Shown: one piece after another, positions 1 to 64,000 of the stretch
How the letters are laid out: each line of letters opens with the position of its first letter
How positions within the stretch are numbered: the stretch's first letter is position 1
Assembly (NCBI GenBank): GCA_032027045.1
Contig: JAVSMU010000001.1
Coordinates: 2,309,112 to 2,373,111, forward strand
DNA length: 64,000 nucleotides
Source of the DNA: Truepera sp.
GTDB taxonomy: Bacteria > Deinococcota > Deinococci > Deinococcales > Trueperaceae
Reading direction: 5' to 3'
Made by a program: the position numbers and the translations under genes
Notes under the pieces: model-generated
Told to the model about the DNA's origin: nothing
What the model saw: only the letters and a program-made list of their open reading frames with translations
Databases searched by the model: none

Positions 1-2
1 GA

Positions 3-398
3 ATGTCCTACCTCATGCGAGTCGTATCCCCGGAAGACCTGGTTGCGCGCTACAAATCGCAGGGCATCAGGTTCACAATGGGGTATCCTGCTATCGGACT
101 CGCCGCCTTTGGACAGGTTGGGTTAATCGCGCTTCAGATTGTCGCAGCAATACTATTCGTTGCAGTCGCCGTATTATTGCTCCGTAGCGTGCGTGCCGCT
201 CGAGTCTTGCTGGCGGTTGTCGGTTACAAACTCCTCTTCGAGCTGAACGGGGTGTTCGGCATGGGGAATCTTCATGAGCTGTTGACCCTCAAGACTGCAC
301 TCTACGTAGCGCTTGCGTTTGTCGTTGCTCCACTCACCATTGGGGCACGCGATTTAGCGCGATTCACCAAAGCAACGACCAAGAAATCGCTAATCTAG
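3..398 (+). CDS. small integral membrane protein, function unknown (could be truncated by the window edge)
   Basis: 131-aa ORF with about three hydrophobic helices (e.g. AIGLAAFGQVGLIALQIVAAILFVAVAVLLL). It lies in the lower-GC first 2 kb. No catalytic motif recognised. Confidence 0.4.
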   Translation: MSYLMRVVSPEDLVARYKSQGIRFTMGYPAIGLAAFGQVGLIALQIVAAILFVAVAVLLLRSVRAARVLLAVVGYKLLFELNGVFGMGNLHELLTLKTALYVALAFVVAPLTIGARDLARFTKATTKKSLI

Positions 399-420
399 TG
401 TCCCTCACCTTCCAGTTACC

Positions 421-1995
421 GTGATGCGAGGGGCCAAGGCGGTATCAAGGCACCTTATTAGATATCTGCTCTTTGGCTGTCTTACAGCGGTTGGTTTCTG
501 GAGCGCCGCAAGTTTCCTGCTGAATTACTACGCCCTTTCTGGATCCCCACAGCGGGTCAAAGAGATCTCTATCGGTTTCGGTGGAGTGACGCATCTGCTT
601 AAAGGCGCGGTCGGTGCCACTCGTACTTGGCAAGTAGAAAAGCCAGCCGAAGCCACCATTTCTTTCGCTGCGAGGCTTGACGAACAGACGGCTGCTCCGC
701 GCTGGGAACTCGCACCAAGTATCGAGTCTCCTGCTGGTACCGCAAGAAAGCTTGCTTTGAGCCCCGATGGTAAGTTGATGCTGGAGGGTCCTTCAAACGA
801 GGTTGCCCGATACTTGATCGTTCTTGGTGCGCCGCTGGCAGGTCGCCATTTCCGAGCAAGCTTCGACGTTGAACCCGGGGGAGACGACACGCCAGTTGTC
901 GGTACCGTTGCTCTCAGCTCACAGGACGGCCGCGACAAAAGCAGTACCAACTTCCGTGTCACAGAAGCCGAAGCCCTCGTTTCAACCTGGAGTGCGCCGC
1001 CAAACCTGGATGGTTACGTATTGGTCGTGACGCTCAGCAATCTCGGTGGATATGGCTCCATCGGCTCACCGGCAATACAAGAACAGCTGGACGGCAGTTG
1101 GGCTCAACCTACGCTTGCCACCATAGCAATCGACGCACAGGCTCACAAACAGGCCATTGTGGTAGACGGCGAATGGAACGTGTATAGAACGGAAGGCATC
1201 TGGCTGGACGGGAAGCAGCTGTCTGCACGATTGACATTGGGTTCTGGTAACCGAGTCCTCATTCGTGATTTCAATGCGACTGAGACCAAGAGCGACCACG
1301 CACTCCGCATACTGCCAACCAAGTCAAGGGTGTCACTACTGGGAATCCACCCGAACCTACTCGCGCACAGCGTGGTTAGCGTGTTTGGAGCTTTACTCTT
1401 TATCGGGGGCCCGCTTTGGCTAAGCGTCGCCTCTACTGTTCTGGCTTTTGTCGCGCTTGGTATGTTTGGTAGTAGAATCGCACTCATCGCCGCCGCAATT
1501 GCCTTGATGTACTTCGGCACCATTTCTTGGCGAAGACATAAGGTCGCGATATTCTTTTCCCTAGTGTCCATCTCTTTGGTAGCCGTCGTGGCTATCGGAT
1601 TTGCCAGCAGTTTCCAGCGGGAGCCAGAAGTTGGCGTAGTCAGCCGGCCCGAGATCTGGAGGGTCGCATGGCAAGGGTTTACGGCTAACTTCCCTAACGG
1701 TATTCAGACGAGCTTCTCCGATTACTGGGCGGACAAGGCTCCAACCCGCCCACCTATATCCCACGCACACAATTTCTGGCTTCAACTGTCTGTGAAGTAT
1801 GGCCTCCTCGGCCTACTAGGCTCAGTCGCATTGACAGTTGCGCTGGGGATATTCGCATGGCGAAGGTACCGATGGCGAGGTTTGGGGCTCCTTCTACCCC
1901 TCTACCTGTTGAACGTTTTCGATTACTCATTTTCCTTTGTGGGTGTATACGTACCGCTAGCGCTCGCGCTCTGGATCGGTAAGCGAAGGAGTTAG
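421..1995 (+). CDS. O-antigen ligase/polymerase-like (Wzy_C-type) membrane protein with a large N-terminal extracytoplasmic domain
   Basis: 524 aa. It has an N-terminal TM helix, then ~270 aa with no TM segments, then a multi-TM block. The signature loop ISHAHNFWLQLSVKYGLLGLLG resembles the Wzy_C motif also seen in the next gene ([22 protein letters not shown]). Confidence 0.6.
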   Translation: MMRGAKAVSRHLIRYLLFGCLTAVGFWSAASFLLNYYALSGSPQRVKEISIGFGGVTHLLKGAVGATRTWQVEKPAEATISFAARLDEQTAAPRWELAPSIESPAGTARKLALSPDGKLMLEGPSNEVARYLIVLGAPLAGRHFRASFDVEPGGDDTPVVGTVALSSQDGRDKSSTNFRVTEAEALVSTWSAPPNLDGYVLVVTLSNLGGYGSIGSPAIQEQLDGSWAQPTLATIAIDAQAHKQAIVVDGEWNVYRTEGIWLDGKQLSARLTLGSGNRVLIRDFNATETKSDHALRILPTKSRVSLLGIHPNLLAHSVVSVFGALLFIGGPLWLSVASTVLAFVALGMFGSRIALIAAAIALMYFGTISWRRHKVAIFFSLVSISLVAVVAIGFASSFQREPEVGVVSRPEIWRVAWQGFTANFPNGIQTSFSDYWADKAPTRPPISHAHNFWLQLSVKYGLLGLLGSVALTVALGIFAWRRYRWRGLGLLLPLYLLNVFDYSFSFVGVYVPLALALWIGKRRS

Positions 1996-2109
1996 CACTC
2001 CACCAACCCAAGCCTACTCGCACAGCATTCGCGACGGCCTCATCCACATGCACCACCCGCCTCCAGTGGTCGCCATCCGCTGTCTCTCTCCAGCCACAGT
2101 AGACTCTAG

Positions 2110-5100
2110 GTGATGGCCGCGACGACCCCCAACTTCCGCCGTGGACTCGCCTTCATGGCAGGCCTTGGCATCGCAGCTATCCCGACCGTAGGCCCCTTCC
2201 TCGCCGTCCTCACGCTCTTCGCGGGCCGGTTAGCGTTCCAGCGTGCAGACCTCTGGTGGTGGGTCTCGGCGGCTTTGCTTAGCCTCCCCTTCCTGCTCAC
2301 CGGCCACCCTTGGGACTCACTCCTCACGGTGGCACAAGTACTGGGGGTTTGGCTCATTTTCCGCTCGGCGACGGAGTTCCGCCACAGCGCCAAGAGCAGG
2401 ACCATATCGGAGGACATCGGGGCCGGCTTGGTGGTCGGGCTTGCCATCACCTTGGCCCTTGGGCTGAGGCAGCTTGGGGGCTTCCGTTTTGACGTCGCCA
2501 AGACGGCGCTGGACGCCATAACGTGGAATACGCACCCGGCCGTGTTCGGCCACGCCATCCTGATCTTGGCAGCTTCACTCGCGGTAATAGTGCCATCTCC
2601 ACGACTTCGGGTGCTGGCCCTCGCCATCGGTGCGGTGGGCGTCGTAATTTCGGGTGCGCGCGAGGCCGTCTGGGCTTGGTTGATCATCGCGCTTGGCCTC
2701 CAGTTCGCCGGCAGGCGAGCGCAACGCGGGACCAAGGTGGTGGAGTGGGCGCTCATCGTCACGATGACCTTGCTCGTCACTGGCGTAGCAACTCACTTGG
2801 GTCTGGGCCGTACGGGGTTCCTCACAGCCTACGTACCCGAACTCGACAACCCGAACCTGTTCCGCGGCACGGAGGTGGCCAAAGGCGACTGGTGGTTCCC
2901 CCTAGGCGTCACCTTCGGTAGCCATGAAGAGTTCGTCGACGGCGAGACCCGTTCGGTAATCGACGTGACCAAGACGTCCCCCGAGCCATGGTCGAGGCTC
3001 CAGCAGGCTGTCATCCTTGCTCCGGGCGAGGCCTACACGCTTTCGGCGCTGCTGCGACCATCTCCAGGAGCCACCCCTGGGTTCGACAGCTGGGGACAGG
3101 ACAACAATACGGCCTCCACGGTCACTCTTGGCACGGTCCTGGACGGCGGCACACACCGCGTCACCAGCAGCACGGGGATGAAAGTGATATCCACCGGCGC
3201 CGAGGTCTTGGAAGCAGATTGGGCCAGGGCAAGCGTCACCTTCGAGTATCTGGGCGACCGGCCACTGACCTGGTACGTGGGCGTCGTGCCTGACCGCTCC
3301 AACCTCCTAGGGGTCACCTCGAGCTTCGCGGAGTTGCAGTTGGTTCAGTCGTATTCCGTCATGCCGTACCGGCCGGGTGCGGCCGTTCGAGGTGTCACCG
3401 ATGTTAGGCAATCTCGGTTTCCCATCTGGCGCGACGCTCTCGAAGCGATCCGCTCGAAGCCCATCCTGGGCTGGGGTCCTGAAGGTTTCCCGAAGGCCGT
3501 CCACAGCGCACTCGCCGGCCAGATCCTGCTAAGGCCCGTAGCCGCCCACGCACACAACGCGTTCCTTGCGGTCTGGGTGGACCGTGGCCTAGTCGGCTTG
3601 ATCGGGCTGCTCGGCCTCTTCGGCTTGTTGTTCCTTAGGGCCATCCAGCAACGCGACAGAGGTGCACTCGTGATCCTGGCGGGCATGATCGTGCTCAACC
3701 TCTTCGACTTCACGGTGTTCTCGGGTTCGGTCATATACCCCCTTGCCGCCGTGCTGGGTTGGCGAGCGGCCGGGCACCGGCGCACCGCCGACCATGAGGC
3801 CGGGTCGGGTGGCAACCTCTTCACTCGCATGGGCCTGGCAGCTGCGGATTGGGCCGTGGCAGTTTCGGCGTTCGCCATCGCGTACTTGGCATTGTCAGCC
3901 GCCACGTCGCCCGCTCAACCGGCGAGCAACGACCCGTTCAACGTTCTCTACCTCGCGCTCCTTTGGCCCCTCGCCAACGCTCTCAGTGGCCAGTACCCCG
4001 CTTATGGCCGTCCCAGCTCGGCGGAGTTGCAGTGGAGCGTCGTTGGAGCCGGCGCTGCCGGAATCACGGCTCTCCTGATCGGCGCGGCCTTCCCGGGTCA
4101 GGTACACGTGCCCCTTTCCGTCATTTTTCTCGCCACCGGCATAACCATCATCCTCAGCCCCCTCGGGCGAGGCCTCGCCAAACGAACCCTGTATGCCCTT
4201 CGCATCTGGGGAAGGCCAGTGGTCGTCTTTGGCCATAGGGGGTCCGCCGACGAACTCACCGAGTCCTTGTTGGCCCAACCGCTCCTGGGCCTGCGGCCGG
4301 TTGGACTGGTCGATGCGGATCCAGCCGCATCAATGCCGGCCTCGCTGCGAGCCATAGCCTGGCGTGAACTCTCGCCGGCAGTCGAGCGGCTCTCCAATCA
4401 CTGCATCGTGCAGCCGGGGCAGCAGAACTCGACCATCGTTCAGGCGGTATTGACGTCCGCTGGCCGGAACACCTTCCGCGACATCCAGGTCGTCCCCGAT
4501 TTGCACGACATCCCGAGCTCGGACGTGATCGCTAAACCCCTAGGCAGGTCCCTAAGCCTTCAGGTGCGGAACAACCTCGCATCTCCGGCCAATCGGGCAT
4601 TCAAACGCGGGTTCGACCTGCTCCTAGTGGTGCTAGGGGGGCTCGTGGCGATACCGGTTCTTGTGCTCCTTGCTCTGGCGATTCGGCTCGACTCGAAGGG
4701 ACCCGTCTATTTCAAGCAGCGCAGGATAGGCCGTGACGGGGTGCCCTTCTACGTCTGGAAGTTCCGCAGCATGGTCGCCGACGCACCGGAGCGCCTCGCC
4801 TCACTGCTCGAGAACGACCCGGAGGCACGCCGAGAGTGGGAGGCCACTCAGAAGTTGGTAGATGATCCACGCGTCACGCGCGTGGGGAAGCTGCTCAGGA
4901 AGACGAGCCTGGACGAGCTTCCGCAACTTTGGAACGTCCTCCGTGGAGAGATGAGCCTGGTGGGTCCGCGGCCGATCGTCGACGAGGAGATCGCGAAGTA
5001 CGGTGAGCATTTTCGGTACTACATACAGGTGAGGCCAGGCATGACGGGCGTGTGGCAAGTCTCAGGGAGGTCCGACACCTCATACGACTTCCGCGTTTCT

Positions 5101-5199
5101 CTAGACACCTACTACGTCCGGAACTGGAGCGCCTGGCTCGACATCGATATCCTCGTAAAGACCTTGGCGGTGGTTCTAAAACGCGACGGCGCCTACTAA
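2110..5199 (+). CDS. fusion protein: O-antigen ligase/polymerase-like (Wzy_C) module + WbaP-like polyprenyl-phosphate glycosyl-1-phosphate transferase
   Basis: Uninterrupted 1029-codon frame. The N-terminal half is multi-TM with [25 protein letters not shown]...[23 protein letters not shown]. The C-terminal 455 aa has a TM bundle, a [13 protein letters not shown] linker domain and a Bac_transf core ([14 protein letters not shown]..., [46 protein letters not shown]). Confidence 0.8.
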
Positions 5200-5221
5200 G
5201 CGTCTCACGGTAAAGTACCCC

Positions 5222-6052
5222 GTGCCCCCCACGCCCCACCAGAACGGCGCCATGCGCGCATTCGGCGCCGTGTCCGCCGTGACGAAGCCGCTCTACTGGC
5301 TGTACGAGCAGAGGCTGCTACGGGCCGTGCGGGCGGCGGAGCATCTGCCCCGGCACATCGGCATCATCATGGACGGTAACCGCCGGTTCGCGCGCGCCGC
5401 GGGGCTAGACGTGAAGGCCGGTCACGACTACGGCGCCGGCAAGGCGCGCGAGGTGCTCGACTGGTGCCTCGAGCTCGGCATCCCGCACGTCACGCTGTGG
5501 GGGTTCAGCACCGAGAACCGCTCCCGTACCATCGAGGAGGTGAGCCACCTCCACCACCTGTTCGCGGAGCAGGCGAGGAGCCTCCTCAACGACGAGCGGC
5601 TGCACGCGAACCACGTGCGCGTGCGCGTCATCGGCGATATCGCCGACTTCCCGGACGAGGCCAAGGCCGCCCTATCCGAGATGGAGGAAGCCACCCGCGA
5701 CTACGACGGCATGCACGTGAACGTGGCCCTGGGTTACGGCGGACGCGAGGAGATCGTCGACGCGGTCAAGCGTCTGGCCGCCGAGGAGGCCGGCCAAGGA
5801 CTGACGCTCGAGGGCCTGGCGGAGTCGCTGACGGCCGAGCAGATCACGCGCCACCTCTACACGGCCGGCCTGCCCGATCCCGACTTCGTCATCCGCACCT
5901 CGGGCGAGGTCCGCCTGTCGGGCTTCCTCTTGTGGCAGACGGCATACAGCGAGTTCTACTTCTGCGACGCCAACTGGCCCGAGTTCCGCAAGGTCGACTT
6001 CCTCCGCGCGGTGAGGTCGTTCCAGGCACGCGAGCGTCGCTTCGGCAAGTGA
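5222..6052 (+). CDS. uppS: isoprenyl transferase / undecaprenyl-diphosphate synthase
   Basis: HIGIIMDGNRRFA motif, ...TLWGFSTENRSR..., IRTSGEVRLSGFLLWQTAYSEFYF and a C-terminal RERRFGK. GTG start lies 6 nt after a TAAAGT box. An alternative ATG is at 5252. Confidence 0.9.
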   Translation: MPPTPHQNGAMRAFGAVSAVTKPLYWLYEQRLLRAVRAAEHLPRHIGIIMDGNRRFARAAGLDVKAGHDYGAGKAREVLDWCLELGIPHVTLWGFSTENRSRTIEEVSHLHHLFAEQARSLLNDERLHANHVRVRVIGDIADFPDEAKAALSEMEEATRDYDGMHVNVALGYGGREEIVDAVKRLAAEEAGQGLTLEGLAESLTAEQITRHLYTAGLPDPDFVIRTSGEVRLSGFLLWQTAYSEFYFCDANWPEFRKVDFLRAVRSFQARERRFGK

Positions 6053-6066
6053 GTCAGGGGGACCGG

Positions 6067-7146
6067 GTGAGCGAAACACCCTTCGTTGCAGTCATCATGG
6101 CCGGCGGCCAGGGCCAGCGGTTCTGGCCGCTCTCGACGGCCGCGCGGCCGAAGCAGTTCCTCGACCTGAGCCATAAGGGACGCACCCTGTTGCAGGCAAC
6201 GTACGACCGGGTGCTGCCGCTGGCCGGAAGCCCAAGCCGCGTCTTGGTAGCCACCGCCGAGCGCTACGTACCGCTGGTGCGTGAGCAACTACCCGAGGTG
6301 CCCGTAGGTAACCTGCTGATCGAGCCCACCCCGCGCGACTCGGGCCCGGCCATCGCCTACGCCTGCCTGAGCATCGAGGACCGCTTCGGCGACGTGGTGG
6401 CGGGGTTCTTCTCCTCCGACCACGAGATTGGCGACGCCGCGGCGTTCCACGCCGTGGCCAAGACGGCGGCGGAGTTGGCGGACGCCAGGCGTGCCCTGGT
6501 GACGATCGGCATCACCCCCACGCGGGCGGCCACGGGGTACGGCTACATCGAGGTGGGTGAGTCCGTCGGCGGGGGGAACCGGGTGGTTCGTTTCGTCGAG
6601 AAGCCCAACCTGCGCACGGCCCAGGCGTACGTCAAGGGCGGCCGCCACCTGTGGAACGCCGGCATCTTCGTCTGGCGCGTCGGCGCCGTGCTGGCCGAAC
6701 TCGACGCGCACGATCCTGAGCTGATGGTCCCGCTGAGGAGCGCCTTCAGCGGCGGACGGGTGGTCGAGGTCTTCCCGACGCTCAAGAAGATCAGCATCGA
6801 CTTCGCTCTCATGGAGCGAACCGACAAGGCGGTGGTCGTGCCCGGCGACTTCGCGTGGGACGACATCGGCGACTGGGTGGCGCTCGAGCGCCTGCTAGTT
6901 CCCGAGGACGGCCCCGGCGGCGCCAACACGGTGGTCGGGCGGCACGTCGGGCTCGACACCTCGCGCAACATCGTCTACACCGACGACCCCGACGACGTGA
7001 TCGTCACCCTGGGCGTTCACGACTTGGTGATCGTCAAGCGCGGCAACGCCGTCCTGCTGGTGCACAAGGACAGGGTCCAGGAACTGAAGACGCTCCTCGC
7101 CGACGAGCGCCTCGCGGAGCTCATCGGTGCCGGCGAGGAGACTTGA
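6067..7146 (+). CDS. mannose-1-phosphate guanylyltransferase (nucleotidyl transferase family)
   Basis: Begins VSETPFVAVIMAGGQGQRFWPLS (G-rich NTP-transferase loop), with later GYGYIE and FVEKP motifs. The track ORF 5464..7146 is over-extended into uppS. GTG 6067 follows GGGGGA. Confidence 0.8.
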   Translation: MSETPFVAVIMAGGQGQRFWPLSTAARPKQFLDLSHKGRTLLQATYDRVLPLAGSPSRVLVATAERYVPLVREQLPEVPVGNLLIEPTPRDSGPAIAYACLSIEDRFGDVVAGFFSSDHEIGDAAAFHAVAKTAAELADARRALVTIGITPTRAATGYGYIEVGESVGGGNRVVRFVEKPNLRTAQAYVKGGRHLWNAGIFVWRVGAVLAELDAHDPELMVPLRSAFSGGRVVEVFPTLKKISIDFALMERTDKAVVVPGDFAWDDIGDWVALERLLVPEDGPGGANTVVGRHVGLDTSRNIVYTDDPDDVIVTLGVHDLVIVKRGNAVLLVHKDRVQELKTLLADERLAELIGAGEET

Positions 7147-7225
7147 GGCCTGCGCGGAGTCCTGGGGCTGGCGCGAGGGCCTTGAACGGCCAGTAATACG
7201 CCCTACAAACCCCCGCGCCCAAGCG

Positions 7226-8794
7226 CTAGAACAGGTCGCCCACCGTAACGGGCGCCTGCGGCTCGACGTACGCCGTGTCCATCTGCGCCAACTGCAGCTT
7301 GCCAGACACGTCGTCGTTCACGCCGTGCCAGTAGGTGTAGCTCTCTATCACCCACATGCCGCTCTCGCGCGTGCCGTTGCCGCTCGCCTTCACGCCGCCG
7401 AACGGCATGTGCGCCTCGGCGCCGTTGGTGGTGTTGTTGATGCTGGTCATGCCCGCTTCGATGTTGTCCTTGAAGGCGAAGGCGAACTCGCGGTCGTTCG
7501 TGTAGATGGCGCTCGAGAGGCCGTAGTCCACGGCGTTGGCGACCTCGATGGCCTCGTCGATGCCGTCGACCTTCACGAGGTTGATGGTGGGCCCGAAGAT
7601 CTCTTCCTGGAACAGCTTCATGCCCGGCTTCACGCCCTCCCACACGGTGGGCCAGCCGAAGATGCCGGTGTTGGGGTCGCCCACGAAGCCGGCCGGCTTG
7701 GAGTCGTCGGTGATGCGCCCCTTGCCGTACAGGAGCGTGGCCCCGTCGGCCTTGCCCCACTCGTACTGCTGCTGCCAGCGCTGGAAGAAGCGCTCGTTGA
7801 TGAAGGGCCCGTAAAGCACGTCCTCGGTCTTGAGGGGATCTCCGATGCGGATGCCCTCGACGGCGGCGAGGAACCGCTTCTTGAACTCGTCGTAGATGGG
7901 AGCGTCGACGATCAGGTTCCCGGCGCTCGTGCAGCGTTGCCCGCCCGTGGCGTAGGCCGAGAAGATGGCGCCCTGAACGGCGTTGTCCAGGTCGGCGTCG
8001 CGCATGATCACCAGTGGGTTCTTGCCACCCAGCTCGAGGGTGGGGCGTTGGAGGTTACGGCCGGCGACCTCGCCCACGTAGCGCCCGACGGCGCTGGAAC
8101 CGGTGAAGGCCAGCTTGTCGACCAAGCCGTCGTCCATCAGCTCGATCATGTACTGCCCGGCCGCGTCCTTGCCGCCGCCGAAAACCACGTTGAACACGCC
8201 CGCGGGAAGGCCCGCGCCCTGCACGATCTTGGCCAGGGCGTAAGCGCAGGCCGGCACGTCCTCGGACGGCTTCCAGACGATGGTGTTGCCCGTGACCAGG
8301 GCCGGGATGATCTTCCAGCTCGGCACCGCGATCGGGAAGTTGCCGGCGGTGACGATGCCCACGACGCCCAGCGGGCGCCGGTAGGTGGTGAGGTCCTTGT
8401 TGGGCATCTCGCTCGGAACGGTCTGACCGTACAGGCGCCGGCCCTCGCTCTGGAAGAAGGAGCACGTGTCTATGGCCTCCTGGACGTCGCCGCGGGCCTC
8501 CTTGAGCGTCTTGCCCATCTCGCGCGTGATGAGGTGAGAAAGCGACTCCTTCTCGCGCTCTATAGCCTGGCCGATGAGGCCGATGATCTGGCCGCGGATG
8601 GGGGCGGGCGTCTTGGCCCACGACTTCGCGGCGGCCTTGGCGGCCCGGGCCGCCTCCTGCACCTGCTCCTTGGTGGCCTCGTAGAAGCTGCCGAGGAGGT
8701 CACTCGTGTTGCTGGAGTTGCGGCTCTCGAAGGTGCGCGTGCCCGTTACCTCGCGCCCTCCGTACAAGTGTGGGTAGGTCTTCTTGCTGCTCAT
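7226..8794 (-). CDS. NAD(P)-dependent aldehyde dehydrogenase family protein
   Basis: ALDH motifs are present: LELGGKNP (catalytic Glu), GGQRCTS (catalytic Cys), FTGSSAVG and EEIFGP. Start trimmed to MSSKKTYPHLYGG (ATG 8794), which lies 7 nt after a TGTAAT box. Confidence 0.85.
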   Translation of the reverse strand: MSSKKTYPHLYGGREVTGTRTFESRNSSNTSDLLGSFYEATKEQVQEAARAAKAAAKSWAKTPAPIRGQIIGLIGQAIEREKESLSHLITREMGKTLKEARGDVQEAIDTCSFFQSEGRRLYGQTVPSEMPNKDLTTYRRPLGVVGIVTAGNFPIAVPSWKIIPALVTGNTIVWKPSEDVPACAYALAKIVQGAGLPAGVFNVVFGGGKDAAGQYMIELMDDGLVDKLAFTGSSAVGRYVGEVAGRNLQRPTLELGGKNPLVIMRDADLDNAVQGAIFSAYATGGQRCTSAGNLIVDAPIYDEFKKRFLAAVEGIRIGDPLKTEDVLYGPFINERFFQRWQQQYEWGKADGATLLYGKGRITDDSKPAGFVGDPNTGIFGWPTVWEGVKPGMKLFQEEIFGPTINLVKVDGIDEAIEVANAVDYGLSSAIYTNDREFAFAFKDNIEAGMTSINNTTNGAEAHMPFGGVKASGNGTRESGMWVIESYTYWHGVNDDVSGKLQLAQMDTAYVEPQAPVTVGDLF

Positions 8795-8861
8795 GAGGTC
8801 ATTACAACACGGGGCCCGCGGCTTCCGGCTTGCGCCCCATACCCCACTAAGGTGCCCGGCG

Positions 8862-9659
8862 CTAACGGCCCTCTTTCCGCAAGAACCAGACGTGCTCACT
8901 GGGCCAGGACGCGGCCCACTCGCCCGAGACAAAGAACCGCGTCTCGCTCACACCATGCGCGGGCCGCGGCTCCTTGAAGCCCTCGACGACGAAACCCGTG
9001 CTCAGGAAAAGCTCGATCCAGGCCTCGAACGTGAGGTTGAACTCGATCCCGCCGGGGTCCTGAGCCGCGTCCGACCAGTCGAAGCAGTGGGCCCCGAAGT
9101 ACGGCCGCTGCAGCTCGCGCACCAGTGCGCTTCCATCGAGCGGCGTGAAGGCCGGCACGAACGGATGGTTGCCGAGGAACCGCAGCAGTCCCCCGGGCTT
9201 GAGGATGCGGTGCGCCTCGGGAAGCCAGACGTACGGGTCGCACCAGATGGCGGCGCCGTACTCGCTGATCGCGAAGTCGAAGGCCGCGTCGGGGAAAGGC
9301 GTCGCCTCGGCGCTCCCCAGCACGAACTCGGTCTCGGCGCCGTGGGCCGCCGCCAGCCTGCGGGCGGTCGCGAGTTGCTCCTCGGAGATGTCGATGCCCG
9401 TCACGGAGGCCCCGAGGCGCGCCATCCAGCCGGACACGTAACCGGTGCCGCAGCCTAGTTCCACGGCGCGCACGCCACCCATGTCGGCCGGCAACAGGCC
9501 AAGGTCGCTGTTGGCAACCGACCAGATGCCCCAGTAAGGCTCGGGGGCGCTCCAGGCGCGCTCGCCCGCCGCCACCCAGTCGGGGGCCCGGTCGTTCCAG
9601 TAGGCGCGGTTCGCCATCACGTGGCCGCCGGTAAGTTCGTCGGTATCGGCAGAGGTCAT
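8862..9659 (-). CDS. class I SAM-dependent methyltransferase
   Basis: Motif I VELGCGTGYVSGWMARLGASVTGIDISEEQL. 265 aa. ATG lies 6 nt after a CATAAT box. Confidence 0.8.
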   Translation of the reverse strand: MTSADTDELTGGHVMANRAYWNDRAPDWVAAGERAWSAPEPYWGIWSVANSDLGLLPADMGGVRAVELGCGTGYVSGWMARLGASVTGIDISEEQLATARRLAAAHGAETEFVLGSAEATPFPDAAFDFAISEYGAAIWCDPYVWLPEAHRILKPGGLLRFLGNHPFVPAFTPLDGSALVRELQRPYFGAHCFDWSDAAQDPGGIEFNLTFEAWIELFLSTGFVVEGFKEPRPAHGVSETRFFVSGEWAASWPSEHVWFLRKEGR

Positions 9660-9705
9660 GCCCGATTATGCCCTCGAGGAGGTCCGGGGTGTGCGCGCTC
9701 ACTAG

Positions 9706-10424
<719 letters not shown>

Positions 10425-10425
<1 letters not shown>

Positions 10426-11399
10426 TGGCGGCCGTTGCCGCCCCTGCCGACCAGGCCACCCCCCGCCCCAAGCACCTTCTCGACTTCGCCGACTGGTCGG
10501 CGCTTCACATCATGGGCCTGTTGAACACGGCGGACGTCATGGCGCAGGTCCTCACCCGCACCATCAAGAAGGTCCCGGCGCTGCAGGGCTTCACGGTCGC
10601 CACGCTCTTCTTCGAGGACAGCACCCGCACGCGCCTCAGCTTCGAGCGCGCCGCGCGGGCCCAGAGCGCCGACCTGATCGGGTTCGCGGCGGGGGGCTCG
10701 TCGCTGAAGAAGGGCGAGAGCCTGCACGACACGCTGCGCACCGTCGACCGCCTGCTCGTCGACCTCTACGTCGTCAGGCACCCGGTCAGCGGCGTGCCTT
10801 ACCAACTGGCGCGCTGGACGGACGCCGCCATCGTCAACGCCGGCGACGGTCGGCGCGCCCACCCCACGCAGGCGCTGCTCGACGCGTACACGTTTCGGGC
10901 ACACTTCGGTGTTGCCGAGGGCGGTCTTCCCTTCGCCGGCAAGCGCCTCACCATCGTCGGCGACATCGATCACTCGCGCGTGGCGCGCTCCAACATCGAG
11001 CTCTTCACCAAGCTCGGGGGCGAGGTCACCCTGTGCGGACCCTCCACCCTGGTCCCGAACGAGTTCGCCGACCTTCCGGGCGTTCGCCTCGCCTCGCGGC
11101 TCGAGGAGGCGGTCGAGGAGGCCCACGCCGTCATGGCGCTGCGGCTCCAGCAGGAGCGCATGACCGCTGGCCTGCTCCCGTCGCGCAGCGAGTACGTCGC
11201 CCGCTACCAGATCACGGAGAAGACGATGCAACACGCCCACCCCGACGCCATCCTCATGCACCCGGGCCCCATCGTCCGCGACCTAGAGGTCGCCAGCGAC
11301 CTGGCTGACGGCCCCCGCAGCGTCATCGAGGAGCAGGTCGCCAACGGCGTGCCGGTGCGCATGGCGGTCCTCTACTCGCTGCTGGTGGGCCGCCAGTGA
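10425..11399 (+). CDS. pyrB: aspartate carbamoyltransferase catalytic subunit
   Basis: FFEDSTRTRLSFE, HPTQALLD and HPGP motifs. The ATG overlaps the pyrR stop (TGATG). Confidence 0.9.
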
Positions 11400-12685
11400 G
11401 CGCCGGCAACGGCCCGCGCACGGCGATCCGCAGCGCCCGGCTGGCTGAAAAAGGCGGGCTCTCCGCGGCCGTCGACATCTACGTGCGCGGCGAGAGGGTC
11501 GAGGGCTTCGACCTTGGCGGGCCCGTGGATCACGAGTTCGATGCCGCGGGCCAGCTCGTCACCCCGGCGTTCGTCGACCTGCACGCCCACCTGCGCGACC
11601 CGGGCCAGGAAGTCAAGGAGGACCTCACGACCGGCCTGGCGGCGGCAGCGGCAGGCGGCTTCGGCACGGTCGTCAGCATGGCCAACACGACCCCCGTGGT
11701 GGACGATCCGGGGCTCGTGGCCGACCTCGTGCGCCGCTCGGAACAAGTCGGCCAGGCGCGGCTTCGCCCGGCCGCCACCATCAGCGTGGGCCTGCGCGGC
11801 GAGCAGCTCACGGACTTCGCAGCGCTGCAGGCGGCCGGCGCCGTCATGCTCACCGACGACGGCGTCCCGCTCGCCGACGGCCACCTCATGCGCCGCGCCT
11901 GCGAGTACGCCGCCGAGCTGGGCCTCGTCATCCAGACCCACTCGGAGGAGCCAGGCCTGCGCAACGACGGCGTCATGAACGAGGGCCACGTGAGCCGCGC
12001 CCTGGGCCTGCCCGGCAACCCCACCTCGGCGGAGGCCATCATGGTCTTCCGTGACGGCGAGATAGCCCGCATGACGGGGGCTCGCGTGCACATAGCCCAC
12101 GTCAGCAGCGAGCGCGCGCTGCGGGTCGCCGAGTGGCTCAAGGGCAGCGGGGCGCCCATCACGGTGGAGGTCACGCCCCAGCACCTGACCCTGACGGACG
12201 AGGCGCTGCGCGGCTTCGACCCGCTGTTCAAGGTGGCCCCACCGCTGCGCACGGCCGCCGACGTGGCCTACCTCAGAGACGCGCTGAGGCGCGGCGCCAT
12301 TGACAGCATCGGCACCGATCACGCCCCGCATACCAGGGCCGAGAAGGAGCGCGACCTGCTCGAGGCGCCCTTCGGGATAGCCAACCTGGAGGTCGCCTTC
12401 GCGCTGCTCTACACGGAGCTGGTCGCCACGGGCGAACTCCCCCTCTCGCAACTGCTGCACCTACTGCAGGCCGGACCGGCCGCGGTGATGGGCTGGTCCG
12501 CACCAAGCCTGGCGCCCGGCGCAGCCGCCGACCTGACCGTGCTGGACCTGGAGAGCGAACGCGCGGTGCGCGGCGACACCTTCAGGAGCAAGGCCAAGCA
12601 CGGACCGTGGGAGGGCCGCGTTCTCAAGGGGTGGCCCCGCATGACGATGGTGAGGGGCCGCGTCTGCTTCGAGCGGGAGCCGTAA
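11396..12685 (+). CDS. pyrC: dihydroorotase
   Basis: FVDLHAHLRDPG metal-binding motif and GTDHAPH. The GTG overlaps the pyrB stop (GTGA). Confidence 0.9.
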   Translation: MSAGNGPRTAIRSARLAEKGGLSAAVDIYVRGERVEGFDLGGPVDHEFDAAGQLVTPAFVDLHAHLRDPGQEVKEDLTTGLAAAAAGGFGTVVSMANTTPVVDDPGLVADLVRRSEQVGQARLRPAATISVGLRGEQLTDFAALQAAGAVMLTDDGVPLADGHLMRRACEYAAELGLVIQTHSEEPGLRNDGVMNEGHVSRALGLPGNPTSAEAIMVFRDGEIARMTGARVHIAHVSSERALRVAEWLKGSGAPITVEVTPQHLTLTDEALRGFDPLFKVAPPLRTAADVAYLRDALRRGAIDSIGTDHAPHTRAEKERDLLEAPFGIANLEVAFALLYTELVATGELPLSQLLHLLQAGPAAVMGWSAPSLAPGAAADLTVLDLESERAVRGDTFRSKAKHGPWEGRVLKGWPRMTMVRGRVCFEREP

Positions 12686-12810
12686 CCCAGAGCCTGGGTC
12701 AACGCTGGAGCCCTGGGAAAGAGCCTGGTTTTCGAGCCGGCGCCATAGGCCCAAACCCAGTCGGGCTGGGCAAGTGATGGGGATTTCTCCCCCCTACTGT
12801 CGGTAATGCC

Positions 12811-12816
12811 TACAAT
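12811..12816 (+). promoter_or_regulatory. -10 box (TACAAT) positioned for a leaderless transcript
   Basis: TACAAT ends 7 nt before ATG 12823. No Shine-Dalgarno lies between them. Confidence 0.5.
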
Positions 12817-12822
12817 GTGACC

Positions 12823-13647
12823 ATGACGGCAGCCGCGGACGCCCACCACCGCGCCCCAAACCACCCCCTGGGGCCCGGCGGCATTGCAGACTCGCGTACC
12901 GCGCTGCATGACGGCGCCCTTCCCCCCACCCCACCGGAGGCGCCCACCGGTCTTACCGCGGCTCCCGTCATTCTCGATTTCGTTACGCCGCCGGAGGAAC
13001 ACCGGCAGGGAGAAGGGTCGTTCGCGGGTGTCTGGCGGCTTCCGGTAAGGGCCTACTCGCGCGGCGACAGGCTGTACGAAGCCGAGGCCACGGCGGAGGC
13101 CACCTACATCGTCGAGGCCGGGCTCGTCGCGCTGGAACTGAACGCACCCAGGCCCCGCATCGTCGCGCTGGCCGGCCCCGGAGACGTGGTCGGGGCCCTC
13201 GCGCCGGGCCATGGCGTCTACCTCGACAACGCCACGGCGCTCAGCGGCGAGGTTGCCGTCCGAGTGCTGGACGAGCGGGCTCAGGCTGAACTCTCGGCGT
13301 CCGAACTCTCCGCCCTGCTGCTGGGTGCCGCCGCCGCGAGGGTGGCCACGCTCACGCACGCGCTGGAGGACGGCGAGGAGCCGGTGCCGGCGCGCGTCGC
13401 CCGTGCGCTGCTCCGGCTCGGAACGCGCTTCGGTCAGACCATGGCAGACGGCACCGTGCGCCTCACGCTCCCCCTCACGCACGACACCCTGGCCGCCATG
13501 GTCGGCGCCGCGCGCGAGACCACCACCGCAGTCGTCTCGCAGCTACGCGAAGCGCACCTGGTAGACGGCACCCGCGGCAGCTACCGTATAAGGCCCGCCC
13601 AGCTGGCCGAGTTCGCTTTGGAAGCCGCGTTGGCGGCGGGGCGCTGA
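12823..13647 (+). CDS. Crp/Fnr family transcriptional regulator
   Basis: C-terminal HTH LPLTHDTLAAMVGAARETTTAVVSQLREAHLV and an upstream cNMP-binding-like beta region. It has an N-terminal Pro/Ala-rich extension. GTG 12817 is an alternative start. Confidence 0.75.
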   Translation: MTAAADAHHRAPNHPLGPGGIADSRTALHDGALPPTPPEAPTGLTAAPVILDFVTPPEEHRQGEGSFAGVWRLPVRAYSRGDRLYEAEATAEATYIVEAGLVALELNAPRPRIVALAGPGDVVGALAPGHGVYLDNATALSGEVAVRVLDERAQAELSASELSALLLGAAAARVATLTHALEDGEEPVPARVARALLRLGTRFGQTMADGTVRLTLPLTHDTLAAMVGAARETTTAVVSQLREAHLVDGTRGSYRIRPAQLAEFALEAALAAGR

Positions 13648-13669
13648 CCGGGCTTAACGGCCTTCAAGC

Positions 13670-14260
13670 TCACAAGGTGCGCAACAGGGCCGGCAGGTCC
13701 TCACCCAGTTGCACCACCGCATCCTGACCGTAGATGTAGCGCAAGAAGCCCTGGCGGTCCACCACCGCCACCACGTCCGTGTGCGCCACGCTCGAACCGG
13801 CACCCGAGTAGCCCACGAAGAAAGCGCGCGCGGCCGCGGCCACCTGCGAGTTCGAGCCGCTGAGACCGACGAAGGCGGGGTTGTAACGCCCGAGGTACTC
13901 GGCCAACACCGCAGGCGTGTCGAAACCGGGGTCGACCGTCACCATCACGACGTCGAGGTCAGGCGGTGCGCCGGCCAGCTCGTACGCCCGTGCCAGGCGG
14001 GCCATCGTCAACGGGCACACGTCGGGGCAGCGCGTATAACCGAAGAAGACCAGCGTCACGGAGCCGCGGAAGTCCGCTGCCAGATCCACGGGCCTACCCG
14101 CAGTGTCCACCAGGTCGTAGCCCGAGACCTTCACCGGGTTCTTCAGTTCCGTGCCCGCCACCGCCGTCCGCGAGCTCAGGCGTGCTCCGAGCCAGAAAGC
14201 GGCGGAGCCCAACACTACCAGGGCCGCCAAACCCCAAACGAACTTCACGGCACCCTTCAT
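13670..14260 (-). CDS. SCO1/SenC family copper chaperone (thioredoxin fold)
   Basis: Begins MKGAVKFVWGLAALVVLGSAAF (signal/anchor) and carries a CPDVCP motif. Start trimmed to ATG 14260, which lies 8 nt after a TATAGT box. Confidence 0.85.
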   Translation of the reverse strand: MKGAVKFVWGLAALVVLGSAAFWLGARLSSRTAVAGTELKNPVKVSGYDLVDTAGRPVDLAADFRGSVTLVFFGYTRCPDVCPLTMARLARAYELAGAPPDLDVVMVTVDPGFDTPAVLAEYLGRYNPAFVGLSGSNSQVAAAARAFFVGYSGAGSSVAHTDVVAVVDRQGFLRYIYGQDAVVQLGEDLPALLRTL

Positions 14261-14279
14261 GGGGCCAACTATACGAGGC

Positions 14280-16613
14280 TCAGCGCTTGGATTCGTGCTG
14301 CAGCATCTCGAAGAACGCCTCGACCACTCTCGGGTCGAAGTGCGAGCCGCTGCCCTCGCGGATGTACTGCTCCGCGCGCTCGCTCGGCCAGGCATCGCGG
14401 TACGGCCGGTCCGACATCAGCGCGTCATACACGTCCACGACGGCGAATATCCGCGCCGATAACGGGATCTGCTCGCCGCTGAGTTGACGCGGGTAACCGG
14501 TGCCGTCCCACTTCTCGTGATGGCAGTAGGGGATGTCGAGCGCGGGCCGCAAGAACTCGATGGGCGAGAGCAGCTCGTAGGCGAACACCGGGTGCTTGCG
14601 CATGAACTCGAACTCCTCGGAGGTCAGAGGGCCGCGCTTCAGCAGGATCTGATCCGGTATGCCCATCTTGCCGATGTCGTGGAGCAGCGCGCCGCGCTGG
14701 ACGTGCACCAACTCTTCGGAGCCCACCCCCAACCGGCGTGCCAGCCTCACCGTCATGTCGGTCACGCGCTTGCTGTGGCCCGCCGTCTCCTCGTCCTTGA
14801 GGTCCAGCGCGTTTGCCCAGCCCTCGATGGTGCGGTCATAAGCGCGTTGCAACTCCTGGTTGCTGCGCTCAAGCGAGCGCACGAGTTGCGAGTTCTCCAC
14901 CGCGATGGCGCCCTGGTCGGCGTACGTCTCCAAGAACTCCAGCCACTCCTCCGTCGGGTCCATCGGCCGCCTCGAGTAAAGCTCGATGACGCCCTGGAGC
15001 TGGCCCTTGGCCACCATCGGCACGGCCATGTACGACGCGTACTCCTGCTGCTGCTCGGGCTCGATTGCCGCCCCCCACAGCTCACCGTTGCGCAGTTCCG
15101 GGATGTACAAGGAGCGTTGGTCCTCGGCAGCGCGGCCGGCCGCGCCCTTGCCGAGGTCCACGCGGGCCCTCGCGCGCAGCTCGCTGCTGAAGCCCAGGCC
15201 CATCGCCGGCCGCAGGGCGTGGAGCTGCGGCTCGTACAGGAGGACCGCCACGGCGTCTATGTCCAGATCCTGCATGACCTGACCCATGAAGATGTCGAAG
15301 ATCAACTTCACGTCCACGCTGTTGTTGATGGCCATGTCGATGCGCCTCAGAGACTGTAGGTGCGCCAGGCGCCTTCTCAGTTCCTCGTTCAATGCCCGCG
15401 TCTTCTCGACCACCGGCGCCCGGTCACCAACCAGCCGGTAAGTGAGGACGTACGCCCCCACGTGCGGGTCGTGGAGCAGGTTGGAGACGGAACCCTCGAT
15501 CCAGTGGTATTCACCGGCGGCGTCGCGCACGCGAAGTCGCACCGCTTCGGTGGCCCCGGCGCGAGCCTCCACCATGTCGAAGGCGTCCGAGAGCGCGCCG
15601 GCATCGTCGGGGTGGACGATGTCGAGAAGAGGCGTACCGAGCAGGTCGGCCGCCGCGTAACCCAGGCGGTTCGGTTGGCGGTCCGCCAAACGGACCATGC
15701 GCCGGCGCCGGTTCAGCAACACGAGCCCCTCGTTGCTGCGCTCGAAGATCGCCCGGTAGTAAGCCTCGCTGGCACGAAGCCGACGAGCCTCGCGCAGGCG
15801 TTCAGTGGCGTCCCTGGCCTGCACGAGCAGGCCGCGGACGTCCGGGTCGTCGGACAGGTCTGTGACCGTCAACTCGAACCAGCGCCAACCGCCCGGCATG
15901 CGCACCCGAACGGCCAGGTTCACGTTCCGCAGCGGGCCGCTACCGGCCTGATAGCGGGGCGCGAGTGCAGACTGAGCGGCCGCCCTGTCGCGCGGGTGAA
16001 CGAGCCGCCACAGGTCGAGTTCGCGGTGTTCGCCGGCCACCAAGCCCAACGCGGCCGCCATGGGTGACGCGTAGTCGATACGGCCATGGGAATCGACGAC
16101 GAAGTAGACGTCGGGAGACCTCTCGAGGATCGCCCGGTAGCGCCGCTCCGTGCGGGGCAGGCGGGCCTCGGCCGGCCGTGCGCTGAGGGCGCGGCAAATG
16201 AGAACCGTGCGGCCGTCGTCCACCCTGAACGCGCTGACGGAGGCTGGTACTAGCCCGCCCTGTGGCCTCACGAGCTCGACCTCCAGCTCCAGTGGGCCGA
16301 GCCTGTCGGGCGCCACCACCAGCGCCAGGAGCGGCGCCGACACGGGAAGGAGGTTGACGAGCGGGATCCCGAGCAGCGCGCCGGGCCGCACCTGCATGAG
16401 AACCTCGGCGGCCTCGTTGACGGCCACCACCTGGTCACTGGCGTCGAGGACGATGACGCCGTCCTTCACCCGCTCGAACACCTCGGCCAGAAGCAGCGAA
16501 CCTAGCTCCCTATGCGGCTGGTCATCGTCCCGACCCTCCGCGCCCATGGCGCCTCCCGCGCCACTGAGCTTGGTGGGTTCGTTGAGGATGGGGGAAGAAC
16601 GGTTACGACCCAC
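14280..16613 (-). CDS. PAS/PAS/GAF sensor protein with C-terminal HD-GYP domain (putative c-di-GMP phosphodiesterase)
   Basis: HD-GYP signature: HSKRV..., LLHDIGKMGIPDQILLKRGPLTSEEFEFMRKHP and HHEKWDGTGYPRQL. PAS-like and GAF-like segments lie upstream. Alternative start ATG 16547 follows GGGAGG. Confidence 0.85.
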   Translation of the reverse strand: MGRNRSSPILNEPTKLSGAGGAMGAEGRDDDQPHRELGSLLLAEVFERVKDGVIVLDASDQVVAVNEAAEVLMQVRPGALLGIPLVNLLPVSAPLLALVVAPDRLGPLELEVELVRPQGGLVPASVSAFRVDDGRTVLICRALSARPAEARLPRTERRYRAILERSPDVYFVVDSHGRIDYASPMAAALGLVAGEHRELDLWRLVHPRDRAAAQSALAPRYQAGSGPLRNVNLAVRVRMPGGWRWFELTVTDLSDDPDVRGLLVQARDATERLREARRLRASEAYYRAIFERSNEGLVLLNRRRRMVRLADRQPNRLGYAAADLLGTPLLDIVHPDDAGALSDAFDMVEARAGATEAVRLRVRDAAGEYHWIEGSVSNLLHDPHVGAYVLTYRLVGDRAPVVEKTRALNEELRRRLAHLQSLRRIDMAINNSVDVKLIFDIFMGQVMQDLDIDAVAVLLYEPQLHALRPAMGLGFSSELRARARVDLGKGAAGRAAEDQRSLYIPELRNGELWGAAIEPEQQQEYASYMAVPMVAKGQLQGVIELYSRRPMDPTEEWLEFLETYADQGAIAVENSQLVRSLERSNQELQRAYDRTIEGWANALDLKDEETAGHSKRVTDMTVRLARRLGVGSEELVHVQRGALLHDIGKMGIPDQILLKRGPLTSEEFEFMRKHPVFAYELLSPIEFLRPALDIPYCHHEKWDGTGYPRQLSGEQIPLSARIFAVVDVYDALMSDRPYRDAWPSERAEQYIREGSGSHFDPRVVEAFFEMLQHESKR

Positions 16614-16735
16614 TGCTCGCGTCGCCTCCTGGACGCCGGGGGCACCCTAGTCCACCGGCGCCCGCAACCCCATAAGGATATGGGCTGCGGTCGATCCGCG
16701 GCTGATGAAGATGCCACTCTGCGTGTATATGCGTG

Positions 16736-18880
<2,145 letters not shown>

Positions 18881-19088
18881 TCGGGCGTCCTCCCGCGCCA
18901 GCGGGCGGGGCCGCTCGGCGTCGCAGTCTAGGCTCAGTCTATATGCGGCTGCCAGGGGACGGACCCGGAACGGGGTGGGCGCGTACAAGTCACGTCTGAC
19001 ACGGCTTGGAGCGCACGGTGAAAGAACGGTGTACGCGCTTGCGTAGCGTAGTCGCCACATCCGTCGCCGCTTAGGTCTAACATGGCGC

Positions 19089-19258
19089 TACCACGGAAAG
19101 GAGGTGGTCTTATTCAACGCATAGAAATGACCGGTGGAGGTGCCCGCCTAGGGTAGCCCAGAGCCGCCTCCTGGATGAGTCGGAACGTGAGGTTCCCCGA
19201 ATTCCAGGCTGGCACCGACTCGCCCCCGACCTTCGGGCCGGGGGCGAGTTCTGTTTCG
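19089..19258 (+). ncRNA. candidate structured small RNA of unknown family (5-prime end uncertain)
   Basis: No credible ORF; the third-codon-position G+C (GC3) is low here. Nested helices: GGUGCC 19139-44 / GGCACC 19211-16; CCUGGA 19170-75 / UCCAGG 19203-08; GGAAC 19182-86 / GUUCC 19192-96. It ends in a strong intrinsic terminator. Confidence 0.35.
19218..19257 (+). terminator. rho-independent terminator (plus-strand orientation)
   Basis: 11-bp stem ACUCGCCCCCG/CGGGGGCGAGU extended by CC-UUCG-GG (UUCG tetraloop), followed by UUCUGUUUC. On the minus strand no U-tract follows. Confidence 0.75.
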
Positions 19259-19332
19259 AGCCGGAAGCGGCCGGCGCATCCGGGCAGTGAGCAACCGGCG
19301 GACCCGGGTACGAAGCAGCCGGCGAAGTCCCC

Positions 19333-19926
19333 TCAGCGCCTACCGACGAACCTCCAGGCCGCCGGCAGGAGCGCCGTAGCCAAGCCCAGCTTGACGACGT
19401 CGCCCAGCAGGAACGGCAGGACCCCCACCTGCACCGCGCTCAGCCACGACCCACCGACGGCGGCGTGCAACCACACCAGGCCGAAGGCGTAGATGACGAC
19501 GCTCGCGATGAGCATGCCGGCTGCCGCCCCCAACAGCGAGCGGTCCCAGCCGCGCTCGGCCAGGGCGCCGAGGAGCGCCGCGGCCGCCACGAAGCCGAGC
19601 AGGTAACCGCCGGTCGGCCCCAACACGTAGGCCACGCCCGCATGGCCACCCGTGAAGAGCGGCAACCCGACGGCGCCCAACACCAGGTACGCGCCGGTAG
19701 TCATGGCGCCCAGCCGCGCGCCGTAAGCGGCGCCCAGCAGGAGCACGCCCAGGGTCTGTCCCGTGAAGGGCACCGGGCCGAGCTGCAAGCGCACCTGCGC
19801 CAGCAACGCCAGCAGCGCCACGCCGGTCGCGACGAGGGTCACGGTGCGGAGCCCGCCCCGGGTGTTGGAGGCCGGGGTGGAGAGCAGGGTACTTACTAGC
19901 GTGGAGTGGCGGTTGGAGCTTGTCAT
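19333..19926 (-). CDS. bioY: biotin transporter BioY (ECF S-component)
   Basis: LGPVPFTGQTLGVLLLGAAYGARLG..., GPTGGYLLGF and PFLLGDVVK. Start trimmed to MTSSNRH (ATG 19926) after GAGGAGG. Confidence 0.85.
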   Translation of the reverse strand: MTSSNRHSTLVSTLLSTPASNTRGGLRTVTLVATGVALLALLAQVRLQLGPVPFTGQTLGVLLLGAAYGARLGAMTTGAYLVLGAVGLPLFTGGHAGVAYVLGPTGGYLLGFVAAAALLGALAERGWDRSLLGAAAGMLIASVVIYAFGLVWLHAAVGGSWLSAVQVGVLPFLLGDVVKLGLATALLPAAWRFVGRR

Positions 19927-19979
19927 GTTCTTGGCCTCCTCGGGCGAGACCGCAGGATACCAGCGCATATACTCGCCAG

Positions 19980-20474
19980 GTGCCAAACGATCCCTCCACC
20001 CCGAGGTCGTCCGACTGGGTGATCTCCGTCCACACCGCCTTCCCCAACATGGCCAACCCCCTCGGGACGCTCTTCGGGGGTCACGTCCTCGAGCTGATGG
20101 ACATGGGAGCCGCCGTCGCTTCGCAACGCTTCTGCCGCAACGCCGTGGTGACGGCGTCCACCGAACCGATCGATTTCCGCAACCCCATCCACGTGGGCGA
20201 GATCATCGAGCTGAAGTGCCGCGTGGCCTGGACGGGCCGCACGAGCATGATCGTGCGCTGCGAGGTGCACGGCGAGAACCCCCTCACGGGCGAGCGTCGG
20301 CTCTGCACCATCGGGCACCTGAACTTCGTCGCCATCGGCGACGACGGCAGGCCCACCCCCGTACCGCAGTTGAAGGTGGAGACGGAGATGGAGCACCGGC
20401 ACTGGGAGACGGGCCAGCGCGTGCGAGACGACCTGGAACGCCGCCGCTCGCGCAAGGCCTACGAACCCACCTGA
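19980..20474 (+). CDS. acyl-CoA thioesterase (hotdog fold, YciA-like)
   Basis: VHTAFPNMANPLGTLFGGHVLELMDMGAAVA... GTG 19980 lies exactly 7 nt after a TATACT box. The track start 19920 would overlap the bioY start. Confidence 0.8.
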   Translation: MPNDPSTPRSSDWVISVHTAFPNMANPLGTLFGGHVLELMDMGAAVASQRFCRNAVVTASTEPIDFRNPIHVGEIIELKCRVAWTGRTSMIVRCEVHGENPLTGERRLCTIGHLNFVAIGDDGRPTPVPQLKVETEMEHRHWETGQRVRDDLERRRSRKAYEPT

Positions 20475-20648
20475 GCCAGCCGTACCCGGCCTTCTCGGGG
20501 CGGAACGCACCGAAATGACGTGGGCCGCAACGCACTGATACCGATATGGGGTGCAGCCCACTGACGCCCCTGCGCGCGCGCCCTTAGCATTGGCTCAACA
20601 CACGGGTCGACTATCAGTCCCGAGTTCACAGCAGTTAGAGGAGAACCA

Positions 20649-22634
20649 ATGCGCACCGTCTCGTTCTCTCTGGCCGTACTTGTAGCGGTCATGTCACTCG
20701 CGCTGGCGCCTCGAGCCGCCGCCGAGAGCCACGTCGAGCTCATCCTCGACGCCTCCGGCTCCATGTTCAACAAGCTGGACGACGGCCGCTACCGGATAGT
20801 GGCAGCCAAGGACGTTCTCACCCAGCTGATCGCGGCGTTGCCGGAGACCGAGGGCCTCAACGTGGGCCTGCGAGTCTACGGCTCGGAACTCCGCGGGTCA
20901 GACCCGGGGTCGTGCGAGGACAGTCGGCTCTTCGTGCCGATAGACGGCGTGGACCGCCAGTTGCTGCTCGACACCGTGCGGAACACGCAGGCGCGCGGCT
21001 CGACTCCCATCGCGTACTCGCTGCAGCGCGCGGCCGAGGACTTGAGTGGCCGCACCGGCACCAAGGTCGTCGTGCTGATAACGGACGGCCTGGAGGCGTG
21101 CGGCGGCGACGTTCGCGGGGCGGCCGAGGCCCTCAAGGCGGCGGGCGTGGACCTCCGCATCATCGGCTTCGACCTGGACCCGCGTTCCGCCGCTAGCTTC
21201 GACGGCCTGGGCACGTTCGAGAACGCGGCGAGCGCCGCCGAACTCCTCTCGGCCCTCAACCGCGCGGTGGCGGTCGCGGCGACGGTGAAGGAGATCCCGA
21301 CTTACAAGGTCACGGTGACCCTCACGCGTGGGGGCGAGCCCGTCGCCGAAGGCGCCACCGTGACCTTCGTGCCCGCCTTGGGCGACGCCTCACAGGGAGA
21401 GGGCTTCAAGCCGAGCGGTAACGGCGTCTTCGAGGCGCTGCTGCCGGCCGGCAACTACAGCGCGCAGCTGGCCGACGCGTTCGCGGAAGAGCCCGTGCTG
21501 GTCACGGGTATCGTGGTCATGCCCGAGGCGCGGAACGAGTTCACGTTCGAGCTCGCGCCAAAGCTGAGCGTCACGCTGACCCCGGAGACGGGCACGCCGA
21601 ACGCGGGATCGATGCTCAGCGTGAGCTGGGAAGGCGCACCCACCACGGGCGACAGCTACATCGAACTCGGCGTCGAGGGCGAGGACCTCTACCTGGACAC
21701 CATGCCGGCGCCCGGTGAAGCGGGCACGGTCGAGTTCCGCCTCCCGATGGTGACGGGCCCGCTCGAACTGCGGTTCCTGGTCCCGGGTCCCGACAACTCC
21801 TGGCCGGTGGCCGGCCGAACCACTATCGATCTGCAGGAGGTCACGGCCAGCCTCGACGCCCCTGACGAGGCGACGGCGGGTTCCGTGATAGAGGTCGCCT
21901 GGACGGGTCCCGACAACAAGGACGACTACATCACCGTGGTCGAGGCCGGCGCCCCGGAAGGAACGTGGATGCAGTTCGCGTACACCTCGGAGGGCAACCC
22001 CGTGAGCCTCAGGCTCCCCGAGGAGGCCGGCGACTTCGAGCTTCGCTACCAGGACGGCTACCAGGACACGACCCTGGCCAGCCGCCCGCTGACCCTCACG
22101 CCACAGACTGCGAGCTTCGTCGGCCCGGCGACCGCCATGGCCGCCTCCCAGGTGGAGATCGAGGTGACGAGCAGCACCGGCAACCCCGACGACTACTTGA
22201 CGATCGTGCCGCCGACTGCGGAGGAGGGCGCGTACCTCGGCTTCACGTACGTGTCCGAGCCGGGCGTCTACTCGGTCACGGCCCCCGACGTCCCCGGGGA
22301 GTACGAGATTCGCTACCAGACCGGAGGCGAGGACAAGACGCTCGTCAGGCAGAAGATCACCCTCACCGAGGCCCACGCCACCCTCAGCGCGCCGGACGTG
22401 GTTGCGCCCGACGAGTTCTTCGACGTGACCTGGACGGGGCCGAACGGCGAGGGCGACTTCATCACCATCGTGCCGGTCGGCACGCCCGAGGGGGACTGGG
22501 GTTACAGCCTCAACACGAGCAGTGGCAGCACGCTGGAGCTCGAGGCGCCCGCCGAGCCGGGCGAGTACGAGGTGCGCTACGTCACGGGCATGAACACGTT
22601 GACGCTGGCGTCGAGGCCCATCACGGTCCGCTGA
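20649..22634 (+). CDS. secreted von Willebrand factor A domain protein with C-terminal tandem domain repeats
   Basis: Signal peptide MRTVSFSLAVLVAVMSLALAPRAAA. vWA metal-ion-binding site (MIDAS) ILDASGSMFNKL ... GSTPIAYSL ... VVLITDG. GAGGAG precedes the ATG. Confidence 0.85.
   Translation: MRTVSFSLAVLVAVMSLALAPRAAAESHVELILDASGSMFNKLDDGRYRIVAAKDVLTQLIAALPETEGLNVGLRVYGSELRGSDPGSCEDSRLFVPIDGVDRQLLLDTVRNTQARGSTPIAYSLQRAAEDLSGRTGTKVVVLITDGLEACGGDVRGAAEALKAAGVDLRIIGFDLDPRSAASFDGLGTFENAASAAELLSALNRAVAVAATVKEIPTYKVTVTLTRGGEPVAEGATVTFVPALGDASQGEGFKPSGNGVFEALLPAGNYSAQLADAFAEEPVLVTGIVVMPEARNEFTFELAPKLSVTLTPETGTPNAGSMLSVSWEGAPTTGDSYIELGVEGEDLYLDTMPAPGEAGTVEFRLPMVTGPLELRFLVPGPDNSWPVAGRTTIDLQEVTASLDAPDEATAGSVIEVAWTGPDNKDDYITVVEAGAPEGTWMQFAYTSEGNPVSLRLPEEAGDFELRYQDGYQDTTLASRPLTLTPQTASFVGPATAMAASQVEIEVTSSTGNPDDYLTIVPPTAEEGAYLGFTYVSEPGVYSVTAPDVPGEYEIRYQTGGEDKTLVRQKITLTEAHATLSAPDVVAPDEFFDVTWTGPNGEGDFITIVPVGTPEGDWGYSLNTSSGSTLELEAPAEPGEYEVRYVTGMNTLTLASRPITVR
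21561..22631 (+). repeat. four tandem ~87-94-aa protein-domain repeats inside the VWA gene
   Basis: Recurrent pattern V.W.GP...DDYITIV..G.PEG.W......SG..V.L..P..PGEYELRY. Unit starts are near 21561, 21842, 22104 and 22372. Confidence 0.6.
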
Positions 22635-22871
22635 CCTGGACCGCCGAGCCCAAGAGCCGGTCCCCAAGAACCCGATAGTCGGGGCCCGAGGACCCGCGAG
22701 CCCAGGCCCGCGGACTTGGGTATCGGACCCCGAGAGATCGGGAGTCGGATCCCGGGAGGTGGACGCCGACGAGCAACAAGCGTCCCCGACAACAACGCGC
22801 GGCCCTGGTATCGTGACGGGGCCGCGCGTTGCCGCCTTGGCGCGAGCGTGCGGCACCTGGAGGGACCCCAC

Positions 22872-24947
22872 ATGCCAGACCTCACTGCCCAGACCGACTT
22901 CGCGCTTGCCCAACGCTCCATAGACACCATCCGCGCCCTGACCGTAGACGCGACCCAGGCTTCGGGCGACGGCCACCCGGGCATGCCGATGGGCTCGGCG
23001 GGCATGGGTTACACGCTCTTCGCGCAGGCCATGCGCTACAACCCGAAGGATCCCAAGTGGCCCAACCGCGACCGCTACGTCCAGTCGGCCGGCCACGGCT
23101 CCATGCTCATCTACTCGCTACTGCACCTCACGGGCTACGACCTCCCGATGGAGGAGCTCAAGCGCTACAGGCAGTGGGGCTCGCGCACGCCCGGCCACCC
23201 CGAGTACGGTCACACGGCCGGCGTCGAGACGACCACCGGTCCCCTCGGCCAGGGGATCAGCACGGCGGTCGGGATGGCGCTGGCGGAGGCCCACCTGGCG
23301 GCGCGGTACAACCGGCCCGGCTTCGAGGTGGTCGACCACTTCACCTACGTCATCGCCTCCGACGGCGACCTCATGGAGGGCATCTCGAGCGAGGCCTCGT
23401 CGTTCGCGGGTCATCATGGCCTCGGCAAGCTGATCGTGCTGTACGACGACAACGGCATCTCCATCGACGGCTCCACGGGCATCACGTTCACCGAGGACGT
23501 CCCGGCGCGCTACCGCGCTTACGGCTGGCACGTGCAGGAGGTCGACGACGGCAACGACGTGGGGGCGCTCACGCAGGCCATCGCGGCGGCTCGCAACGAG
23601 CCCGCGCGCCCCAGCTTCATCGCCGTGCGCACGGTCATCGGCTACGGCTCTCCGCACCTGGCGGGCACCTCCAAGGTCCACGGCTCCGTGTTGGGCGAGG
23701 AGGAGGCCGCGGCGACCAAGGAGAACCTGGGCATAGACTGGCCGGCCTTCACCGTCCCGGAGGACGTTCTGACCCACATGCGCGGCGCCGTGGAGCGTGG
23801 AGCGCGCGACCAGGCGGAATGGGAGGCCATGTTCGAGCGTTACCGCGCCGCCCACCCCGAGCTGGCGGCCGAGTTCGAGCGCGTCATGGTAGGCGAGTTG
23901 CCGGCGGGCTTCGATCGAGACCTGCCCAGCTTCCCCGTGGGTAAGAGCCTGGCGACCCGCAAGGCGTCGCACGACGCCATCAACGTGCTGGCCAAGCGCA
24001 TGCCGGAGCTCGTCGGCGGCTCGGCGGACCTCGCCGGGTCCAACTACACCGACATAGAGGGTGAGACGGCCATGCGCGCGGGCGATTACGCGGGCCGCAT
24101 CATCCACTTCGGCATCCGCGAACACTCCATGGCCGCCATAGGCAACGGCCTCATCTTGCATGGGGGGCTAAGGCCGTTCGTGGCCACCTTCCTGATCTTC
24201 TCCGACTACCTGCGGCCCGCGCTGCGCCTCTCGGCGCTGATGGGCCAGGGCGTCGTCTACGACTTCACGCACGACAGCATCGGCCTGGGCGGCGACGGCC
24301 CCACGCACCAGCCCATCGGCGAGCTGATGGCCCTGCGCATGATGCCCGACCTGGACGTCATCAGGCCGGCCGACGCCAACGAGACCTCGCAAGCCTGGGC
24401 CCACGCCATCGCGTCTCGTTCACACCCCACGGCCTTCGCGCTCACGCGCCAGAACGTGCCCAACCTCGACGTTCCCGCCGGGGCGGTGGCGCGTGGCGCC
24501 TACGTGTTGGCGGAGGCCGGCGCGGCCGGTGGGCTTGCCGAGGGCGGGGCGGGCGCGACGGCAGGCCAACCCAGCGAGGCGGCGGACCCCGAGCTGCTCC
24601 TCATTGGGACGGGTTCGGAGGTTCAGCTATGCCTCGCCGCGCGCGACGTGCTCGAGGCCGAGGGCGTGCGCACGCGCGTGATCAGCATGCCTAGCATGGA
24701 GATCTTCGAGCGGCAGGAGCCGGACTACAAGGAAGCCGTCCTGCCCGCGGGGGTCCGCGCCCGCGTGACCGTGGAGGCCGGCGCCACCCTGGGCTGGGAG
24801 CGCTACGCCGGCGACCTGGGGGAGATCATCGGCGTCGACCGCTTCGGCGCATCTGCACCCGGCGACGTGGTCATGCGCGAGTACGGCTTCACCGCCGAGC
24901 ACGTCGTCGAGGCGGCGCGCCGGACGCTGGCCCGCGCGCGGGCCTGA
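22872..24947 (+). CDS. tkt: transketolase
   Basis: [40 protein letters not shown] and [22 protein letters not shown] motifs. ATG 22872 follows GGAGGGA. Confidence 0.92.
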
Positions 24948-25258
24948 CCTTCGCCCGGAGAGAACCAAGGGGAAGCGCGGCGGACGGCGATAGCGCTTCA
25001 GGGCCCTGCCGCCGCGCGCCCGGCGCTTCCCCTCCTAGTGCCGCTAACCCGCCACTAATGGGATATGCCTTACACTGCCCTTCGTGCCTCGATTCCCACG
25101 TCACTGGGCGCCGCAGCAACGAGCGGCGTCGAGGCTGCCAACGTCGGGCCCTGCCACGGAGCAGCACTAGCGCCAGCGCCCGAGACGAGACCGCAAACCG
25201 CACAGCGCACGCCGGTCCCCGCGCTTAGGCTAGTGGCGCGAACCGCTCAGGAGGAACG

Positions 25259-27001
25259 ATGAACCGCAATGGAAGACGACCTACATCTGCCCGGCCGCTA
25301 AGAAGTCTGGTCGCCGTGCTCGTCGCAGCAGCATTTCTCGCGGCGGCAACGGCTCAGTCGCTGGCGGCACTACTCCCATCCGAGACCCTCGCAGCCGTCG
25401 GGGTGCAGGGCCTCGCCCAGCACAAGGACCAGTTGCAGCCGTTCATCGACGAGTGGGACCGGCTCGGCCTCACGGATCTGCTGGAGCAGAGCGGAGGCGA
25501 TGCGGTCGGCGACGAGATTCCTGCCGACCTGCAAGGGATGAACCTCTTCGACGTCCTCGGTGACGAGGTGTGGATCGGCGTATCCGCCTCGAGCGTCAGC
25601 CCCGTCCCTGCGGTGACGGTGGTGGGGCGCATGTCCGACAAGGCGGCCGCTCTCCTGAGCAGCAGCTTGGCCGAGGAGAACGCCGGCAGTGAGGTGCAGA
25701 CGCTCACCGAGGGCAAGATCGAGTTCAAGGTCTACACATCAGACGACGACGAGATGCCCGTCGCCATGGCCCAGGACGGGAACTTCCTGGCCTTCTCCAC
25801 CAACCCCGACGCCTTGCGCGGCGTGCTGCGCCGCTACCAGGGCGCCAAAGAGCCCAACTTCACCGACTCCAAGACCTACTCCTCCACCCTGGCCGCCATC
25901 TCCCCGGCGCTCGTGTCCTTCGTGATCGACCTGCCGGCGGTGGTGGACGTGGTCATGCCGTTCGCGAAAGGCATGGGCTTCGACCAGAGTGCCCAACGCG
26001 TCGCGAACATGCTCAAGACCATGGGCGTCTTCGCCACCACCGTTCGGCTCACGGACGCCGGCGTCGAGACCCTGTCGCTGCACGCCCTAGGCGACCGTTC
26101 CCTCGACCCGGCCCTCTTCGACCTGCTTTCGAACAAGACCGGGTACCCAAGTGCGGTCCTGAGCTTCGTTCCCGACTCGGCGGTGGGAGTCCAGGCCGGC
26201 GCCACGGACATCCCCGCCATCTGGGCCTACCTGAACCAGCTCGTGGGTCAGCTGCCCGAGCTTGGCATAAGTGACCTCGACTCGTTCATCAGCGATAACC
26301 TGGGGCTGGACCTCAACCTCATGCTCTTCGGCTGGATGGGCCCCGGCACGGCCAGCATCACCATCAGCAGCCCCGCGGCCACCCAACCGGGCATCACGCC
26401 CGAGAACCTCCTCGGCGACTCCGTTTACCTGGTGGCCGTCAAGGACGAGGCCGCCGCTGCGGCCGGGCTCTCGCAGTTCCTGACCATGGCGACCTCCATG
26501 GGCGCGTCGTTCGTTGCGCCCGACAGCGATTCCGGGATGGTCCAGCCCACCACGCGCCAGTCGTCGGGCGTAGACGTGACGTCGTACGCGGTCGGCGACG
26601 GCCTCACGTTCGAGACGGCGTTCACGGACGGCTACCTGCTCATCGCGACGTCCAGCGGGGCCATGGACGCTTCACTCGCCGCGCATGCCAGTCACCGCAG
26701 CGGCCTGGCGGGCGCGCTCGCCCCGCTGCAGAAGAACGTGCCTGCGGGCGCCACGACCATGGCGCTCTCGAACGACCAGGCAAGCCTGCGGACGCTGGCC
26801 GACACGCTGCTCTCGCAGCTTGGCCTGGCGGCCGGCATGACCGGCAGCGAGGACCTCGACTTCGACGCGGTGGAGGCCACGGGCGACGCCCTCACCCAGT
26901 TCGTCAACTTCGTCGCCGACCGCCTCGGCGGCTCGTACTCCTACCAGGTACCCGACGGAAACGTGATTCGCGGCTACGGCCTGCTGAGCGTCACCTGGTA
27001 G
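25259..27001 (+). CDS. secreted protein of unknown function (possibly DUF3352-like)
   Basis: 580 aa. Signal peptide ...LVAVLVAAAFLAAATAQS. AGGAGG precedes the ATG. The family guess is from memory only. Confidence 0.65.
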   Translation: MNRNGRRPTSARPLRSLVAVLVAAAFLAAATAQSLAALLPSETLAAVGVQGLAQHKDQLQPFIDEWDRLGLTDLLEQSGGDAVGDEIPADLQGMNLFDVLGDEVWIGVSASSVSPVPAVTVVGRMSDKAAALLSSSLAEENAGSEVQTLTEGKIEFKVYTSDDDEMPVAMAQDGNFLAFSTNPDALRGVLRRYQGAKEPNFTDSKTYSSTLAAISPALVSFVIDLPAVVDVVMPFAKGMGFDQSAQRVANMLKTMGVFATTVRLTDAGVETLSLHALGDRSLDPALFDLLSNKTGYPSAVLSFVPDSAVGVQAGATDIPAIWAYLNQLVGQLPELGISDLDSFISDNLGLDLNLMLFGWMGPGTASITISSPAATQPGITPENLLGDSVYLVAVKDEAAAAAGLSQFLTMATSMGASFVAPDSDSGMVQPTTRQSSGVDVTSYAVGDGLTFETAFTDGYLLIATSSGAMDASLAAHASHRSGLAGALAPLQKNVPAGATTMALSNDQASLRTLADTLLSQLGLAAGMTGSEDLDFDAVEATGDALTQFVNFVADRLGGSYSYQVPDGNVIRGYGLLSVTW

Positions 27002-27037
27002 TCCGGGGCCGTAACGCCTGGTAACGACTAAGCGCTC

Positions 27038-27727
27038 CTACCCTGGTGGCGCACCGACCGGCGAGCGAGCATAGAGCTCCTCCCAGAGGTGCGTCACCTC
27101 TTGCTTCAGGGCCTCGGGCGTGCCCGAGTTGTCGACAACGTAGTCGGCGCGCCGCGCCTTCTCGTCCAGGGGCAGCTGCGCTGCGTCACGCGCCAGCGCG
27201 TCGGCGCGGCTCATGCCGGAACGTCGGGCCAGCCGCGCCAACCGCGCTTCCAGCGGGGCGTACACCACCACCACCACGTCCACGTCCGCGTCCAGCCCCA
27301 CCTCGAAGAGCAGGGGTACGTCATGGACGACGACGCGTGGCATGGGCGAGGCGGCCGCCGCCTCCGCGTCCAGCCGCCGCCGCCGCTCGGCGACCCAGGG
27401 ATGAACGATGCCGTCCAACAGGGCGCGAGCCGCCGGGTCTTCGAACACTCGGCGGGCCGTGGCGGCGCGGTCGAGCGCCCCCGCGACGACGAGTTCCGAC
27501 CCCAGCTGCTGCCGTATCCGCTCGAGGACGGCGGGATCGTCGGTGGCCTGGCGCGCCAACGCGTCGGCGTCGATGACGACCGCGCCGCGCGCAGCCAACA
27601 ACCTCGCCACGCTCGACTTCCCGGAACCGATGTTGCCCGTAAGCCCCACGCGCAAGGGGCGCCCCCGGCCGTCTAGAGTAGGGCCAAGGGAGGCGCGCGC
27701 GGTGTCCGTTCCTGACTTGCTCGACAC
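27038..27727 (-). CDS. coaE: dephospho-CoA kinase
   Basis: P-loop VGLTGNIGSGKSSVARLL and VIDADALARQ. GTG 27727 lies 6 nt after a TAAACT box. Shorter starts (TTG 27655 / GTG 27649) are possible. Confidence 0.8.
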   Translation of the reverse strand: MSSKSGTDTARASLGPTLDGRGRPLRVGLTGNIGSGKSSVARLLAARGAVVIDADALARQATDDPAVLERIRQQLGSELVVAGALDRAATARRVFEDPAARALLDGIVHPWVAERRRRLDAEAAAASPMPRVVVHDVPLLFEVGLDADVDVVVVVYAPLEARLARLARRSGMSRADALARDAAQLPLDEKARRADYVVDNSGTPEALKQEVTHLWEELYARSPVGAPPG

Positions 27728-27737
27728 GCGTCAGTTT

Positions 27738-29051
27738 ATGCCGTGGCCGGAGGGTGCCGCCTTGGTGGGCGGGGCGGTGCGCGACGCGCTGCTGGGCCGG
27801 CCCGCCACGGACCTCGACTGGTTGGTGGCAGACCCAGCGGCAAGCTCGCGGAGGCACGCCGAGCTGCTGGGCGGTTCTCGTTTCCTCATGGACGAAGAGA
27901 GGCGCCACTGGCGCGTTGCACTGCCTCACGGCGCCGTTCACGACTTCGTTCCCCTGAGAGCTGGGGCAAGGTCCCTCGAGGAGGACCTCCGGCTCCGCGA
28001 CCTCACCTTCAACGCCATGGCGCTCACTGAAGCCGGCACGCTGGTAGACCCTACGGGCGGCCGCCAGGACTTGGGCCGCAAGTTGGTGCGCATGACTTCC
28101 CTCGCGTGTCTCAACGCCGACGCGGTGCGGCCCTTGAGGGTGGTGCGTTTCGCCGCGACACTCGCGTTCGACATCGAAGACGAGACCCGGGCGGGCGCAA
28201 GGGAGGCCTTCGAGGCGCAGCGCGGCGGCCACGCGCCTGCGCCCGCTTGGGAGCGCGTCAGCGCTGAGCTGCAGGCCATCGTCGCGTCGCGTTACGCGGC
28301 GCGCGGCTTCGCGTTGCTCAAGGCGTCGGGTGGCATGGCGCTCTACCTGCCGGAGCTCGAGCTGGGCCGCGGCGTGAACCAGGGCGCGTTGCACCATCTC
28401 GACGTGCTCGACCACCAGCTCGAGACCCTGAACCAGTTGCTTCAGGGCTTCCCCGACGCGGGGCCGGCGCTGCGTTGGGCGGCGCTCTTGCACGACGTCG
28501 GCAAGCCTGCCTGCGTGGGTCGGTCGCCCGCGGGAACCCCGACCTTCTACGGTCACGACAAGGTCGGTTCGGAGATGGTGCGGGAACTGTTGCAGCGCCT
28601 CAGGCTGCCGAACGACCTGGTATCCAAGGCGACGGCGTTGGTGCGCTACCACATGCTGCCCCTGCCGCGCGGCGAACGCGCAGTGAGGCGCTTCGTTCAC
28701 CGCAGGAACGAACTGCTCCCCGACCTCCTCAAGCTCATGCTGGCCGACCGCGAGGCGGCGCGGGGCCGCGCGGCGCACGAGCAGGCGCGCGTGGCGTACC
28801 GCATCCAGGTGTCGTCGGTGTTGGCGGAGCTGGAGACCCAGCCGAGCACCCCCCCGCTCATGAACGGTGACGAGGTGATGGCGCTGCTCGGTATCGAGCC
28901 CGGCCCGCGAGTGGGCGAGTCGCTGGCGCTACTCAGCGAGTCTCAGGCGCTGGGGGACGTTCGTGACCGCGGCGACGCCGAGGCCCTGCTCCTGCGCTAC
29001 GCGGCCGCGCAAGGTTGGACGCGTGAACGCGCCGCTTCGCGCCAACGCTAA
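27738..29051 (+). CDS. cca: CCA-adding tRNA nucleotidyltransferase (PolyA-pol head + HD domain)
   Basis: [29 protein letters not shown] and LLHDVGKP. The track ORF from 27408 is over-extended across coaE. Confidence 0.8.
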
Positions 29052-29551
29052 GCCCGCTTGACTTTGCTCGGCGCTAGACCGGGCCGCGCTGCAAGGCCCT
29101 TGAGCAGGGTGACCATCTCGGTGGCTGCGGCCGCGGCTTCGGCTCCCTTGTTGCCTGCCTTGCCGCCCGCGCGGTCGAGGGCCTGTTCCATGGTGTCGGT
29201 GGTCACCACGCCGAAGATCACCGGCACGCCGGTGCGTTGGCCGGCCTGCGCCACGCCGCTCGCCACCATGCTGCAGACGTGATCGTAATGGCTCGTCTCG
29301 CCCCTTACGACGGCGCCCAGCGCGATCACGGTGTCGAAGCCGCCCGAGGCGGCCATCTTCTCGGCCACCAGCGGGATCTCGACGGCGCCCGGGACCCACG
29401 CCACGGCGATAGCCTGCTCGTCGGCGCCCATGCGCTTCAGGGCGTCGAGCGCGCCGCTCAGGAGCCGAGCGGTGACGAGTTCGTTGAACCGGCTGACGAC
29501 CACGCCGAAGCGCAGGCCCGTGGCTGCAAGGGTACCTTCGTACACTCTCAT
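29048..29551 (-). CDS. ribH: 6,7-dimethyl-8-ribityllumazine synthase
   Basis: [20 protein letters not shown]..., WVPGAVEIP and [14 protein letters not shown]. Confidence 0.92.
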
Positions 29552-29576
29552 GCCTGCCAGCTTAGCTGCCGGTGAG

Positions 29577-30164
29577 CTACTGGAGGACTACGTCGAGGAC
29601 GATGTCGTCGACCGAGGACTGGACAGCGTAGGTCGCCTCTTCGTCCGGGAAACGCACGGTGAAGACGTTCCAACCGGGTTGAAGCGACAGCTCGCTACCG
29701 CTTCCTGCGATGGTGGCGGCCTTGTCGACGTAGAGCAGCGTGAAGAAGCCGACCGGCGACTCGAGGCTGGCGATGCCGATGTAGAAGCGGTCCACCACGC
29801 GGTCGAACACGTGGTTGCCGTTCTGATCGACGTACATGTTGAAACGGCCCACGGCGACGTTGACGTCGTCGGGGCTCACGCGGTACTCGTTCTGGAGGCC
29901 CGGGAGGATGACGCTCCCCGAGCGGAAGGGCTTGAGTTGGTCTTCGGGCAATGGCCCCGGTGTCACGCGGAACGTGCCACCCACCGGCTCGACCGACGCC
30001 ACCTCCAGGCCCCAGACGTTGTCGACGTCGACAACGTGGATGGCCACGCGGGTGCCCTCTGCCAGCGGCCCATCACTCTTCACGATGCCGCTCATGACCG
30101 CGCCCGTCTGCGCCGAGGCCAACGCGACCAGCGCAAGCAGGGCGGTGAGAAGTAGTCGTTTCAT
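29577..30164 (-). CDS. secreted hypothetical protein
   Basis: Begins [21 protein letters not shown] (signal peptide). 195 aa and beta-rich. Start trimmed from the track ORF 29577..30320. Confidence 0.6.
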
Positions 30165-30388
30165 TGCACGCTCCAAGTGTTCAAGATTAGCACGCCGGTA
30201 CCCTATTTCCGGGCAAGCTCGAGCGTGAGCCCCGCGGCGCTCGGCGACCGTCGCGGCCGCGTGCCGAAGGTAGTGAGTGAGGCTCATACGCCTGTTCTCG
30301 CGGTTGCCTTCACGTCGCAACAGGTCATATCACATCTTCCGATAAGGCCGGTGCCTCCTGGGTGAGTGCCGTGCCGCCCCGTTTCATC

Positions 30389-30492
30389 GGGCCCTCACGC
30401 AGCGCGTCCTCACGAACGGGCCCTCGCGCAGCGGACCCCAACGCAGCGGGCCCTCACGCAGCGGGCCCTAACGCATGAAGCCCCCAACGCGA
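30389..30492. repeat. 15-nt tandem repeat, ~7 copies (consensus GGGCCCTCACGCAGC)
   Basis: Units begin at 30389, 30404 (14 nt), 30418, 30433, 30448, 30463 and 30478. It is intergenic, just downstream of the galE stop. Confidence 0.8.
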
Positions 30493-30521
30493 GGAGTGGG
30501 GCAGTAGCGGCTCGGTCTTGT

Positions 30522-31505
30522 TCAGCGGCCGCCATACCCACCGGGGTGGCGGCTGTGCCACTCCCAGGCGGTCCTCACCAGGGCCTCCAGGTCGTCGAAC
30601 CTTGGGGCCCAGCCCAGGTCGGCGCGAGCACGGGAGCTGTCGGCCACCAGGATCGGCGGGTCGCCCGCGCGGCGTGGCGCCTCGACGACCGGTATGGCGT
30701 GGCCGGTAACGCGGCGGCACGCTTCGATGACCTCGCGGACGGAGTAGCCGGTGCCGCTGCCGAGGTTGTAGGCGGTGGCAACTCCAGGGACCATCGCCTC
30801 CAGGGCCAGCACGTGAGCGTCTGCCAGGTCACTGACGTGGACGTAATCGCGGATAGCGGTGCCGTCGGGGGTGGCGTAGTCGTTGCCGAAAACGTGGACG
30901 GCCTCCCGCTGCCCCGCCGCGACCTGCAACACGATGGGTATCAGGTGCGTCTCGGGACGGTGATCCTCACCGAGGGTGGGCGTGGCGCCCGCCGCGTTGA
31001 AGTAGCGCAGGGCCACCGATGCCAACCCGACCGTCGACGCCAGCCAGCCGAGAGCCGTCTCGATCATCAGCTTCGTCTCGCCGTAGACGCTCTCGGGCCG
31101 TAATGCCGCCGCCTCGGGAATGGGCGCCGCCTCCGGGGTGCCGTAGACCGCCGCCGTCGACGAGAGCACGAACCTGCTCACGCCGCGCCTCACGGCGGAG
31201 TCCAAGAGCGCGAAGGTGGCGGCCGTGTTGGCGAGGAAGTACTTGGTGGGTTTGGTCATGCTCTCGCCGACCAGGGACGCCGCGGCGAAGTGCACGACGG
31301 CCTCCACGTCGTGTTGCACCAGCGCGTAACCGACCATCTCGTCGTCGGCCACGCTGCCGTGAACGAACGGCACGCCGTCAGGGACCGATTCGCGGTGCCC
31401 GGTCGACAGTTCGTCGAGGACGACGACCTCGTGGCCGCGTTCCAGAAGCGCGGATACGGTTACGGAGCCGATGTAACCGGCGCCCCCGGTGACCAGGACG
31501 TTCAC
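30522..31505 (-). CDS. galE: UDP-glucose 4-epimerase
   Basis: VLVTGGAGYIGS Rossmann motif and YGETK catalytic motif. GTG 31505 (or 31511) lies after a TAGACT box. Confidence 0.88.
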   Translation of the reverse strand: MNVLVTGGAGYIGSVTVSALLERGHEVVVLDELSTGHRESVPDGVPFVHGSVADDEMVGYALVQHDVEAVVHFAAASLVGESMTKPTKYFLANTAATFALLDSAVRRGVSRFVLSSTAAVYGTPEAAPIPEAAALRPESVYGETKLMIETALGWLASTVGLASVALRYFNAAGATPTLGEDHRPETHLIPIVLQVAAGQREAVHVFGNDYATPDGTAIRDYVHVSDLADAHVLALEAMVPGVATAYNLGSGTGYSVREVIEACRRVTGHAIPVVEAPRRAGDPPILVADSSRARADLGWAPRFDDLEALVRTAWEWHSRHPGGYGGR

Positions 31506-31581
31506 AGCCACGAGTCTAACGTCTCGTCTCTCCCGTGGTTCGTGCGCGATACTGTTACGCAGCGACAGGAGGGCAGTACAC

Positions 31582-32538
31582 ATGAGCACGGCAAGCGGCT
31601 CCGCACGACCGACGAAGCTCCTCAACGACGCAGGTCTGATCTGGTTCGACGGTGAACTGGTGCCCGAGGAGAAGGCCCAGGTGAGCGTGTTGACGCACGC
31701 CCTCCACTACGGAACGAGCGTGTTCGAGGGGCTGCGCGCCTACGAGACCCCGCGCGGGACCGCGGTCTTCCGCCTGCCCGAGCACTCGCGCAGATTGCTC
31801 GACTCGGCCAAGATCCTCGGCATGCGCCCCGAACTGACGGCCGAGCAGGTCTCGGCCGCGGTCCTGGCAACACTGAAGGCCAACGACCGCAAGCACGCCT
31901 ACATCCGGCCCCTGATCTGGTACGGCTCCGAGACCCTCGGCGTCAACCCCGAACGCAACCAGTTGCACTTCATGGTGGCCACGCTGCCGTGGGGTAGCTA
32001 CTTGGGCGAAGAAGTCATCCGTAAGGGCGCGCGGCTCATGACCAGCTCGTGGCGCCGCTCTTCCGGCGACATCCTTCCGACGAAGGCCAAGGCGGGCGGC
32101 AACTACGTGAACTCGGTGCTGGCGAACATGGAGGCCAAGTCGAACGGCTTCGACGAGGCCCTGCTCCTCGACAAGCAGGGCTTCGTGGCCGAGGGCTCGG
32201 GTGAGAACGTGTTCATCGTCAAGGGAGGGGTGGTGCAGCCCATCGCGCACTCGGTGAACCTGCGCGGGATAACCCGCGACAGCATCATCCGCATCGCCGA
32301 GTCGATGGACGTGCCCGTGGAGGCGGTAATGGCCACGCGCGACGAGCTGTACACGGCAGACGAGGTCTTCTTGGTGGGCACGGCGGCGGAACTGACGCCC
32401 GTCGGCAGCATCGACCGCAGGCCGATCGGGACCGGCGCAGCGGGGCCACTATCGCTGCGGCTTCGAGAGCGCTTCCTGCAGGTCGTTCACGGCGAGGTGC
32501 CCGAGTTCGACCAGTGGCTGACTTACGTCGACGGTTGA
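31582..32538 (+). CDS. ilvE: branched-chain amino acid aminotransferase
   Basis: IWFDGELVPEEKAQVSVLTHALHYGTSVFEGLRAY and PTKAKAGGNYVNS. ATG follows AGGAGGG. Confidence 0.9.
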   Translation: MSTASGSARPTKLLNDAGLIWFDGELVPEEKAQVSVLTHALHYGTSVFEGLRAYETPRGTAVFRLPEHSRRLLDSAKILGMRPELTAEQVSAAVLATLKANDRKHAYIRPLIWYGSETLGVNPERNQLHFMVATLPWGSYLGEEVIRKGARLMTSSWRRSSGDILPTKAKAGGNYVNSVLANMEAKSNGFDEALLLDKQGFVAEGSGENVFIVKGGVVQPIAHSVNLRGITRDSIIRIAESMDVPVEAVMATRDELYTADEVFLVGTAAELTPVGSIDRRPIGTGAAGPLSLRLRERFLQVVHGEVPEFDQWLTYVDG

Positions 32539-32553
32539 GCCGCGCGTGGCCGC

Positions 32554-33405
32554 GTGACCGCCATCGCCCTCGGCCTCGTTCTGGCCTCGGCGGTCCTGCA
32601 CGCCACCTGGAACCTGCTGGCCAAGCGCTCCCGCGGCGGCGCGGAGTTCATCTGGCTGTTCGCCTGCCTCACGCTGGTCGTGTACGGCCCGCTGGTGTTG
32701 GTTTACGTGCTGGTGGCGCGCCCGGTCTTCACCTGGCAGCACGCCGCGCTGGCGCTGGGCTCGAGCGTCATGCACGTGCTCTACTTCGTGAGCCTGCAGC
32801 GCGGTTACCGTCTGGCCGACCTCTCGCTCGTCTACCCCACCGCCAGGGGCAGCGGGCCCATGCTGGCGACCATCCTGGCGGTGCTGGTGCTGGGCGAGAG
32901 GCCCGGTGCTCAGGCACTGGTGGGCACCGGCCTGGTGGTCGTGAGCGTGTTCGTCCTGGCCGGCGGCAAGACGAGCGCCGCCGCCAGGCCCGGCCTCATC
33001 TATGGGCTACTGACCGGGTTGTTCATCGGGTGCTACACGGTCTACGACGGTTATGCCGTCAGCAGGGCAGGTGCGGTGCCGCTACTGTACACGTACACGG
33101 CCGAGATCGGCCGGACGCTCATGTTGCTTCCCCTGGTGATCCGGCGCCGGCCTCAACTGCGCGAAGCGTGGCAGTTCCACAAGCGCGAGGCGCTGGGCAT
33201 AGCCGTCCTCAGCCCGCTGGCCTACTTGTTGGTGCTGACGGCCATGCAGTTCACGCCCATCAGCCTAGTGGCACCGACGCGCGAGGTGAGCATCCTGATC
33301 GCCACGTTCTTGGGCGTCAGGGTCCTGTCGGAGGGGCACGCCAAGCGGCGTGCGCTGGGGGCACTCGGGATGGTGGCGGGCGTCACTCTGCTGGCGCTGG
33401 CGTGA
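32554..33405 (+). CDS. EamA/DMT superfamily transporter
   Basis: 283 aa with ~10 hydrophobic helices. It has the repeated EamA-like half structure. Confidence 0.7.
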   Translation: MTAIALGLVLASAVLHATWNLLAKRSRGGAEFIWLFACLTLVVYGPLVLVYVLVARPVFTWQHAALALGSSVMHVLYFVSLQRGYRLADLSLVYPTARGSGPMLATILAVLVLGERPGAQALVGTGLVVVSVFVLAGGKTSAAARPGLIYGLLTGLFIGCYTVYDGYAVSRAGAVPLLYTYTAEIGRTLMLLPLVIRRRPQLREAWQFHKREALGIAVLSPLAYLLVLTAMQFTPISLVAPTREVSILIATFLGVRVLSEGHAKRRALGALGMVAGVTLLALA

Positions 33406-33428
33406 CGCCCGGGTCGGCGCGCAGCCGG

Positions 33429-33626
33429 TCAGCGCGCGCTGCGGCTCTTGTTGCGCCACCTGCGCGAGCGGGCCCGTACCGACGTGCCCTGGTTCGCCCA
33501 GTAGTGGTCCTGGCGCGGCGAGCGCTCACCGTCGAGGTAACCGGCGCGGCGCAGGTCGTCGGCGCCGCCGCCCACGGTCGTGGTCGAGGAGATCTCCAGG
33601 AAGTCGAGTGTGCTGTTGTTGTACAT
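33429..33626 (-). CDS. orphan small protein (65 aa; acidic/ST-rich N-terminus, Arg-rich C-terminus)
   Basis: Almost every third codon position is G/C, the genome-typical coding bias. GAAGGAG lies 7 nt upstream of the ATG. No family recognised. Confidence 0.6.
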   Translation of the reverse strand: MYNNSTLDFLEISSTTTVGGGADDLRRAGYLDGERSPRQDHYWANQGTSVRARSRRWRNKSRSAR

Positions 33627-33850
33627 CGTTCTGCTCCTTCGGTCTCTGGGCGCGACGGGCGCGCCCGAGTACGCACCCGTACCGCCGGGTGCAGTGAGAA
33701 TCTTGGTGTCTTCTGGGGGAGCGCGTTGGTTATCCGCGCTTCCATCACTTGCCCGAGCGTTTCGGAAAGGGCGCTCAAGGGCCTTGCCAGTTACCGTCAG
33801 GGCGCGGCTTGCGCCCGAACGGGTAGTCTACCAGATCCGGAGGCAGTTGG

Positions 33851-33930
33851 TCGAGCCCGGCCGCACCAAGTCGGGCCCGGCCCGAACGAATCGAGCCCGG
33901 CCGCACCCGGTCCTGCCCAGGGCGATCAGG
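33851..33930. repeat. 20-nt tandem repeat, ~4 degenerate copies (TCGAGCCCGGCCGCACCAAG)
   Basis: Units at 33851, 33871, 33891 and 33911. It lies in the divergent intergenic region between the small ORF and the thiolase gene. Confidence 0.6.
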
Positions 33931-33990
33931 TTCGGCGTCTTACTACTGCGCGGTACTTGAGTACCTGGTGCGCCACCAGAAGGAGGTCTC

Positions 33991-35286
33991 ATGCGAGAGA
34001 GCGTGCGCGGGCGATCTGAACGCGAGGTAGTCATCGTCAGCGCCGTCCGGACGCCCGTCGGCCGCCTCGGCGGCGCGCTGGCGAGCGTAAGGCCGGACGA
34101 CCTGGCGGCCCTGGTGATCCGCGAGGCCCTGGCTCGGGCAGCCACGGACGATCTCGAGGTGGAGGAGGTGTACCTCGGCTGCGCCAACCAGGCGGGCGAG
34201 GACAACCGCAACGTGGCCCGCATGGCCACTTTGCTGGCGGGGCTCCCGGAGACAACGCCCGCAGTGACGGTCAACCGCCTCTGCGCCAGCGGCCTGACCG
34301 CCGTGAACATGGCCGCGCGCGCCATCTTGGCGGGCGAGGGGAGCGTGTACGTGGCCGGGGGCGTGGAGAGCATGACCAGGGCGCCTTACGTGCTGGCTAA
34401 GAACCCGCGGCCGTTCGGCCCGCCGGGCAACCGGACCGCGTTCGATACCTCGCTCGGCTGGCGCTTCCCGAACCCGCGCCTGGCCGACCTCTACCCGCTG
34501 GAGGCCATGGGCGAGACCGCCGAGAACATCCACGAACTCAGCCTCGAGGGCGGCGTGGCCGGCGGCGAGATCTCGCGGGAGGAGCAGGACCGTTTCGCGC
34601 TGTTGAGCCACCAGCGCGCCGTCGCGGCGATGAACGCCGGGCGTTTCGACGACGAAATCATGGCAGTGGAGGTGCCCGCGGGTAAGGGTGCCGTCGAGCG
34701 GTTCGGGCGCGACGAGCACCCGCGCTACGAGGCCAGGGGCGACGAGTTGGTGGTGACGACGGACCTGGCCTCCCTCGCCAGGCTGAAACCGGCGTTCCGG
34801 GCGGGCGGCACCGTGACGGCCGGCAACTCGTCGGGGATGAACGACGGCGCCGCCGCCCTGGTGCTCATGAGCGCCGAGCGCGCCGCCGACCTCGGGCTGC
34901 GGCCGCTCGCCAGGTGGCGGGCGTCGGCGGCCAGCGGCATAACGCCGCGCCTGATGGGCCTGGGTCCGGTGGACGCCAGCCGCAAGGCCCTGGCGAGGGC
35001 CCGACTGGCGCTGAGCGACCTCGACCTGATCGAGCTCAACGAGGCCTTCGCCGTGCAGGCCCTCGCCGTCATGCGCCAGTTGGGCCTGAGCGAGGAGCGG
35101 GTGAACGTCAACGGCGGCGCCATCGCCATCGGCCACCCCCTCGGGTGCTCCGGCGCCCGCATCCTCACGACGCTGGTGCACGAGCTGGCGCGCAGGGCCG
35201 CCACCGGCACGGCCCGTTACGGCCTGGCTACGCTGTGCGTCGGCGTCGGGCAGGGCGAGGCAACGGTGGTCGAGGCGGTGCCTTGA
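33991..35286 (+). CDS. acetyl-CoA C-acyltransferase (thiolase)
   Basis: [24 protein letters not shown] (active Cys), NEAFA and [18 protein letters not shown] precedes the ATG. Confidence 0.9.
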
Positions 35287-35342
35287 GCGCGGGCCCGGGT
35301 ACTTCACACCGCGCTACCACCGCGTAGCTCTAGGCTCGCTGG

Positions 35343-38069
35343 GTGGCCCCCCGGAACCGCTTCCTTCCGCTGACTACCCTTCCGCTGCTGCTCCTCGTCC
35401 TGGTTGCCTGCGGCGGGGCCGTCCCGGGCGGTCCGCTCACCGGCGCCTGCCATGCCGAGCACGCCTCATCGTCGGCTCTCGCCGCCGCCGGTGCGTATGC
35501 CGACGGTGCGTTGATGGCCGCGGCACTTCCTGCGATCGCGAACCCACAGCCCAGTAAGGAGCCGCCGAGCCCCAACCGACGCTGGTCCGACGCCGCCGGT
35601 TGGTTCGGCGGCCGGCTCCCGCAGGCGGGCGACGACGTGACGATCGAGCAGGGCGACGTCGTGCTGCTGGACGTCTCGCCGCCGCCCCTGTCCGGACTGA
35701 CCATCGCGGGTGCGTTGGTGTTCGACCGTGCGGACATCGACTTGGTCGTAGACCACATCTTGCTTGAGGGCGGCCTCTACGTGGGCTCTGCCGGCCGGCC
35801 GTTCACGCAGAACGCCACCATCACGCTCGCAGGCGGCCGGGCGCCGGACGACGGCTGCCTTGGCAGCAACTACATCGCCGTCGTGGGCGGCACGCTCGAA
35901 CTCTACGGCGACCCTGCGGGCGTGGCTTGGACCCGCCTTGCCGCAACGGCGGAGGCGGGCGCCGGCAGCATCACCGTGGACGACGCCGGCGGCTGGCGCG
36001 TTGGCGACAGCGTGGCCATAGCCTCCACCGACTTCTACTCGCCCGAGCACCACCAGGCCGTCTCACGTGACCTGCAGGTGGAAGCCCGAACCGTCACCGC
36101 GGTGAGCGGCTCGACCCTGACGCTCGACTCGCCGTTGGCCTACCAGCATTACGGCCGGCGGCAGACCTTCGCGGCCGGTACGGGCCTGCCGACTACCGTG
36201 CTCGAGTCGCGCGCCGAGGTGGCGCGGCTCAGTCGCAACGTGAAGGTCATGGGTGCCGTCGCCACCACCGACCCGGGCAGCCCCGACTACCAGTTCGGGG
36301 GCCAGGTCATGGCCATGGGGGAGGCGCGCGTGCGCCTCGACTCCGTGGAGCTCACGCGCATGGGTCAGGCCGGTCTGCTGCTGCGCTACCCCGTCCACTT
36401 CCACCTCATGGGCAAAGCGGGCGAGGGCTCGTTCATCCGCAACAGCAGCCTGCACGGGCTCTTCAACCGCTGCGTGACCATCCACGGCACCGGCGGGGTG
36501 CTGGTGGAAAACAACGCCGCTGTGGACACGTTCGGTCACTGCTACTTCCTGGAGGACGGCGCCGAGACCGGCAACGTTCTGCGTGGGAATCTGTCGTTGC
36601 AGACCCGCAAGCCGACGGCGGCGGATGCGCTGCTTCCGACCGACGTCTCCTACCTGGGGCCGGCCGGGTTCTGGGTGACGAACCCGGCGAACTACGTCAT
36701 GGCCAACGTGGCCGCCTCCTCGGAGGGGACCGGCTTCTGGTACGCGCTACCCGAGCACCCTACGGGTCCCTCCTACGCCCTCTTCGGCGGCGCCGACCAG
36801 TGGCCGCGCCGCACGCCCCTCGGTAGCTTCTCGGGCAACTTGGCGCACTCGAACTACGTCGACGGGCTCCACGTCGACGGCGGGCCCCGGGCCGGCAGCC
36901 TCGCCTCCGAGTCCACCTACTACGCCCCGCGCACCGATCCCGCGGACCGGCGCTCCGCTCCGGTGCAGGCGGTGTTCGAGGGTTACGTGGCCTACAAGCA
37001 ACGCAACGCCGCCGCCTGGTTCCGGGGCGACAACGCCGTCTTGCGTGGGGCGCTGCTGGTGGACAACGCCGTCGGCGTCACCTTCGCCTCCAGGGCGTCT
37101 GGGCTCGAGGCGAGCGTGGTGGTGGGCGAGAGCGACAACCTCGGGACGCCGGCCCCCTGGGAGCCGACGGGCAGCGGCGGGCGTTCCCTGCCCAAGCCGT
37201 GGCAACCCGACCTCGCCATCCGGGGGTTCGAGTTCTACGACGGCCCGGTCCTCGTCGCGGACTCGCACTTCGAGGGCTACACGCCTACGCCGCAGCGTGA
37301 GGCGGGAGCCTTGAGCGTCCTCGACTACACGTCCTTCTCCATGAGCCCGCTGTCGGCGGCGCGGGGGCTGTCGTTCGGCGCGGGCACCAACCGCGTGAAC
37401 TTCGAGACGCGTTCCATGAGCGACTACGACCCGGACACCAGAGACTCGGGCGAGGACGGCTACCGCAGCGCCGTCTTCCTCGACCAGGACGGCAGCGTGA
37501 CGGGAACGGCCGGCAAGTACGTGGTGATGCCCAACCCGTTCCTCCTCGGCCCTGATTGCGAGCGCCGCACCGACTGGAACGCTTACGTGTGTGGTGGCCG
37601 CTACGTGAGCCTCACCTACCTTGACGAGACCACTCCGGCGCGAGGTTTCGCGCCCCTCACGCTTGCCTCCCCGGCCGGCACTCACGTCATGTTCGGCAGC
37701 CCGGAGGGTGGGCCCAGCGTACCCAACCGTCACTACCGGAGCATCGTGCCCTTCCAGCGGGAGTACCGTTACGAGCACTCCGGCTTGAGCCCCAGCACGT
37801 TCAGCATCGATCTGGGGGAGGCGCGGCCCGGCGACCGGCTCGTCGTCAGCGTGCCGTTCAGGCAAGCGGCCACGCCGTTCGTGTACCGCGACTGGTGGCT
37901 AGACCCCCGCGGCCTGGTGCCGCCCTACTCGAGCGCGGCCGCGCTGCGAACGGGCCCGTCGAGCGGCTACTTCGTGGACTCGTCGAACGACCGGCTCTAC
38001 CTCCTCCTGATCGTGCGGGAGGACCACGATTACGCGCGCCTCACCGTATGCCGCGCGGCGGGCTGCTGA
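35343..38069 (+). CDS. G8 domain / right-handed beta-helix lipoprotein, CEMIP/TMEM2-like
   Basis: Lipobox LVLVAC. G8-like RWSDAAGWFGGRLPQAGDDVTIEQGDVVLLD. Beta-helix core RYPVHFHLMG...NRCVTIHGTGG...GHCYFLEDG. GTG lies 7 nt after a TAGGCT box. Confidence 0.85.
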   Translation: MAPRNRFLPLTTLPLLLLVLVACGGAVPGGPLTGACHAEHASSSALAAAGAYADGALMAAALPAIANPQPSKEPPSPNRRWSDAAGWFGGRLPQAGDDVTIEQGDVVLLDVSPPPLSGLTIAGALVFDRADIDLVVDHILLEGGLYVGSAGRPFTQNATITLAGGRAPDDGCLGSNYIAVVGGTLELYGDPAGVAWTRLAATAEAGAGSITVDDAGGWRVGDSVAIASTDFYSPEHHQAVSRDLQVEARTVTAVSGSTLTLDSPLAYQHYGRRQTFAAGTGLPTTVLESRAEVARLSRNVKVMGAVATTDPGSPDYQFGGQVMAMGEARVRLDSVELTRMGQAGLLLRYPVHFHLMGKAGEGSFIRNSSLHGLFNRCVTIHGTGGVLVENNAAVDTFGHCYFLEDGAETGNVLRGNLSLQTRKPTAADALLPTDVSYLGPAGFWVTNPANYVMANVAASSEGTGFWYALPEHPTGPSYALFGGADQWPRRTPLGSFSGNLAHSNYVDGLHVDGGPRAGSLASESTYYAPRTDPADRRSAPVQAVFEGYVAYKQRNAAAWFRGDNAVLRGALLVDNAVGVTFASRASGLEASVVVGESDNLGTPAPWEPTGSGGRSLPKPWQPDLAIRGFEFYDGPVLVADSHFEGYTPTPQREAGALSVLDYTSFSMSPLSAARGLSFGAGTNRVNFETRSMSDYDPDTRDSGEDGYRSAVFLDQDGSVTGTAGKYVVMPNPFLLGPDCERRTDWNAYVCGGRYVSLTYLDETTPARGFAPLTLASPAGTHVMFGSPEGGPSVPNRHYRSIVPFQREYRYEHSGLSPSTFSIDLGEARPGDRLVVSVPFRQAATPFVYRDWWLDPRGLVPPYSSAAALRTGPSSGYFVDSSNDRLYLLLIVREDHDYARLTVCRAAGC

Positions 38070-38101
38070 GGAGTCGGCCGAGGAGCCCTTAGCAGCCTGG
38101 T

Positions 38102-38685
38102 CTAGTCGGCGTCCGCGGCGGTTCCCTGCTCGAGCAGCCGTTCGCCTTCCTCGTCCGCAGCCACCTGCTGCAGCCGACGCCTGAGGTGACGGCGGCGCTC
38201 GGGGCTCCGCAGGGCCTGTTGGTCGAGCGGCTCCACGAACACGAGGAGCAGTTCGAACGTCTCCCGCGCGAACGCGCTGCGCAGGATATGTAAGTCGAAA
38301 TCGAGCAGGTCCTCGAGCTGCGCCGGCAGCGCCAGCACGGCGTCCCGGTCGCCCTTCAGGAGTGCCATGGCGACGTCGGTGGCGCGCCTGCCCTCACCGA
38401 AGCTCACCTTCACCCCGTTGCCGAGGGCCTTCTGAAGGATGACGGCCTGCGCCTTGAGGATCCGCCCCTGGAGGTCCTCCTTGGCCGATCCGGCAGCCGG
38501 CGCAGTGCGGGGCGCCGTTCCCGGCCCGGTGCCAGGCGCCGCACCAGGCGCGCTGACGGGCGCCGTGCCCGGCGCGATTATCGGAGAAGCCGCAGGCACG
38601 TCGGCAGGCGCAGCACCCGGCCCACGCTCCACGTTGCGTCCCGAGTCCTCGTTCTTCCCCGAAGGCCGGGGCTCCCCGCCGACCA

Positions 38686-38686
<1 letters not shown>
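38102..38686 (-). CDS. hypothetical protein (Pro/Ala-rich N-terminus + helical C-terminal domain)
   Basis: Its ATG overlaps the proS stop by 1 nt (TGATG). GC3 is high in the C-terminal half. The track ORF 38102..38788 is over-extended into proS. Confidence 0.55.
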
Positions 38687-41920
<3,234 letters not shown>

Positions 41921-41993
41921 GCCGGCATTCTGCCACGGTGCGTGAGTAGTCCCGTGAGCCCTACGGGGCGCTGGGGACGGTTAGCCTCGGCTC

Positions 41994-42707
41994 ATGCGCA
42001 TCGAGATCTGGTCCGACATCGCCTGCCCCTGGTGTTACATAGGCAAGACGCGCTTCGAGGCCGCGCTCGCCGAGTACGAGCACAAGGATTCCGTCGAAGT
42101 CGTGTGGCGCTCCTACGAACTCCAGGCCGGCGCCCCCAAGCGCGATCCCGAACCGGCGATCGCTCACCTGATGGCCAAGTACGGCCGCTCGCAAGGCGAG
42201 GTGCTGGAGATGTTGGCGCGAGTGACCGAGGAGGCGGCGAAAGAGGGGCTCGAGTACCACCTCGACAAGGCCGTGTCGGCCAGCACGTTCGACGCCCACC
42301 GGCTCATCCACTTCGCCGCGGAGCGCGGCCTGGGCCACGAGGCGATGACGCGGCTCATGCAGGCCTACCAGGGCGAGGGCGCCGACGTCTCGGACCCCGA
42401 CACCCTGGTGAGGCTGGGCGCCGAGGTGGGGCTCGTCGGCGACGAGGTACGCACCCTTCTCGCCGGCGACGAGTACGGCGCCGACGTGCTCGCCGACGAG
42501 CGCCGCGCGCGATCCCTGGGGGTCAGCGGGGTGCCCTTCTTCGTCATCGACGAACTGCACGGCATCTCCGGGGCCCAACCCAGAGAGTTCTTCCTGGCCG
42601 CACTGCGCCAGCTCGGGCCGCAGGTGAGGCCCGTGGTGATGCTGGACCCCGCCGGAGCGGCGGCCGGCGCCTGCACGGACGACTCCTGCGAGTTGCCGCA
42701 GTCCTGA
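41994..42707 (+). CDS. DsbA-family thiol:disulfide oxidoreductase, FrnE-like
   Basis: IEIWSDIACPWCYIGK (CPWC) and GVSGVPFFVI. C-terminal tail GACTDDSCELPQS (C-x4-C). ATG lies 7 nt after a TAGCCT box. Confidence 0.85.
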   Translation: MRIEIWSDIACPWCYIGKTRFEAALAEYEHKDSVEVVWRSYELQAGAPKRDPEPAIAHLMAKYGRSQGEVLEMLARVTEEAAKEGLEYHLDKAVSASTFDAHRLIHFAAERGLGHEAMTRLMQAYQGEGADVSDPDTLVRLGAEVGLVGDEVRTLLAGDEYGADVLADERRARSLGVSGVPFFVIDELHGISGAQPREFFLAALRQLGPQVRPVVMLDPAGAAAGACTDDSCELPQS

Positions 42708-42741
42708 CCGGCCACGGCGGCCTTTTCGCCGCCCACGCCGG

Positions 42742-42823
42742 TGCTATAGTGCACGGCAGCATGGCGCTGCGAATGATGCACTCCGGCCCTGAAAGCGACT
42801 GACCGCCCAGGTCGGTTCGTTCA
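42742..42823 (+). promoter_or_regulatory. candidate metG leader: extended -10 promoter, 13-codon Met-Met micro-ORF and antiterminator hairpin
   Basis: TGCTATAGT at 42742-42750. ATG 42761 to TGA 42802 encodes MALRMMHSGPESD. GCCCUGAA 42786-93 pairs with UUCAGGGC 42820-27, which overlaps the terminator 5-prime arm. Confidence 0.4.
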
Positions 42824-42859
42824 GGGCGCCGTGCACCAACGACGGCGCCCTTCTTGTTG
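42824..42859 (+). terminator. rho-independent terminator between dsbA-like gene and metG
   Basis: 9-bp stem GGGCGCCGU/ACGGCGCCC, 9-nt loop, tail UUCUUGUUG. Confidence 0.7.
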
Positions 42860-42956
42860 CGCCGGCCGGCACGCCGGTCGCCCCTGGCCGGGCAGCCGAA
42901 GGGCCGCGGCGCCAGCAGCCTAGTGGCCGACGGCCGCTGCTCGGAGGAAACGCAAG

Positions 42957-45011
42957 ATGGACAGCGAAACCTTAATCAACCGCTTGGTCGTCGATGCCCC
43001 CGAGGACACGGCCGAACCCGCCGCTGCCGCGGACGAGGCCGATCCGGACGACGTCGCGCTGCCGGAAGCCGACCCGGAACCGGGCCCGGCCGCACGAGAG
43101 CGCGACACGTACTACGCGACCACCCCCATCTTCTACGTGAACGCGGCGCCGCACATGGGCCACGCCTACACGACCATCCTGGTCGACGTCGTCACGCGCT
43201 TCCACCGCCTCAAGGGCGACGACACGTTCTTCCTGACGGGCACCGACGAGCATGGCGAGAAGATCCAGAAGGCGGCCGAGGCCCATGGCGAGTCGCCGCA
43301 GGCCTACGCCGATCAGGTGAGCGGCGAGTTCCGCGACACGTGGGACCGGCTAGGCATCCGCTACGACGACTTCATCCGCACCACCGAACCTCGGCACAAG
43401 AAGGTCGTGCAAGAGGTGCTGCAGAAGGTGTACGACAAGGGCGACATCGTCTTCGGCGAGTACGCCGGTCTCTACTGCGTGAAGTGCGAGCGCTACTACA
43501 CGGAGAAGGAGCTGGTGGACGGCAAGTGCCCGCAGCACGAGATCGAGCTCGAGTACCGCACCGAGGCGAACTACTTCTTCCGCATGGAGAAGTACCGCCT
43601 GTGGCTCAGGGACCTGCTCACGGAGCAACCCGACCTGATAAGACCCGAGCGCTACCGCAACGAGGTCCTGGCCATGCTGCGCGAAAGCGTCGGCGACCTC
43701 TCCATCAGCCGGCCTCGTAGCCGCGTGCCCTGGGGCATCCCGCTGCCGTGGGACGAGGAGCACGTGACGTACGTCTGGTTCGACGCCCTCATCAACTACT
43801 ACTCGGCGCTCGAGAGCAAGGGCCTAACCGAGCGCTTCTGGCCGCACGTCGAGCACTTCATAGCCAAGGACATCGTGAAGCCGCACGGGCTCTTCTGGCC
43901 CATCATGCTGAAGGCGGCCGACATCCCCGTCTTCAAGCACCTGAACGTGCACGGCTACTGGCTCGTGGACGACCGCAAGATCAGCAAGTCGCTCGGCAAC
44001 ACGGTGAAGCCCTTGGACCTGCTGAAGAAGTACGGCAACGATGCCTTCCGCTACTTCCTGCTGCGCGACATGCCGTTCGGCCTCGACTCGAGCTTCAACG
44101 AGCTCGCCATCGCCGAGCGCATCAACGCCGACCTCGCCAACGACCTGGGCAACCTCCTGAACCGCACCCTCGGGATGCTGGGACGTTACCGCGACGGGCT
44201 CGTGCCGCCCGCCCGCCAGCTCGAAGCCATCGACCAGGACCTGGCTGACGCCTTCCTCGCCCTGCCAGCCACGGTGACGAGCTACTTCGACGCGCTGCAG
44301 TTCGACCGCGCGCTGGAGAGCGTGATGGAGGCCGTGCGCAAGGCCAACAAGTACATTGCCGATACCAAGCCGTGGGAGCTGGCCCGCAGCGAGGAGGACT
44401 CCGCCCGCCTCGACACGGTGCTGAACACCCTGGTCGAGGCCCTGCGCTGCGCCAGCATAGTGCTGGACCCGGTCATCCCGGCCAAGGCCCTCGAGCTGCG
44501 CAAACAGCTCGGCGTGCGCAACGCCCCTTACGACCTGAGCGCGGCGAGCGAGTGGGGGCTCGTGCCGGTGGGCACGGCAACGCAGCCGGGCGAACCGCTC
44601 TTCCCCCGCATCGACTTAGACGAGCTGACGCGCGAGATAGAGGCCGCCGCCACGCCATCCGCACAGGTGGCGCTCGAGCACAAGCCGGAGATCGAGTACG
44701 ACGACTTCGGCAAGCTCGAGTTGCGCATAGTGACGGTGGAGAAGGCCGAGCAGCACCCGAACGCCGACAGGCTCCTGGTGCTGACCGTGCGCATGGGCCC
44801 CGAGACGCGCACCGTCGTTAGCGGCATCAAGGAGCACTACGACGCGGCCGACCTCGTGGGCAAGAAGCTGGTGTTGGTGGCCAACCTCAAGCCCGTGAAA
44901 CTGCGCGGGGTCTTGAGCCAGGGCATGATCCTCTCCGGCGAGGGGCCGGATGGCGGTCTGGGGCTGGTGAGCCCCGAGCGTGACCTGCCCGACGGGAGTG
45001 AGGTGCGCTGA
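42957..45011 (+). CDS. metG: methionine--tRNA ligase with C-terminal tRNA-binding (Trbp111-like) domain
   Basis: TPIFYVNAAPHMGHAYT (HIGH region) and KISKSLGN (KMSKS). C-terminal LELRIVTVEKAEQHPNADRLLVL... GGAGGAA lies 7 nt upstream of the ATG. Confidence 0.92.
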   Translation: MDSETLINRLVVDAPEDTAEPAAAADEADPDDVALPEADPEPGPAARERDTYYATTPIFYVNAAPHMGHAYTTILVDVVTRFHRLKGDDTFFLTGTDEHGEKIQKAAEAHGESPQAYADQVSGEFRDTWDRLGIRYDDFIRTTEPRHKKVVQEVLQKVYDKGDIVFGEYAGLYCVKCERYYTEKELVDGKCPQHEIELEYRTEANYFFRMEKYRLWLRDLLTEQPDLIRPERYRNEVLAMLRESVGDLSISRPRSRVPWGIPLPWDEEHVTYVWFDALINYYSALESKGLTERFWPHVEHFIAKDIVKPHGLFWPIMLKAADIPVFKHLNVHGYWLVDDRKISKSLGNTVKPLDLLKKYGNDAFRYFLLRDMPFGLDSSFNELAIAERINADLANDLGNLLNRTLGMLGRYRDGLVPPARQLEAIDQDLADAFLALPATVTSYFDALQFDRALESVMEAVRKANKYIADTKPWELARSEEDSARLDTVLNTLVEALRCASIVLDPVIPAKALELRKQLGVRNAPYDLSAASEWGLVPVGTATQPGEPLFPRIDLDELTREIEAAATPSAQVALEHKPEIEYDDFGKLELRIVTVEKAEQHPNADRLLVLTVRMGPETRTVVSGIKEHYDAADLVGKKLVLVANLKPVKLRGVLSQGMILSGEGPDGGLGLVSPERDLPDGSEVR

Positions 45012-45113
45012 GGCCTGGCTGACGGTCGCGCCGCCCCGGGCCTCAGTTGACGGTCGCGGCCGCTCCGGGCCTCAGTTGACGGTCTCGGCCGCCCCCCGGC
45101 CCCAGTTGACGAG
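45010..45113. repeat. 29-31-nt tandem repeat, ~3.6 copies (GGGCCTCAGTTGACGGTCGCGGCCGCTCC)
   Basis: Units at ~45010, 45038, 45067 and 45098 (partial). It fills the convergent metG/recQ intergenic gap. Each unit contains a GCGGCCGC palindrome or a variant of it. Confidence 0.8.
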
Positions 45114-45120
45114 CGCGCGT

Positions 45121-47070
45121 CTACGACCCCGCGTCTTCGCCCACGGCGTCCCGCGGCGCACTCAGGGCCGCCAGGAACTTCTCGCCGTAGCGCTCCAGCT
45201 TCACCGCCCCGACGCCCGCGACGTTGCCCAACTCGCTTAGCGTCCGTGGCGCCACCGCAACCATCTCGCGCAGCGTCTTGTCGTGGAACACCACGTAGGG
45301 CGGCACGCCCTGGTCCTTGGCGATCTGGAGGCGCAGCGCCCGTAGCGCCTGGAACAGCTCCTCTTCCTCCGGGCCGGCCTCGGGTCGGTCGGGCCCAGGC
45401 GCGGTGATGGAGCGCAACTTCCGCGCCGTCGGGCGTTCCCGCAGCCGGTCGCGCCTCAGCTCGACGGAGCTCTCGCCACGCAGGACAGCCGCCGCTCCCG
45501 GACCCACCACCAGGCCCCCGAAGCCGTCCGGGTCGGGTAGCAACTGGCCGTTGGCGAGCAGTTGCCTGACGACGGAGCGCCACCCGCGGTCGTCCAGTTC
45601 GGTGCCGATGCCGAACGTGCTGAGCTGGTCGTGCCGGAGTGCCCTTACCCGCTCCGTGTCCTTCCCGAGCAGGACGTCTATGAGCTGCCCGGCGCCGAAC
45701 CGCTGGCCCGTGCGCATGACCGTGGAGAGGAGTTTCTGCGCCGCGACGGTGCCGTCGAACGTCTCGACGGGCTCGCGGCAGGTGTCGCAGTGGCCGCAGG
45801 GCTCCTCCAGGCGCTCCCCGAAGTAGCCCAGCAACGCCTGGCGGCGGCAACCCGGCGTCTCGCAGTAGGCCAGGAGGGCCTCCAGGCGCTGGCGTTCCAC
45901 GCGCTTGAAGGCCTCGCTGCCGTTGCCTTGGGCCAGCATGCGGCTCACCTGCACCACGTCCTGCAGCCCGTAGGTCATGAAGGCGTCGGACGGCTCGCCG
46001 TCGCGGCCGGCGCGGCCCGTCTCCTGGTAGTAGCCCTCGAGGCTCTTGGGCAGGTCGAGGTGGGCCACGAAGCGCACGTCGGGCTTGTCGATGCCCATGC
46101 CGAACGCGATGGTGGCCACCACCACGACGCCGTCCTCGCGTAGGAAACGCTCCTGATGCCGTTGCCGCACCTCGCTGGAAAGGCCCGCGTGATACGGGAC
46201 GGCGTTCACGCCCTGAGCAACCAGCCAGGCAGCGGTGGCATCTACGCTCTTGCGGGAGAGGCAGTACACGATGCCCGCATGGCCCACGTGCTTGGCGCGG
46301 TAGAAGGCGAGGAACTGCCGGCGCGCGTCGACCTTCTCGACCACCTGGTAGTCGATGTTGGGCCGGTCGAAGCTGGAGACGAAGCGCCGCGCATCCTCCA
46401 GGTGGAGCTTGTCGACGATCTCGCGGCGGGTGGCCGCGTCGGCCGTGGCGGTGAGCGCGACCCGCGGCACTCCCGGGTAGCGCTCGGCGAGCACCCCCAG
46501 CCCGATGTACTCGGGCCGGAAGTCGTGCCCCCACGCCGACACGCAGTGCGCCTCGTCGATGGCGAAGAGGCTGAGCGGCAGCCGGTCGAGCAACGACAGG
46601 AACCCCGGGGTCAGGAGGCGCTCGGGCGCCACGTAGATGAGGTCGATGCGGCCTTCGGCCAGGTCGCGCTCCACCTGCCGCGCCTCCGCCGGCTCGAGGC
46701 TCGAGTTGAGGTACGCCGCGCTGACGCCGGCCAGCCTGAGGGCCCCGACCTGATCGTGCATCAGGGCGATGAGAGGCGAGACGACCACGCCCACGCCGGG
46801 CCGCAGCAGCGCCGGGATCTGGTAGCAGAGCGACTTGCCGCCGCCCGTGGGCATGAGGACGAGGGCGTCGCCACCACCAAGCACGTGTTCGATGACCCGG
46901 CCCTGAGCGCCGCGGAAGTCGGGGTATCCGAAGACCTCGCTCAGCAGGCGCCGGGCGTCCGAGAGCGTGGCCGCGTCGGGTGGCGTGGGCGCGTCAGGTG
47001 ACGTCTGCGCCTCGGGTGGCGTCCGGCCTTCCCCGGCCCGAGCGTTGCCCGCTTGGCTCAGTCCACCCAC
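45121..47070 (-). CDS. recQ: ATP-dependent DNA helicase RecQ (single HRDC domain)
   Basis: [41 protein letters not shown], a Zn-finger CxxC region, and the C-terminal [33 protein letters not shown]. The GTG start overlaps the upstream gene end by 13 nt. Confidence 0.88.
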
Positions 47071-48296
47071 TCTCCCTTGCGCAGCAGGGGCACGAGCCCG
47101 CCCCCTGCCAACTCACCGGTCACGTCCACTTCGGGCGAGCCGATCATGAAGTCGACGTGCGTCAGCGAGTCGTTGAGGCCGTGCTCCAGCTTCTCGGCGT
47201 CGGTCATCTCCTGCGCGCCGCTCACGCAGTTCGTGTAGCCCCGTCCCAGCGCGATGTGGCAGGCGGCGTTCTCGTCGAACAGCGTCTCCAAGAACAGCAC
47301 GCCGGTCTTGGCGATGGGGCTCGAGGTGGGCACCAACGCCACCTCGCCCAGCCGGCGGGCGCCCGCGTCGGTGCCCAGGATCTCGTCTAGAGCCGCCTGG
47401 CCCTTGCCGGCGACGGCCTCGACGACCTCGCCGCCTTTGAACTCGAGCGAGAAGTCGTCGATCAGGATGCCGTTGTATGCCAGCGGCATGGTGGCGCGGA
47501 CCGTGCCGTCGACCCTGGCGCGGTGCGGGGCCGTGAAGACTTCCTCGGTCGGCATGTTGGCCACGAACTCGACGCCGTTCGGCAGCGTCGAACTCCCACC
47601 GTCCCACAGGTGATCGTCCGCCAGGCCGACCCGCAGGTCGGTGCCCGGACCCTCGAAGCGGAGCGCGGCGAAGCGCTGGTCGTTGAGGAGCCGCTTGCGC
47701 CGGCTCAGGCCCTCGTTGTGGGCGCGCCACGCCGCAACGGGGTCGGGCTCGGTGACGCGGGTGGCGGTGAAGATGGCCTCCCACAACGCGGCGACGGCCT
47801 CGTCCTCGGGCAGCTGCGGGAACACCTTCCGCGCCCAGGCCGGAGCGGAGGCCGCTGCCACGCACCAGGCTATGCGGTCGGACATGGCCAGGTCGGAGTA
47901 GGGCCTGGTGGCGGGCCGCCAGGCGCGCTGGAAGGCGGCGAAGCGTTCGGGCTCGGTGCCCGCCAGGGCGTCGGGGTCGTCGGCCAGGATGGCCAGGGAG
48001 GCGGCGCCCTCGGCGCCAAGCGCGTTCATGGCGTCTGCCCGGTACTGCGGGATGATGCCGAAGCTACCCTCGGGCCCATGCAGGAAGCGGGCGCGGGTGA
48101 CGACGTCGTCGGACCACAGGACCTCGACGTAGGGACTTCCGATGCGGTAAGCGGTCTCGACTACCCTGCGAACGAGCGGCGCGGCGTCGATGCCGGCGCG
48201 CACGATCAGCTTCTGGCCCGGCTGCACGTTCACCCCGACGCGGACGAGTAGCTCGGCGTACGACTGCAAACGTTCATCGAAAGTGGGTGTGCTCAT
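47058..48296 (-). CDS. aminopeptidase, M29 family (AmpS/PepS-like)
   Basis: [30 protein letters not shown]... and C-terminal HIALGRGY...THVDFMIGS. The track ORF to 49172 is over-extended across the riboswitch. ATG 48305 is an alternative start. Confidence 0.85.
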
Positions 48297-48403
48297 GGCG
48301 TGCATCGTAGCAACCGACGCCCGTGATGCGTGGCCGAACCAGGCCACGACCAAGGGAGGTTTATCATGGGTCCGGGTGGCGCGGACGCGCCCCTCACAAC
48401 TGA

Positions 48404-48546
48404 ACCCCTTCAGGGCAGGGTGAGATTCCCTACCGGCGGTGAATGGCGCGGCACGTGACCGACGCCACAGCCCGCGAAGCCCACCAAGGTGGGCCCGAAC
48501 CGGTGAGATCCCGGTGCCGACGGTGACAGTCCGGATGAGAGAAGGA
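48404..48546 (+). promoter_or_regulatory. FMN riboswitch (RFN element)
   Basis: CUUCAGGGCAGGGUGAGAUUCCCUACCGGCGGUGA...AGCCCGCGAAGC...CCGGUGAGAUCCCGGUGCCGACGGUGACAGUCCGGAUGAGAGAAGG matches the RFN consensus blocks. It lies directly upstream of ribD. Confidence 0.9.
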
Positions 48547-48584
48547 GGTGAAGCGACGGCCGCGAGACTGCGGTCGCGGCTTCC

Positions 48585-49769
48585 ATGGAACCGCAAACGA
48601 CAGACCCCGAAACAACCGAGCAGGGCCGGCTGGACGCCCAGTTCATGGACCTGGCCCTGGCGCTCGCCGAACGCGGTCGCGGGCGCGTGAGCCCCAACCC
48701 ACTGGTCGGCTGCGTGATCGTGCAAGGCGGCAACGTCGTGGGCGAGGGTTGGCATGCCCGCGCCGGGGAGCCGCACGCCGAGCTGGTGGCCCTCCGCAAG
48801 GCTGAGCAGGCCGCGGCCGGCTCGACCTGCTACGTGACCCTGGAACCGTGCGACCACCAAGGCCGCACCCCACCATGCACCGAGGCGCTGCTCGCCGCTG
48901 GGGTGGCGCGCGTCGTGGTGGCCACCACCGACCCGAACCCGTTGGTCAACGGCAAGGGCGTGCGGCGCTTGCGAGAGGCCGGCATCGCCGTGGAAGTCGG
49001 CGTCAGGCAACGGCAAGCGGAGACCCAGAACGAGGTCTTCCGCACGAACCACCTTCAAGGGCGGCCGTTCGTGCTCTACAAGACGGCCATGTCGCTCGAC
49101 GGCAAGATCGCCGTGCGCACGGGCCGCTCGCGCTGGATAACGGGGCCGTCGGCCCGGGCGCGCGTGCATCACTGGCGCGACGAGTACGACGCGGTCGCCG
49201 TGGGCATGAACACGCTACTCCTCGACGACCCCGCCCTCACGACGCGCATCCCGGGTGGCCGGACGCCCACGAAGGTCGTGTTCGACAGCCTGGCGCGCAC
49301 GCCCGTGACCGCCCGGCTCTTCGCGCCCTCCGCGGACGGCATGCCCGCGCGCGTCATCGTGGTGGTCACGGACGACGCGCCCGCCGCGCGTAAGCAGGCG
49401 CTGGCGGCCGCCGGCGCGGAGATCGTCTCGCTGCCCGCCAAGAACGGACGCCCGCCGGTGCCGGCGGCGCTAGCGGCGCTCCTCGCCCTGGGCATCACCA
49501 GCATCATGTTGGAAGGCGGCGGTTCGATCGCTTGGGAGTTCTTCAGCGCCAACGCCGTCGACCGCGTCGCCTGGTTCGTGGCGCCGAAGCTGCTGGGCGG
49601 CTCGGCCGCCGGACCGCTGGGCGGCTTGGGCGTCGCCAGCATCGCCGACGCCTACACCCTCACCGACGTGCTGGTCGAGACCATCGGTCCCGACCTGCTC
49701 ATCAGCGGCAAGGTCGCCACGCCGGCGGCCCAGGCGAGCACGGGCGCCGGCGACGAGACGGGGGCCTGA
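48585..49769 (+). CDS. ribD: bifunctional diaminohydroxyphosphoribosylaminopyrimidine deaminase / 5-amino-6-(5-phosphoribosylamino)uracil reductase
   Basis: PNPLVGCVIV, HAELVAL, TLEPCDHQGRTPPC and a C-terminal reductase domain. Confidence 0.9.
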   Translation: MEPQTTDPETTEQGRLDAQFMDLALALAERGRGRVSPNPLVGCVIVQGGNVVGEGWHARAGEPHAELVALRKAEQAAAGSTCYVTLEPCDHQGRTPPCTEALLAAGVARVVVATTDPNPLVNGKGVRRLREAGIAVEVGVRQRQAETQNEVFRTNHLQGRPFVLYKTAMSLDGKIAVRTGRSRWITGPSARARVHHWRDEYDAVAVGMNTLLLDDPALTTRIPGGRTPTKVVFDSLARTPVTARLFAPSADGMPARVIVVVTDDAPAARKQALAAAGAEIVSLPAKNGRPPVPAALAALLALGITSIMLEGGGSIAWEFFSANAVDRVAWFVAPKLLGGSAAGPLGGLGVASIADAYTLTDVLVETIGPDLLISGKVATPAAQASTGAGDETGA

Positions 49770-49770
49770 C

Positions 49771-50395
49771 GTGTTCAGCGGCATAGTCGAGGAAGTCGGG
49801 ACGGTGGCGAAGGCGGTCGAGGGGGCCGACCTGCGCCTCACCATCGGCGCCCGGAAGGTGCTGGAGGACATGAAGATCGGCGACTCGATAAGCGTCTCCG
49901 GCTGCTGCCTCACGGTCGTGGAGTTCGGCGCGCGAGGTTTCGACGTCGAGCTCTCGCGCGAGACCGTCGCCAAGACGGCGCCCCGCTGGAGCGTGGGCTC
50001 GAGGGTGAACCTCGAGCGCGCCTTGCGCGTCCAGGACCGCCTGGGTGGGCACATCGTCAGCGGGCACGTGGACGGCGTGGGCGAGGTCCTCGACCTCACC
50101 GCAGAGCCCGGCGCTTACGTGTTGCGCGTGGCGGCTCCGGCGGCGCTGGCGCCGCACCTCGTCCCCAAGGGCAGCGTGACCGTCGACGGCGTGAGCCTCA
50201 CCCTGGTGGACGTCGGCGGTCCCGGCGGCACGCGGCGGGAGTGGCCCGCGCACCACTTCACCTTGTGGCTCATCCCACACACCCTCGAGGTGACCACCCT
50301 GGGCGAGCTGGGCCCGGGCGACCTCGTGAACGTCGAGAGCGACGTGCTGGCCAAGTACGTCGAGAGACTGCAGTTGGTCTCGAAGGGAACCGCAG

Positions 50396-50406
<11 letters not shown>
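49771..50406 (+). CDS. ribE: riboflavin synthase (alpha chain)
   Basis: Begins [12 protein letters not shown] and carries a duplicated lumazine-binding repeat ([13 protein letters not shown] / [13 protein letters not shown]). Confidence 0.9.
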
Positions 50407-51634
<1,228 letters not shown>

Positions 51635-51703
51635 CCCTTGCACAACCGCGCGGTTTCCCGGACCCTGGTGGCAGGGCCCGACACTCCGGGCCGAGGAGGC
51701 GAC

Positions 51704-52360
51704 ATGGCACTGTTCCGCGACCGAGTAGACGCCGGCGAGAAGCTGGCGAGGGCGCTGGGCGCCCTCGCGGGGCAGAACGTCGTGGTCATCGGCCTGCCGC
51801 GGGGCGGCGTGCCCGTAGCGGCCGAGGTGGCGAGGGCGCTGGGCGCGCCCCTCGACGTCCTCATCGTGCGCAAGCTGGGCCACCCGCGCCAGCCCGAGCT
51901 GGCGGTGGGGGCGTTGGCGCAGGGCGGCTTCAGCGTGAGGAACGAGGGTCTCATGGCCGGAGTTTCGGAGGCGGACTTCGCTCGGGTGCTGGCCCGGGAG
52001 CAGCGCGAGCTGGAGCGCCGCGCCGACGCCTACCGCGGCGGCCGCCCACCACTCGACCTGAAGGGCAAGCAGGCGGTGCTGGTGGACGACGGCCTGGCGA
52101 CCGGCGCCACCATGCGCGCGGCGGTGGCCGCCGCCAAGGGAGCGGGCGCGGCGCGGGTGATCGTGGCGGTGCCGGTGGCCGCCCGGGAGGCGCGAGAGCT
52201 CCTGGAGGGCGAGGCGGACCAGGTCGTGTGCCTCGCGGAACCTGCCGGGTTCACGAGCGTTGGCGCCTGGTACGCGGATTTCGGCCAGACGACGGACGCG
52301 GAGGTGACGGCGCTGCTCGCCACGAGCGCCGCGGGACGCGCGGAGGGGGCCGAGGGTTAG
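51704..52360 (+). CDS. phosphoribosyltransferase family protein (function unknown)
   Basis: Begins MALFRDRVDAGEKLA, with VVIGLPRGGVPVAAEVA and the PRPP loop VLVDDGLATGATMRAA. ATG follows GAGGAGG. Confidence 0.75.
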   Translation: MALFRDRVDAGEKLARALGALAGQNVVVIGLPRGGVPVAAEVARALGAPLDVLIVRKLGHPRQPELAVGALAQGGFSVRNEGLMAGVSEADFARVLAREQRELERRADAYRGGRPPLDLKGKQAVLVDDGLATGATMRAAVAAAKGAGAARVIVAVPVAAREARELLEGEADQVVCLAEPAGFTSVGAWYADFGQTTDAEVTALLATSAAGRAEGAEG

Positions 52361-52431
52361 CCGGGGCGGTTCGCTCCGTCAGTCAGTCGGGCCGTCTTGG
52401 TCCGGTCAGGGCCAGGTCGCTCAGGGCCGCG

Positions 52432-53109
52432 TCAGCTCGGGGCGGTGAGGCTTTGGCCCGACTCCCCCATCCGTGCCTCCAACTCGGCCACGCGTCGCTC
52501 CAGCGCCTCCACGCGCCTGAGCAGCACGGCCAACGGGGAGCCGGAACCTTGGGCCGCCTCCTGGTGGCCCCCGTTCTCCCCGGGCGGCCGGTGGCGGACG
52601 CGCGGTTGCATGCGCTCGACGTCGGCGCCCAGCTTGTGGGCCCAGCGGTCCTGGGTCTGGCCGGGACCACGGCCGAGGTTCTCCACCATGGGGACGTTCC
52701 GAGCGGCGAGCCCGGCCAGCACGCCCTCGACCTCCGCCACGCTTGCGAACGTCGTGTAGCGGTCCGTGCGGGTGCGCAACTCGCCAGGCGTCTGCGGGCC
52801 CCTCAGCATGAGCACGCTCAGCAGCGCCAGCTCCTGGTCGTTCAAGGACCAGGCTTGGGCGAGCTTGTGCCGGTGCTTGGGCACGCGGTCGCTGATCTCC
52901 TGGACGGTTGCCGCCAGGCCCTTGTCGCGCAACCGCTGCAAGGCGTCGAGCACGTCGAGCAGGTGGTGTTCGGTGACGGGGTCGCGGCTCGTCTTCTGAT
53001 TGCAGGCCGTCAAGAGGGCCTGGCTCGTCAGTGGGTAGGCCCCCGGGGTGGTGCGTTCCTTCTCGACCAGGGAGCCCAGCACGCGCAGCTCGATATCGCT
53101 TAGAGCCAT
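52432..53109 (-). CDS. YceH/DUF480 family protein
   Basis: N-terminus LSDIELRVLGSLVEKERTTPGAYPLTSQALLTACNQKTSRDPV is closely reminiscent of E. coli YceH. Confidence 0.75.
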   Translation of the reverse strand: MALSDIELRVLGSLVEKERTTPGAYPLTSQALLTACNQKTSRDPVTEHHLLDVLDALQRLRDKGLAATVQEISDRVPKHRHKLAQAWSLNDQELALLSVLMLRGPQTPGELRTRTDRYTTFASVAEVEGVLAGLAARNVPMVENLGRGPGQTQDRWAHKLGADVERMQPRVRHRPPGENGGHQEAAQGSGSPLAVLLRRVEALERRVAELEARMGESGQSLTAPS

Positions 53110-53173
53110 GGGGCAATGATATTACGGCCCGGCGCCGCGGCCCCTGCCCGGCGCATGTAATAGCCTGGGTGGC

Positions 53174-53866
53174 GTGCCGATCCGCGACGAACTCATCGAG
53201 CGCACCATCCAGCAACTCGCGGCGCTCATGGCCAAGCTGCTGCTCGCCCGTTCGAGCACCCTCGAGGCCGCGCGCCTCGACCTGGGCGCGGCGGAGCGGG
53301 AGCTCGAGGGCCTCTACCTCGCCAACCTGGGCACCAGTCGGAGCCTGGTGGGGCGGCTCGGGGTGGAGGACCTCATCGGGGTGCTGGGAACCGCCGGCTA
53401 CGTCGACGGCGAACGCGCCTACCTGCTCGGCGCCCTCCTGAGCGTGGACGCGGAGGTCGCGCTGGTCGCGGGCGCCGCCGAGGACGACGCCGAGGTCCTG
53501 CGCCTGCGCAACGCGGCCCTGGCGATGCTGCTGGAGGCCGGCGCGGTCAGCCTGGGCGAGCCCGACCTCGACCGCCGCGTGCAGAACCTGCTAAGCGAGG
53601 TGCCCGAGGAATTGAGGCCCGACTCCACTTTCGAGCGCCTCTTCCGCTACGAGTTCACGAGCGGCCGCTTCGCGCGGGCCGAGGATGCCCTGTTCGCCTG
53701 GCTGGACCGCTCGGAGCGCGCGGAGGACCGGCTGGAGGTCGCCGCCACGGCCGGGGCGTTCTACGACGCTCTGGAGAGCAAGTCGGCCGAGGAGCTGGAA
53801 CTAGGTGACTTCGAGCAAGGCGACGTTGCGCTAGGGCGGGCCGATTTCGCCGCCAGGTTCAACTAG
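53174..53866 (+). CDS. hypothetical helical protein
   Basis: 230-aa ORF with high GC3. No family recognised. Confidence 0.5.
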   Translation: MPIRDELIERTIQQLAALMAKLLLARSSTLEAARLDLGAAERELEGLYLANLGTSRSLVGRLGVEDLIGVLGTAGYVDGERAYLLGALLSVDAEVALVAGAAEDDAEVLRLRNAALAMLLEAGAVSLGEPDLDRRVQNLLSEVPEELRPDSTFERLFRYEFTSGRFARAEDALFAWLDRSERAEDRLEVAATAGAFYDALESKSAEELELGDFEQGDVALGRADFAARFN

Positions 53867-53879
53867 CCCCTGGCGCACG

Positions 53880-55184
53880 TCATTCCCACTCGGGTTCCTC
53901 CGCCGCCACGCGCTTGACGTCCACCCAGCCGACGCGCAGCCCCTCCATCGCCTCGATCACCAGTTGGTAGCCCTGCCACGACGTCTCGTCGCCGGCCTGA
54001 GGCACGCGTCCCAACCTGTCCGCCATCAACCCACCCAGCGTCTGGTAGCCCGCGCCCTCGGGCACCACGTCCTCCTCCAACCCCAGCAGGTCCACGAAGT
54101 CGTCGACATGCATGGAACCCTGCACGCGCCAGGCGCCCTCGCCCAGGGGCACCACCTCGGGGGGGTCGTCCTCGCCGGGCGGCATGATGTCGCCGACCAG
54201 TTCTTCGAGGATGTCGGAGAGGGTCACCAGACCCTCGACGCCACCGTATTCGTCGAGCACCACCGCGATGTGCGTCCGCGAATCGCGGAACTTGTTGAGC
54301 AGGCTGAGGATCGGCAGGGTCTCGGGCACCAGCAGTGGCTTGTGCAAAGCGGCACGAAGGTCGAAGCTGCCGATGTCGAGCTTGGCGGCGAGCAGGTCGC
54401 GGATGACCACGAAGCCGACCACGCGGTCGAGCTCCCCCTCGCACACGAGGTAACGCCCGTGGGGCTCCGTCCTGATCTGCTCCAGGACTTCCTCCGGCGT
54501 GGCGCTAACGTCGAACCAAGACACGTCGTGCCTGGGCGTCATGATGGCGTTCACCTTTCGCTCCCCCAGCCAGAAAGCGTTCTCGATGATCTCCTGCTCG
54601 GCCGGCTCTATGACGCCCGCGCGCAACCCCTGGGCGATCACCATGTCGATGTCCGCCTCGCTGATGTCGTCCGCCTCGCCCTGCTTCACGCCCATAAGGG
54701 CGAGCAGCGCGTTGGTGGACGCCCCGAGGAAACTCACGAGGGGCTTGCCTATCACCGAGAGCGCGAGCATGAGGCCGCCTATGGCCATCGCGACCCGCTC
54801 CGGGTCGTTGAGGCCTATCCGCTTCGGGACGAGCTCACCTACCACCAGCGAGACGTAGGTGATGAGCACGACCACGAAGCCGAAGGCGAGAGGGTCGGCG
54901 ATACCCTCGAGGAAAGGCACCCGCTCGAGAACCCTCGCGAGGGGCCCGGACAGCGTGGCGCCACCGAACGCGCCCGAGAAGACGCCCACGAGCGTGATGC
55001 CGATCTGGGTGGTGGAAAGGAACGTGTTCGGGTGCTCGGCAAGGGTCAGCGCCCGCTTGGCCGCGGGCACGCCGGCTTCCGCCTTCTGCCGCAACCTCAG
55101 CTTGTTGGCCGACACGACGGCGATTTCGGCCATGGCGAAGACGCCGTTGAGGACGATGAGCAGCAGGATGATGAGCGCACTCAT
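53880..55184 (-). CDS. CNNM/TlyC hemolysin-family protein (DUF21 TM domain + CBS pair + CorC_HlyC)
   Basis: N-terminal 4-TM region with AEIAVVSANKLRL, a CBS pair region, and a C-terminal ...GYQLVIEAMEGLRVGWVDVKR. Confidence 0.88.
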   Translation of the reverse strand: MSALIILLLIVLNGVFAMAEIAVVSANKLRLRQKAEAGVPAAKRALTLAEHPNTFLSTTQIGITLVGVFSGAFGGATLSGPLARVLERVPFLEGIADPLAFGFVVVLITYVSLVVGELVPKRIGLNDPERVAMAIGGLMLALSVIGKPLVSFLGASTNALLALMGVKQGEADDISEADIDMVIAQGLRAGVIEPAEQEIIENAFWLGERKVNAIMTPRHDVSWFDVSATPEEVLEQIRTEPHGRYLVCEGELDRVVGFVVIRDLLAAKLDIGSFDLRAALHKPLLVPETLPILSLLNKFRDSRTHIAVVLDEYGGVEGLVTLSDILEELVGDIMPPGEDDPPEVVPLGEGAWRVQGSMHVDDFVDLLGLEEDVVPEGAGYQTLGGLMADRLGRVPQAGDETSWQGYQLVIEAMEGLRVGWVDVKRVAAEEPEWE

Positions 55185-55265
55185 GCTTGCGCAACTATAA
55201 GCACAGGCGACCCGGCGTCACGGGCGAGGCCTCTCATCGCCGGCCGTCGGCCCCGCGCCCCGAGC

Positions 55266-56858
55266 TCACGTTTCATGCCTCGCCACCTCGAACCCGTTGG
55301 GCCCGAAGCGCACACGGACGTCGAGACCGGTAGTCTCGTAATGGACGCCTACCTCGTCGACCTCCTCTATCACGCCGTCGATGGCCATGAGCGGGGTGCG
55401 CACCTCCTCGAGGTAGCGACGACGCACTTCCAGAGGCTGGTCGCGCAAGTGTTCGCGCCACAGGGTCGTCTGCCTGATGGCTACGCGCAACCAGCCGCGG
55501 CCGCTCCAGCGCCAGAAGGTGATGCCGGCCTGCAGCGCCGTTCCGGCCGCCAGCGCCCACCACACGCCGGCCGGGCCCATCCCCAAACGCAACGCGAGCA
55601 AGTAGGCCAGCGGCACCGACACCAACCAGCGTCCGATGAGCGTGGCGTACAGGCCCGGCAGGGTGTCCCCTGCCCCGCGCAGAGCCCCGTTGGCGACCAT
55701 GGCTATCGCCAGCAGCGGCTGAGACAGGCCCACGATGCGCAAGTAGGCGACGCCCGCGCTCATCACCACGCCCTCGGCCGTGGGCTCGAAGAAGCGCACC
55801 AGAGCGGGCGCGAACCAGATGACCGGCACCGCTAATAGAGTCAGCAACACGACGCCGAACCCCATGGCCACGTTGCCGCGGAGACGGGCGTCCTTCGTTT
55901 GCCAGGCCCCGAGGGAGCTCCCGACCATGGCGGTCGAGGCCAGGCCGATCGCCAGGCCGGGCGTCTGGATGAGCCGGGTCACCTGCGTGCCGATGGCCAG
56001 CGCGGCCGCCCCCAGGGCCCCTGCGGAAGTGGAGGTGAGGATGCGCAGCACGAACAGTTGCGTGAGGTTGCGGGCCACGCCCTGTGCTCCCGAGGGCACG
56101 CCGATGGCCAGGATCTGCCGCATCAGGCGCCAATCGGGACGGTACGAGCCCGCTCGCAGTTTGATCACGTTGCGCCCGGAGTAGAGCAGCCATACGCCCA
56201 CGACGCTCGCCGCCAGGCGCGAGAGGATGGTCGACAGGGCGGCGCCCGCGACGCCCAGGCTGGGTATCGGACCGAAGCCGAAGATCAACAGAATGGCGAG
56301 GAGGACGTTGAGGACGTTGACGCCCGCGGTCAGGTAAAGCGGGGTGATGACGTCGCCTGCGCCCTGCATCACCTTGTTCACCACGAAGTTGACGGCGAGG
56401 AAGGTGCCGCCGATGAAGAGGATGCGCAAGTAACCTACGCTCAGGTCGATGACGTGGCCGCCCTCGCCGCTGTTCAAGAAGACCAGCAGCGGCCGGGAGA
56501 TCCACCAGCCGATCACGGCGAGGGCGACGCCGAACATCAGGGCGAAGAGGAGCGATTGGCGGACCACGCGGCTGACGCGCTCGGGGTCGCGGGCGCCGCG
56601 CGCCTGGGCCACGAGGACCATGGAGCCCGTGGTGATGCTCATGAGACCAACCAGCATGAGCATCCTCAAGACCTGGCTCATGCCCACGGCGGCTACCTCG
56701 ATGGGGCCCAGGCGGCCCACCAGGAAGACGTCCGCCACGTTCACCAACGTCTGCAGCAGGTTGGTGAAGATGATCGGGACCGACATGGTCCAGACCTCAC
56801 CGAGGACGGGCAGGAGGCGACGGGCGCGGCTCTGGGTTGGGGGCTCGTCGCTACTCAC
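55266..56858 (-). CDS. MATE family efflux transporter with ~80-aa C-terminal soluble extension
   Basis: 12-TM MATE-like body (PIIFTNLLQTLVNVADVFLVGRLG...), followed by ...RQTTLWREHLRDQPLEVRRRYLEEVRTPLMAIDGVIEEVDEVGVHYETTGLDVRVRFGPNGFEVARHET. Confidence 0.85.
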   Translation of the reverse strand: MSSDEPPTQSRARRLLPVLGEVWTMSVPIIFTNLLQTLVNVADVFLVGRLGPIEVAAVGMSQVLRMLMLVGLMSITTGSMVLVAQARGARDPERVSRVVRQSLLFALMFGVALAVIGWWISRPLLVFLNSGEGGHVIDLSVGYLRILFIGGTFLAVNFVVNKVMQGAGDVITPLYLTAGVNVLNVLLAILLIFGFGPIPSLGVAGAALSTILSRLAASVVGVWLLYSGRNVIKLRAGSYRPDWRLMRQILAIGVPSGAQGVARNLTQLFVLRILTSTSAGALGAAALAIGTQVTRLIQTPGLAIGLASTAMVGSSLGAWQTKDARLRGNVAMGFGVVLLTLLAVPVIWFAPALVRFFEPTAEGVVMSAGVAYLRIVGLSQPLLAIAMVANGALRGAGDTLPGLYATLIGRWLVSVPLAYLLALRLGMGPAGVWWALAAGTALQAGITFWRWSGRGWLRVAIRQTTLWREHLRDQPLEVRRRYLEEVRTPLMAIDGVIEEVDEVGVHYETTGLDVRVRFGPNGFEVARHET

Positions 56859-56920
56859 GAGTGCTCAGCCTAGCGCCCCCAGCGTGGCAACGCCGGGCGC
56901 TCTCGGGCATGGCCCGGCGC

Positions 56921-59900
56921 TCAGGCCGTTTCGGACGGCCGCGTGGACCCGCGGGCCGCGACCAAGCGGTCCGCCAGTTGTCGCGCCAGCTCCAATACCG
57001 CGTCCGGCGCAAGCGGAACGGCCCTTCGCCGCGCATGGTCGTCTGCCGGCCACGCCACACCCTGAACAGCGCTCGGGCCCATGAGCTGCGTAGCGCGCCG
57101 ACGTGTGCGGTACTCGGCCGCGGGGTGGGTCGCCGCAAGCGCCAGTAGCGCCTCCCCGGCGACTGCCGGCGCAACGGCGTAGGCGATCACGAACGCGTCG
57201 AAGGCAAGGGGCACGAAGGCGAACTCCGTGATGACCCGCAACGCCGCGAGCAGCTCATCGCCGGCGGCCCGCGGTAGCGCCGCCACCCCGGCGCTCAACA
57301 GGTGCGAGAGCGCATAGTCGTACTCGACGTAGCGCGGCGCCTCGGGTTTCACCGCGTGGCGGGCGAGGAGCGTCTGCCGGAAGCGCTCCGCCTCCCTCGC
57401 ATCGCCGTCATATAACGCGATCCACGCCAACAGCTCGCAGCCGTCGCGCTCGTCGAGTGAGTCAGCGGCCTCGGCCCGCGCAAGCTCGACGTCCCCGCGC
57501 GCGTAGTGCAGCTGTGCCAGAAGGAACTGCTTCGTTCGGCGACCACCGCGGACGGAGGATTCGTCGGACGATTCCCGCCCTTCGAACAGTAGCGACACCG
57601 CGGCCAGGTGCCGCTCGGCACCGGCGAGGTCGCCGAGCTGCACGAGGTTGAAACCCGCGTACGTGTGCAGCTTCGCCAGGTGGTACTTGCGGCCGACCTC
57701 GTCGCGCTCGAGGGCTATGGCCTCGGCGGTCAGCTCGTATGCGCGAGCGTAATCCCCGTAGGTCGTGCTGACGAAGACGGCGTAGTTGCGCAGCACCGCC
57801 GCCAGGTGGGCGGCGTTGCCGCTCCGCCTGCACGCCGCGATGGCCTCGACCTGTAGGCGTTCGTGCTCCGCGCGGTCGGCGGCCAACAGACCCAGGTTCG
57901 AGAGGCAGCCGCCCAACTGTTGCGCGCTACCGTGCCGTTCCAGGAGCGGCAGGGCCTCGAGCCAGAAGCCGCGGGCGCTCTCCAGGTCCAGCTGGTTGAA
58001 GTGGACGGTCCCCAGGTCCATCAGTATCCGCGCCGCGTCGCCCTCGTCTTCGTGCTTGCGCGCGAGCACCAGAGCGCGCTCGTAAAGTGGCAACGCCTCC
58101 GCGGCGCCGGTGCCGGCCAGAACGCGTGCTTGCGCGAACAGGATGCGGCCCCCCAGGAGCGACTCGGGGTCGACGGTCGGCCACGCGGCGTCCATCAGGC
58201 TTGCCAGGGCGCCTGAGCGCTCGCGCATCACCATGTAGTCCTTGAGCATCGGAACCATCCGCTCGAGCACGTCGTGCCGCCGCGTCTCGACCGCCCACAC
58301 CCAGGCCGCGCGCAGGTTCGCGAAGTCACGATCCAACTCCTCGAACGCCGCCCGCTGCCCGACCTGCATGTAGAACGGGCGCTTCGACTCCAGAAGCCGG
58401 CAGAAGAACTCGGCGTGCCGGGCCCGGACCTGTTCGGCCGCGGGCAGACTTATCAACTTCTCGCCCGCGTACTGCTTGACGAGCGGGTGCAGGTCGTAAC
58501 GAGGTCCTTCGCGGCGCAACAGCGAGCGGTCGAGCAATGCGCTGAGTAGCCGCATGTCCATGCCCAGGACGAAGCTAGCGGCCTTGCGCGTGAAGCCACC
58601 CTGGAACACCGAACTGCCGGCCAGCCCCAGGCGCGCCACCTCGTCCAACAAGCCCCACGAACGCTCGAAGACCGCCCGCATGCTCTCGTGCTGTTCGGGT
58701 ACGTCCGGCTGCGTGGCGATCAGCGTGTCGAGATCGGCTTCGAGTTCGCGCTCCAGCTCCGCTAGCGGGATCACTCGCGCCAGCGCGGCCGCCAGCTCGA
58801 TCCCGAGCGGAACACCGTCCAACAAACGGCAAACGCCCAGCACCGCTGCGACGTTGGACTCGTCGAGTCCGAAGCGCGGGTCGAAGCGCCTGGAGGACAG
58901 TAGGTAGAGGCTCACGGCGTCATCGCGCGTGCCGCCGGCCAACGCCTCGTCGACGCTCGCAGGCAGCGGCAGACCGCCTAGCGGGTAGAGCGACTCGGCC
59001 GCAACGCCCAAGGGTTCACGCGACGTGATCACCAGCTGCGTCTTCGGGCAGGCCTCCAGTAACGCCACCAGTTGCGGCGCGCCGGCCGTGACATGCTCGA
59101 AGTTATCCAGTACCAGTAGCGACCGGCCCGCCGCCAGCCGCTCGCGCAGGGCTGAGAGGGGCCCTCCCCCGCCGAGGGGCAGGCCCAAGGCCATAGCGAT
59201 GCGGCCCAGCACCTCGCCCGGGTCGGCGACCGCCTCGAGCGGCACGTAATAGACGCTGTCGAACACGGCTCTCTCCAGCAGCCGCGCGGCAAGCGCCACG
59301 CTCAACCGCGTCTTGCCGATTCCGCCAAGGCCGCTGATCGTCAAGAGGCGCTCGCCGTCCTCCAGCCGCGTCTGCAGATCACGCAACTCCCTCTCGCGCC
59401 CAACCAACGGCCGCGCCGTTCGCGGCAGGTTGTGCAGGGCGGGGCGTGGCTCGACACGGCCCCCCACGACCGCCCGTTCGGAGATCGAGACGCCGATCGC
59501 CGATGCCTCGCGCCGCAACGCCGCAGCGCGCGGATTGTCGCTACCCACCAACAGCGCGTGCAAACGCGACAGCAGGTCGGCATCGCTATCGACGACGTCG
59601 GGCTGCAGCAGCATGGCGCGCTCGGCCAGTCCAGCGGCGGCACGGGAGTCCCCGGCCGCCAGCCTCCCCTCGGCCACCTCGATCAGAGCTCGCTGCGCCT
59701 CGGCGGCCAACATCTCGCGTGTGAAGAACAGCCACTCCTCTAGTTCCACGTTGCCATCGTCGATGTCGACGCCTGCCAGGAACGGACCGGCGTAGAGGTC
59801 CGCCGCCGCACGCCAATCCCTGGCTGCAGCGGCCTCCCGGAGTAGCACGGCGTCGCACTCGACATTGGCCCATAGCCGCGCCTCGTCGACGCCCACGGCC

Positions 59901-60100
59901 TCCGGCGCCTCTTGCCGCAACTGCGATAGCGCCACGGATAGGCTCTGCCGCGGGTTCGCCGCGCCCGGCCACAGCAGCTCGGCCAGGTAACGACGGTCCT
60001 TCGGCCCTTCCACCGCGAGGAAAGTCAACAGCAACAACGGTTTATGACGACGAAAGCTGACTCCCGGCAGGGCCAAACCCCCCAGAGTTCGGAGCCTCAT
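56921..60100 (-). CDS. SARP/AfsR-like regulator: winged-helix + BTAD + NB-ARC (signal-transduction ATPase with numerous domains, STAND) + TPR array
   Basis: MRLRTLGGLAL...LLWPG..NPRQSLSVALSQLR (wHTH/BTAD). Walker A SGLGGIGKTRL and Walker B LLVLDNFEH. The long C-terminal part is helical-repeat. ATG 60100 lies 6 nt after a TATACT box. Confidence 0.8.
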   Translation of the reverse strand: MRLRTLGGLALPGVSFRRHKPLLLLTFLAVEGPKDRRYLAELLWPGAANPRQSLSVALSQLRQEAPEAVGVDEARLWANVECDAVLLREAAAARDWRAAADLYAGPFLAGVDIDDGNVELEEWLFFTREMLAAEAQRALIEVAEGRLAAGDSRAAAGLAERAMLLQPDVVDSDADLLSRLHALLVGSDNPRAAALRREASAIGVSISERAVVGGRVEPRPALHNLPRTARPLVGRERELRDLQTRLEDGERLLTISGLGGIGKTRLSVALAARLLERAVFDSVYYVPLEAVADPGEVLGRIAMALGLPLGGGGPLSALRERLAAGRSLLVLDNFEHVTAGAPQLVALLEACPKTQLVITSREPLGVAAESLYPLGGLPLPASVDEALAGGTRDDAVSLYLLSSRRFDPRFGLDESNVAAVLGVCRLLDGVPLGIELAAALARVIPLAELERELEADLDTLIATQPDVPEQHESMRAVFERSWGLLDEVARLGLAGSSVFQGGFTRKAASFVLGMDMRLLSALLDRSLLRREGPRYDLHPLVKQYAGEKLISLPAAEQVRARHAEFFCRLLESKRPFYMQVGQRAAFEELDRDFANLRAAWVWAVETRRHDVLERMVPMLKDYMVMRERSGALASLMDAAWPTVDPESLLGGRILFAQARVLAGTGAAEALPLYERALVLARKHEDEGDAARILMDLGTVHFNQLDLESARGFWLEALPLLERHGSAQQLGGCLSNLGLLAADRAEHERLQVEAIAACRRSGNAAHLAAVLRNYAVFVSTTYGDYARAYELTAEAIALERDEVGRKYHLAKLHTYAGFNLVQLGDLAGAERHLAAVSLLFEGRESSDESSVRGGRRTKQFLLAQLHYARGDVELARAEAADSLDERDGCELLAWIALYDGDAREAERFRQTLLARHAVKPEAPRYVEYDYALSHLLSAGVAALPRAAGDELLAALRVITEFAFVPLAFDAFVIAYAVAPAVAGEALLALAATHPAAEYRTRRRATQLMGPSAVQGVAWPADDHARRRAVPLAPDAVLELARQLADRLVAARGSTRPSETA

Positions 60101-60160
60101 GACCAAGTATAGGAAGTATGCGGCGTACGGGCCAGGCGTAGAGGCCACACAGCGCCCGCC

Positions 60161-60176
60161 CAGCGCACGTGCGCTG
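60161..60176. promoter_or_regulatory. perfect 16-bp palindrome CAGCGCACGTGCGCTG
   Basis: It sits in the divergent regulator/proX intergenic region, ~60 nt upstream of the regulator start. An 11-bp hairpin follows immediately (60176-60209). Confidence 0.4.
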
Positions 60177-60532
60177 CCTGACCCTTGACGTCTTCAGGCA
60201 AGGTCAGGCGCCATGCGGATCCAGGCACCGACACCGCCCCCGGACGCCATGTGCTATACAAGTAACCGACCGCGCCGTCCCGCCAACCGCTTCACCCCCC
60301 GGTGGGGCAGCGCCCTTCGCCACGCACCGGCATAGGCCACTTGTTCCACTCTGGCTGCCGTGCGTACCGATCGCTTCGCGGCGACCGCAGGCCCGAATCC
60401 GATGACCACGCCAGCGCGGCCCGCCGAAGCCCCCATCAGGGCGAAGCGAGCGAGGCGAGCGCGCTCGGGATCGGCACCTCAAGACGCACGTTCATGCGTG
60501 TACCGTCCTTGTCTCGACCGAAAGGAACTCCC

Positions 60533-61609
60533 ATGCTCCACGGCGCAAAGCCGTTCGTTCGCCCGCTCGTCGCGGGTTTGCTGGGCCTCGCCCTGCTACT
60601 CGGTGGCTTCGCCACCGCGCAAGAACCCGATTGCGGTGGCTACGACAAGCCCATAGTGTTCGCCGAGCTCGATTGGGACAGCGTGCAGGTCCTGAACCAC
60701 ATCGCACGCTTCGTCCTGGAAGAAGGCTTCGGCTGCGCCACCGACTCCATCCCCGGCTCGACCATCCCCATGTACCGCGGCGCCGCGCGCGGCGACATCG
60801 ACGTCGTGATGGAAGTCTGGCTGGACAACGTGCCCGATTTCTGGGGTCCTGCCGTCGCCGCCGGTGACGTCGTTCAACTCGACGCGGTCTTCGACGACGC
60901 CATCCAGGCCTTCTACGTGCCGCGCTACATGGTCGAGGGAGACGCCGATCGCGGGATCGAGGCCACGGCTCCCGACCTCAAGAGCGTCTACGACCTGCCC
61001 CAGTACGCCAGCCTCTTCCGCGATCCCGAGCAGCCGGACAAGGGCCGCTTCTACAACTGCATCATCGGTTGGCGTTGCGAGGAGATCAACAACGTCAAGC
61101 TCGAGGTGTACGGCCTGACCGACTACTTCACGAACTTCCTGCCGGGCACGGCGGTTGCGCTCGCCACCTCGATGGAAGGCGCCTACCTGCGTGGCGAACC
61201 CTGGGTCGGCTACTACTGGAGCCCGACCTGGGTCTTGGGCAAGCTCGACATGATCCGCCTCGAGGAACCCCCCTACAGCGACGCCTGCTGGGACGTGCTC
61301 GAGGCCAACGTCGACACCCCGGAGAAGGCCACCGAGGCGTGCGCCTACCCAGCCTCCACCGCGGTCATCGCCCTGGGCAAGAACTATAAGGACCAGGCCT
61401 CGGACGAGATCGTGGCGTTCCTCAACGCCATCGACACCCCCTCCGCGCTCATCAACAAGATCCTCGCTCACATGCAGGAGACGGACGCCTCCCCCGCGGA
61501 AGCTGCCATGCACTTCCTCGAGACCGAGAAGGACGTCTGGACCGGTTGGCTCGCCAACGCCGGCCTCGACCCCGTCGTCACGGAGCGCGTACTGGCCGCT
61601 CTGAAGTAA
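60533..61609 (+). CDS. glycine betaine/proline betaine ABC transporter substrate-binding protein
   Basis: Signal peptide MLHGAKPFVRPLVAGLLGLALLLGGFATAQ. ProX-like aromatic-box context (WDSVQV..., YYWSPTW). It is the first gene of the permease/ATPase operon. Confidence 0.8.
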   Translation: MLHGAKPFVRPLVAGLLGLALLLGGFATAQEPDCGGYDKPIVFAELDWDSVQVLNHIARFVLEEGFGCATDSIPGSTIPMYRGAARGDIDVVMEVWLDNVPDFWGPAVAAGDVVQLDAVFDDAIQAFYVPRYMVEGDADRGIEATAPDLKSVYDLPQYASLFRDPEQPDKGRFYNCIIGWRCEEINNVKLEVYGLTDYFTNFLPGTAVALATSMEGAYLRGEPWVGYYWSPTWVLGKLDMIRLEEPPYSDACWDVLEANVDTPEKATEACAYPASTAVIALGKNYKDQASDEIVAFLNAIDTPSALINKILAHMQETDASPAEAAMHFLETEKDVWTGWLANAGLDPVVTERVLAALK

Positions 61610-61619
61610 GGACGCGACC

Positions 61620-62501
61620 ATGGGTAATCTGCTCTTCGGCAGCTTTCCGGAGGGGTGGCGCATCCCCCTCCGGAAGTGGACGAACACCTTCGTCGACTGG
61701 CTGGTCGCCAACTACGGCGACTTCTTCCGCAGCATCACCGACAGCCTGCTCTACGTCCTGGTGCAAGTGGAGCGCTTCCTGAACTGGTTGCCCTGGTGGT
61801 CGGTAGTGCTGCTCGTCGGCCTGCTCGTGTGGCACGCCAGCGGCAAGCGCGTGGCGCCTGCCATCGTGCTCGCCGGGTTACTAGCACTCGTAGGCACGTT
61901 CGACCTCTGGCCACAGATGGTCACCACGCTAGCGATCATGATCGTGGCGACCACCGCGACAGTGGCGATCGGAATCCCGATTGGCATCGCCATGGCCCGA
62001 AGTGATCGCCTCAAGCGCGTGCTCCAGCCCCTACTCGACGGCATGCAAACGATGCCCAGCTTCGTCTACCTCGTGCCGGTCGTGATGTTCTTCGGCCTGG
62101 GGAACGTGGCCGCCATCTTCGCCACGTTCGTCTACGCCGTGCCGCCCGTCATCAGGCTCACCGACCTCGGACTGCGCCTCGTCGACGAGGAGGTCGTCGA
62201 GGCGGCCGACTCGTTCGGAGCGTCCGAACGGCAGTTGCTCTGGTGGGTGCGCATCCCGCTGGCGGTACCCACCATCATGGCCGGCATCAACCAGACCATC
62301 ATGATGGCCCTGGCGATGGTCGTGGTGGCGTCGATGATCGGCGCGCGCGGGCTGGGCCAAGAGGTCCTTCGGAGCCTGCAACGCGGCGACGTGGGCCTGG
62401 GTCTGGAGGCGGGCCTCGCCATCGTGATCCTGGCCATCGTCATGGACCGCGTGACCGCCGGCTACGGCCGCCGCATGGACAACACGGAACAGGCGGGCTG
62501 A
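61620..62501 (+). CDS. glycine betaine/proline ABC transporter permease (ProW-like)
   Basis: BPD-type permease with an EAA-like loop (EAADSFGASERQLLWWVRIPLAVPTIMAGINQ). Confidence 0.88.
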   Translation: MGNLLFGSFPEGWRIPLRKWTNTFVDWLVANYGDFFRSITDSLLYVLVQVERFLNWLPWWSVVLLVGLLVWHASGKRVAPAIVLAGLLALVGTFDLWPQMVTTLAIMIVATTATVAIGIPIGIAMARSDRLKRVLQPLLDGMQTMPSFVYLVPVVMFFGLGNVAAIFATFVYAVPPVIRLTDLGLRLVDEEVVEAADSFGASERQLLWWVRIPLAVPTIMAGINQTIMMALAMVVVASMIGARGLGQEVLRSLQRGDVGLGLEAGLAIVILAIVMDRVTAGYGRRMDNTEQAG

Positions 62502-62502
62502 G

Positions 62503-63750
62503 ATGGCGTTCCTCGAGATCCGCAACCTGAGCAAGGTCTTCGGGCCAGAACCGGAGACGATCCTCCCACTACTGCAGAACGACGTCACCAAGGAAGAGAT
62601 CTTAGAGCGCACCGGCCATACGGTCGGGCTGCACGACATCTCCCTCGACATCGAGCGGGGCGAGACCTTCGTGGTCATGGGCCTCTCGGGGAGTGGCAAG
62701 TCCACCCTCGTGCGCTGCCTCAACCGGCTAATCGAGCCCACTTCCGGCAGCATCACCCTGGGCGACGTCGAAATCCTGTCGCTCGATAAGAAGGCATTGC
62801 GCGACGTCAGACGCCGCCGTTTCGGCATGGTCTTCCAACGCTTCGGCCTGCTGCCTCACCGCACCGTCTTGGAGAACGTCGCCTTCGGGCTACGGGTGAG
62901 GAACGTCGGCAAGGAGGAAAGGTGGGCGAAGGCGCGCCACTGGATCGACGCGGTGGGCCTGTCGGGTTACGAGAACGCCCGGCCGCGCGCCCTGTCGGGC
63001 GGCATGCAGCAACGCGTGGGGCTGGCCCGGGCGCTATGCACCGACCCCGACGTGCTGCTGATGGACGAGGCGTTCAGCGCCTTGGACCCGCTCATCCGCC
63101 GCGAGATGCAAGACGAGCTGATCCGGCTGCAACACGAGCTGAAGAAGACCATCGTCTTCATCACGCACGACCTCGACGAGGCCCTGCGCCTGGGTGACCG
63201 CGTGGCCATCCTCAACCACGGTCGCCTCATCCAGGTGGGTACCCCGGCAGGCATCGTCCTCCACCCCGCCGACGACTACGTGCGCGCGTTCGTCGAGCAC
63301 GTGAACCGCGCACGGGTGCTGCGGGTCAGGCACGTCATGGAGGAGGCGCTCATCGTGTCGCTCGCCCAACGCGGCTCCGACGTCACCGACCTGCTCCTGG
63401 CCAGCAACGGCCTGGCCGCCTTCGTGCGCGACGCCCAGGGACGCTACCAAGGGACCGTCTCGTATCACGACGCGGCCGAGAACCCCGACCGCACCGTGGC
63501 GGAACTCCTGCGCGAGGAGGCCCTCACCCTGCCGGGCGACACGCTACTGGAGGACGCCATGGAGCCACTCGGCGACAGCCAGCTCCCCGCGGCGGCCGTC
63601 GGCAAGGACGGTCAGCTGTTGGGGATGATCAGGCCCCGCACGGCGCTCCTCGCCATGGGCTCGAGCCGCGTCACGGAGGGCTTCGTCACCAGTCCCGCGT
63701 CCAAGTCCGGTGTAGCGCCCGCCGACAAGCAGGCGCTGGGAAGTGGCTAG
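62503..63750 (+). CDS. glycine betaine/proline ABC transporter ATP-binding protein (ProV-like, C-terminal CBS region)
   Basis: Walker A GLSGSGKST, signature LSGGMQQRVGLARAL and Walker B LLMDEAFSALD, followed by a ~150-aa CBS-like tail. Confidence 0.9.
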   Translation: MAFLEIRNLSKVFGPEPETILPLLQNDVTKEEILERTGHTVGLHDISLDIERGETFVVMGLSGSGKSTLVRCLNRLIEPTSGSITLGDVEILSLDKKALRDVRRRRFGMVFQRFGLLPHRTVLENVAFGLRVRNVGKEERWAKARHWIDAVGLSGYENARPRALSGGMQQRVGLARALCTDPDVLLMDEAFSALDPLIRREMQDELIRLQHELKKTIVFITHDLDEALRLGDRVAILNHGRLIQVGTPAGIVLHPADDYVRAFVEHVNRARVLRVRHVMEEALIVSLAQRGSDVTDLLLASNGLAAFVRDAQGRYQGTVSYHDAAENPDRTVAELLREEALTLPGDTLLEDAMEPLGDSQLPAAAVGKDGQLLGMIRPRTALLAMGSSRVTEGFVTSPASKSGVAPADKQALGSG

Positions 63751-63773
63751 CGCAGGCGCCGCGCCCTAGCGGC

Positions 63774-64000
63774 TCACTCGCGCGCCGGCGTCAACTCCCT
63801 GATGTCGGCCCCGCTCGGCCGCTGGTATACGCGTAGGTCGAACTCGGGCAGGATGGCCATGAGGTGGTCGAACACGTCGGCCTGCACACCCTCGTAAACG
63901 TCCCAGCGGACGTCGGCCACGAACACGTAGATCTCGATGGGCACGCCCTCCGGAGTCGCCTCCAACTGGCGCACCAAGAAGGTGAGGTCCTGCGAGATGT
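63774..64000 (-). CDS. mechanosensitive ion channel family protein (MscS/YbdG-like), C-terminal fragment; gene continues past the window end
   Basis: The frame stays open to position 64000 (ISQDLTFLVRQLEATPEGVPIEIYVFVADVRWDVYEGVQADVFDHLMAILPEFDLRVYQRPSG). This resembles MscS-family C-terminal domains. Confidence 0.7.
   Translation of the reverse strand, partial: ISQDLTFLVRQLEATPEGVPIEIYVFVADVRWDVYEGVQADVFDHLMAILPEFDLRVYQRPSGADIRELTPARE

Follow-up and report, generated by a model that had tools for sequence, protein, structure and literature searches.

The stretch of DNA analysed here (64,000 nucleotides, hereafter the window) carries a gene that raises the question of whether the first and a late step of one Und-P-dependent glycan pathway can reside on a single polypeptide and, if so, what such a protein would do. 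In every characterised Wzx/Wzy pathway that we know of, the transferase that starts the chain is a protein distinct from the Wzy_C-type enzymes (polymerase, ligase and O-OTase). That these enzymes work together in one complex is a long-standing hypothesis, which has proved hard to test.

The sequence-only reading of this region had described one uninterrupted 1029-codon frame joining two modules, and this description holds. Specifically, the ORF at 2110..5199 (+) contains no internal stop across its 1029 codons, and all the motifs quoted for it were recovered (aa 478-500, aa 703-715 and aa 935-955), the junction peptide corresponding to aa 553-575, that is nt 3766-3834. As judged from sequence, translation probably begins at the ATG at 2113, since a 100% identical database protein (P0001) is 1028 aa long. 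The parts of the protein and the evidence for each assignment are the following:

2110..5199 (+), whole fusion ORF, 1029 aa with a GTG start; stop codon at 5197-5199
2110..2799 (+), first membrane block of the N module, aa 1-230, with about 8 predicted TM helices (AlphaFold models, hydropathy, invariant residues)
2842..3384 (+), predicted beta-sandwich insert splitting the Wzy_C domain, aa ~245-425 (pLDDT ~90-96; Foldseek; NF048003)
3385..3774 (+), Wzy_C catalytic loop and last three TM helices, aa 426-555, ending in the cytoplasm (Pfam Wzy_C at aa 431-500; invariant residues)
3415-3417 (+), R436, invariant
3547-3555 (+), H480-A-H482, H480 being invariant
3775..3834 (+), inter-module linker, aa 556-575 (low pLDDT; breakpoint of PGT-cassette exchange)
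3835..4203 (+), WbaP-type four-helix TM bundle, aa 576-698 (start of TIGR03022 at aa 576; model helices)
4204..4575 (+), cytosolic nucleotide-binding accessory domain typical of Lg-PGTs, with an alpha/beta fold (DUF / CoA_binding_3-like), aa 699-822 (secondary structure, PF13727 in homologues, alignment to WbaP chains)
4576..5196 (+), predicted re-entrant helix and monotopic PGT catalytic domain, aa 823-1029 (Bac_transf; WbaP and PglC in the PDB; invariant residues)
4912-4917 (+), Asp-Glu dyad D935-E936 (invariant residues)

A long frame of this kind might arise if two neighbouring genes were merged by a sequencing or assembly error, through a stop lost or a frameshift introduced at around 3766-3834, and to this explanation, in favour of which nothing was found, we attach a negligible probability. 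The same continuous frame was found in at least 230 independent protein clusters from many assemblies, with the junction residues W551, R552 and R573 invariant in 62 sequences, and, whichever PGT cassette is present, the in-frame junction lies at the same point. Also against a merger of two genes is M574, the sole Met close to the junction, which is not conserved. An assembly or frameshift artefact is therefore ruled out by hundreds of independent fused homologues, and the absence of a stop codon from the junction, which had been claimed for this single sequence, extends to the whole group. An internal restart at M574, giving a separate PGT, was rejected as well: the consensus residue at this position is Leu, and no Shine-Dalgarno-like sequence was found upstream of M574.

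The fusion clusters, defined at 90% identity, are 32-73% identical, and every named one belongs to Trueperaceae or Deinococcota. One protein search returned 117 full-length fused homologues, and about 120 more were found in a second clade, the sequences deriving from independent assemblies deposited in NCBI, JGI, ENA and Logan. When orthologues were compared for fused versus split genes, the fusion proved to be conserved: apart from broken copies, namely the frameshifted P0118, the truncated P0119 and the chimeric P0120, the search with the full-length protein returned no non-fused relatives. The N module by itself does have standalone paralogues. A scan of genome contigs with the single fusion protein returned two true relatives, both from Trueperaceae, together with two unrelated PGT matches. 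Databases name the fusion 'WbaP' or 'EPS polyprenyl glycosylphosphotransferase', and public pipelines list both Pfam domains. A full-text literature search, which did not cover the main surveys of PGT fusions, returned no published description of a Wzy_C-Bac_transf fusion. The earlier proposal that the architecture is undescribed thus survives in part: it was not found in the literature searched, but it is common in one lineage and its two Pfam domains are already listed, even if the name given is 'WbaP' only. We regard the architecture as undescribed rather than unseen, 'never described' being more than is proven. The plain 'WbaP' label is a misnaming that hides half of the protein.

On the C-terminal side, the NCBIfam model TIGR03022 (WbaP_sugtrans) matches aa 576-1029 from end to end (model positions 1-456; 458.9 bits, cut-off 403), Pfam Bac_transf (PF02397) matches aa 832-1024 over its full profile (220.9 bits against a cut-off of 27), and the solved WbaP structures match the module with 274 bits. 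The Asp-Glu dyad D935-E936, contained in SLDELPQL, is invariant in 62 homologues and is aligned to the same motif of the WbaP chains. In the AlphaFold model, helices 566-596, 609-625, 636-660 and 669-696 make up a four-helix bundle, an alpha/beta domain is found at aa 702-794, and a single long helix (aa 826-861, with P847) is predicted where the re-entrant helix is expected, in a region that aligns to PglC and WbaP. Of the three profiles suggested earlier as a check, Wzy_C and Bac_transf were detected above their curated thresholds, but CoA_binding_3 (PF13727) gave no match in the fusion protein at E<=0.01 with Pfam; PF13727 is present in many homologues of the protein. In conclusion, these data show that the C module is a complete WbaP-type large monotopic phosphoglycosyl transferase (Lg-PGT), in agreement with the full WbaP-like enzyme first proposed for this half.

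Assignment of the N-terminal half relies on a combination of profile, fold and conserved residues. Pfam Wzy_C (PF04932) matches aa 431-500 with 47.1 bits (cut-off 31.7), over the C-terminal half of the profile only (positions 79-148), and the domain is split by an insert; insert-less relatives match profile positions 2-148. When searched as sequence against PDB chains, the N module gave no match even at E<=10, and WaaL was found by fold comparison only. The AlphaFold model of the N module alone (pLDDT 88.4, pTM 0.86) matched chain 7tpg_B in Foldseek with probability 1.0, E 8.4e-4 and TMt 0.48, and a comparable result was obtained with the full model (probability 1.0, E 6e-4, TMt 0.54). Across 64 sequences, with identity down to 32%, no substitution occurs at R436 or H480, and at least 90% keep H482; we take R436 and H480 to be the counterparts of R288 and H337 of E. 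coli WaaL. In the first membrane block, W81, G106, H148, G182, E185 and W190 are invariant in both clades. The models show, as a prediction, a WaaL/Wzy_C fold with an Arg/His loop and a glycan-binding-type insert facing the periplasm. With Wzy_C above its cut-off, the WaaL fold and the R436/H480(-H482) signature, the assignment of residues ~1-560 to a multi-TM Wzy_C-type module is well founded. Its earlier label as 'ligase/polymerase-type' agrees with this fold and can be taken no further, since fold and motifs do not separate ligase from polymerase: the WaaL fold is common to ligases, Wzy polymerases and O-OTases, and Pfam Wzy_C takes in polymerases as well as ligases. In addition, the module fails the equivalog cut-offs of both the WaaL/RfaL ligase model (NF012031, 12.4 bits versus 277) and the PglL/TfpM O-OTase model (NF058641, 19-35 bits versus 600), the latter being the best family-specific match.

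The insert, about 180 residues long and located within the periplasmic loop of the Wzy_C module, was absent from the earlier description of that module. Its predicted fold is that of CBM4/16/22 modules and of phage tail-fibre / GTA head-spike-fibre domains, with Foldseek E values from 1e-4 to 8e-6 in the PDB and as low as 3e-7 in BFVD. The model NF048003 (GTA_spike_fiber) gives 21.7-22.3 bits on the insert of the window, below the cut-off of 36, and 45-61 bits, above it, on homologous inserts. Eight residues of the insert are invariant (N249, E255, W261, W262, K288, R296, Q298 and Q299), and a variable patch at aa ~316-360 differs between alleles. A variant of the fusion lacking the insert exists (827-877 aa), and therefore the beta-sandwich is not essential. 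We consider the insert a putative glycan-binding beta-sandwich.

According to hydropathy and the model, a loop of charge +5 ahead of TM8 is followed by a 255-residue loop, three helices and the linker, whose residues 556-565 have pLDDT <50. Hydropathy gives 8 or 9 TM helices ahead of the large loop, a difference that bears on the side of the protein N-terminus and not on the parity at the junction. The models show the C-terminus of the N module returning, as predicted, to the cytoplasm, exactly where WbaP begins. WbaP has an N-in topology and a cytosolic DUF (PMC10312794), and the topology of the N module fits the fusion because its C-terminus is cytoplasmic. Alignment of the standalone Wzy_C paralogue (421..1995) covers aa 435-559, and the paralogue stops exactly at the junction. 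The pTM of the full model is 0.67, compared to 0.86 for the N module alone, and the relative packing of the modules is accordingly uncertain.

The fusion gene closes a variable locus of serotype-like character, the surroundings of which are organised as follows:

3..398 (+), 3' part of a multi-TM DUF6418 gene of the low-GC variable locus, truncated by the left end of the window
421..1995 (+), second, standalone Wzy_C protein ('type B'), 524 aa, GC 55%, candidate partner (polymerase or ligase) in the same pathway
5199..5200 (no strand), right-hand boundary of the variable polysaccharide locus, with 99.5% identity to L005 from the first base after the stop
5222..6052 (+), uppS (undecaprenyl-diphosphate synthase), start probably at 5252, conserved downstream neighbour
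6085..7146 (+), manC (mannose-1-phosphate guanylyltransferase), conserved second downstream neighbour

The fused gene is 54% identical between two genomes with 99.5%-identical flanks. The possibility that it is a conserved housekeeping gene of the flank was discarded, since the 99.5% identity with L005 begins only after its stop. The uppS-manC pair follows the fusion in the window and in L002, L005 and L009; no terminator-like site was found between the fusion gene and uppS, and the promoter/terminator scan gave nothing above shuffled expectation. In the window, the GC content of the type-B gene is 55% versus 64% for the fusion gene, and between the window and L002 the fusions are 74% identical, while the type-B proteins align over 82 aa only. 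At least one further Wzy_C gene was found in all 6 loci examined, and a multi-TM gene belonging to no recognised polymerase or flippase family in 5 of the 6: this is DUF6418 in the window and a Pfam-less gene in L002, L008, L009 and L011, the Pfam-less proteins having about 8-12 TM helices. Related loci encode GT4 and WecG glycosyltransferases, epimerases, a pyruvyl transferase and a Wzx flippase. A search with the standalone paralogue P0174 returned only P0174 itself and one Meiothermus protein; in a Meiothermus locus, a type-B-like Wzy_C protein lies beside a PF14296 Wzy polymerase and a pgl-like small PGT.

By comparing the two halves of the fusion, it appears that they have not evolved together. 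The correlation between pairwise identities in the N half and those in the C half is only r=0.33. The C-module identities are bimodal, with two deep PGT types that share 40% identity on average, and both types occur within N-module clusters at ~60% identity. For 11 of the 62 sequences, the closest relative by N module has a PGT of the other type; N modules joined to differing PGT types are up to 80-81% identical, and in discordant pairs identity drops at aa 556-571, i.e. at the linker. Rate differences alone are a disfavoured explanation, given the bimodal C identities, the sharp break at the linker and the presence of both types within N clusters. Sequence comparison thus indicates that PGT cassettes are exchanged at the linker while the fusion is kept, the halves having different histories, because the identity break falls exactly at the linker and near-identical N modules carry two PGT types. 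Such exchange, which apparently never separates the modules, argues for selection for the fusion itself, that is for a selective advantage of the covalent link; the linker also suggests a splice point for engineering glycan pathways.

As for function, we favour, with a confidence that is about evenly balanced, a bifunctional inner-membrane enzyme which would perform both initiation and a late periplasmic transfer of the Und-PP-linked glycan, of the ligase/O-OTase type rather than polymerisation. In a Wzx/Wzy-type synthesis of surface polysaccharide, the C module at the cytoplasmic leaflet would convert UDP-hexose and Und-P into Und-PP-hexose, the sugar being probably Gal, as family membership suggests. 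The N module, on the outer face, would transfer the flipped, finished glycan from Und-PP to an acceptor with release of Und-PP, and polymerisation would fall to one of the other, fast-evolving Wzy_C genes or Pfam-less multi-TM genes in the locus. The fusion would in this way tie the maker of the Und-PP-sugar bond to its breaker. Both activities may thereby be expressed 1:1 and sit together near the scarce carrier Und-P, with uppS immediately downstream. They would also always be inherited jointly although the locus is swapped between strains, which would matter because a PGT without the late steps sequesters Und-P. Deinococcota have, to our knowledge, been reported to be without classical lipid A.

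The same bifunctional protein could carry, as its N module, a Wzy repeat-unit polymerase, with the type-B Wzy_C protein acting as ligase or O-OTase, and we consider this possible but somewhat doubtful. A polymerase frees one Und-PP per step and one PGT event is needed per repeat unit, so that fusion would couple the two 1:1, an equally good stoichiometric rationale to that given for a ligase; the beta-sandwich would grip the growing chain. The family membership in Wzy_C is compatible with it, as is the position of the fused gene within the strain-variable cassette, which resembles that of wzy genes and is unlike that of a species-conserved ligase, and the same holds for the allelic variation of the insert patch. 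In the Meiothermus locus, where a separate polymerase is present, the type-B-like protein would be ligase- or O-OTase-like, hinting that type B, and not the fused module, could be the ligase. However, conservation of the N module far exceeds that of the other Wzy_C genes in its loci, which diverge much faster, and the module retains its 80-81% identity across switches of PGT type. The additional Wzy_C gene in six of six loci, and the family-less multi-TM gene in five of them, were likewise counted for the ligase type, and the Pfam-less proteins could themselves be the polymerase. The sole family-specific matches of the N module, TfpM and RfaL, are an O-OTase and a ligase, both weak and far below cut-off.

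A non-catalytic N module, acting as a periplasmic sensor or anchor that reports product or intermediates and regulates the fused PGT via the TM bundle (a feedback on Und-P use), appears to us very unlikely. In its favour, a regulatory role has been proposed for the accessory domains of Lg-PGTs (PMC10312794), PGTs controlled by partner proteins are known (PMC12802240), and a lectin-type insert is present. Against it, an active enzyme would be expected to keep its Arg/His signature, and this one is invariant across the 64 sequences, even at 32% identity; the N module also has standalone paralogues, and one class does without the insert. A more elaborate proposal we regard as speculative and unlikely, if less so than the sensor: one polypeptide, probably dimeric as WbaP, might form a self-contained 'carrier-lipid loop', with Und-P loaded inside, Und-PP-glycan unloaded outside and the carrier returned locally, the lectin domain and TM bundle signalling the outside reaction to the PGT and the conserved linker serving as a natural splice point for PGT specificity cassettes. 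If true, this would be a modular, recombination-ready design for serotype switching, not described for any Und-P pathway.

A natural and strongly conserved fusion provides 'Rosetta-stone' evidence that both steps belong together physically, and it offers a single stable polypeptide for cryo-EM and for the biochemistry of Und-P sharing and recycling. Compared with known systems, the C module (aa 576-1029) resembles WbaP of Salmonella enterica and E. coli (PDB 8T53, 9S7S) from end to end (Foldseek E 1e-18), with the 4-TM bundle, accessory domain, a predicted re-entrant helix and the Asp-Glu catalytic domain in common. Characterised WbaP is, however, a standalone protein of ~476 aa with a free cytoplasmic N-terminus, whereas in the fusion this terminus continues from a 555-residue Wzy_C module. 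The N module shares the polytopic fold of WaaL (Cupriavidus metallidurans, PDB 7TPG) and the Wzy_C family (Wzy, PglL/TfpM), with a TM-score on the target of 0.48-0.54. Common to them is also a large periplasmic loop that bears a conserved Arg and a His-x-His/HN motif and precedes three TM helices; the N module differs in the ~180-residue beta-sandwich placed mid-domain and in the fusion to a PGT. The insert has the same predicted beta-sandwich fold as CBM4/16/22 modules and phage tail-fibre / RcGTA head-spike-fibre domains (NF048003), but it sits in the periplasmic loop of a membrane enzyme rather than forming part of a glycosidase or virion fibre.

The closest precedent in principle is that of the Bi-PGTs, in which a monoPGT catalytic domain is fused to another enzyme of the pathway (PMC11257628, PMC10312794). 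Having a monoPGT domain and a second predicted catalytic domain on one chain, the fusion falls within the Bi-PGT definition (PMC11257628), and it follows their principle of linking a monotopic PGT covalently to an enzyme of the same glycoconjugate pathway. In the literature searched, the partners in Bi-PGTs are soluble or cytoplasm-facing acetyltransferases and glycosyltransferases, carried on the bare catalytic core. In contrast, the partner found here is an enzyme of 11-12 TM helices with its predicted active site on the opposite face of the membrane, joined to a complete Lg-PGT, and the fusion would span an early and a late step of the pathway rather than consecutive cytoplasmic ones.

The open reading frame at 2110..5199 (+) comprises 1029 codons without internal stops, as the sequence-only reading had claimed in proposing one uninterrupted frame that fuses an O-antigen ligase/polymerase-type module to an initiating phosphoglycosyl transferase (PGT), and every peptide motif cited there was found in the translated product. 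Since an ATG directly follows the GTG at 2110 and its 100%-identical match in the database has 1028 aa, translation probably starts at 2113. Both proposed modules, hereafter the N module (aa 1-555) and the C module (aa 576-1029), were recovered by profile searches:

aa 431-500: Wzy_C (Pfam, 47.1 bits; second half of the profile only)
aa 576-1029: WbaP_sugtrans, TIGR03022 (NCBIfam, whole profile, 458.9 bits against a cut-off of 403)
aa 832-1024: Bac_transf (Pfam, 220.9 bits)

In addition, solved WbaP chains matched the C half with 274 bits.

The whole-protein search returned 117 full-length homologues (about 1000-1067 aa, 41-73% identity), all carrying both Pfam domains. Seeding another search with a shorter relative added about 120 proteins from a second clade, whose identity to the window protein is 32-40%. 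The assemblies behind these sequences (NCBI, JGI, ENA and Logan) are independent, and some of the contigs measure 2-5.8 Mb; the source, where named, is 'Trueperaceae bacterium' or 'Deinococcota bacterium' in every case; a genome scan matched MAGs of Trueperaceae and 'Truepera radiovictrix'. The three non-fused relatives retrieved by the full-length search are frameshifted, truncated and chimeric gene calls. At the junction (peptide aa 553-575, nt 3766-3834) W551, R552 and R573 are invariant, while M574 is not conserved, so that there is no conserved internal start. Because homologues from independent assemblies carry the same fusion with invariant junction residues, a frameshift or stop masked by an assembly artefact is excluded, and the fusion interpretation as a whole is supported.

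An AlphaFold2 model of the whole protein, built on a 62-sequence alignment (mean pLDDT 81.6, pTM 0.67; 88.4 and 0.86, respectively, for the N module modelled alone), predicts the following architecture:

aa 7-224: about eight TM helices
aa 263-412: 12-strand beta-sandwich (pLDDT about 90-96)
aa 432-467: two periplasmic helices
aa 484-555: three TM helices
aa 556-565: low-confidence linker
aa 566-696: four TM helices
aa 702-794: alpha/beta domain
aa 826-861: long helix where the re-entrant helix is expected
to aa 1024: catalytic domain

Foldseek searches against the PDB matched the C half to WbaP (8T53, E 1e-18) and PglC, and the N half to a single membrane protein, WaaL (7TPG_B, probability 1.0, E 6e-4 to 8e-4, target TM-score 0.48-0.54). 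Active-site residues are conserved in both modules. Specifically, W81, H148, E185, W190, R436, W440, G454, H480, G493 and D516 are invariant in the Wzy_C part across both clades, H482 is kept in at least 90% of the sequences compared, and the PGT shows no variation at D935-E936 or in much of its catalytic core.

The beta-sandwich (nt 2842-3384) is an insert resembling phage spike fibres and carbohydrate-binding modules, located in a loop of the Wzy_C module that faces the periplasm. The Wzy_C domain is split mid-way by it, and relatives without it (827-877 aa) give a continuous Wzy_C profile match. Foldseek matched it to CBM4/16/22/27 modules, phage tail fibres and tailspike modules in the PDB, and to ConA-like lectin folds and phage tail and receptor-binding proteins in BFVD. 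Against NF048003 ('phage head spike fiber domain', NCBIfam) the window insert scored 22 bits, below the cut-off of 36, and homologous inserts of relatives 45-61 bits, above it. Eight of its residues (N249, E255, W261, W262, K288, R296, Q298 and Q299) are invariant in both clades, and a variable patch spans aa ~316-360.

The 11-residue stretch in the loop ahead of the eighth helix carries a charge of +5; therefore, the following 255-residue loop should be periplasmic, as in WaaL, and the chain should return to the cytoplasm through three helices at about aa 555. WbaP itself starts in the cytoplasm, where its accessory and catalytic domains also lie (PMC10312794), and the fusion thus requires no topological rearrangement. 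The standalone Wzy_C paralogue encoded just upstream (421..1995) aligns to aa 435-559 and stops exactly at the junction, indicating that the join is between two complete proteins, end to start. The relatives fall into three classes:

about 1000-1067 aa: fused, with insert
827-877 aa: fused, without insert (e.g. P0333)
520-610 aa: standalone, N-module-like, with insert, in the same kind of locus beside a fused gene (2368..4062 in the related locus L005; also L011)

The locus of P0333 (L008, on a 5.8-Mb contig) holds an insert-less fused gene (10001-12490, 829 aa), with uppS not adjacent to it, a separate standalone PGT of the large WbaP-like class (Lg-PGT; 12760-14226, 488 aa), convergent downstream of it, and a WecG gene. 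Fused and unfused PGTs therefore coexist there.

Pairwise identities in the 62-sequence alignment correlate poorly between aa 1-555 and aa 576-1029 (r=0.33). The C modules form two types of 47 and 14 sequences, plus one outlier (P0117), the window belonging to the rarer; identity between the types averages 40%, and both fall in the WbaP subfamily of NCBIfam. Both occur within N-module clusters defined at about 60% identity, and for 11 of the 62 sequences the closest relative by N module has a PGT of the other type; P0017 and P0070, for instance, share 81% of N-module and 40% of C-module residues. Sliding windows place the break in identity at aa 556-571, that is, in the linker. Between the window and the conspecific L005, N-module segments are 61-70% identical, and the PGT 28% in the TM bundle, 38% in the accessory domain and 50% in the catalytic domain. 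The simplest reading of these comparisons is that the PGT cassette has repeatedly been replaced by recombination at the linker, the fusion always being kept, a pattern that points to selection for joining the two modules covalently.

Downstream of the fusion lie uppS and manC and, after them, housekeeping genes (aldehyde dehydrogenase, methyltransferase, pyrB, pyrC and a Crp-family regulator). The fusion-uppS-manC order recurs in three related loci (L002, L005 and L009), and no terminator-like site was found between fusion and uppS. Upstream, GC content falls to 54-57%, against 68% for the whole window; this region contains the 3' end (3-398) of a DUF6418 multi-TM gene and the standalone Wzy_C gene (421-1995, 524 aa, GC 55%), whose counterparts, here termed type B, differ strongly from locus to locus: identity is 26-36%, and at times no more than about 80 aa can be aligned. 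Ahead of the Wzy_C helices, type-B proteins seem to carry a beta-rich soluble region. Related loci encode GT4 and WecG glycosyltransferases, epimerases, a pyruvyl transferase, a Wzx flippase, further Wzy_C proteins and Pfam-less multi-TM proteins of roughly 8-12 helices; the locus is of the Wzx/Wzy polysaccharide type.

From the first base past the fusion stop codon (window 5199/5200; 13232 in L005, a JGI metagenome contig) to at least 15172, the two loci are 99.54% identical, with UppS 100% identical across 266 aligned residues, but the fusion proteins share only 54% identity and, beyond them to the left, the gene contents are unrelated. Thus, the polysaccharide locus behaves as a serotype-like cassette with a sharp right-hand recombination boundary, the fusion gene being its edge.

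The conserved flank also includes a PAS-PAS-PAS-GAF-HD(HD_5) signalling protein (14280-16613, -), neighboured by a CCG/4Fe-4S protein gene (16736-19060, -), neither evidently linked to the fusion. As to gene calls, ORF 5464..7146 (+) corresponds to manC, called with a start too far upstream (the real one is at about 6085), and GC3 and Pfam identify ORF 7127..8977 (+) as a shadow of the aldehyde dehydrogenase gene on the other strand (7226..8932, -). A full-length FMN riboswitch (RF00050, 98.5 bits) lies at 48402-48550 (+), overlapped by a predicted gene (47058..49172, -) whose call is probably partly wrong.

In this pathway context, the C module would load Und-P with a hexose-1-phosphate, likely Gal given the WbaP subfamily match, and the N module would act on the flipped Und-PP-glycan in the periplasm, freeing Und-PP. 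For the N module we tentatively favour a terminal transferase of the ligase or O-OTase type: its conservation far exceeds that of the remaining Wzy_C genes in these loci (between the window and L002 the fusions are 74% identical and type-B proteins align over only 82 aa), it is indifferent to PGT type, candidate polymerases are present elsewhere in the loci, and its sole family-specific matches, very weak, are to the TfpM O-OTase and the RfaL ligase. Against this preference, and in favour of a polymerase, stand the position of the gene within a variable cassette, the variable patch of the insert and the exact 1:1 tie of Und-PP release to initiation that a polymerase would give; moreover, a type-B-like Wzy_C protein shares a Meiothermus locus with a dedicated polymerase (PF14296) and a small, pgl-like PGT, so that type B may itself be the ligase or O-OTase. 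That locus (L012, Meiothermus sp. MAG, GCA_040290125.1, 654-9608) encodes the PF14296 Wzy polymerase, GT4s, the small PGT (198 aa), PglD/PglE/PglF-like proteins and, as final gene, the Wzy_C protein (535 aa); it resembles a cluster for the glycosylation of proteins or lipids, and one whose polymerase is not the Wzy_C protein. Stalled Und-PP intermediates are toxic, and the fusion may for this reason be advantageous by providing equal dosage of both enzymes, their co-localisation around scarce Und-P, with uppS adjacent, and assured co-transfer of the PGT with a late-step enzyme in an often exchanged locus.

Compared with known systems, the C half belongs to the Lg-PGT (WbaP) class and the N half to the Wzy_C/WaaL-fold family, although none of the ligase, O-OTase and polymerase equivalog models assigns the N half. 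Fusion sequences are already public, annotated only as 'exopolysaccharide biosynthesis polyprenyl glycosylphosphotransferase' or 'WbaP' (e.g. MBX3141078.1). The PGT partners in O'Toole et al. 2021 are reportedly sugar-modifying enzymes, glycosyltransferases, regulatory domains and polytopic PGTs; in the full texts searched, no description of a Wzy_C-PGT fusion was found. 'Bi-PGTs' are monotopic PGTs fused to other pathway enzymes, with acetyltransferases and glycosyltransferases as named partners (PMC11257628, PMC10312794). In conclusion, the protein is a lineage-wide, apparently undescribed form of the bifunctional-PGT theme that links both membrane faces; further points of interest are the lectin insert, the cassette exchange at the linker and the coincidence of the cassette edge with the stop codon.

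Follow-up and report, generated by a model that had tools for sequence, protein, structure and literature searches.

A divergent Ms_IGR-5-type RNA gene in Truepera, with a complement of the entire 16S rRNA 3' tail and a conserved non-AUG short reading frame

We describe a small gene on the plus strand of a 64,000-nt stretch of Truepera DNA (the window). Judged by the conservation of its boundaries among relatives, the segment 19090-19257 is a real, self-contained small-RNA gene, and by reciprocal covariance-model comparison it is a divergent Deinococcota homologue of Ms_IGR-5 (Rfam RF02471) rather than a new family. The analysis shows the gene boundaries as marked by conservation, a covarying structure, homology to Ms_IGR-5, the top Shine-Dalgarno (SD) sequence of the genome and a conserved reading frame with a non-AUG start. 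The reading that we favor, and hold to be likely, is that this is an independently transcribed Ms_IGR-5-type RNA gene of ~168 nt with a mode of action like that of the alpha-proteobacterial rre small mRNAs; we infer that the element is expressed, binds the 30S subunit and is translated weakly, and likewise any role in physiology. The element is of a known kind, met here in a new phylum; it connects two poorly understood families and defines no new kind.

The element lies in a 452-nt intergenic gap (18881-19332) between two minus-strand genes, an Fe-S oxidoreductase gene with its ATG at 18880 and bioY with its stop at 19333. A preliminary description of this DNA, made from the letters alone, had pointed to a non-coding gap of about 450 nt here, and the gap is real. 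The plus strand carries a −10 box of the form TAnnnT (TAACAT, 19078-19083) that is conserved in the alignment of relatives; in a 20-sequence alignment its T, A and T are invariant and it stands at a fixed distance from the helix P1 described below. The predicted transcription start, at about A19090, is ~7 nt 3' of this box. A strand-corrected alignment gives the order of the conserved parts: the invariant TAnnnT, a fixed spacing and an invariant ACCACGGAAAGGAGGTGGTC; then a hypervariable stretch of 19-23 nt followed by an invariant GACCAGTGGAGGTGCCCGCCGAGGGTARCC; and then a variable hairpin, CCAGGCnGGCACCGA, the terminator, whose stem shows compensatory substitutions in relatives, and a T-run. 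The −10 box, the ordered conserved parts and the terminator together lead to the predicted transcript, a small RNA or small mRNA running from about A19090 to about 19257 and conserved across the Trueperaceae. The same segment, 19090-19257, is a full-length match (149.9 bits) to our covariance model R2. The conserved −10 box and terminator point to expression as a discrete small transcript. A simple consensus scanner called neither a sigma-70 promoter nor a terminator at the locus, and 20 nt separate the −10 box from the sole TTGACA-like hexamer.

The intrinsic terminator consists of a stem at 19219-19248 with one A.C mismatch, a UUCG cap, and a U-tract at 19249-19257 (UUCUGUUUC), which confirms, with slightly adjusted stem boundaries, the terminator previously placed at 19218-19249. 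The broader proposal made with it, of a stand-alone, terminator-capped, structured plus-strand RNA of ~170 nt without a downstream target gene, is supported as well. A riboswitch or leader-peptide attenuator would be followed by a co-oriented gene; on the plus strand of the window no gene follows the element, and the next gene, bioY, is convergent. An 8-bp stem (18979-18986/19031-19038) that had been noted further upstream does exist as an inverted repeat, only partly conserved in the genus, but it is not part of the RNA, because it lies upstream of the −10 box and therefore outside the transcript.

Folding energy is by itself weak evidence for a structured RNA here: the minimum free energy (MFE) is −75.7 kcal/mol with z = −1.9, and nine of 200 shuffles fold equally well. 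With the energy so unremarkable and the consensus scanner silent, the case rests on comparison with relatives, and there the pairing is well marked. In a MAFFT alignment of 35 Trueperaceae-type sequences 82.6% of the cells at paired positions can pair, against 36-50% when the partners are slid. In an alignment of 73 sequences from two phyla, which was fitted to the model structure and leans toward it, the figure is 91.0% against 38-52%. The covariation score of this model-fitted alignment is 0.451 (at most 0.10 for the control), 30 of its 38 pairs show changes on both sides, and none of 500 shuffles reaches the observed values. Covariation in relatives had been named in advance as a check on the structured-RNA proposal, and it is present.

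The helix that we call P1 (19091-19137) emerges from RNAalifold and is supported by covariation between clades. Its outer part pairs CCAC with GUGG (19091-19094/19134-19137) and its inner part pairs UGGUC with GACCG (19105-19109/19129-19133). P1 is invariant within the Trueperaceae and covaries across clades, with the outer variants CGUGA/UCACG, CCAGAG/CUCUGG, CACA/UGUG and CACC/GGUG and the inner variants GGUCC/GGACC and CCAAC/GUUGG. The 10-bp helix P2, GGUGCCCGCC/GGCUGGCACC (19139-19148/19207-19216), encloses the 3' domain; 95% of its cells are paired and six of its ten pairs change on both sides in the model-fitted alignment, and its variants among relatives include GGUGGCAGUAGC/GCUGCUGCCACC and GGUACCAGCG/CGUUGGUUACC. 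Within P2 stands the hairpin P3/P4 (19170-19208), made up of P3 (CCUGGA/UCCAGG, 19170-19175/19203-19208), P4 (GGAAC/GUUCC, 19182-19186/19192-19196) and a conserved AAUUCC (19200-19205); its compensatory changes include GGAACC/GGUUCC to GGAUCC/GGAUCC, and also GACC/GGUU. The three nested helices already seen by eye, GGUGCC/GGCACC, CCUGGA/UCCAGG and GGAAC/GUUCC, thus correspond to part of P2, to P3 and to P4. The terminator forms in the MFE fold, and ten of ten stem pairs covary in the model-fitted alignment.

Enforcing P1 and P2 on the window sequence costs only 1.7 kcal/mol (−72.4 against an MFE of −74.1). On the Trueperaceae sequences alone, RNAalifold preferred a local 5' hairpin, ACCAC/GUGGU plus GGAGGUGCC/GCCGCCUCC. 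We rejected this as the conserved fold because only the CCAC-type clades have its pairings, while P1 and P2 show covariation between phyla; it may be a real second conformation. A long-range helix, GGGUAACC/GGUUCCC, was also rejected, being broken by the GGAUCC/GGAUCC variants.

The most conspicuous feature of the 5' end is an extended SD sequence, GGAAAGGAGGUGGUCU (19095-19110, plus strand, with the GGAGG core at 19100-19104). The single 16S rRNA gene of this genome ends in ...GGAUCACCUCCUUUCU (the 3' end being read from the genome), and the extended SD can pair with all 16 terminal nucleotides in 16 contiguous pairs, 13 of them Watson-Crick and three G.U. A scan of both strands of the 2.92-Mb genome covered ~35,000 SD-like windows, and among these the predicted duplex (−26.5 kcal/mol) ranked first, excepting the antisense of the 16S gene itself. 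The sequence is invariant among relatives. In the predicted fold the internal loop of P1 holds the 5' part of the SD (GGAAAGGAGG), and the inner helix takes up UGGUC. A second SD-like sequence, GGAGGUG (19136-19142), follows within the reading frame described next, and its GAGGU is universally conserved in the cross-phylum consensus of A7, an alignment fitted to the model structure.

Seven nucleotides past the GGAGG core an AUU (19112), sitting in the terminal loop of P1 in the predicted fold, begins a short open reading frame (sORF; 19112-19156, plus strand) of 14 codons that encodes the peptide IQRIEMTGGGARLG and stops at UAG (19154-19156); the 5' arm of P2 carries its last codons. The frame is kept in all 126 unique family sequences from both phyla, against 37% expected from shuffles of the variable loop, although counts of this type overstate the number of independent events, as the family sequences are related to one another. 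The start codons are ATT (30), CTG (27), TTG (27), ATC (21), ATA (13) and GTG (8), and ATG starts none of the 126; the length varies from nine to 16 codons. In every one of the 85 unique sequences of the pattern set described below, a start-like codon stands 5-11 nt past the SD core in the frame of the conserved stop; for the other two frames the corresponding counts are 19 and 7 of the 85. When the first ATH codon was taken whatever its frame, it proved to be in frame in 56 of the 62 Deinococcota sequences, with 15, 18 or 21 nt between it and the conserved block, and the indels within the sORF are multiples of three. The preliminary description had read the region as non-coding and dismissed a 24-codon frame starting at ATG 19082. 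That ATG overlaps the −10 box and is 5' of the predicted transcription start. The last 14 codons of the dismissed frame are the sORF that is kept across two phyla. With such a frame conserved, the element is probably not purely non-coding.

What the frame encodes is another matter. The N-terminal half of the peptide is hypervariable. Its C-terminal residues are conserved, and the nucleotides that specify them, which build P1 and P2, do not vary even at synonymous positions. Indeed nucleotide conservation is strongest in the SD, in GAGGU and in P2, codon third positions included. Several actinobacterial clades read the GAGGUG block in another frame and still keep the ORF, with unrelated peptides as a result (...TSGGARRG, ...GPHEVTGC, ...WTCEVAAR). 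As the frame is kept while the peptide is not, selection seems to act on the open frame, that is on its readability, rather than on its product. AUU, AUC and AUA are very poor initiators, and with such starts the frame might hardly be translated at all. For genome annotation, a point of interest is that a whole bacterial family may use AUU, AUC and AUA to start sORFs.

The distribution of the element was followed in three ways. A blastn search of 19060-19270 against 40 relatives, which carried out another of the checks proposed earlier, found the stretch in 16 of 17 genomes of the same genus and in five other genera of the Trueperaceae, and in no other family at the sensitivity of blastn. A pattern scan (CCACGGRARGGAGGTGGTC, then 12-36 nt, then CCRGTGGAGGT) of one genome per species gave 94 loci, in Trueperaceae and Deinococcales metagenome-assembled genomes (MAGs) and in Actinomycetota, the latter comprising Miltoncostaeaceae, Gaiellaceae, other Thermoleophilia, one Bifidobacteriaceae MAG and one Slackia MAG. 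Finally, we searched with R1, a covariance model of the 5' domain; both R1 and R2 were built from Trueperaceae and pattern-set sequences only. R1 matched in 123 of 301 genomes of a Deinococcota sample, including ~93 of the 103 sampled Trueperaceae genomes with one copy each and two further Deinococcales families (E = 1e-12 to 1e-5), and in 106 of 401 genomes of an Actinomycetota sample. Weak Thermaceae-like matches to R1 (23-25 bits) are untrustworthy; one of them (L165), which proved to be the beginning of a gene for a short-chain dehydrogenase preceded by a strong SD, is a false positive.

The neighborhood of the element is less constant than the element. In many Trueperaceae it is divergent from the same Fe-S oxidoreductase gene of ~750 aa, but the identity and strand of the downstream gene vary among loci and the neighbors in Actinomycetota are unrelated. 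No neighbor conserved across phyla was found among the loci compared, for which neighboring genes were picked by GC3, clustering of stop-to-stop ORFs in this GC-rich DNA having given spurious merged clusters.

The relationship to Ms_IGR-5 came from the Rfam scan, which had been suggested as the first check on the proposed RNA. With cmscan the element matches the Ms_IGR-5 model at 25.1 bits (E = 0.0019) from end to end (model positions 1-184), below the gathering threshold of 45 bits; with stricter filters a search of the same genome with this model gave no match. Other copies fare similarly, 29.6 bits for one further Trueperaceae copy and 21-39 bits for other Actinomycetota copies, all under the cut-off. 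The comparison was also made in the other direction. An actinobacterial locus in a 6.5-Mb genome (L191) is a bona fide Ms_IGR-5 with 185.6 Rfam bits, other Actinomycetota copies taking an intermediate place at 36-39 Rfam bits. Our models, built from the two sets named above, both find L191 as their single best match in that genome, R1 at 32.4 bits and R2 at 32.6 bits (E = 6.6e-8). This reciprocal detection indicates that the Truepera element is a divergent homologue of Ms_IGR-5 that lies beyond the calling range of the Rfam model. The earlier suggestion of an orphan, a novel sRNA or an unrecognized family member is thereby divided: the element belongs to no Rfam family at the curated threshold, as that suggestion allowed, but it is neither an orphan nor a novel family.

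The shared architecture agrees with this assignment. Like the Truepera element, Ms_IGR-5 has a 5' GGAAGGAGGUGGUC with an extended SD, a variable loop, GAGGUG, a long-range helix to ...CACC, AAUUCC and a terminator; it is ~170-185 nt long, stand-alone, intergenic and single-copy per genome; and its consensus carries a UUG-started frame with its stop at the equivalent UAG. The differences are that Ms_IGR-5 is known from Actinobacteria whereas the window element is from Deinococcota; that starts are UUG, GUG or CUG there and AUU, AUC or AUA here; that the interior of the 3' domain (P3/P4, GGGUAAC and CGCCUCCU) is specific to the Trueperaceae; and that the sORF frame relative to GAGGUG differs from that of several actinobacterial clades. 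Ms_IGR-5 is an uncharacterized sRNA of Mycobacterium smegmatis, found in the MSMEG_5794/5795 spacer and NAD-capped at its +1A (bioRxiv 10.1101/2021.12.14.472595). It is expressed in Streptomyces lividans (PMC8079986), its transcript start and end have been mapped in S. avermitilis (PMC8780764), and ribosome footprints were seen on its homologues in M. abscessus and M. smegmatis (PMC4974804). The present comparison widens its range from Actinobacteria to Deinococcota, indicates that the Rfam model is too narrow, and gives the family a concrete anatomy, namely a complement of the whole 16S tail, a helix that may be toehold-gated, and a mini-ORF that is never AUG-started.

No other Rfam family explains the element; there was no match to SRP, 6S, tmRNA, RNase P or known riboswitches at E up to 10 on either strand, which bears out the failure to recognize any of these by eye, and a search of the published literature by the element's sequence words returned only 16S primer matches. 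Small structured transcripts with a short translated frame are known among the dual-function sRNAs SgrS/SgrT, RNAIII/hld and SR1/SR1P, which have defined base-pairing targets and functional peptides; in the window element, by contrast, the peptide is unconserved and it is the 16S-tail complement that dominates the conservation.

The closest resemblance in design is to rreB of Bradyrhizobium, the sole experimentally studied example, a 165-nt mRNA with a 17-nt SD that spans the whole 16S tail (Hahn et al., RNA Biol 14:1353; PMC5711450). Only the 5' nucleotides of this SD are single-stranded, and it precedes a GTG-started sORF of 14 codons; the RNA co-sediments with 30S subunits, the long SD and the GTG start both contribute to its weak translation, its stability and turnover depend on the start codon, and its over-expression gave no growth phenotype (PMC5711450). 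The peptides RreB and RreR each show conservation inside their own clade, and the related rre genes described were from alpha-proteobacteria only, Actinobacteria, Deinococcus and Rfam being unmentioned in that paper (PMC5711450). The window element has the rre hallmarks of a complement of at least 16 nt to the 16S 3' end directly 5' of an sORF, and of a terminated transcript of ~165 nt whose short conserved sORF starts with a codon other than AUG (here AUU, 14 codons and ~168 nt). Likewise common to both are a stand-alone transcript of about this size with an sORF of 14-18 codons and then a terminator, a 16-17-nt 16S-tail complement with its 5' nucleotides single-stranded and the remainder in a hairpin, peptides that are unrelated between clades, and a genomic context that is not conserved. 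Starts are GUG in rre and AUH in the Trueperaceae element, and 30S binding, weak translation and start-codon-dependent turnover are experimental findings for rreB, whereas for the Trueperaceae element they are deduced. The element shares every sequence-level hallmark of the rre genes; this is a likeness of design and does not imply homology, and it links Ms_IGR-5 by design to rreB.

From this anatomy and the rreB experiments a docking mechanism can be proposed. The 5' end of the RNA would be complementary over 16 nt to all of the free 16S 3' tail. The 5' half of this SD, single-stranded in the internal loop, would serve as a toehold for the tail while the 3' half is held in P1. P1 would then melt and the 30S subunit would be docked tightly. 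The near-cognate AUU would open the 14-codon frame, with the over-long SD and the non-AUG start keeping initiation weak or rare. A ribosome that did translate would have to open both helices, displacing P1 along its 3' strand and P2 along its 5' arm, and this unwinding would couple the fold of the RNA, and probably its turnover, to initiation. On such a scheme the conserved product would not be the peptide. A point against the docking idea is that no growth phenotype came with over-expressed rreB (PMC5711450).

An objection to this mechanism is that the frame may never be productively translated, the element being a purely non-coding regulatory RNA that acts as a 30S decoy or sponge, as a protein site, or through its C-rich CGCCUCCU as a seed. 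The pattern of nucleotide conservation, in which third positions of codons take part, the unconserved peptide, the use of the weakest known classes of start codon, and the weak translation of rreB (PMC5711450) are all what such an RNA might show. Yet a frame that goes unread should not stay open, behind an SD-spaced start and with indels that are multiples of three, in all 126 sequences of the two phyla, and ribosome footprints do occur on the mycobacterial homologues (PMC4974804). The actinobacterial versions moreover lack the CCUCC segment, and over-expressed rreB did not slow growth (PMC5711450). We regard the non-coding reading as rather unlikely.

At the opposite extreme, the locus could be an ordinary small-protein gene whose 14-aa peptide IQRIEMTGGGARLG is functional and whose RNA structure tunes its expression. 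In its favor are the conserved ORF, preceded by a properly spaced SD, the clade-level conservation of the RreB and RreR peptides (PMC5711450) and the 3-nt phase of indels at the CC2171-type loci described below. A functional peptide fits poorly, though, with the hypervariable N-terminal half, the synonymous-site invariance of the C-terminal codons within P1 and P2, the reading of GAGGUG in different frames to give unrelated peptides in actinobacterial clades, and a length of nine to 16 codons, and we think this explanation quite improbable. Still more improbable, in our estimation, is that the segment is a cis element of a neighbor, whether a bidirectional terminator of bioY, a leader, an attenuator, or a portion of the promoter region of the divergent Fe-S oxidoreductase gene. 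The hairpin is indeed 84 nt downstream of the bioY stop, which is on the opposite strand, and the element is divergent from that same oxidoreductase gene in many Trueperaceae. However, what comes after the stem in the minus-strand reading is UCGGUGCC, which is no U-tract; no plus-strand gene follows in the window; the downstream gene and its strand vary by locus, and the actinomycetotal neighbors are unrelated; and conservation spans the whole ~168 nt rather than the hairpin alone. The rre-like RNA gene remains our preferred reading.

A more tentative extension of this reading, which we would currently bet against, is that Ms_IGR-5, the Deinococcales element and the rre/CC2171 elements form one ancient, cross-phylum class of ribosome-docking RNAs that serve to report on the initiation machinery or to buffer it, and not to make a peptide. 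The machinery sensed would be free 30S subunits, the anti-SD tail, or the start-codon proofreading by IF3, and such a class would explain why the strongest SD of a genome stands before a start codon that in nearly all cases is a near-cognate one. If the design does recur across phyla, then a general ribosome-linked function is suggested, one that is testable in M. smegmatis, Streptomyces, Truepera radiovictrix and Bradyrhizobium. The CC2171 model (RF01867) gives weak full-length matches of 15-30 bits to Trueperaceae and Ms_IGR-5-type elements, short of its gathering score of 75; the window element scores 15.6 bits and the maximum is 30.2 bits, for the Slackia copy. A second CC2171-like match in the Truepera genome (L117, 16.6 bits) was dropped as apparently coding sequence. 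Among CC2171-type metagenomic loci (107 unique), which have sORFs of 20-25 codons, the distance from GTG to CTGGAT is 30, 33, 36, 39 or 42 nt in 83 of 86.

The start codon of the short open reading frame (sORF) tracks lineage across the 126 unique family sequences from Deinococcota and Actinomycetota, and AUG was used as the start in none of these 126. Trueperaceae members start with AUU, AUC or AUA and the other Deinococcales families with CUG or UUG, while Actinomycetota members use UUG, GUG or CUG, plus some AUY.

The design of the window element is shared by loci of the CC2171 type (Rfam RF01867), a set of metagenome-contig loci comprising L199-L278 and others. In these (GAAAGGAGGTGATCCA-GTG...) the frame opens with GTG and mostly spans 20-25 codons (range 14-29); its spacing to a conserved CTGGAT, which is complementary to the GATCCAG of the Shine-Dalgarno sequence (SD), changes only in multiples of three in 83 of 86 loci.

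Around 19150-19172, the segment following the sORF stop has the Trueperaceae consensus AGGGUAACU-CA-GGACCGCCUCCUG, similar to the 3' terminus of 16S rRNA minus helix 45 (AAGGUAACU...GGAUCACCUCCUU). Base pairing between the CCUCC of this segment and the internal GGAGGUG is possible and occurs in the alternative fold modeled by RNAalifold. The segment is kept in part of the Trueperaceae, not all, and is absent from the Actinomycetota versions of the element.

Between the sRNA promoter and the divergent Fe-S oxidoreductase gene lies an inverted repeat, GCGCGTAC ... GTACGCGC (18979-19038), with arms 44 nt apart, which the preliminary description had treated as an RNA stem. Its boxes, (A)GTACAAGT and GGTGTAC, are found again in several genomes of the same genus, in some of which the flanks of the boxes show the compensatory change ACTCAGTAC/GTACGAGT. 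Instead of RNA structure, the repeat may represent a site in the divergent promoter region that a regulator binds. On the minus strand, a TATAGA −10-like box at 18935-18945, conserved in the genus as CAGTCTATA(G/T)GC, is likely the promoter of the Fe-S oxidoreductase gene. The conserved start of this gene is ATG 18880, as opposed to the upstream ATG 19060 at which the longest ORF opens.

One further comparison locus, L165 (G049:C1:2592480-2592790), was a false-positive model match and was rejected as a member of the RNA family: the very strong SD there belongs to an ordinary gene, apparently for a short-chain dehydrogenase (…VVVITGGTGGIGSAICHRL…), with GGAAAGGAGGTGGCC lying 5' of its ATG. Routine matches at other comparison loci were a 6S RNA (102 bits) in a Slackia MAG (L095, 5879-6056) and a TPP riboswitch (61 bits) in a Miltoncostaeaceae MAG (L026, 1003-1114).

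Follow-up and report, generated by a model that had tools for sequence, protein, structure and literature searches.

The gene, its export signal and its upstream region

The gene under study occupies positions 35343–38069 of the window (the whole 64,000-nucleotide stretch of Truepera sp. DNA that was analysed), on the + strand, as do all features described below; it starts with GTG, stops with TGA and encodes a G8/CEMIP-beta-helix lipoprotein of 908 amino acids (P0001). The N-terminus, MAPRNRFLPLTTLPLLLLVLVAC, has the basic n-region, hydrophobic core and lipobox L-V-A-C with Cys23 of a lipoprotein signal peptide (residues 1–23, positions 35343–35411), which bears out the assignment made in an earlier sequence-only reading of this DNA. 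LVAC fits the lipobox pattern [LVI][ASTVI][GAS]C, lipidation is predicted, and the same signal is kept in orthologues; among close homologues 77 of 121 have a lipobox, and others have Sec-type signals. The signal peptide is followed by a tether (residues 24–78, positions 35412–35576) that is predicted to be disordered (AlphaFold pLDDT is <50 over residues 1–60) and that includes the Cys/His segment GACHAEH and the proline-rich end PSKEPPSP. Within the 40 top-ranked matches, 28 of 30 lipoprotein orthologues have a Cys and at least two His in this tether, often as CxDxMxGH, vs none of 16 lower-ranked matches; the motif is confined to one clade (the Trueperaceae clade) and is absent from eukaryotes. 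Judged from its lipobox and its conserved cysteine pairs, which are typical of extracytoplasmic proteins, the product is an exported protein.

A −10-like box, TAGGCT (TANNNT; positions 35331–35336), lies 6 nt before the GTG and there is no Shine-Dalgarno sequence, the arrangement by which Deinococcus-type leaderless genes are recognised from sequence (TANNNT some 6–7 nt ahead of the start codon, with the Shine-Dalgarno sequence absent). All five same-genus orthologues have TAGGCT, TAACCT or TAGCCT at the identical 6 nt spacing, and a sigma-70 consensus scan found nothing. The gene has its own conserved promoter, which is plausibly of the leaderless type, as had been proposed. A putative upstream element, TACTTCACACC (positions 35300–35310), lies 22 nt upstream of the −10 box and is kept in all five same-genus orthologous loci (one base differs in L025), whatever the upstream gene is. 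A role for TACTTCACACC as a regulon motif was ruled out, as the 10-mer has only three genome copies, which equals the control count.

Gene neighborhood

Genes were called and clustered around 20 loci of the phylum and around 54 loci spread over seven phyla; no partner gene was conserved across genera in either set. Synteny exists at the genus and family level only and is with housekeeping genes; the syntenic sets are EamA transporter, thiolase and proS; rsmD, coaD, aldehyde dehydrogenase and ligA; and NAMPT, macro domain, SDR and LRR genes. The neighborhoods gave no CAZyme, carbohydrate-utilisation, transport or polysaccharide-synthesis context in any of the examined lineages, and inference of a substrate from the neighborhood failed because no gene is conserved across genera. 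In the window a thiolase gene lies between the EamA and G8 genes, but among the other four same-genus loci with the upstream region covered just one has it there, and we rejected it as a functional partner. The earlier description of a gene that stands alone beside a thiolase is thus right in that there is no conserved operon partner, but the thiolase neighbor is absent from some related genomes.

Domain architecture and relationship to TMEM2

From its N-terminus the exported portion of the protein contains a G8 domain (residues 87–200, positions 35601–35942; Pfam PF10162, E = 8.8e-28), whose presence the sequence-only reading had called correctly and which makes up the first turns of a beta-helix, as G8 also forms part of the helix in TMEM2 (PMC10206443). 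This is followed by a small beta-sandwich insertion (residues ~201–290, positions 35943–36212; DSSP strands in the model) that aligns to TMEM2 chain 338–410 and occupies the spot where the animal proteins additionally have the GG-1 lectin domain. A match of this insertion to the K1-lyase “Rider” domain was sub-threshold (E = 0.02; 15.7 bits, with the cut-off at 27) and was not used. The CEMIP beta-helix core (residues 317–509, positions 36291–36869) matches the full Pfam model PF24606 (CEMIP_beta-hel, 1–212) with E = 2.5e-65, the remaining helix rungs (residues ~510–649, positions 36870–37289) were delineated by DSSP strand pattern and conservation and contain the conserved D512, R561, D574 and IRGFEFYDG, and a C-terminal beta-sandwich (residues ~650–908, positions 37290–38066; the boundary is approximate) corresponds by alignment to “domain X” of TMEM2 and has the conserved pairs Cys739/Cys750 and Cys903/Cys908. 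Both PF10162 and PF24606 exceed their gathering scores in one polypeptide that has no GG insert; searches of the protein against NCBIfam and PHROGs found no model and no family, respectively. The architecture is a single, minimal, stand-alone “TMEM2-homology” module, G8 followed by a right-handed parallel beta-helix and domain X.

The sequence comparison was made against TMEM2, the paralogue of CEMIP. In a phmmer search of all PDB sequences the human TMEM2 ectodomain (8c6i) is the only match (E = 2.6e-79, query residues 69–908), and a family-profile search of the PDB finds 8c6i at E = 1.6e-167, no other solved relative and no sequence-level match to characterised CAZy-type structures. The AlphaFold model (pLDDT 90.3, pTM 0.89) finds the same structure with Foldseek (E = 2e-49, TM 0.78 over the whole query, 24% identity in the structural alignment), and since ~37 orders of magnitude separate this match from the next structural ones, it is not generic beta-helix similarity; G8 and domain X both align. 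The sequence alignment has two blocks, query 69–206 to chain 26–168 and query 211–908 to chain 338–1067, within which RYPVHFH, RCVTIHGT, GHCYFLEDG, FWVTNP..GFWY, AHSN, AYK..AW.RG, IRGFEFYDGP, DQDGSVTG and the C-terminal ..C...GC are collinear with TMEM2. The motif blocks that had been said to recur in CEMIP order all align in that order when tested on TMEM2. The accompanying claim of full-length collinearity holds for the bacterial protein, including G8 and domain X (92% of its length), but only for about two-thirds of the TMEM2 ectodomain. The remainder includes lectin-like domain 1, GG-1 (chain 169–337, residues ~251–419), which has no counterpart because the query passes directly from residue 206 to 211, and GG-2 with the C-terminal helix (beyond residue 1149), since the bacterial protein stops at chain 1067 of 1301. 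The family HMM matches bacterial and protist proteins in one stretch and molluscan proteins in two. Both lectin-like GG domains are absent from the window protein.

Distribution and phylogeny of the family

The family comprises 7,335 cluster representatives at E ≤ 1e-3, and bacterial species genomes of seven phyla contain at least 585 loci; 81 of 201 Deinococcota genomes have a copy. The host phyla include Deinococcota, Gemmatimonadota and Chloroflexota, and the hosts are free-living and environmental. The expectation that G8 proteins are mostly eukaryotic fails, as bacterial members are very numerous and already have database names such as “G8 domain-containing”, “cell surface hyaluronidase” and “cell migration-inducing and hyaluronan-binding protein”. 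The window protein is a further member of a G8 + CEMIP_beta-hel family of bacteria and eukaryotes that is already catalogued in Pfam and at NCBI. In the phylogenetic tree a single branch (SH-aLRT 96) has the eukaryotes to one side, and the window protein is nested inside Trueperaceae; because bacteria and eukaryotes are separate on the tree, there is no sign in this lineage of a recent inter-domain transfer, the possibility that had been put forward for testing. A tblastn search of 50,697 phage records gave no match. Various relatives carry SLH, CWB2, PA14, T9SS-tail, PKD or FG-GAP modules, which are cell-surface or carbohydrate-binding contexts, and 3 of 273 sampled relatives have an N-terminal cupredoxin whose His/Cys/His/Met copper site is intact. 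In the literature searched we found no demonstrated activity for any bacterial family member, and no bacterial, prokaryotic or catalytic-site study of CEMIP/TMEM2 homologues.

An invariant His/Arg/Glu/Asp cluster

The candidate functional site is a cluster of invariant residues (positions 36384–36566) made up of R348, Y349, P350, H352 and H354; R376 and H381; and G398, H399, F402, E404, D405 and E408, so that the window protein has the pattern H-x-H / R-x4-H / G-H-x2-F-x-E-D-x2-E. The full core of eight residues (H352, H354, R376, H381, H399, E404, D405 and E408) is retained by 251 of 279 domains. The cluster is invariant across 34 bacterial sequences and is also kept in molluscs, amoebae, Rigifila, Chromosphaera, Volvox copy 1 and human TMEM2, where the equivalents are H550/H552/R580/H585/H603/E608/E612. 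Most of the core residues are lost in eight domains, mainly second copies within multi-copy giant proteins, of which the degenerate second copy of Volvox fibrocystin-L is an example. That wholesale loss occurs mainly in degenerate second copies indicates that the cluster is a functional site, and the persistence of such domains after the loss indicates that the fold does not require the core residues. Strictly conserved Trp, Asn and Asp residues are found as well, on successive helix rungs. In the model the invariant residues appear to lie on one face of the helix, a placement derived from strand periodicity and not from measured distances.

Proposed function and alternatives

We estimate a probability of roughly 0.6 that this exported, lipid-anchored TMEM2-homology module is a surface polysaccharide depolymerase that acts endo and whose substrate is probably not hyaluronan. 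The disordered linker of ~55 residues would tether the module to the membrane, and a substrate groove along the strand ladder, lined by H352/H354, H381, E404/D405, W444, W466, D512 and R561, may cleave polysaccharide internally at the cell surface, by either a hydrolase or a lyase reaction. The substrate would more likely be a polysaccharide from the environment or one that belongs to the cell's own envelope or matrix. The structures that Foldseek ranks next after 8c6i, namely K1 capsule lyase, phage tailspikes and GH87, all depolymerise glycans. Several points count against a depolymerase: known beta-helix hydrolases and lyases do not usually have a cluster of four histidines, no lineage examined has a carbohydrate-related gene context, the searched literature yielded no bacterial member of demonstrated activity, and catalysis is disputed even for TMEM2.

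Could the groove bind glycan without cleaving it, as in an adhesin or an envelope-organising module? Such a role is argued by some for human TMEM2 and assumed for fibrocystin, and a single-copy gene that is syntenic among housekeeping genes fits a structural envelope role. The animal literature is divided: the catalytic mechanism is unsettled (PMC10206443, PMC12423501), as the sequence-only reading had stated, with neither hyaluronidase activity nor an assignable active site reported for one purified human TMEM2 ectodomain (PMC10206443), another being active (PMC10474455), and PMC12423501 citing a description of human TMEM2 as a regulator rather than an enzyme. Nonetheless, strict conservation of eight charged or histidine residues across domains of life, and their wholesale loss mainly in second copies of giant proteins, are more typical of catalysis, and the structural neighbors other than TMEM2 are all enzymes; we consider a purely non-catalytic protein unlikely. 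The animal names of the relatives and the homology to TMEM2 would instead imply a true bacterial hyaluronidase whose substrate is hyaluronan or another glycosaminoglycan, but those names were transferred by homology only, the hosts are free-living environmental bacteria and there are no glycosaminoglycan-utilisation genes nearby. The substitutions known to alter hyaluronan degradation (CEMIP R187; TMEM2 R265, D273, D286 and, in chimeras, His248/Ala303) are all in GG-1 (PMC10206443, PMC12423501). Since the residues that have so far been tied to hyaluronan degradation all belong to the GG domains, both of which are absent here, activity of that type cannot be deduced from the homology, and we regard a true hyaluronidase as very improbable.

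The four invariant histidines (H352/H354/H381/H399) and three acidic residues (E404/D405/E408) on adjacent rungs could also be read as the metal center of a metal-dependent, possibly redox, enzyme that cleaves in a non-classical way, with the clade-specific Cys/His/Met-rich tether capturing or delivering the metal. The prevalence of the tether motif in the lipoprotein orthologues (above) and the three relatives with a fused cupredoxin are in keeping with this, but such fusions are a tiny minority of the sampled proteins, the tether motif belongs to a single clade, no metal was reported in the 3.5 Å TMEM2 structure and Ca2+ is the sole reported cofactor dependence, so this idea seems doubtful indeed. 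Its broadest form, a long shot in our estimation, would have the invariant four-His/Arg/three-acid cluster as the metal active center of the whole CEMIP/TMEM2/fibrocystin superfamily, served in cis by the tether in Trueperaceae and by the fused cupredoxin in a few relatives, and the bacterial module, whose groove is less occluded and which lacks lectin domains, would then be a minimal self-sufficient enzyme. Were it true, it could explain hyaluronan cleavage by the animal proteins and the inconsistent behavior of purified preparations.

The value is that of the whole family rather than of the window gene, as bacterial members are abundant. CEMIP and TMEM2 govern the turnover of hyaluronan in cancer, arthritis, skin ageing and deafness, and fibrocystin, which has two copies of the module, is mutated in recessive polycystic kidney disease; to our knowledge the active site has been identified for none of the three. 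The animal proteins are big glycoproteins that are difficult to produce. A bacterial core of ~830 residues with three probable disulfides, taken from cultivable and even thermophilic relatives (Meiothermus, Deinococcus), would be a practical model for the role of the conserved His/acid cluster.

Comparison with known systems

The window protein resembles the beta-helix depolymerases, namely the Klebsiella K1 capsule lyase (7w1c), phage tailspikes, GH87 alpha-1,3-glucanase and chondroitinase B, which are likewise extracellular and combine a right-handed parallel beta-helix with an inserted small domain and whose active sites are on the concave strand face (PMC10206443). Beta-helix hydrolases and lyases are recognised by an acid pair, or a Brønsted base plus a Ca2+ site, on that face, and in the window protein the invariant acidic and His residues are the candidates for such a role. 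The likeness is at the level of fold only (Foldseek E from 1e-12 to 1e-4, TM ~0.2, 8–14% identity); these enzymes have neither G8 nor domain X, and their catalytic residues cannot be aligned with the window protein. The TMEM2H regions of fibrocystin (PKHD1) and fibrocystin-L share the unit of G8, beta-helix and domain X (bioRxiv 10.64898/2026.10.19.758525), but there it is duplicated inside proteins of at least 4,000 amino acids with IPT, PA14 and SEA domains, and second copies are without the His/acid cluster that Volvox fibrocystin-L keeps in its first copy; in the window protein the module stands alone.

Human/mouse TMEM2 shares with the window protein the invariant motifs RYPxHFH, RCxTxHGT, GHCxFLEDGxE, W..NP..N.AA, AHSN, IRGF..YDGP, DxDGSVTG and the C-terminal C...GC. 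TMEM2 and its paralogue CEMIP differ in having GG-1 inserted in the helix, GG-2 and the C-terminal helix, in carrying N-glycans, and in their anchorage, which is a type II transmembrane segment in TMEM2 and a plain secretion signal in CEMIP as opposed to a bacterial lipoprotein anchor. In TMEM2 the mid-helix face is occluded by two loops of 36 and 24 residues (PMC10206443), whose counterparts in the bacterial protein measure 18 and 15 residues by alignment, and the link to hyaluronan that TMEM2 and CEMIP have is not known for the latter. The bacterial “G8 domain-containing proteins”, such as those of Deinococcus pimensis, Deinobacterium chartae, Meiothermus taiwanensis and Trueperaceae MAGs, are direct orthologues or paralogues with 42–80% identity, ~830–950 amino acids, both Pfam domains and mostly lipoprotein or Sec signals, from which the window protein has no essential difference; within them it belongs to the Trueperaceae clade with the Cys/His-rich tether.

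Homology with the human TMEM2 ectodomain

The 908-codon open frame at 35343–38069 (+ strand) starts with GTG, and its G+C content of about 0.70 is equal to that of its flanks, so composition gives no hint that the gene was acquired recently. The predicted protein begins with MAPRNRFLPLTTLPLLLLVLVAC, a classic lipoprotein signal whose lipobox is LVAC (with Cys23), and Pfam models place a G8 domain at aa 87–200 (E 8.8e-28) and a CEMIP beta-helix at aa 317–509 (E 2.5e-65, with the model matched along its full length); both the lipobox and the G8 domain had been proposed in the sequence-only reading and are confirmed here. No NCBIfam model matches the protein. Its sole match among all PDB sequences is the ectodomain of human TMEM2 (CEMIP2, a paralogue of CEMIP; entry 8c6i, E 2.6e-79), which a profile of bacterial homologues finds at E 1.6e-167; residues 69–206 pair with residues 26–168 of the 8c6i chain, and residues 211–908 with 338–1067. 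Every block quoted earlier as shared with CEMIP/TMEM2 was found, in unchanged order and including the C-terminal Cys-x4-Cys, and this agreement is far beyond chance; the collinearity had been called full-length, which holds for the bacterial protein, covered in its entirety, but not for the animal protein, which is covered only partly.

With 34 homologues as input, AlphaFold2 gave a confident model of the window protein (mean pLDDT 90.3, pTM 0.89), with disorder confined to residues 1–60 (the signal peptide and tether). When the model was compared with the PDB by Foldseek, 8c6i ranked first (E 2e-49, query-normalised TM 0.78), and the remaining, far weaker matches (E 1e-12 or worse, TM ~0.2) are beta-helix glycan depolymerases, namely Klebsiella K1 capsule lyase, phage tailspikes, a GH87 glucanase and AlgG, so that the fold neighbours are exclusively glycan-active.

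A large bacterial family

G8 proteins had been described as mostly eukaryotic, and their abundance in bacteria contradicts this. Of 1.84 billion cluster representatives, exhaustively searched with HMMER, 7,335 match at E ≤ 1e-3 and 1,841 still do so at E ≤ 1e-30; in genomes representing bacterial species, two peptide patterns were by themselves enough to locate at least 585 loci, covering Deinococcota (Trueperaceae, Deinococcus, Meiothermus), Actinomycetota, Chloroflexota, Gemmatimonadota, Armatimonadota and Alphaproteobacteria. A word-indexed search found 666 matches among 8,000 scored candidates, and all of the best 120 of these carry both Pfam domains. The family is present in 81 of 201 genomes of the window genome's phylum, Deinococcota, and in all six sampled genomes of its genus, with one copy in the window's own genome. 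In this very large bacterial family the window gene is an unremarkable representative of the Trueperaceae branch. Its homology with the animal proteins is genuine and complete, but Pfam (PF10162/PF24606) and NCBI/JGI product names already record it; several relatives are labelled “G8 domain-containing protein”, “cell migration-inducing and hyaluronan-binding protein” or “cell surface hyaluronidase”. We found no paper on biochemical or structural work on any bacterial member in the literature searched, and no structure from the bacterial family in the profile search of PDB sequences.

Eukaryotic carriers include molluscs, the amoebae Balamuthia, Soliformovum and Pyxidicula, Rigifila, the ichthyosporean Chromosphaera, and Volvox (in fibrocystin-L). 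The family model matches the protist proteins in a single unbroken stretch, as it does the bacterial ones; of the eukaryotic members found, the mollusc proteins alone have the insert formed by GG-1, the first lectin-like domain of the animal proteins, and in this they resemble TMEM2. A quick, unrooted IQ-TREE tree (62 proteins, 841 columns, short search), in which several eukaryotic branches are long and eukaryotic composition differs, places all ten eukaryotic sequences on one side of a single branch (SH-aLRT 96) and nests the window protein within a well-supported Trueperaceae clade (99–100). The inter-domain transfer for which a phylogeny had been suggested is thus not seen as any recent bacterium–eukaryote event involving the window lineage. 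Deinococcota copies occupy at least seven separate positions among Actinomycetota, Chloroflexota, Gemmatimonadota and Alphaproteobacteria, which indicates repeated horizontal exchange of the gene between bacterial phyla.

Gene neighbourhood and probable promoter

In the genus, an EamA-type transporter gene is followed by the G8 gene, with or without a thiolase gene between them, and after the G8 gene come a small ORF in convergent orientation and proS. The window has the thiolase gene at 33991–35286, between the transporter and G8 genes; of four other same-genus loci in a first set that extend over the upstream region, one has it too, and a second, wider set contains six loci with the thiolase ahead of the G8 gene. 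Beyond the family, unrelated housekeeping genes surround the G8 gene, among them rsmD, coaD, an aldehyde dehydrogenase and ligA in genomes of the Meiothermus type, and NAMPT, a macro domain, an SDR and an LRR protein in those of the Deinococcus type. No neighbour recurs across seven phyla, in keeping with the earlier remark that the gene stands alone, and gene context is therefore uninformative on the substrate. The LRR protein, another “eukaryote-like” extracellular module, is a 310-aa leucine-rich-repeat protein (LRR_8, E 1e-41) whose gene directly adjoins the G8 gene of one sampled Deinococcus-type locus (L033:10501–11430, − strand), with equivalents in two others (L034 and L035), three genomes in all.

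The spacer between thiolase and G8 genes is 56 nt long and has no Shine-Dalgarno sequence; TAGGCT sits exactly 6 nt upstream of the GTG, and a TANNNT box lies at this same distance in 5/5 same-genus orthologues. An 11-nt element, TACTTCACACC (35300–35310), lies 22 nt upstream of the −10 box, too distant for a normal −35 box, and is conserved in the same five promoters with or without a thiolase upstream. As a phylogenetic footprint, this conservation supports the view that the G8 gene has a promoter of its own, probably a leaderless one, as had been predicted, and the thiolase has been gained or lost without disturbing it. Consensus scans at the G8 gene gave no sigma-70 promoter and no convincing terminator. 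As a genome-wide motif TACTTCACACC was rejected, since its copies elsewhere in the genome do not exceed the control count.

A conserved cluster on the helix

Residues invariant in 34 bacterial sequences include R348, Y349, P350, H352, H354, R376, C377, H381, G398, H399, C400, F402, E404, D405, E408, D434, W444, N450, N455, W466, N499, D512, R561 and D574. When nine eukaryotes and the first Volvox fibrocystin-L module are considered together with the bacterial sequences, the universal set is Y349, P350, H352, H354, R376, H381, G398, H399, F402, E404, D405, E408, N416, D434, W444, N455, W466, N499, H502 and D512, with TMEM2 counterparts that include, counted along the sequence alignment, H550, H552, R580, H585, H603, E608 and E612. 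Eight of these (H352, H354, R376, H381, H399, E404, D405 and E408) form a core that is kept whole in 251 of 279 modules from 273 sampled proteins. Most of the other 28 differ at one position, often D405 to Glu, and eight, mainly second copies within multi-copy giant proteins, have lost most of the core.

The giants with a mostly replaced cluster are Volvox fibrocystin-L (P0172, aa 3082–3503) and the metagenome proteins P0190, P0178, P0252, P0209, P0256, P0180 and P0175 (aa 909–1679); the first copy in the Volvox protein retains the cluster. Because the fold is still recognised without them, the core residues are dispensable for folding, and the familiar pattern of an active copy beside a degenerate one suggests that they mark a functional site. 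In the strand pattern of the model, rung after rung carries one of H352/H354, H381, E404/D405, W444, W466, D512 and R561 in its first strand or immediately behind it, and these residues would share one groove along the helix, which is where beta-helix enzymes bind polysaccharide (PMC10206443).

Function of the window protein

We consider it probable (roughly 0.6) that the window protein is a cell-surface enzyme that cuts a polysaccharide, because it would be exported and lipid-anchored, has conserved cysteine pairs, glycan-active fold neighbours and a strictly conserved, putative polar/aromatic groove, and has relatives bearing SLH, CWB2, PA14, PKD, FG-GAP and T9SS modules. The enzyme may be a hydrolase or a lyase. 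Hyaluronan is an unlikely substrate, since GG-1 is absent and the hosts are free-living environmental bacteria; all substitutions known to affect hyaluronan degradation by CEMIP/TMEM2 map to GG-1 (PMC10206443; PMC12423501). That the protein is instead a non-catalytic glycan-binding or envelope protein would agree with the negative assays on human TMEM2, and we give this a distinctly smaller chance than an enzyme.

In the segment GACHAEH, the lipoprotein tether (35412–35576, aa 24–78) has a second Cys, with His residues after it. Among lipoprotein orthologues in the best 40 matches, 28 of 30 have a tether with Cys and at least two His, often as CxDxMxGH or HDHDxVHASC, and mean His content is 6.2% in the tether versus 2.8% in the rest of the protein; the pattern occurs in 0/16 lower-ranked lipoprotein homologues. 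The tether may be a metal-binding segment. Three metagenomic relatives that are 44–45% identical (P0091, P0094 and P0108) have an N-terminal cupredoxin fused to the G8/CEMIP beta-helix module; it is of the plastocyanin/azurin family, above the Pfam cut-off, with the copper site His...Cys-x2-His-x2/3-Met intact, and two of the three also have a C-terminal PA14 domain. A metal-dependent, possibly redox enzyme is suggested by four invariant histidines, by the tether rich in Cys, His and Met, and by these fusions with their intact copper site, but the fusions occur in only 3 of 273 sampled family members, so that this remains a weak lead and is improbable; we hold it equally doubtful that all members of the superfamily share the cluster as a metal-based catalytic centre.

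Comparison with TMEM2 and fibrocystin

A small bacterial core could help to locate the active site of CEMIP, TMEM2 and fibrocystin, a usefulness that attaches to the family and not to the window locus. By the published description of the TMEM2 structure (PMC10206443) the parts of the window protein are G8 helix turns, a small inserted beta-sandwich, the helix core and a C-terminal beta-sandwich, “domain X”; unlike TMEM2 it has no GG-1 (TMEM2 ~251–419), no second lectin-like domain (GG-2) and no terminal helix. Two TMEM2 loops, 627–662 (36 aa) and 733–756 (24 aa), are said to obstruct the mid-helix face (PMC10206443), whereas they align with only 18 (423–440) and 15 (513–527) residues of the window protein. 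The same unit in fibrocystin was recently named the “TMEM2-homology region” (bioRxiv 10.64898/2026.10.19.758525); the window protein is equal to that unit, but free-standing on a lipid anchor.

Follow-up and report, generated by a model that had tools for sequence, protein, structure and literature searches.

A candidate leaderless Met-codon attenuator upstream of metG in Truepera and its relatives

The window analyzed here, a 64-kb stretch of DNA from a genome of the Trueperaceae (Deinococcota; 68% GC), carries metG, the gene for methionyl-tRNA synthetase (MetRS), downstream of a dsbA-like gene. Homologs of the encoded protein share 65–89% identity with it within the Trueperaceae, the closest (86–89%) belonging to Trueperaceae or Truepera MAGs, and those of Deinococcus, which contain PF09334 and PF01588, go by the name methionine--tRNA ligase. 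Initiator and elongator tRNA alike depend on MetRS for charging, and all protein synthesis is therefore gated by the level of this enzyme. To our knowledge, little is understood of how MetRS is regulated outside the Firmicutes, where a T-box is used.

Between the two genes lie a putative promoter, a short open reading frame (ORF) with a tandem pair of Met codons, and two overlapping hairpins, followed by metG with its own Shine-Dalgarno (SD) sequence (Table 1). The initial annotation had read this arrangement as a Met-codon attenuator, and inspection of the sequence verified the −10 element, the ORF, the tandem ATG, the helices, the terminator, the SD sequence, and the metG ATG at the positions given for them. 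The hairpin said to follow the dsbA-like stop codon is likewise real. The first leader helix and the terminator indeed have G42824–C42827 in common, as had been claimed. The hairpin built on that helix was also recovered, but its inner stem, described as 5 bp, is about 10 bp long with one bulge and holds the UGA stop codon. The leader ORF has no SD sequence, and the −10 element ends 10 nt before the AUG. Given this spacing, transcription in the window probably starts 2–4 nt 5′ of the AUG, not exactly on it. The terminator is separated from metG by 98 nt, and GGAGGA precedes the metG start in related loci too.

Table 1. Features of the leader region upstream of metG, in window coordinates
Feature	Position	Strand	Properties and basis
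Hairpin 3′ of the dsbA-like stop codon	42708–42741		−21.9 kcal/mol, z = −3.8
Extended −10 promoter, TGCTATAGT	42742–42750	+	Putative driver of the leader and metG transcript; promoter function predicted from sequence
Leader ORF, 13 codons, predicted to be leaderless or near-leaderless, MALRMMHSGPESD*	42761–42802	+	Translated from the sequence
ORF 5′ end, GGCGCUGCG	42763–42771	+	Pairs with the terminator 3′ arm (42840–42849) in the ribosome-free full-length leader
Tandem Met codons 5–6 (ATG ATG)	42773–42778	+	Proposed regulatory codons
Possible antiterminator extension P1	42774–42781	+	Met5/Met6 and codon 7 pair with 42831–42838 (distal 5′ arm and loop of the terminator)
Antiterminator hairpin P2, 42 nt	42786–42827	+	−26.5 kcal/mol, z = −4.9, 0/200 shuffles
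P2 outer helix	42786–42792 with 42821–42827	+	GCCCUGAA (42786–93) pairs with UUCAGGGC (42820–27)
P2 inner helix, ~10 bp, one bulge	42795–42804 with 42810–42820	+	UGA stop codon (42800–42802) inside
Intrinsic terminator hairpin, GGGCGCCGU/ACGGCGCCC	42824–32/42842–50	+	−18.8 kcal/mol, z = −4.0
Terminator U-rich tract, UUCUUGUUG	42851–42859	+	Read off the sequence
metG Shine-Dalgarno sequence, GGAGGAA	42944–42950	+	Read off the sequence
metG, methionyl-tRNA synthetase, 684 aa, C-terminal tRNA-binding domain	42957–45011	+	Proposed regulated gene; ORF

When both strands of the 64-kb window were scanned generically for any −10 box followed after 5–10 nt by a short ORF and a terminator, the metG leader was the sole match. 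A scan with consensus promoters and terminators gave no match at the leader, which lacks a −35 box; its terminator was most likely missed because the 9-nt loop exceeds the limit of 8 set in that scan.

To place the leader in a comparative setting, we scanned one genome per species with the MetRS protein, which gave 80 loci. Inspection combined with regular-expression and ORF/terminator searches identified leaders of matching architecture at 59 of them, drawn from high-GC and low-GC Trueperaceae, Meiothermus, Calidithermus, Thermus, and Deinococcus. Four further Deinococcus leaders were added through their MetRS proteins, for a total of 63, the window included; these leaders are phylogenetically related, so the counts that follow overstate the number of independent events. 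One plan is common to all 63: a −10 box, an AUG- or GUG-initiated ORF with Met codons, a hairpin at the stop codon, and an overlapping terminator. When the intergenic region was used as a blastn query, only positions ~42739–42860 were conserved, always 5′ of metG. Among the loci inspected, the element is absent from four of the Trueperaceae (L027, L028, L039, and L074), and it is absent from the non-Deinococcota loci examined. Its recurrence 5′ of metG in 62 other genomes, together with its uniqueness in the 64-kb window, argues that the arrangement is more than chance, and conservation across the Deinococcus-Thermus phylum indicates that it is very probably a ribosome-sensing on/off switch. 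No copy was found before genes other than metG in the window, in any of the fetched loci, or in the metagenome pattern scans, and a wider Met regulon was set aside as a candidate.

The initial annotation had cautioned that the terminator may merely end the dsbA-like transcript. This concern lost its footing on comparison, as a dsbA-like gene lies upstream in just 9 of the 58 other genome-derived leader loci, leaving 49 without it. A metagenome pattern scan pointed the same way: of its 92 matches, 80 lacked a terminator and were chance matches, and the 12 genuine leaders without exception precede metG. Together, these counts argue that the element belongs with metG and is not the terminator of an upstream gene. 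They also bear on a reading without any regulation, in which the hairpins end or insulate the dsbA-like transcript and metG is transcribed from a downstream promoter of its own. The strong hairpin directly after the dsbA-like stop codon and the 98-nt spacer between terminator and metG in the window would fit such a layout, as would the −10-like TATGCT or TACACT found right past the terminator at Deinococcus loci. We nevertheless regard it as extremely unlikely, given that the element accompanies metG where the dsbA-like gene is missing. Moreover, in several relatives (e.g., L006 and L008) the U-tract runs straight into the metG SD sequence, so metG must there be transcribed through the terminator. 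A variant of the same reading, in which the ORF encodes a functional micropeptide whose transcript ends at its own terminator, is countered by the peptide itself, whose sequence takes 62 distinct forms in the 63 leaders and, beyond Met and the residues encoded by paired bases, is poorly conserved.

We then considered whether the ORF bears signs of translation. It starts with AUG in 58 leaders and GUG in five, always 4–10 nt 3′ of a TAnnnT box that usually reads TGCTAnACT. In about 50 Trueperaceae loci, TGCTAnnnT holds a fixed place 6–10 nt 5′ of the start codon, although the upstream genes are unrelated. This start-to-box geometry appears to be that of leaderless mRNAs, which according to dRNA-seq in D. 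deserti dominate in the phylum of that species (de Groot et al. 2014, PMC4007540). The window holds a second example in proS, where TGCTAAGCT is followed by 8 nt and then ATG, a matching promoter-to-ATG layout that likewise looks leaderless. The missing SD sequence, earlier raised as an objection to the ORF, is therefore what one would expect in this phylum.

Further signs of coding come from the reading frame. The distance from the start codon to the conserved Met codons differs among leaders by −3, +3, +6, +9, or +15 nt, in each case a multiple of three. A sense codon never replaces the stop codon, for which UGA (35 leaders), UAG (16), and UAA (12) are used. Its second and third bases covary with the bases they pair with: in the 45-sequence alignment, RNAalifold pairs its second position as GC in 30 sequences and AU in 15, and its third as AU in 36 and GC in 6. 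Outside Met, the peptide varies except for residues whose codons lie in the helices (Pro10 and the Asp/Gly at position 13). The micro-ORF and its Met codons, whose conservation the initial annotation had proposed to check in relatives, are kept in 63 of 63 leaders.

Three of the 13 residues of the window peptide are Met, and the tandem ATG had been flagged as a possible chance occurrence. Chance does not account for it, as internal AUG codons are present in every one of the 63 leaders, 38 of which contain a tandem Met-Met. AUG makes up 14% of the internal leader codons, compared with 1.5% of the codons in five genes of the window. The codon before Met is conserved as well: CGA stands there in 40 of the 63 leaders versus 4.7% of the Arg codons in the same five genes, a strong conservation at the nucleotide level that the attenuator reading does not account for.

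For the RNA structure, a plain MAFFT alignment of 45 Trueperaceae leaders was analyzed with RNAalifold, which recovered the inner stem and the terminator with compensatory changes in 10 of their 14 pairs. The terminator is present in all orthologs, and 5 of its 8 aligned pairs show compensatory changes. A U-rich tail follows the hairpin in most orthologs and is weaker in several high-GC Trueperaceae. For the antiterminator helices, outer and inner combined, 91.8% of the cells in the 45 sequences are paired compared with 80.4% after shuffling, a level reached in 0 of 500 shuffles; controls in which the helices were slid along the alignment gave 24–46%. Cells changed on both sides number 74 versus 22.6 in the shuffles, and again 0 of 500 reached the observed covariation. 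The outer helix is mostly invariant (CCCUG with CAGGG) and shows few compensatory events. Compensation, which had been sought in both competing helices, was thus found for the inner stem and the terminator, whereas the case for an outer helix that competes with the terminator is made mainly by sequence conservation.

The base shared by the two structures provides a further view of the competition. In L017, where the shared base is A in place of G, each of its two alternative partners has U (GCUCUG / CAGAGC / GCGCUC). The same holds for L016, L018, L038, L024, L026, and L049 (CCUUG or ACCUGG / CAAGG or CCAGG / GCGCCU). Such three-way agreement at a shared base is what a switch predicts.

Folding of the full leader (42761–42858) gave one long rod without a terminator (−51.3 kcal/mol, z = −5.2, 0/200 shuffles). 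Within this rod, the terminator 3′ arm is taken up by ORF bases 42763–42771, the distal 5′ arm and loop by Met6 and codon 7, and the base of the 5′ arm by codons 9–11. The initial annotation had confined the competition to four nucleotides; that sharing was borne out, but the extent was too narrow, as the whole 5′ half of the ORF in the free leader pairs with the terminator loop and 3′ arm. The extension P1 is present in the MFE fold of a leader cut before the terminator 3′ arm. Its comparative support is weak, with cognate duplexes averaging −7.0 kcal/mol versus −5.9 kcal/mol for non-cognate ones, and on this modeling we treat P1 as a possible extension, not an established helix.

A rod of such stability raises the question of whether the RNA acts without being translated, as a riboregulator that binds a ligand, tRNA-Met, or MetRS in the style of a riboswitch, T-box, or thrS operator, or as a small RNA of ~95 nt, the ORF being incidental. 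In keeping with this, GCGAAUGAUGC is conserved at the nucleotide level, its rare CGA codon included, and metG is under T-box control in the Firmicutes. The T-box (RF00230) was recovered with 123 bits in our positive control, upstream of the metG homolog of the Firmicute Fervidicola (L057), where it stands in place of the leader element. Rfam searches, however, found no family in the leader (41500–44000 at E ≤ 10; the whole window at the gathering threshold) or in any Deinococcota leader among seven related loci scanned. The T-box in particular had no match in 41500–44000 at E ≤ 10 or in the whole window at its gathering threshold, and no Rfam riboswitch, including those of the SAM and methionine pathways, matched the leader. 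Elsewhere, the window contains a single riboswitch, an FMN element at 48402–48550.

For a thrS-type operator, we looked for CAU presented as in an anticodon loop. No hairpin in the window presents it in this way; the spacer at 42859–42956 contains no CAU, and the leader has no 7-nt loop with CAU. A CAU-loop candidate of the thrS type does exist in the metG leaders of D. deserti and D. radiodurans. CAU in terminator loops, considered as a tRNA mimic, was seen by eye in ~8 of 59 loops, roughly the chance level, and was rejected. An untranslated riboregulator also fits poorly with a start codon tied to the promoter, indels in threes only, and a stop codon that varies only among stops, and we consider it very unlikely.

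To examine the alternative structures as a function of ribosome position, we masked the RNA from its 5′ end to 13 nt past the first P-site base and computed the ensemble probability of the complete terminator stem, P(terminator), in the full leader. These ensemble probabilities replaced a count of terminator-arm bases paired in truncated MFE folds, which proved noisy. With no ribosome, the median P(terminator) over 59 leaders was 0.002 (window, 0.00), compared with 0.69 in a control with shuffled upstream sequence, and the value was below 0.5 in 54 of the 59 orthologs. With the first or last conserved Met codon in the A site, the median was 0.11 (window, 0.04; shuffled upstream, 0.71). Once the stop codon occupied the A site, it rose to 0.86 (window, 0.92; shuffled upstream, 0.86). 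The logic originally proposed, with read-through in the absence of a ribosome or during a stall at Met and termination when a ribosome sits at the stop codon, was thus reproduced in silico.

In the 41 thirteen-codon leaders, P(terminator) does not exceed 0.12 with codons 2–6 in the A site, reaches 0.47 when codon 7 is there, and is no lower than 0.9 for codon 8 and beyond. With a 13-nt shield, a waiting ribosome would therefore leave the antiterminator intact no further along than Met5-Met6. A 16-nt shield (P+16) moves the jump one codon earlier, and Met5 alone, not Met6, still protects the antiterminator. Across leaders, the switch point falls 1–2 codons past the last Met in 39 of the 57 that could be assessed. 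The relation extends to ORFs of 7, 12, 14, 15, 19, and 25 codons, with examples in L029 and L031 (Met 11–12, switch at 13), L036 (Met 5–6, switch at 7), L044, L045, Thermus, and the Deinococcus locus L077. Under the identical thermodynamic model, the Meiothermus leaders show only a partial switch, and those of D. deserti and D. radiodurans show no clear switch.

A rival reading is an attenuator that reports only whether the leaderless ORF is translated, that is, general translation capacity or the availability of fMet-tRNA and 70S ribosomes, with the Met codons kept for pairing or by ancestry. It is the ribosome-free state, after all, that is most strongly antiterminated. Met6 and codon 7 can pair with the distal arm and loop of the terminator, the Met codon in Thermus directly adjoins the 5′ arm of the antiterminator, and Met6 stops protecting the antiterminator under the larger footprint. 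Pairing, on the other hand, is a poor reason for AUG in all 63 leaders, as other bases could pair there and P1 is weak. The Met codons also move with the switch point across seven different leader lengths, and two adjacent Met codons, as found in 38 of the 63, are the classical signature of regulatory codons. On balance, we find it unlikely that the element reports translation alone.

We therefore favor, with a probability of roughly 0.7, a transcription attenuator of the ribosome-mediated, leader-peptide type, which would adjust the expression of metG to the Met-tRNA available. The evidence in hand comprises the sequence elements, their conservation, the covariation of the inner stem and terminator, and the in silico switch; from these we infer the transcription start, translation of the ORF, stalling at the Met codons, and a response in vivo. 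Transcription would start a few nucleotides past the extended −10 element, placing the 5′ end of the RNA at the AUG or no more than ~3 nt from it, and a 70S ribosome carrying fMet-tRNA would load onto the 13-codon ORF without an SD sequence. On reaching the UGA, this ribosome would cover codons 9–13 and with them the 5′ half of P2, freeing G42824–C42827. The terminator (42824–42850) with its U-tract could then form, and RNA polymerase would stop before metG. If the ribosome fails to load, as when fMet-tRNAfMet is scarce, or waits at Met codons 5–6 for want of Met-tRNAMet, P2 would stay folded. In the ribosome-free case, the 5′ half of the ORF would additionally pair with the rest of the terminator. 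Either way, the base of the terminator would be sequestered and polymerase would continue into metG.

A more far-reaching version, which we put forward only tentatively and consider doubtful, is that the leader is a dual-input sensor of MetRS output of a kind unique to leaderless mRNAs. Loading of the 70S ribosome would report fMet-tRNAfMet, the tandem AUG, set exactly where a stalled ribosome can still spare the antiterminator for the last time, would report Met-tRNAMet, and read-through would be the default of an untranslated leader. If this version is true, the element would be the first demonstrated case of an attenuator whose regulatory codon is Met, and one conserved across the whole of Deinococcota. 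At ~100 nt, the leader is compact, phylum-wide, and amenable to mutational analysis, and it gives access to two questions: can leaderless translation drive attenuation, and can AUG serve as a regulatory codon?

In E. coli, pheST with its leader peptide pheM shows that the attenuation principle serves an aminoacyl-tRNA synthetase. The metG leader shares with pheST and trp (trpL) attenuation by translation of a leader of ~14 codons that contains cognate codons, with an antiterminator set against an intrinsic terminator, and the tandem pair of regulatory codons in the window recalls that of trpL. Judged against the trp/his/pheST class, the locus has a short ORF at the 5′ end upstream of the gene proposed to be regulated and Met codons as the cognate codons (63 of 63 leaders, 38 in tandem). 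An intrinsic terminator lies between the leader ORF and the structural gene, and in silico, the antiterminator is ribosome dependent and mutually exclusive with it. The window leader differs from pheST and trp in that it is predicted to be leaderless and has no SD sequence. Unlike trp, it has three segments instead of four and no 1:2 anti-antiterminator, so that an untranslated leader is predicted to read through where trp super-attenuates. Its regulatory codon, AUG, is also the start codon, another difference from pheST and trp, and both initiation and elongation would consequently report MetRS activity. The T-box of Firmicutes metS/metG (RF00230) likewise senses tRNA-Met charging and controls MetRS by antitermination, but it does so through direct RNA–RNA contact with the tRNA and without a ribosome, and the window has no T-box match at E ≤ 10.

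The closest known relatives are found in Deinococcus. In D. deserti, dRNA-seq showed leaderless leader peptides ahead of aminoacyl-tRNA synthetase genes: in several mRNAs of synthetase and amino acid genes, the 5′ AUG opens a short coding region whose product is rich in the cognate residue (de Groot et al. 2014, PMC4007540). Fourteen such leaders were put forward there as predicted attenuators and entered in the annotation, with cysS and trpEGD as the examples shown in the main text (PMC4007540). The D. deserti genome record contains an annotated 15-aa CDS, MMFRFLSKMRMLRCS, with four Met residues, 134 nt upstream of metG. Judging from the genome annotation, this CDS is almost certainly one of the 14, since no automatic gene caller would call such a CDS. 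The window leader resembles the D. deserti leader peptides in phylum, in gene, in a −10 element a few nucleotides before a 5′ AUG, and in the lack of an SD sequence. As in Deinococcus-type leader peptides, it precedes an aminoacyl-tRNA synthetase gene and encodes a peptide enriched in the cognate residue; there is no SD sequence, and the −10 element ends 10 nt before the start codon in the window and 4–10 nt before it in the orthologs.

The initial annotation was aware of no description of attenuation of this type for MetRS. The idea is not wholly new, as de Groot et al. (2014) predicted the class and a Met-rich CDS before metG is annotated in D. deserti. Full-text searches returned no other article describing a leader peptide or attenuator for metG or Met. 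The kind is thus already known as a prediction, and the metG leader family itself probably is too. New in the present work are a member from Truepera, an alignment spanning the phylum, the covariation, and, in quantitative terms, the position of the Met codons at the switch point. With the exception of D. deserti, the element is at present unannotated in Deinococcota genomes, and the 63 aligned leaders could seed an RNA or leader-peptide family for their annotation.

The D. deserti metG leader itself has the layout seen in the window, with a short Met-rich peptide (MMFRFLSKMRMLRCS versus MALRMMHSGPESD), then a hairpin with a U-tract, and a synthetase gene led by an SD sequence. The two peptides can hardly be aligned, the D. 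deserti one containing MRM where the window has RMM, and in the thermodynamic model the Truepera leader switches whereas that of D. deserti shows no clear switch.

Four Trueperaceae metG loci (L027, L028, L039 and L074) have no leader in the 330 nt inspected upstream of position 3001. Some lineages have therefore either lost the attenuator or never acquired it. At L027, L039 and L074, a TGCTAnnnT-type −10 box stands directly before the metG SD and start codon; no such box was evident in the 330 nt inspected at L028. In another phylum, the metG homologue of Fervidicola (Firmicutes) lies downstream of a T-box leader and is an example of metG under a different sensor.

Where the leader is present, its ORF shows a further regularity. 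Of the 63 orthologous leaders, 40 have CGA directly ahead of the Met codons, although CGA accounts for only 4.7% of the Arg codons in five genes of the window (68% GC). This preference could reflect selection on the nucleotide sequence or, alternatively, on slow decoding.

Additional elements occupy the spacer before metG at some Deinococcus loci. D. deserti (L081) and D. radiodurans (L082) share a nearly identical element of ~40 nt, located downstream of the attenuator terminator and upstream of the metG SD, which is missing from the window and from L077, another Deinococcus locus. The folded element is a hairpin whose 7-nt loop, CUCAUCA, is identical at six of seven positions to the tRNA-Met anticodon loop CUCAUAA, with CAU central. 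The hairpin may be a thrS-like operator for MetRS binding. Moreover, a −10-like hexamer, TATGCT or TACACT, abuts the 3′ side of the attenuator U-tract at three Deinococcus loci (L081, L082 and L084), which suggests a second promoter that would bypass the attenuator.

The spacer is also elaborated in three low-GC Trueperaceae (L022, L030 and L051), where an SD and a second small ORF lie downstream of the leader terminator. The peptide of this ORF includes R-M-(R/H), e.g., MHLERMRKANY*. Between the ORF and metG are ~90-240 nt, a spacer that includes a long hairpin in L030. The arrangement may represent a second regulatory tier.

Coordinates and scores of elements in the window and at other metG loci
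Feature	Locus	Position	Strand	Details
Hairpin	window	42708-42741	+	−21.9 kcal/mol, z = −3.8; directly 3′ of dsbA-like stop codon
Codon before Met codons	window	42770-42772		
MetRS N-terminal extension	window	42957-43110	+	~50 residues
proS	window	38686-40134	-	
proS promoter region	window	40134-40160	-	
FMN riboswitch	window	48402-48550	+	RF00050, 98.5 bits, E = 1.4e-21
T-box leader	L057 (Fervidicola)	2845-3050	+	RF00230, 123 bits
~40-nt element	L081	about 1149-1187		
~40-nt element	L082	about 1148-1185		
−10-like hexamer	L081	1136-1141		
−10-like hexamer	L082	1135-1140		
−10-like hexamer	L084	1153-1158		
Region with second small ORF	L022	2790-3000		
Region with second small ORF	L030	2822-2990		
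Region with second small ORF	L051	2776-3000		

The hairpin after the dsbA-like gene ends one base short of the leader −10 box, lacks a U-tract, and has no counterpart in the closest relative (L001). This strong hairpin is outside the conserved metG leader and may serve the upstream gene, either by stabilising the 3′ end of its transcript or as its terminator. On the other side of the leader, MetRS itself begins with an acidic, Ala/Pro/Asp/Glu-rich extension ahead of the catalytic core. This extension varies in length and is unalignable in most relatives, with tblastn matches beginning at query residues 8-52.

Across the whole window, the FMN riboswitch is the only Rfam match at the gathering threshold. 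The proS promoter region consists of an extended −10 (TGCTAAGCT) followed after 8 nt by the proS ATG, with no SD before that codon in this region. From this arrangement, the proS mRNA appears to be leaderless, and its promoter geometry is identical to that of the metG leader ORF.
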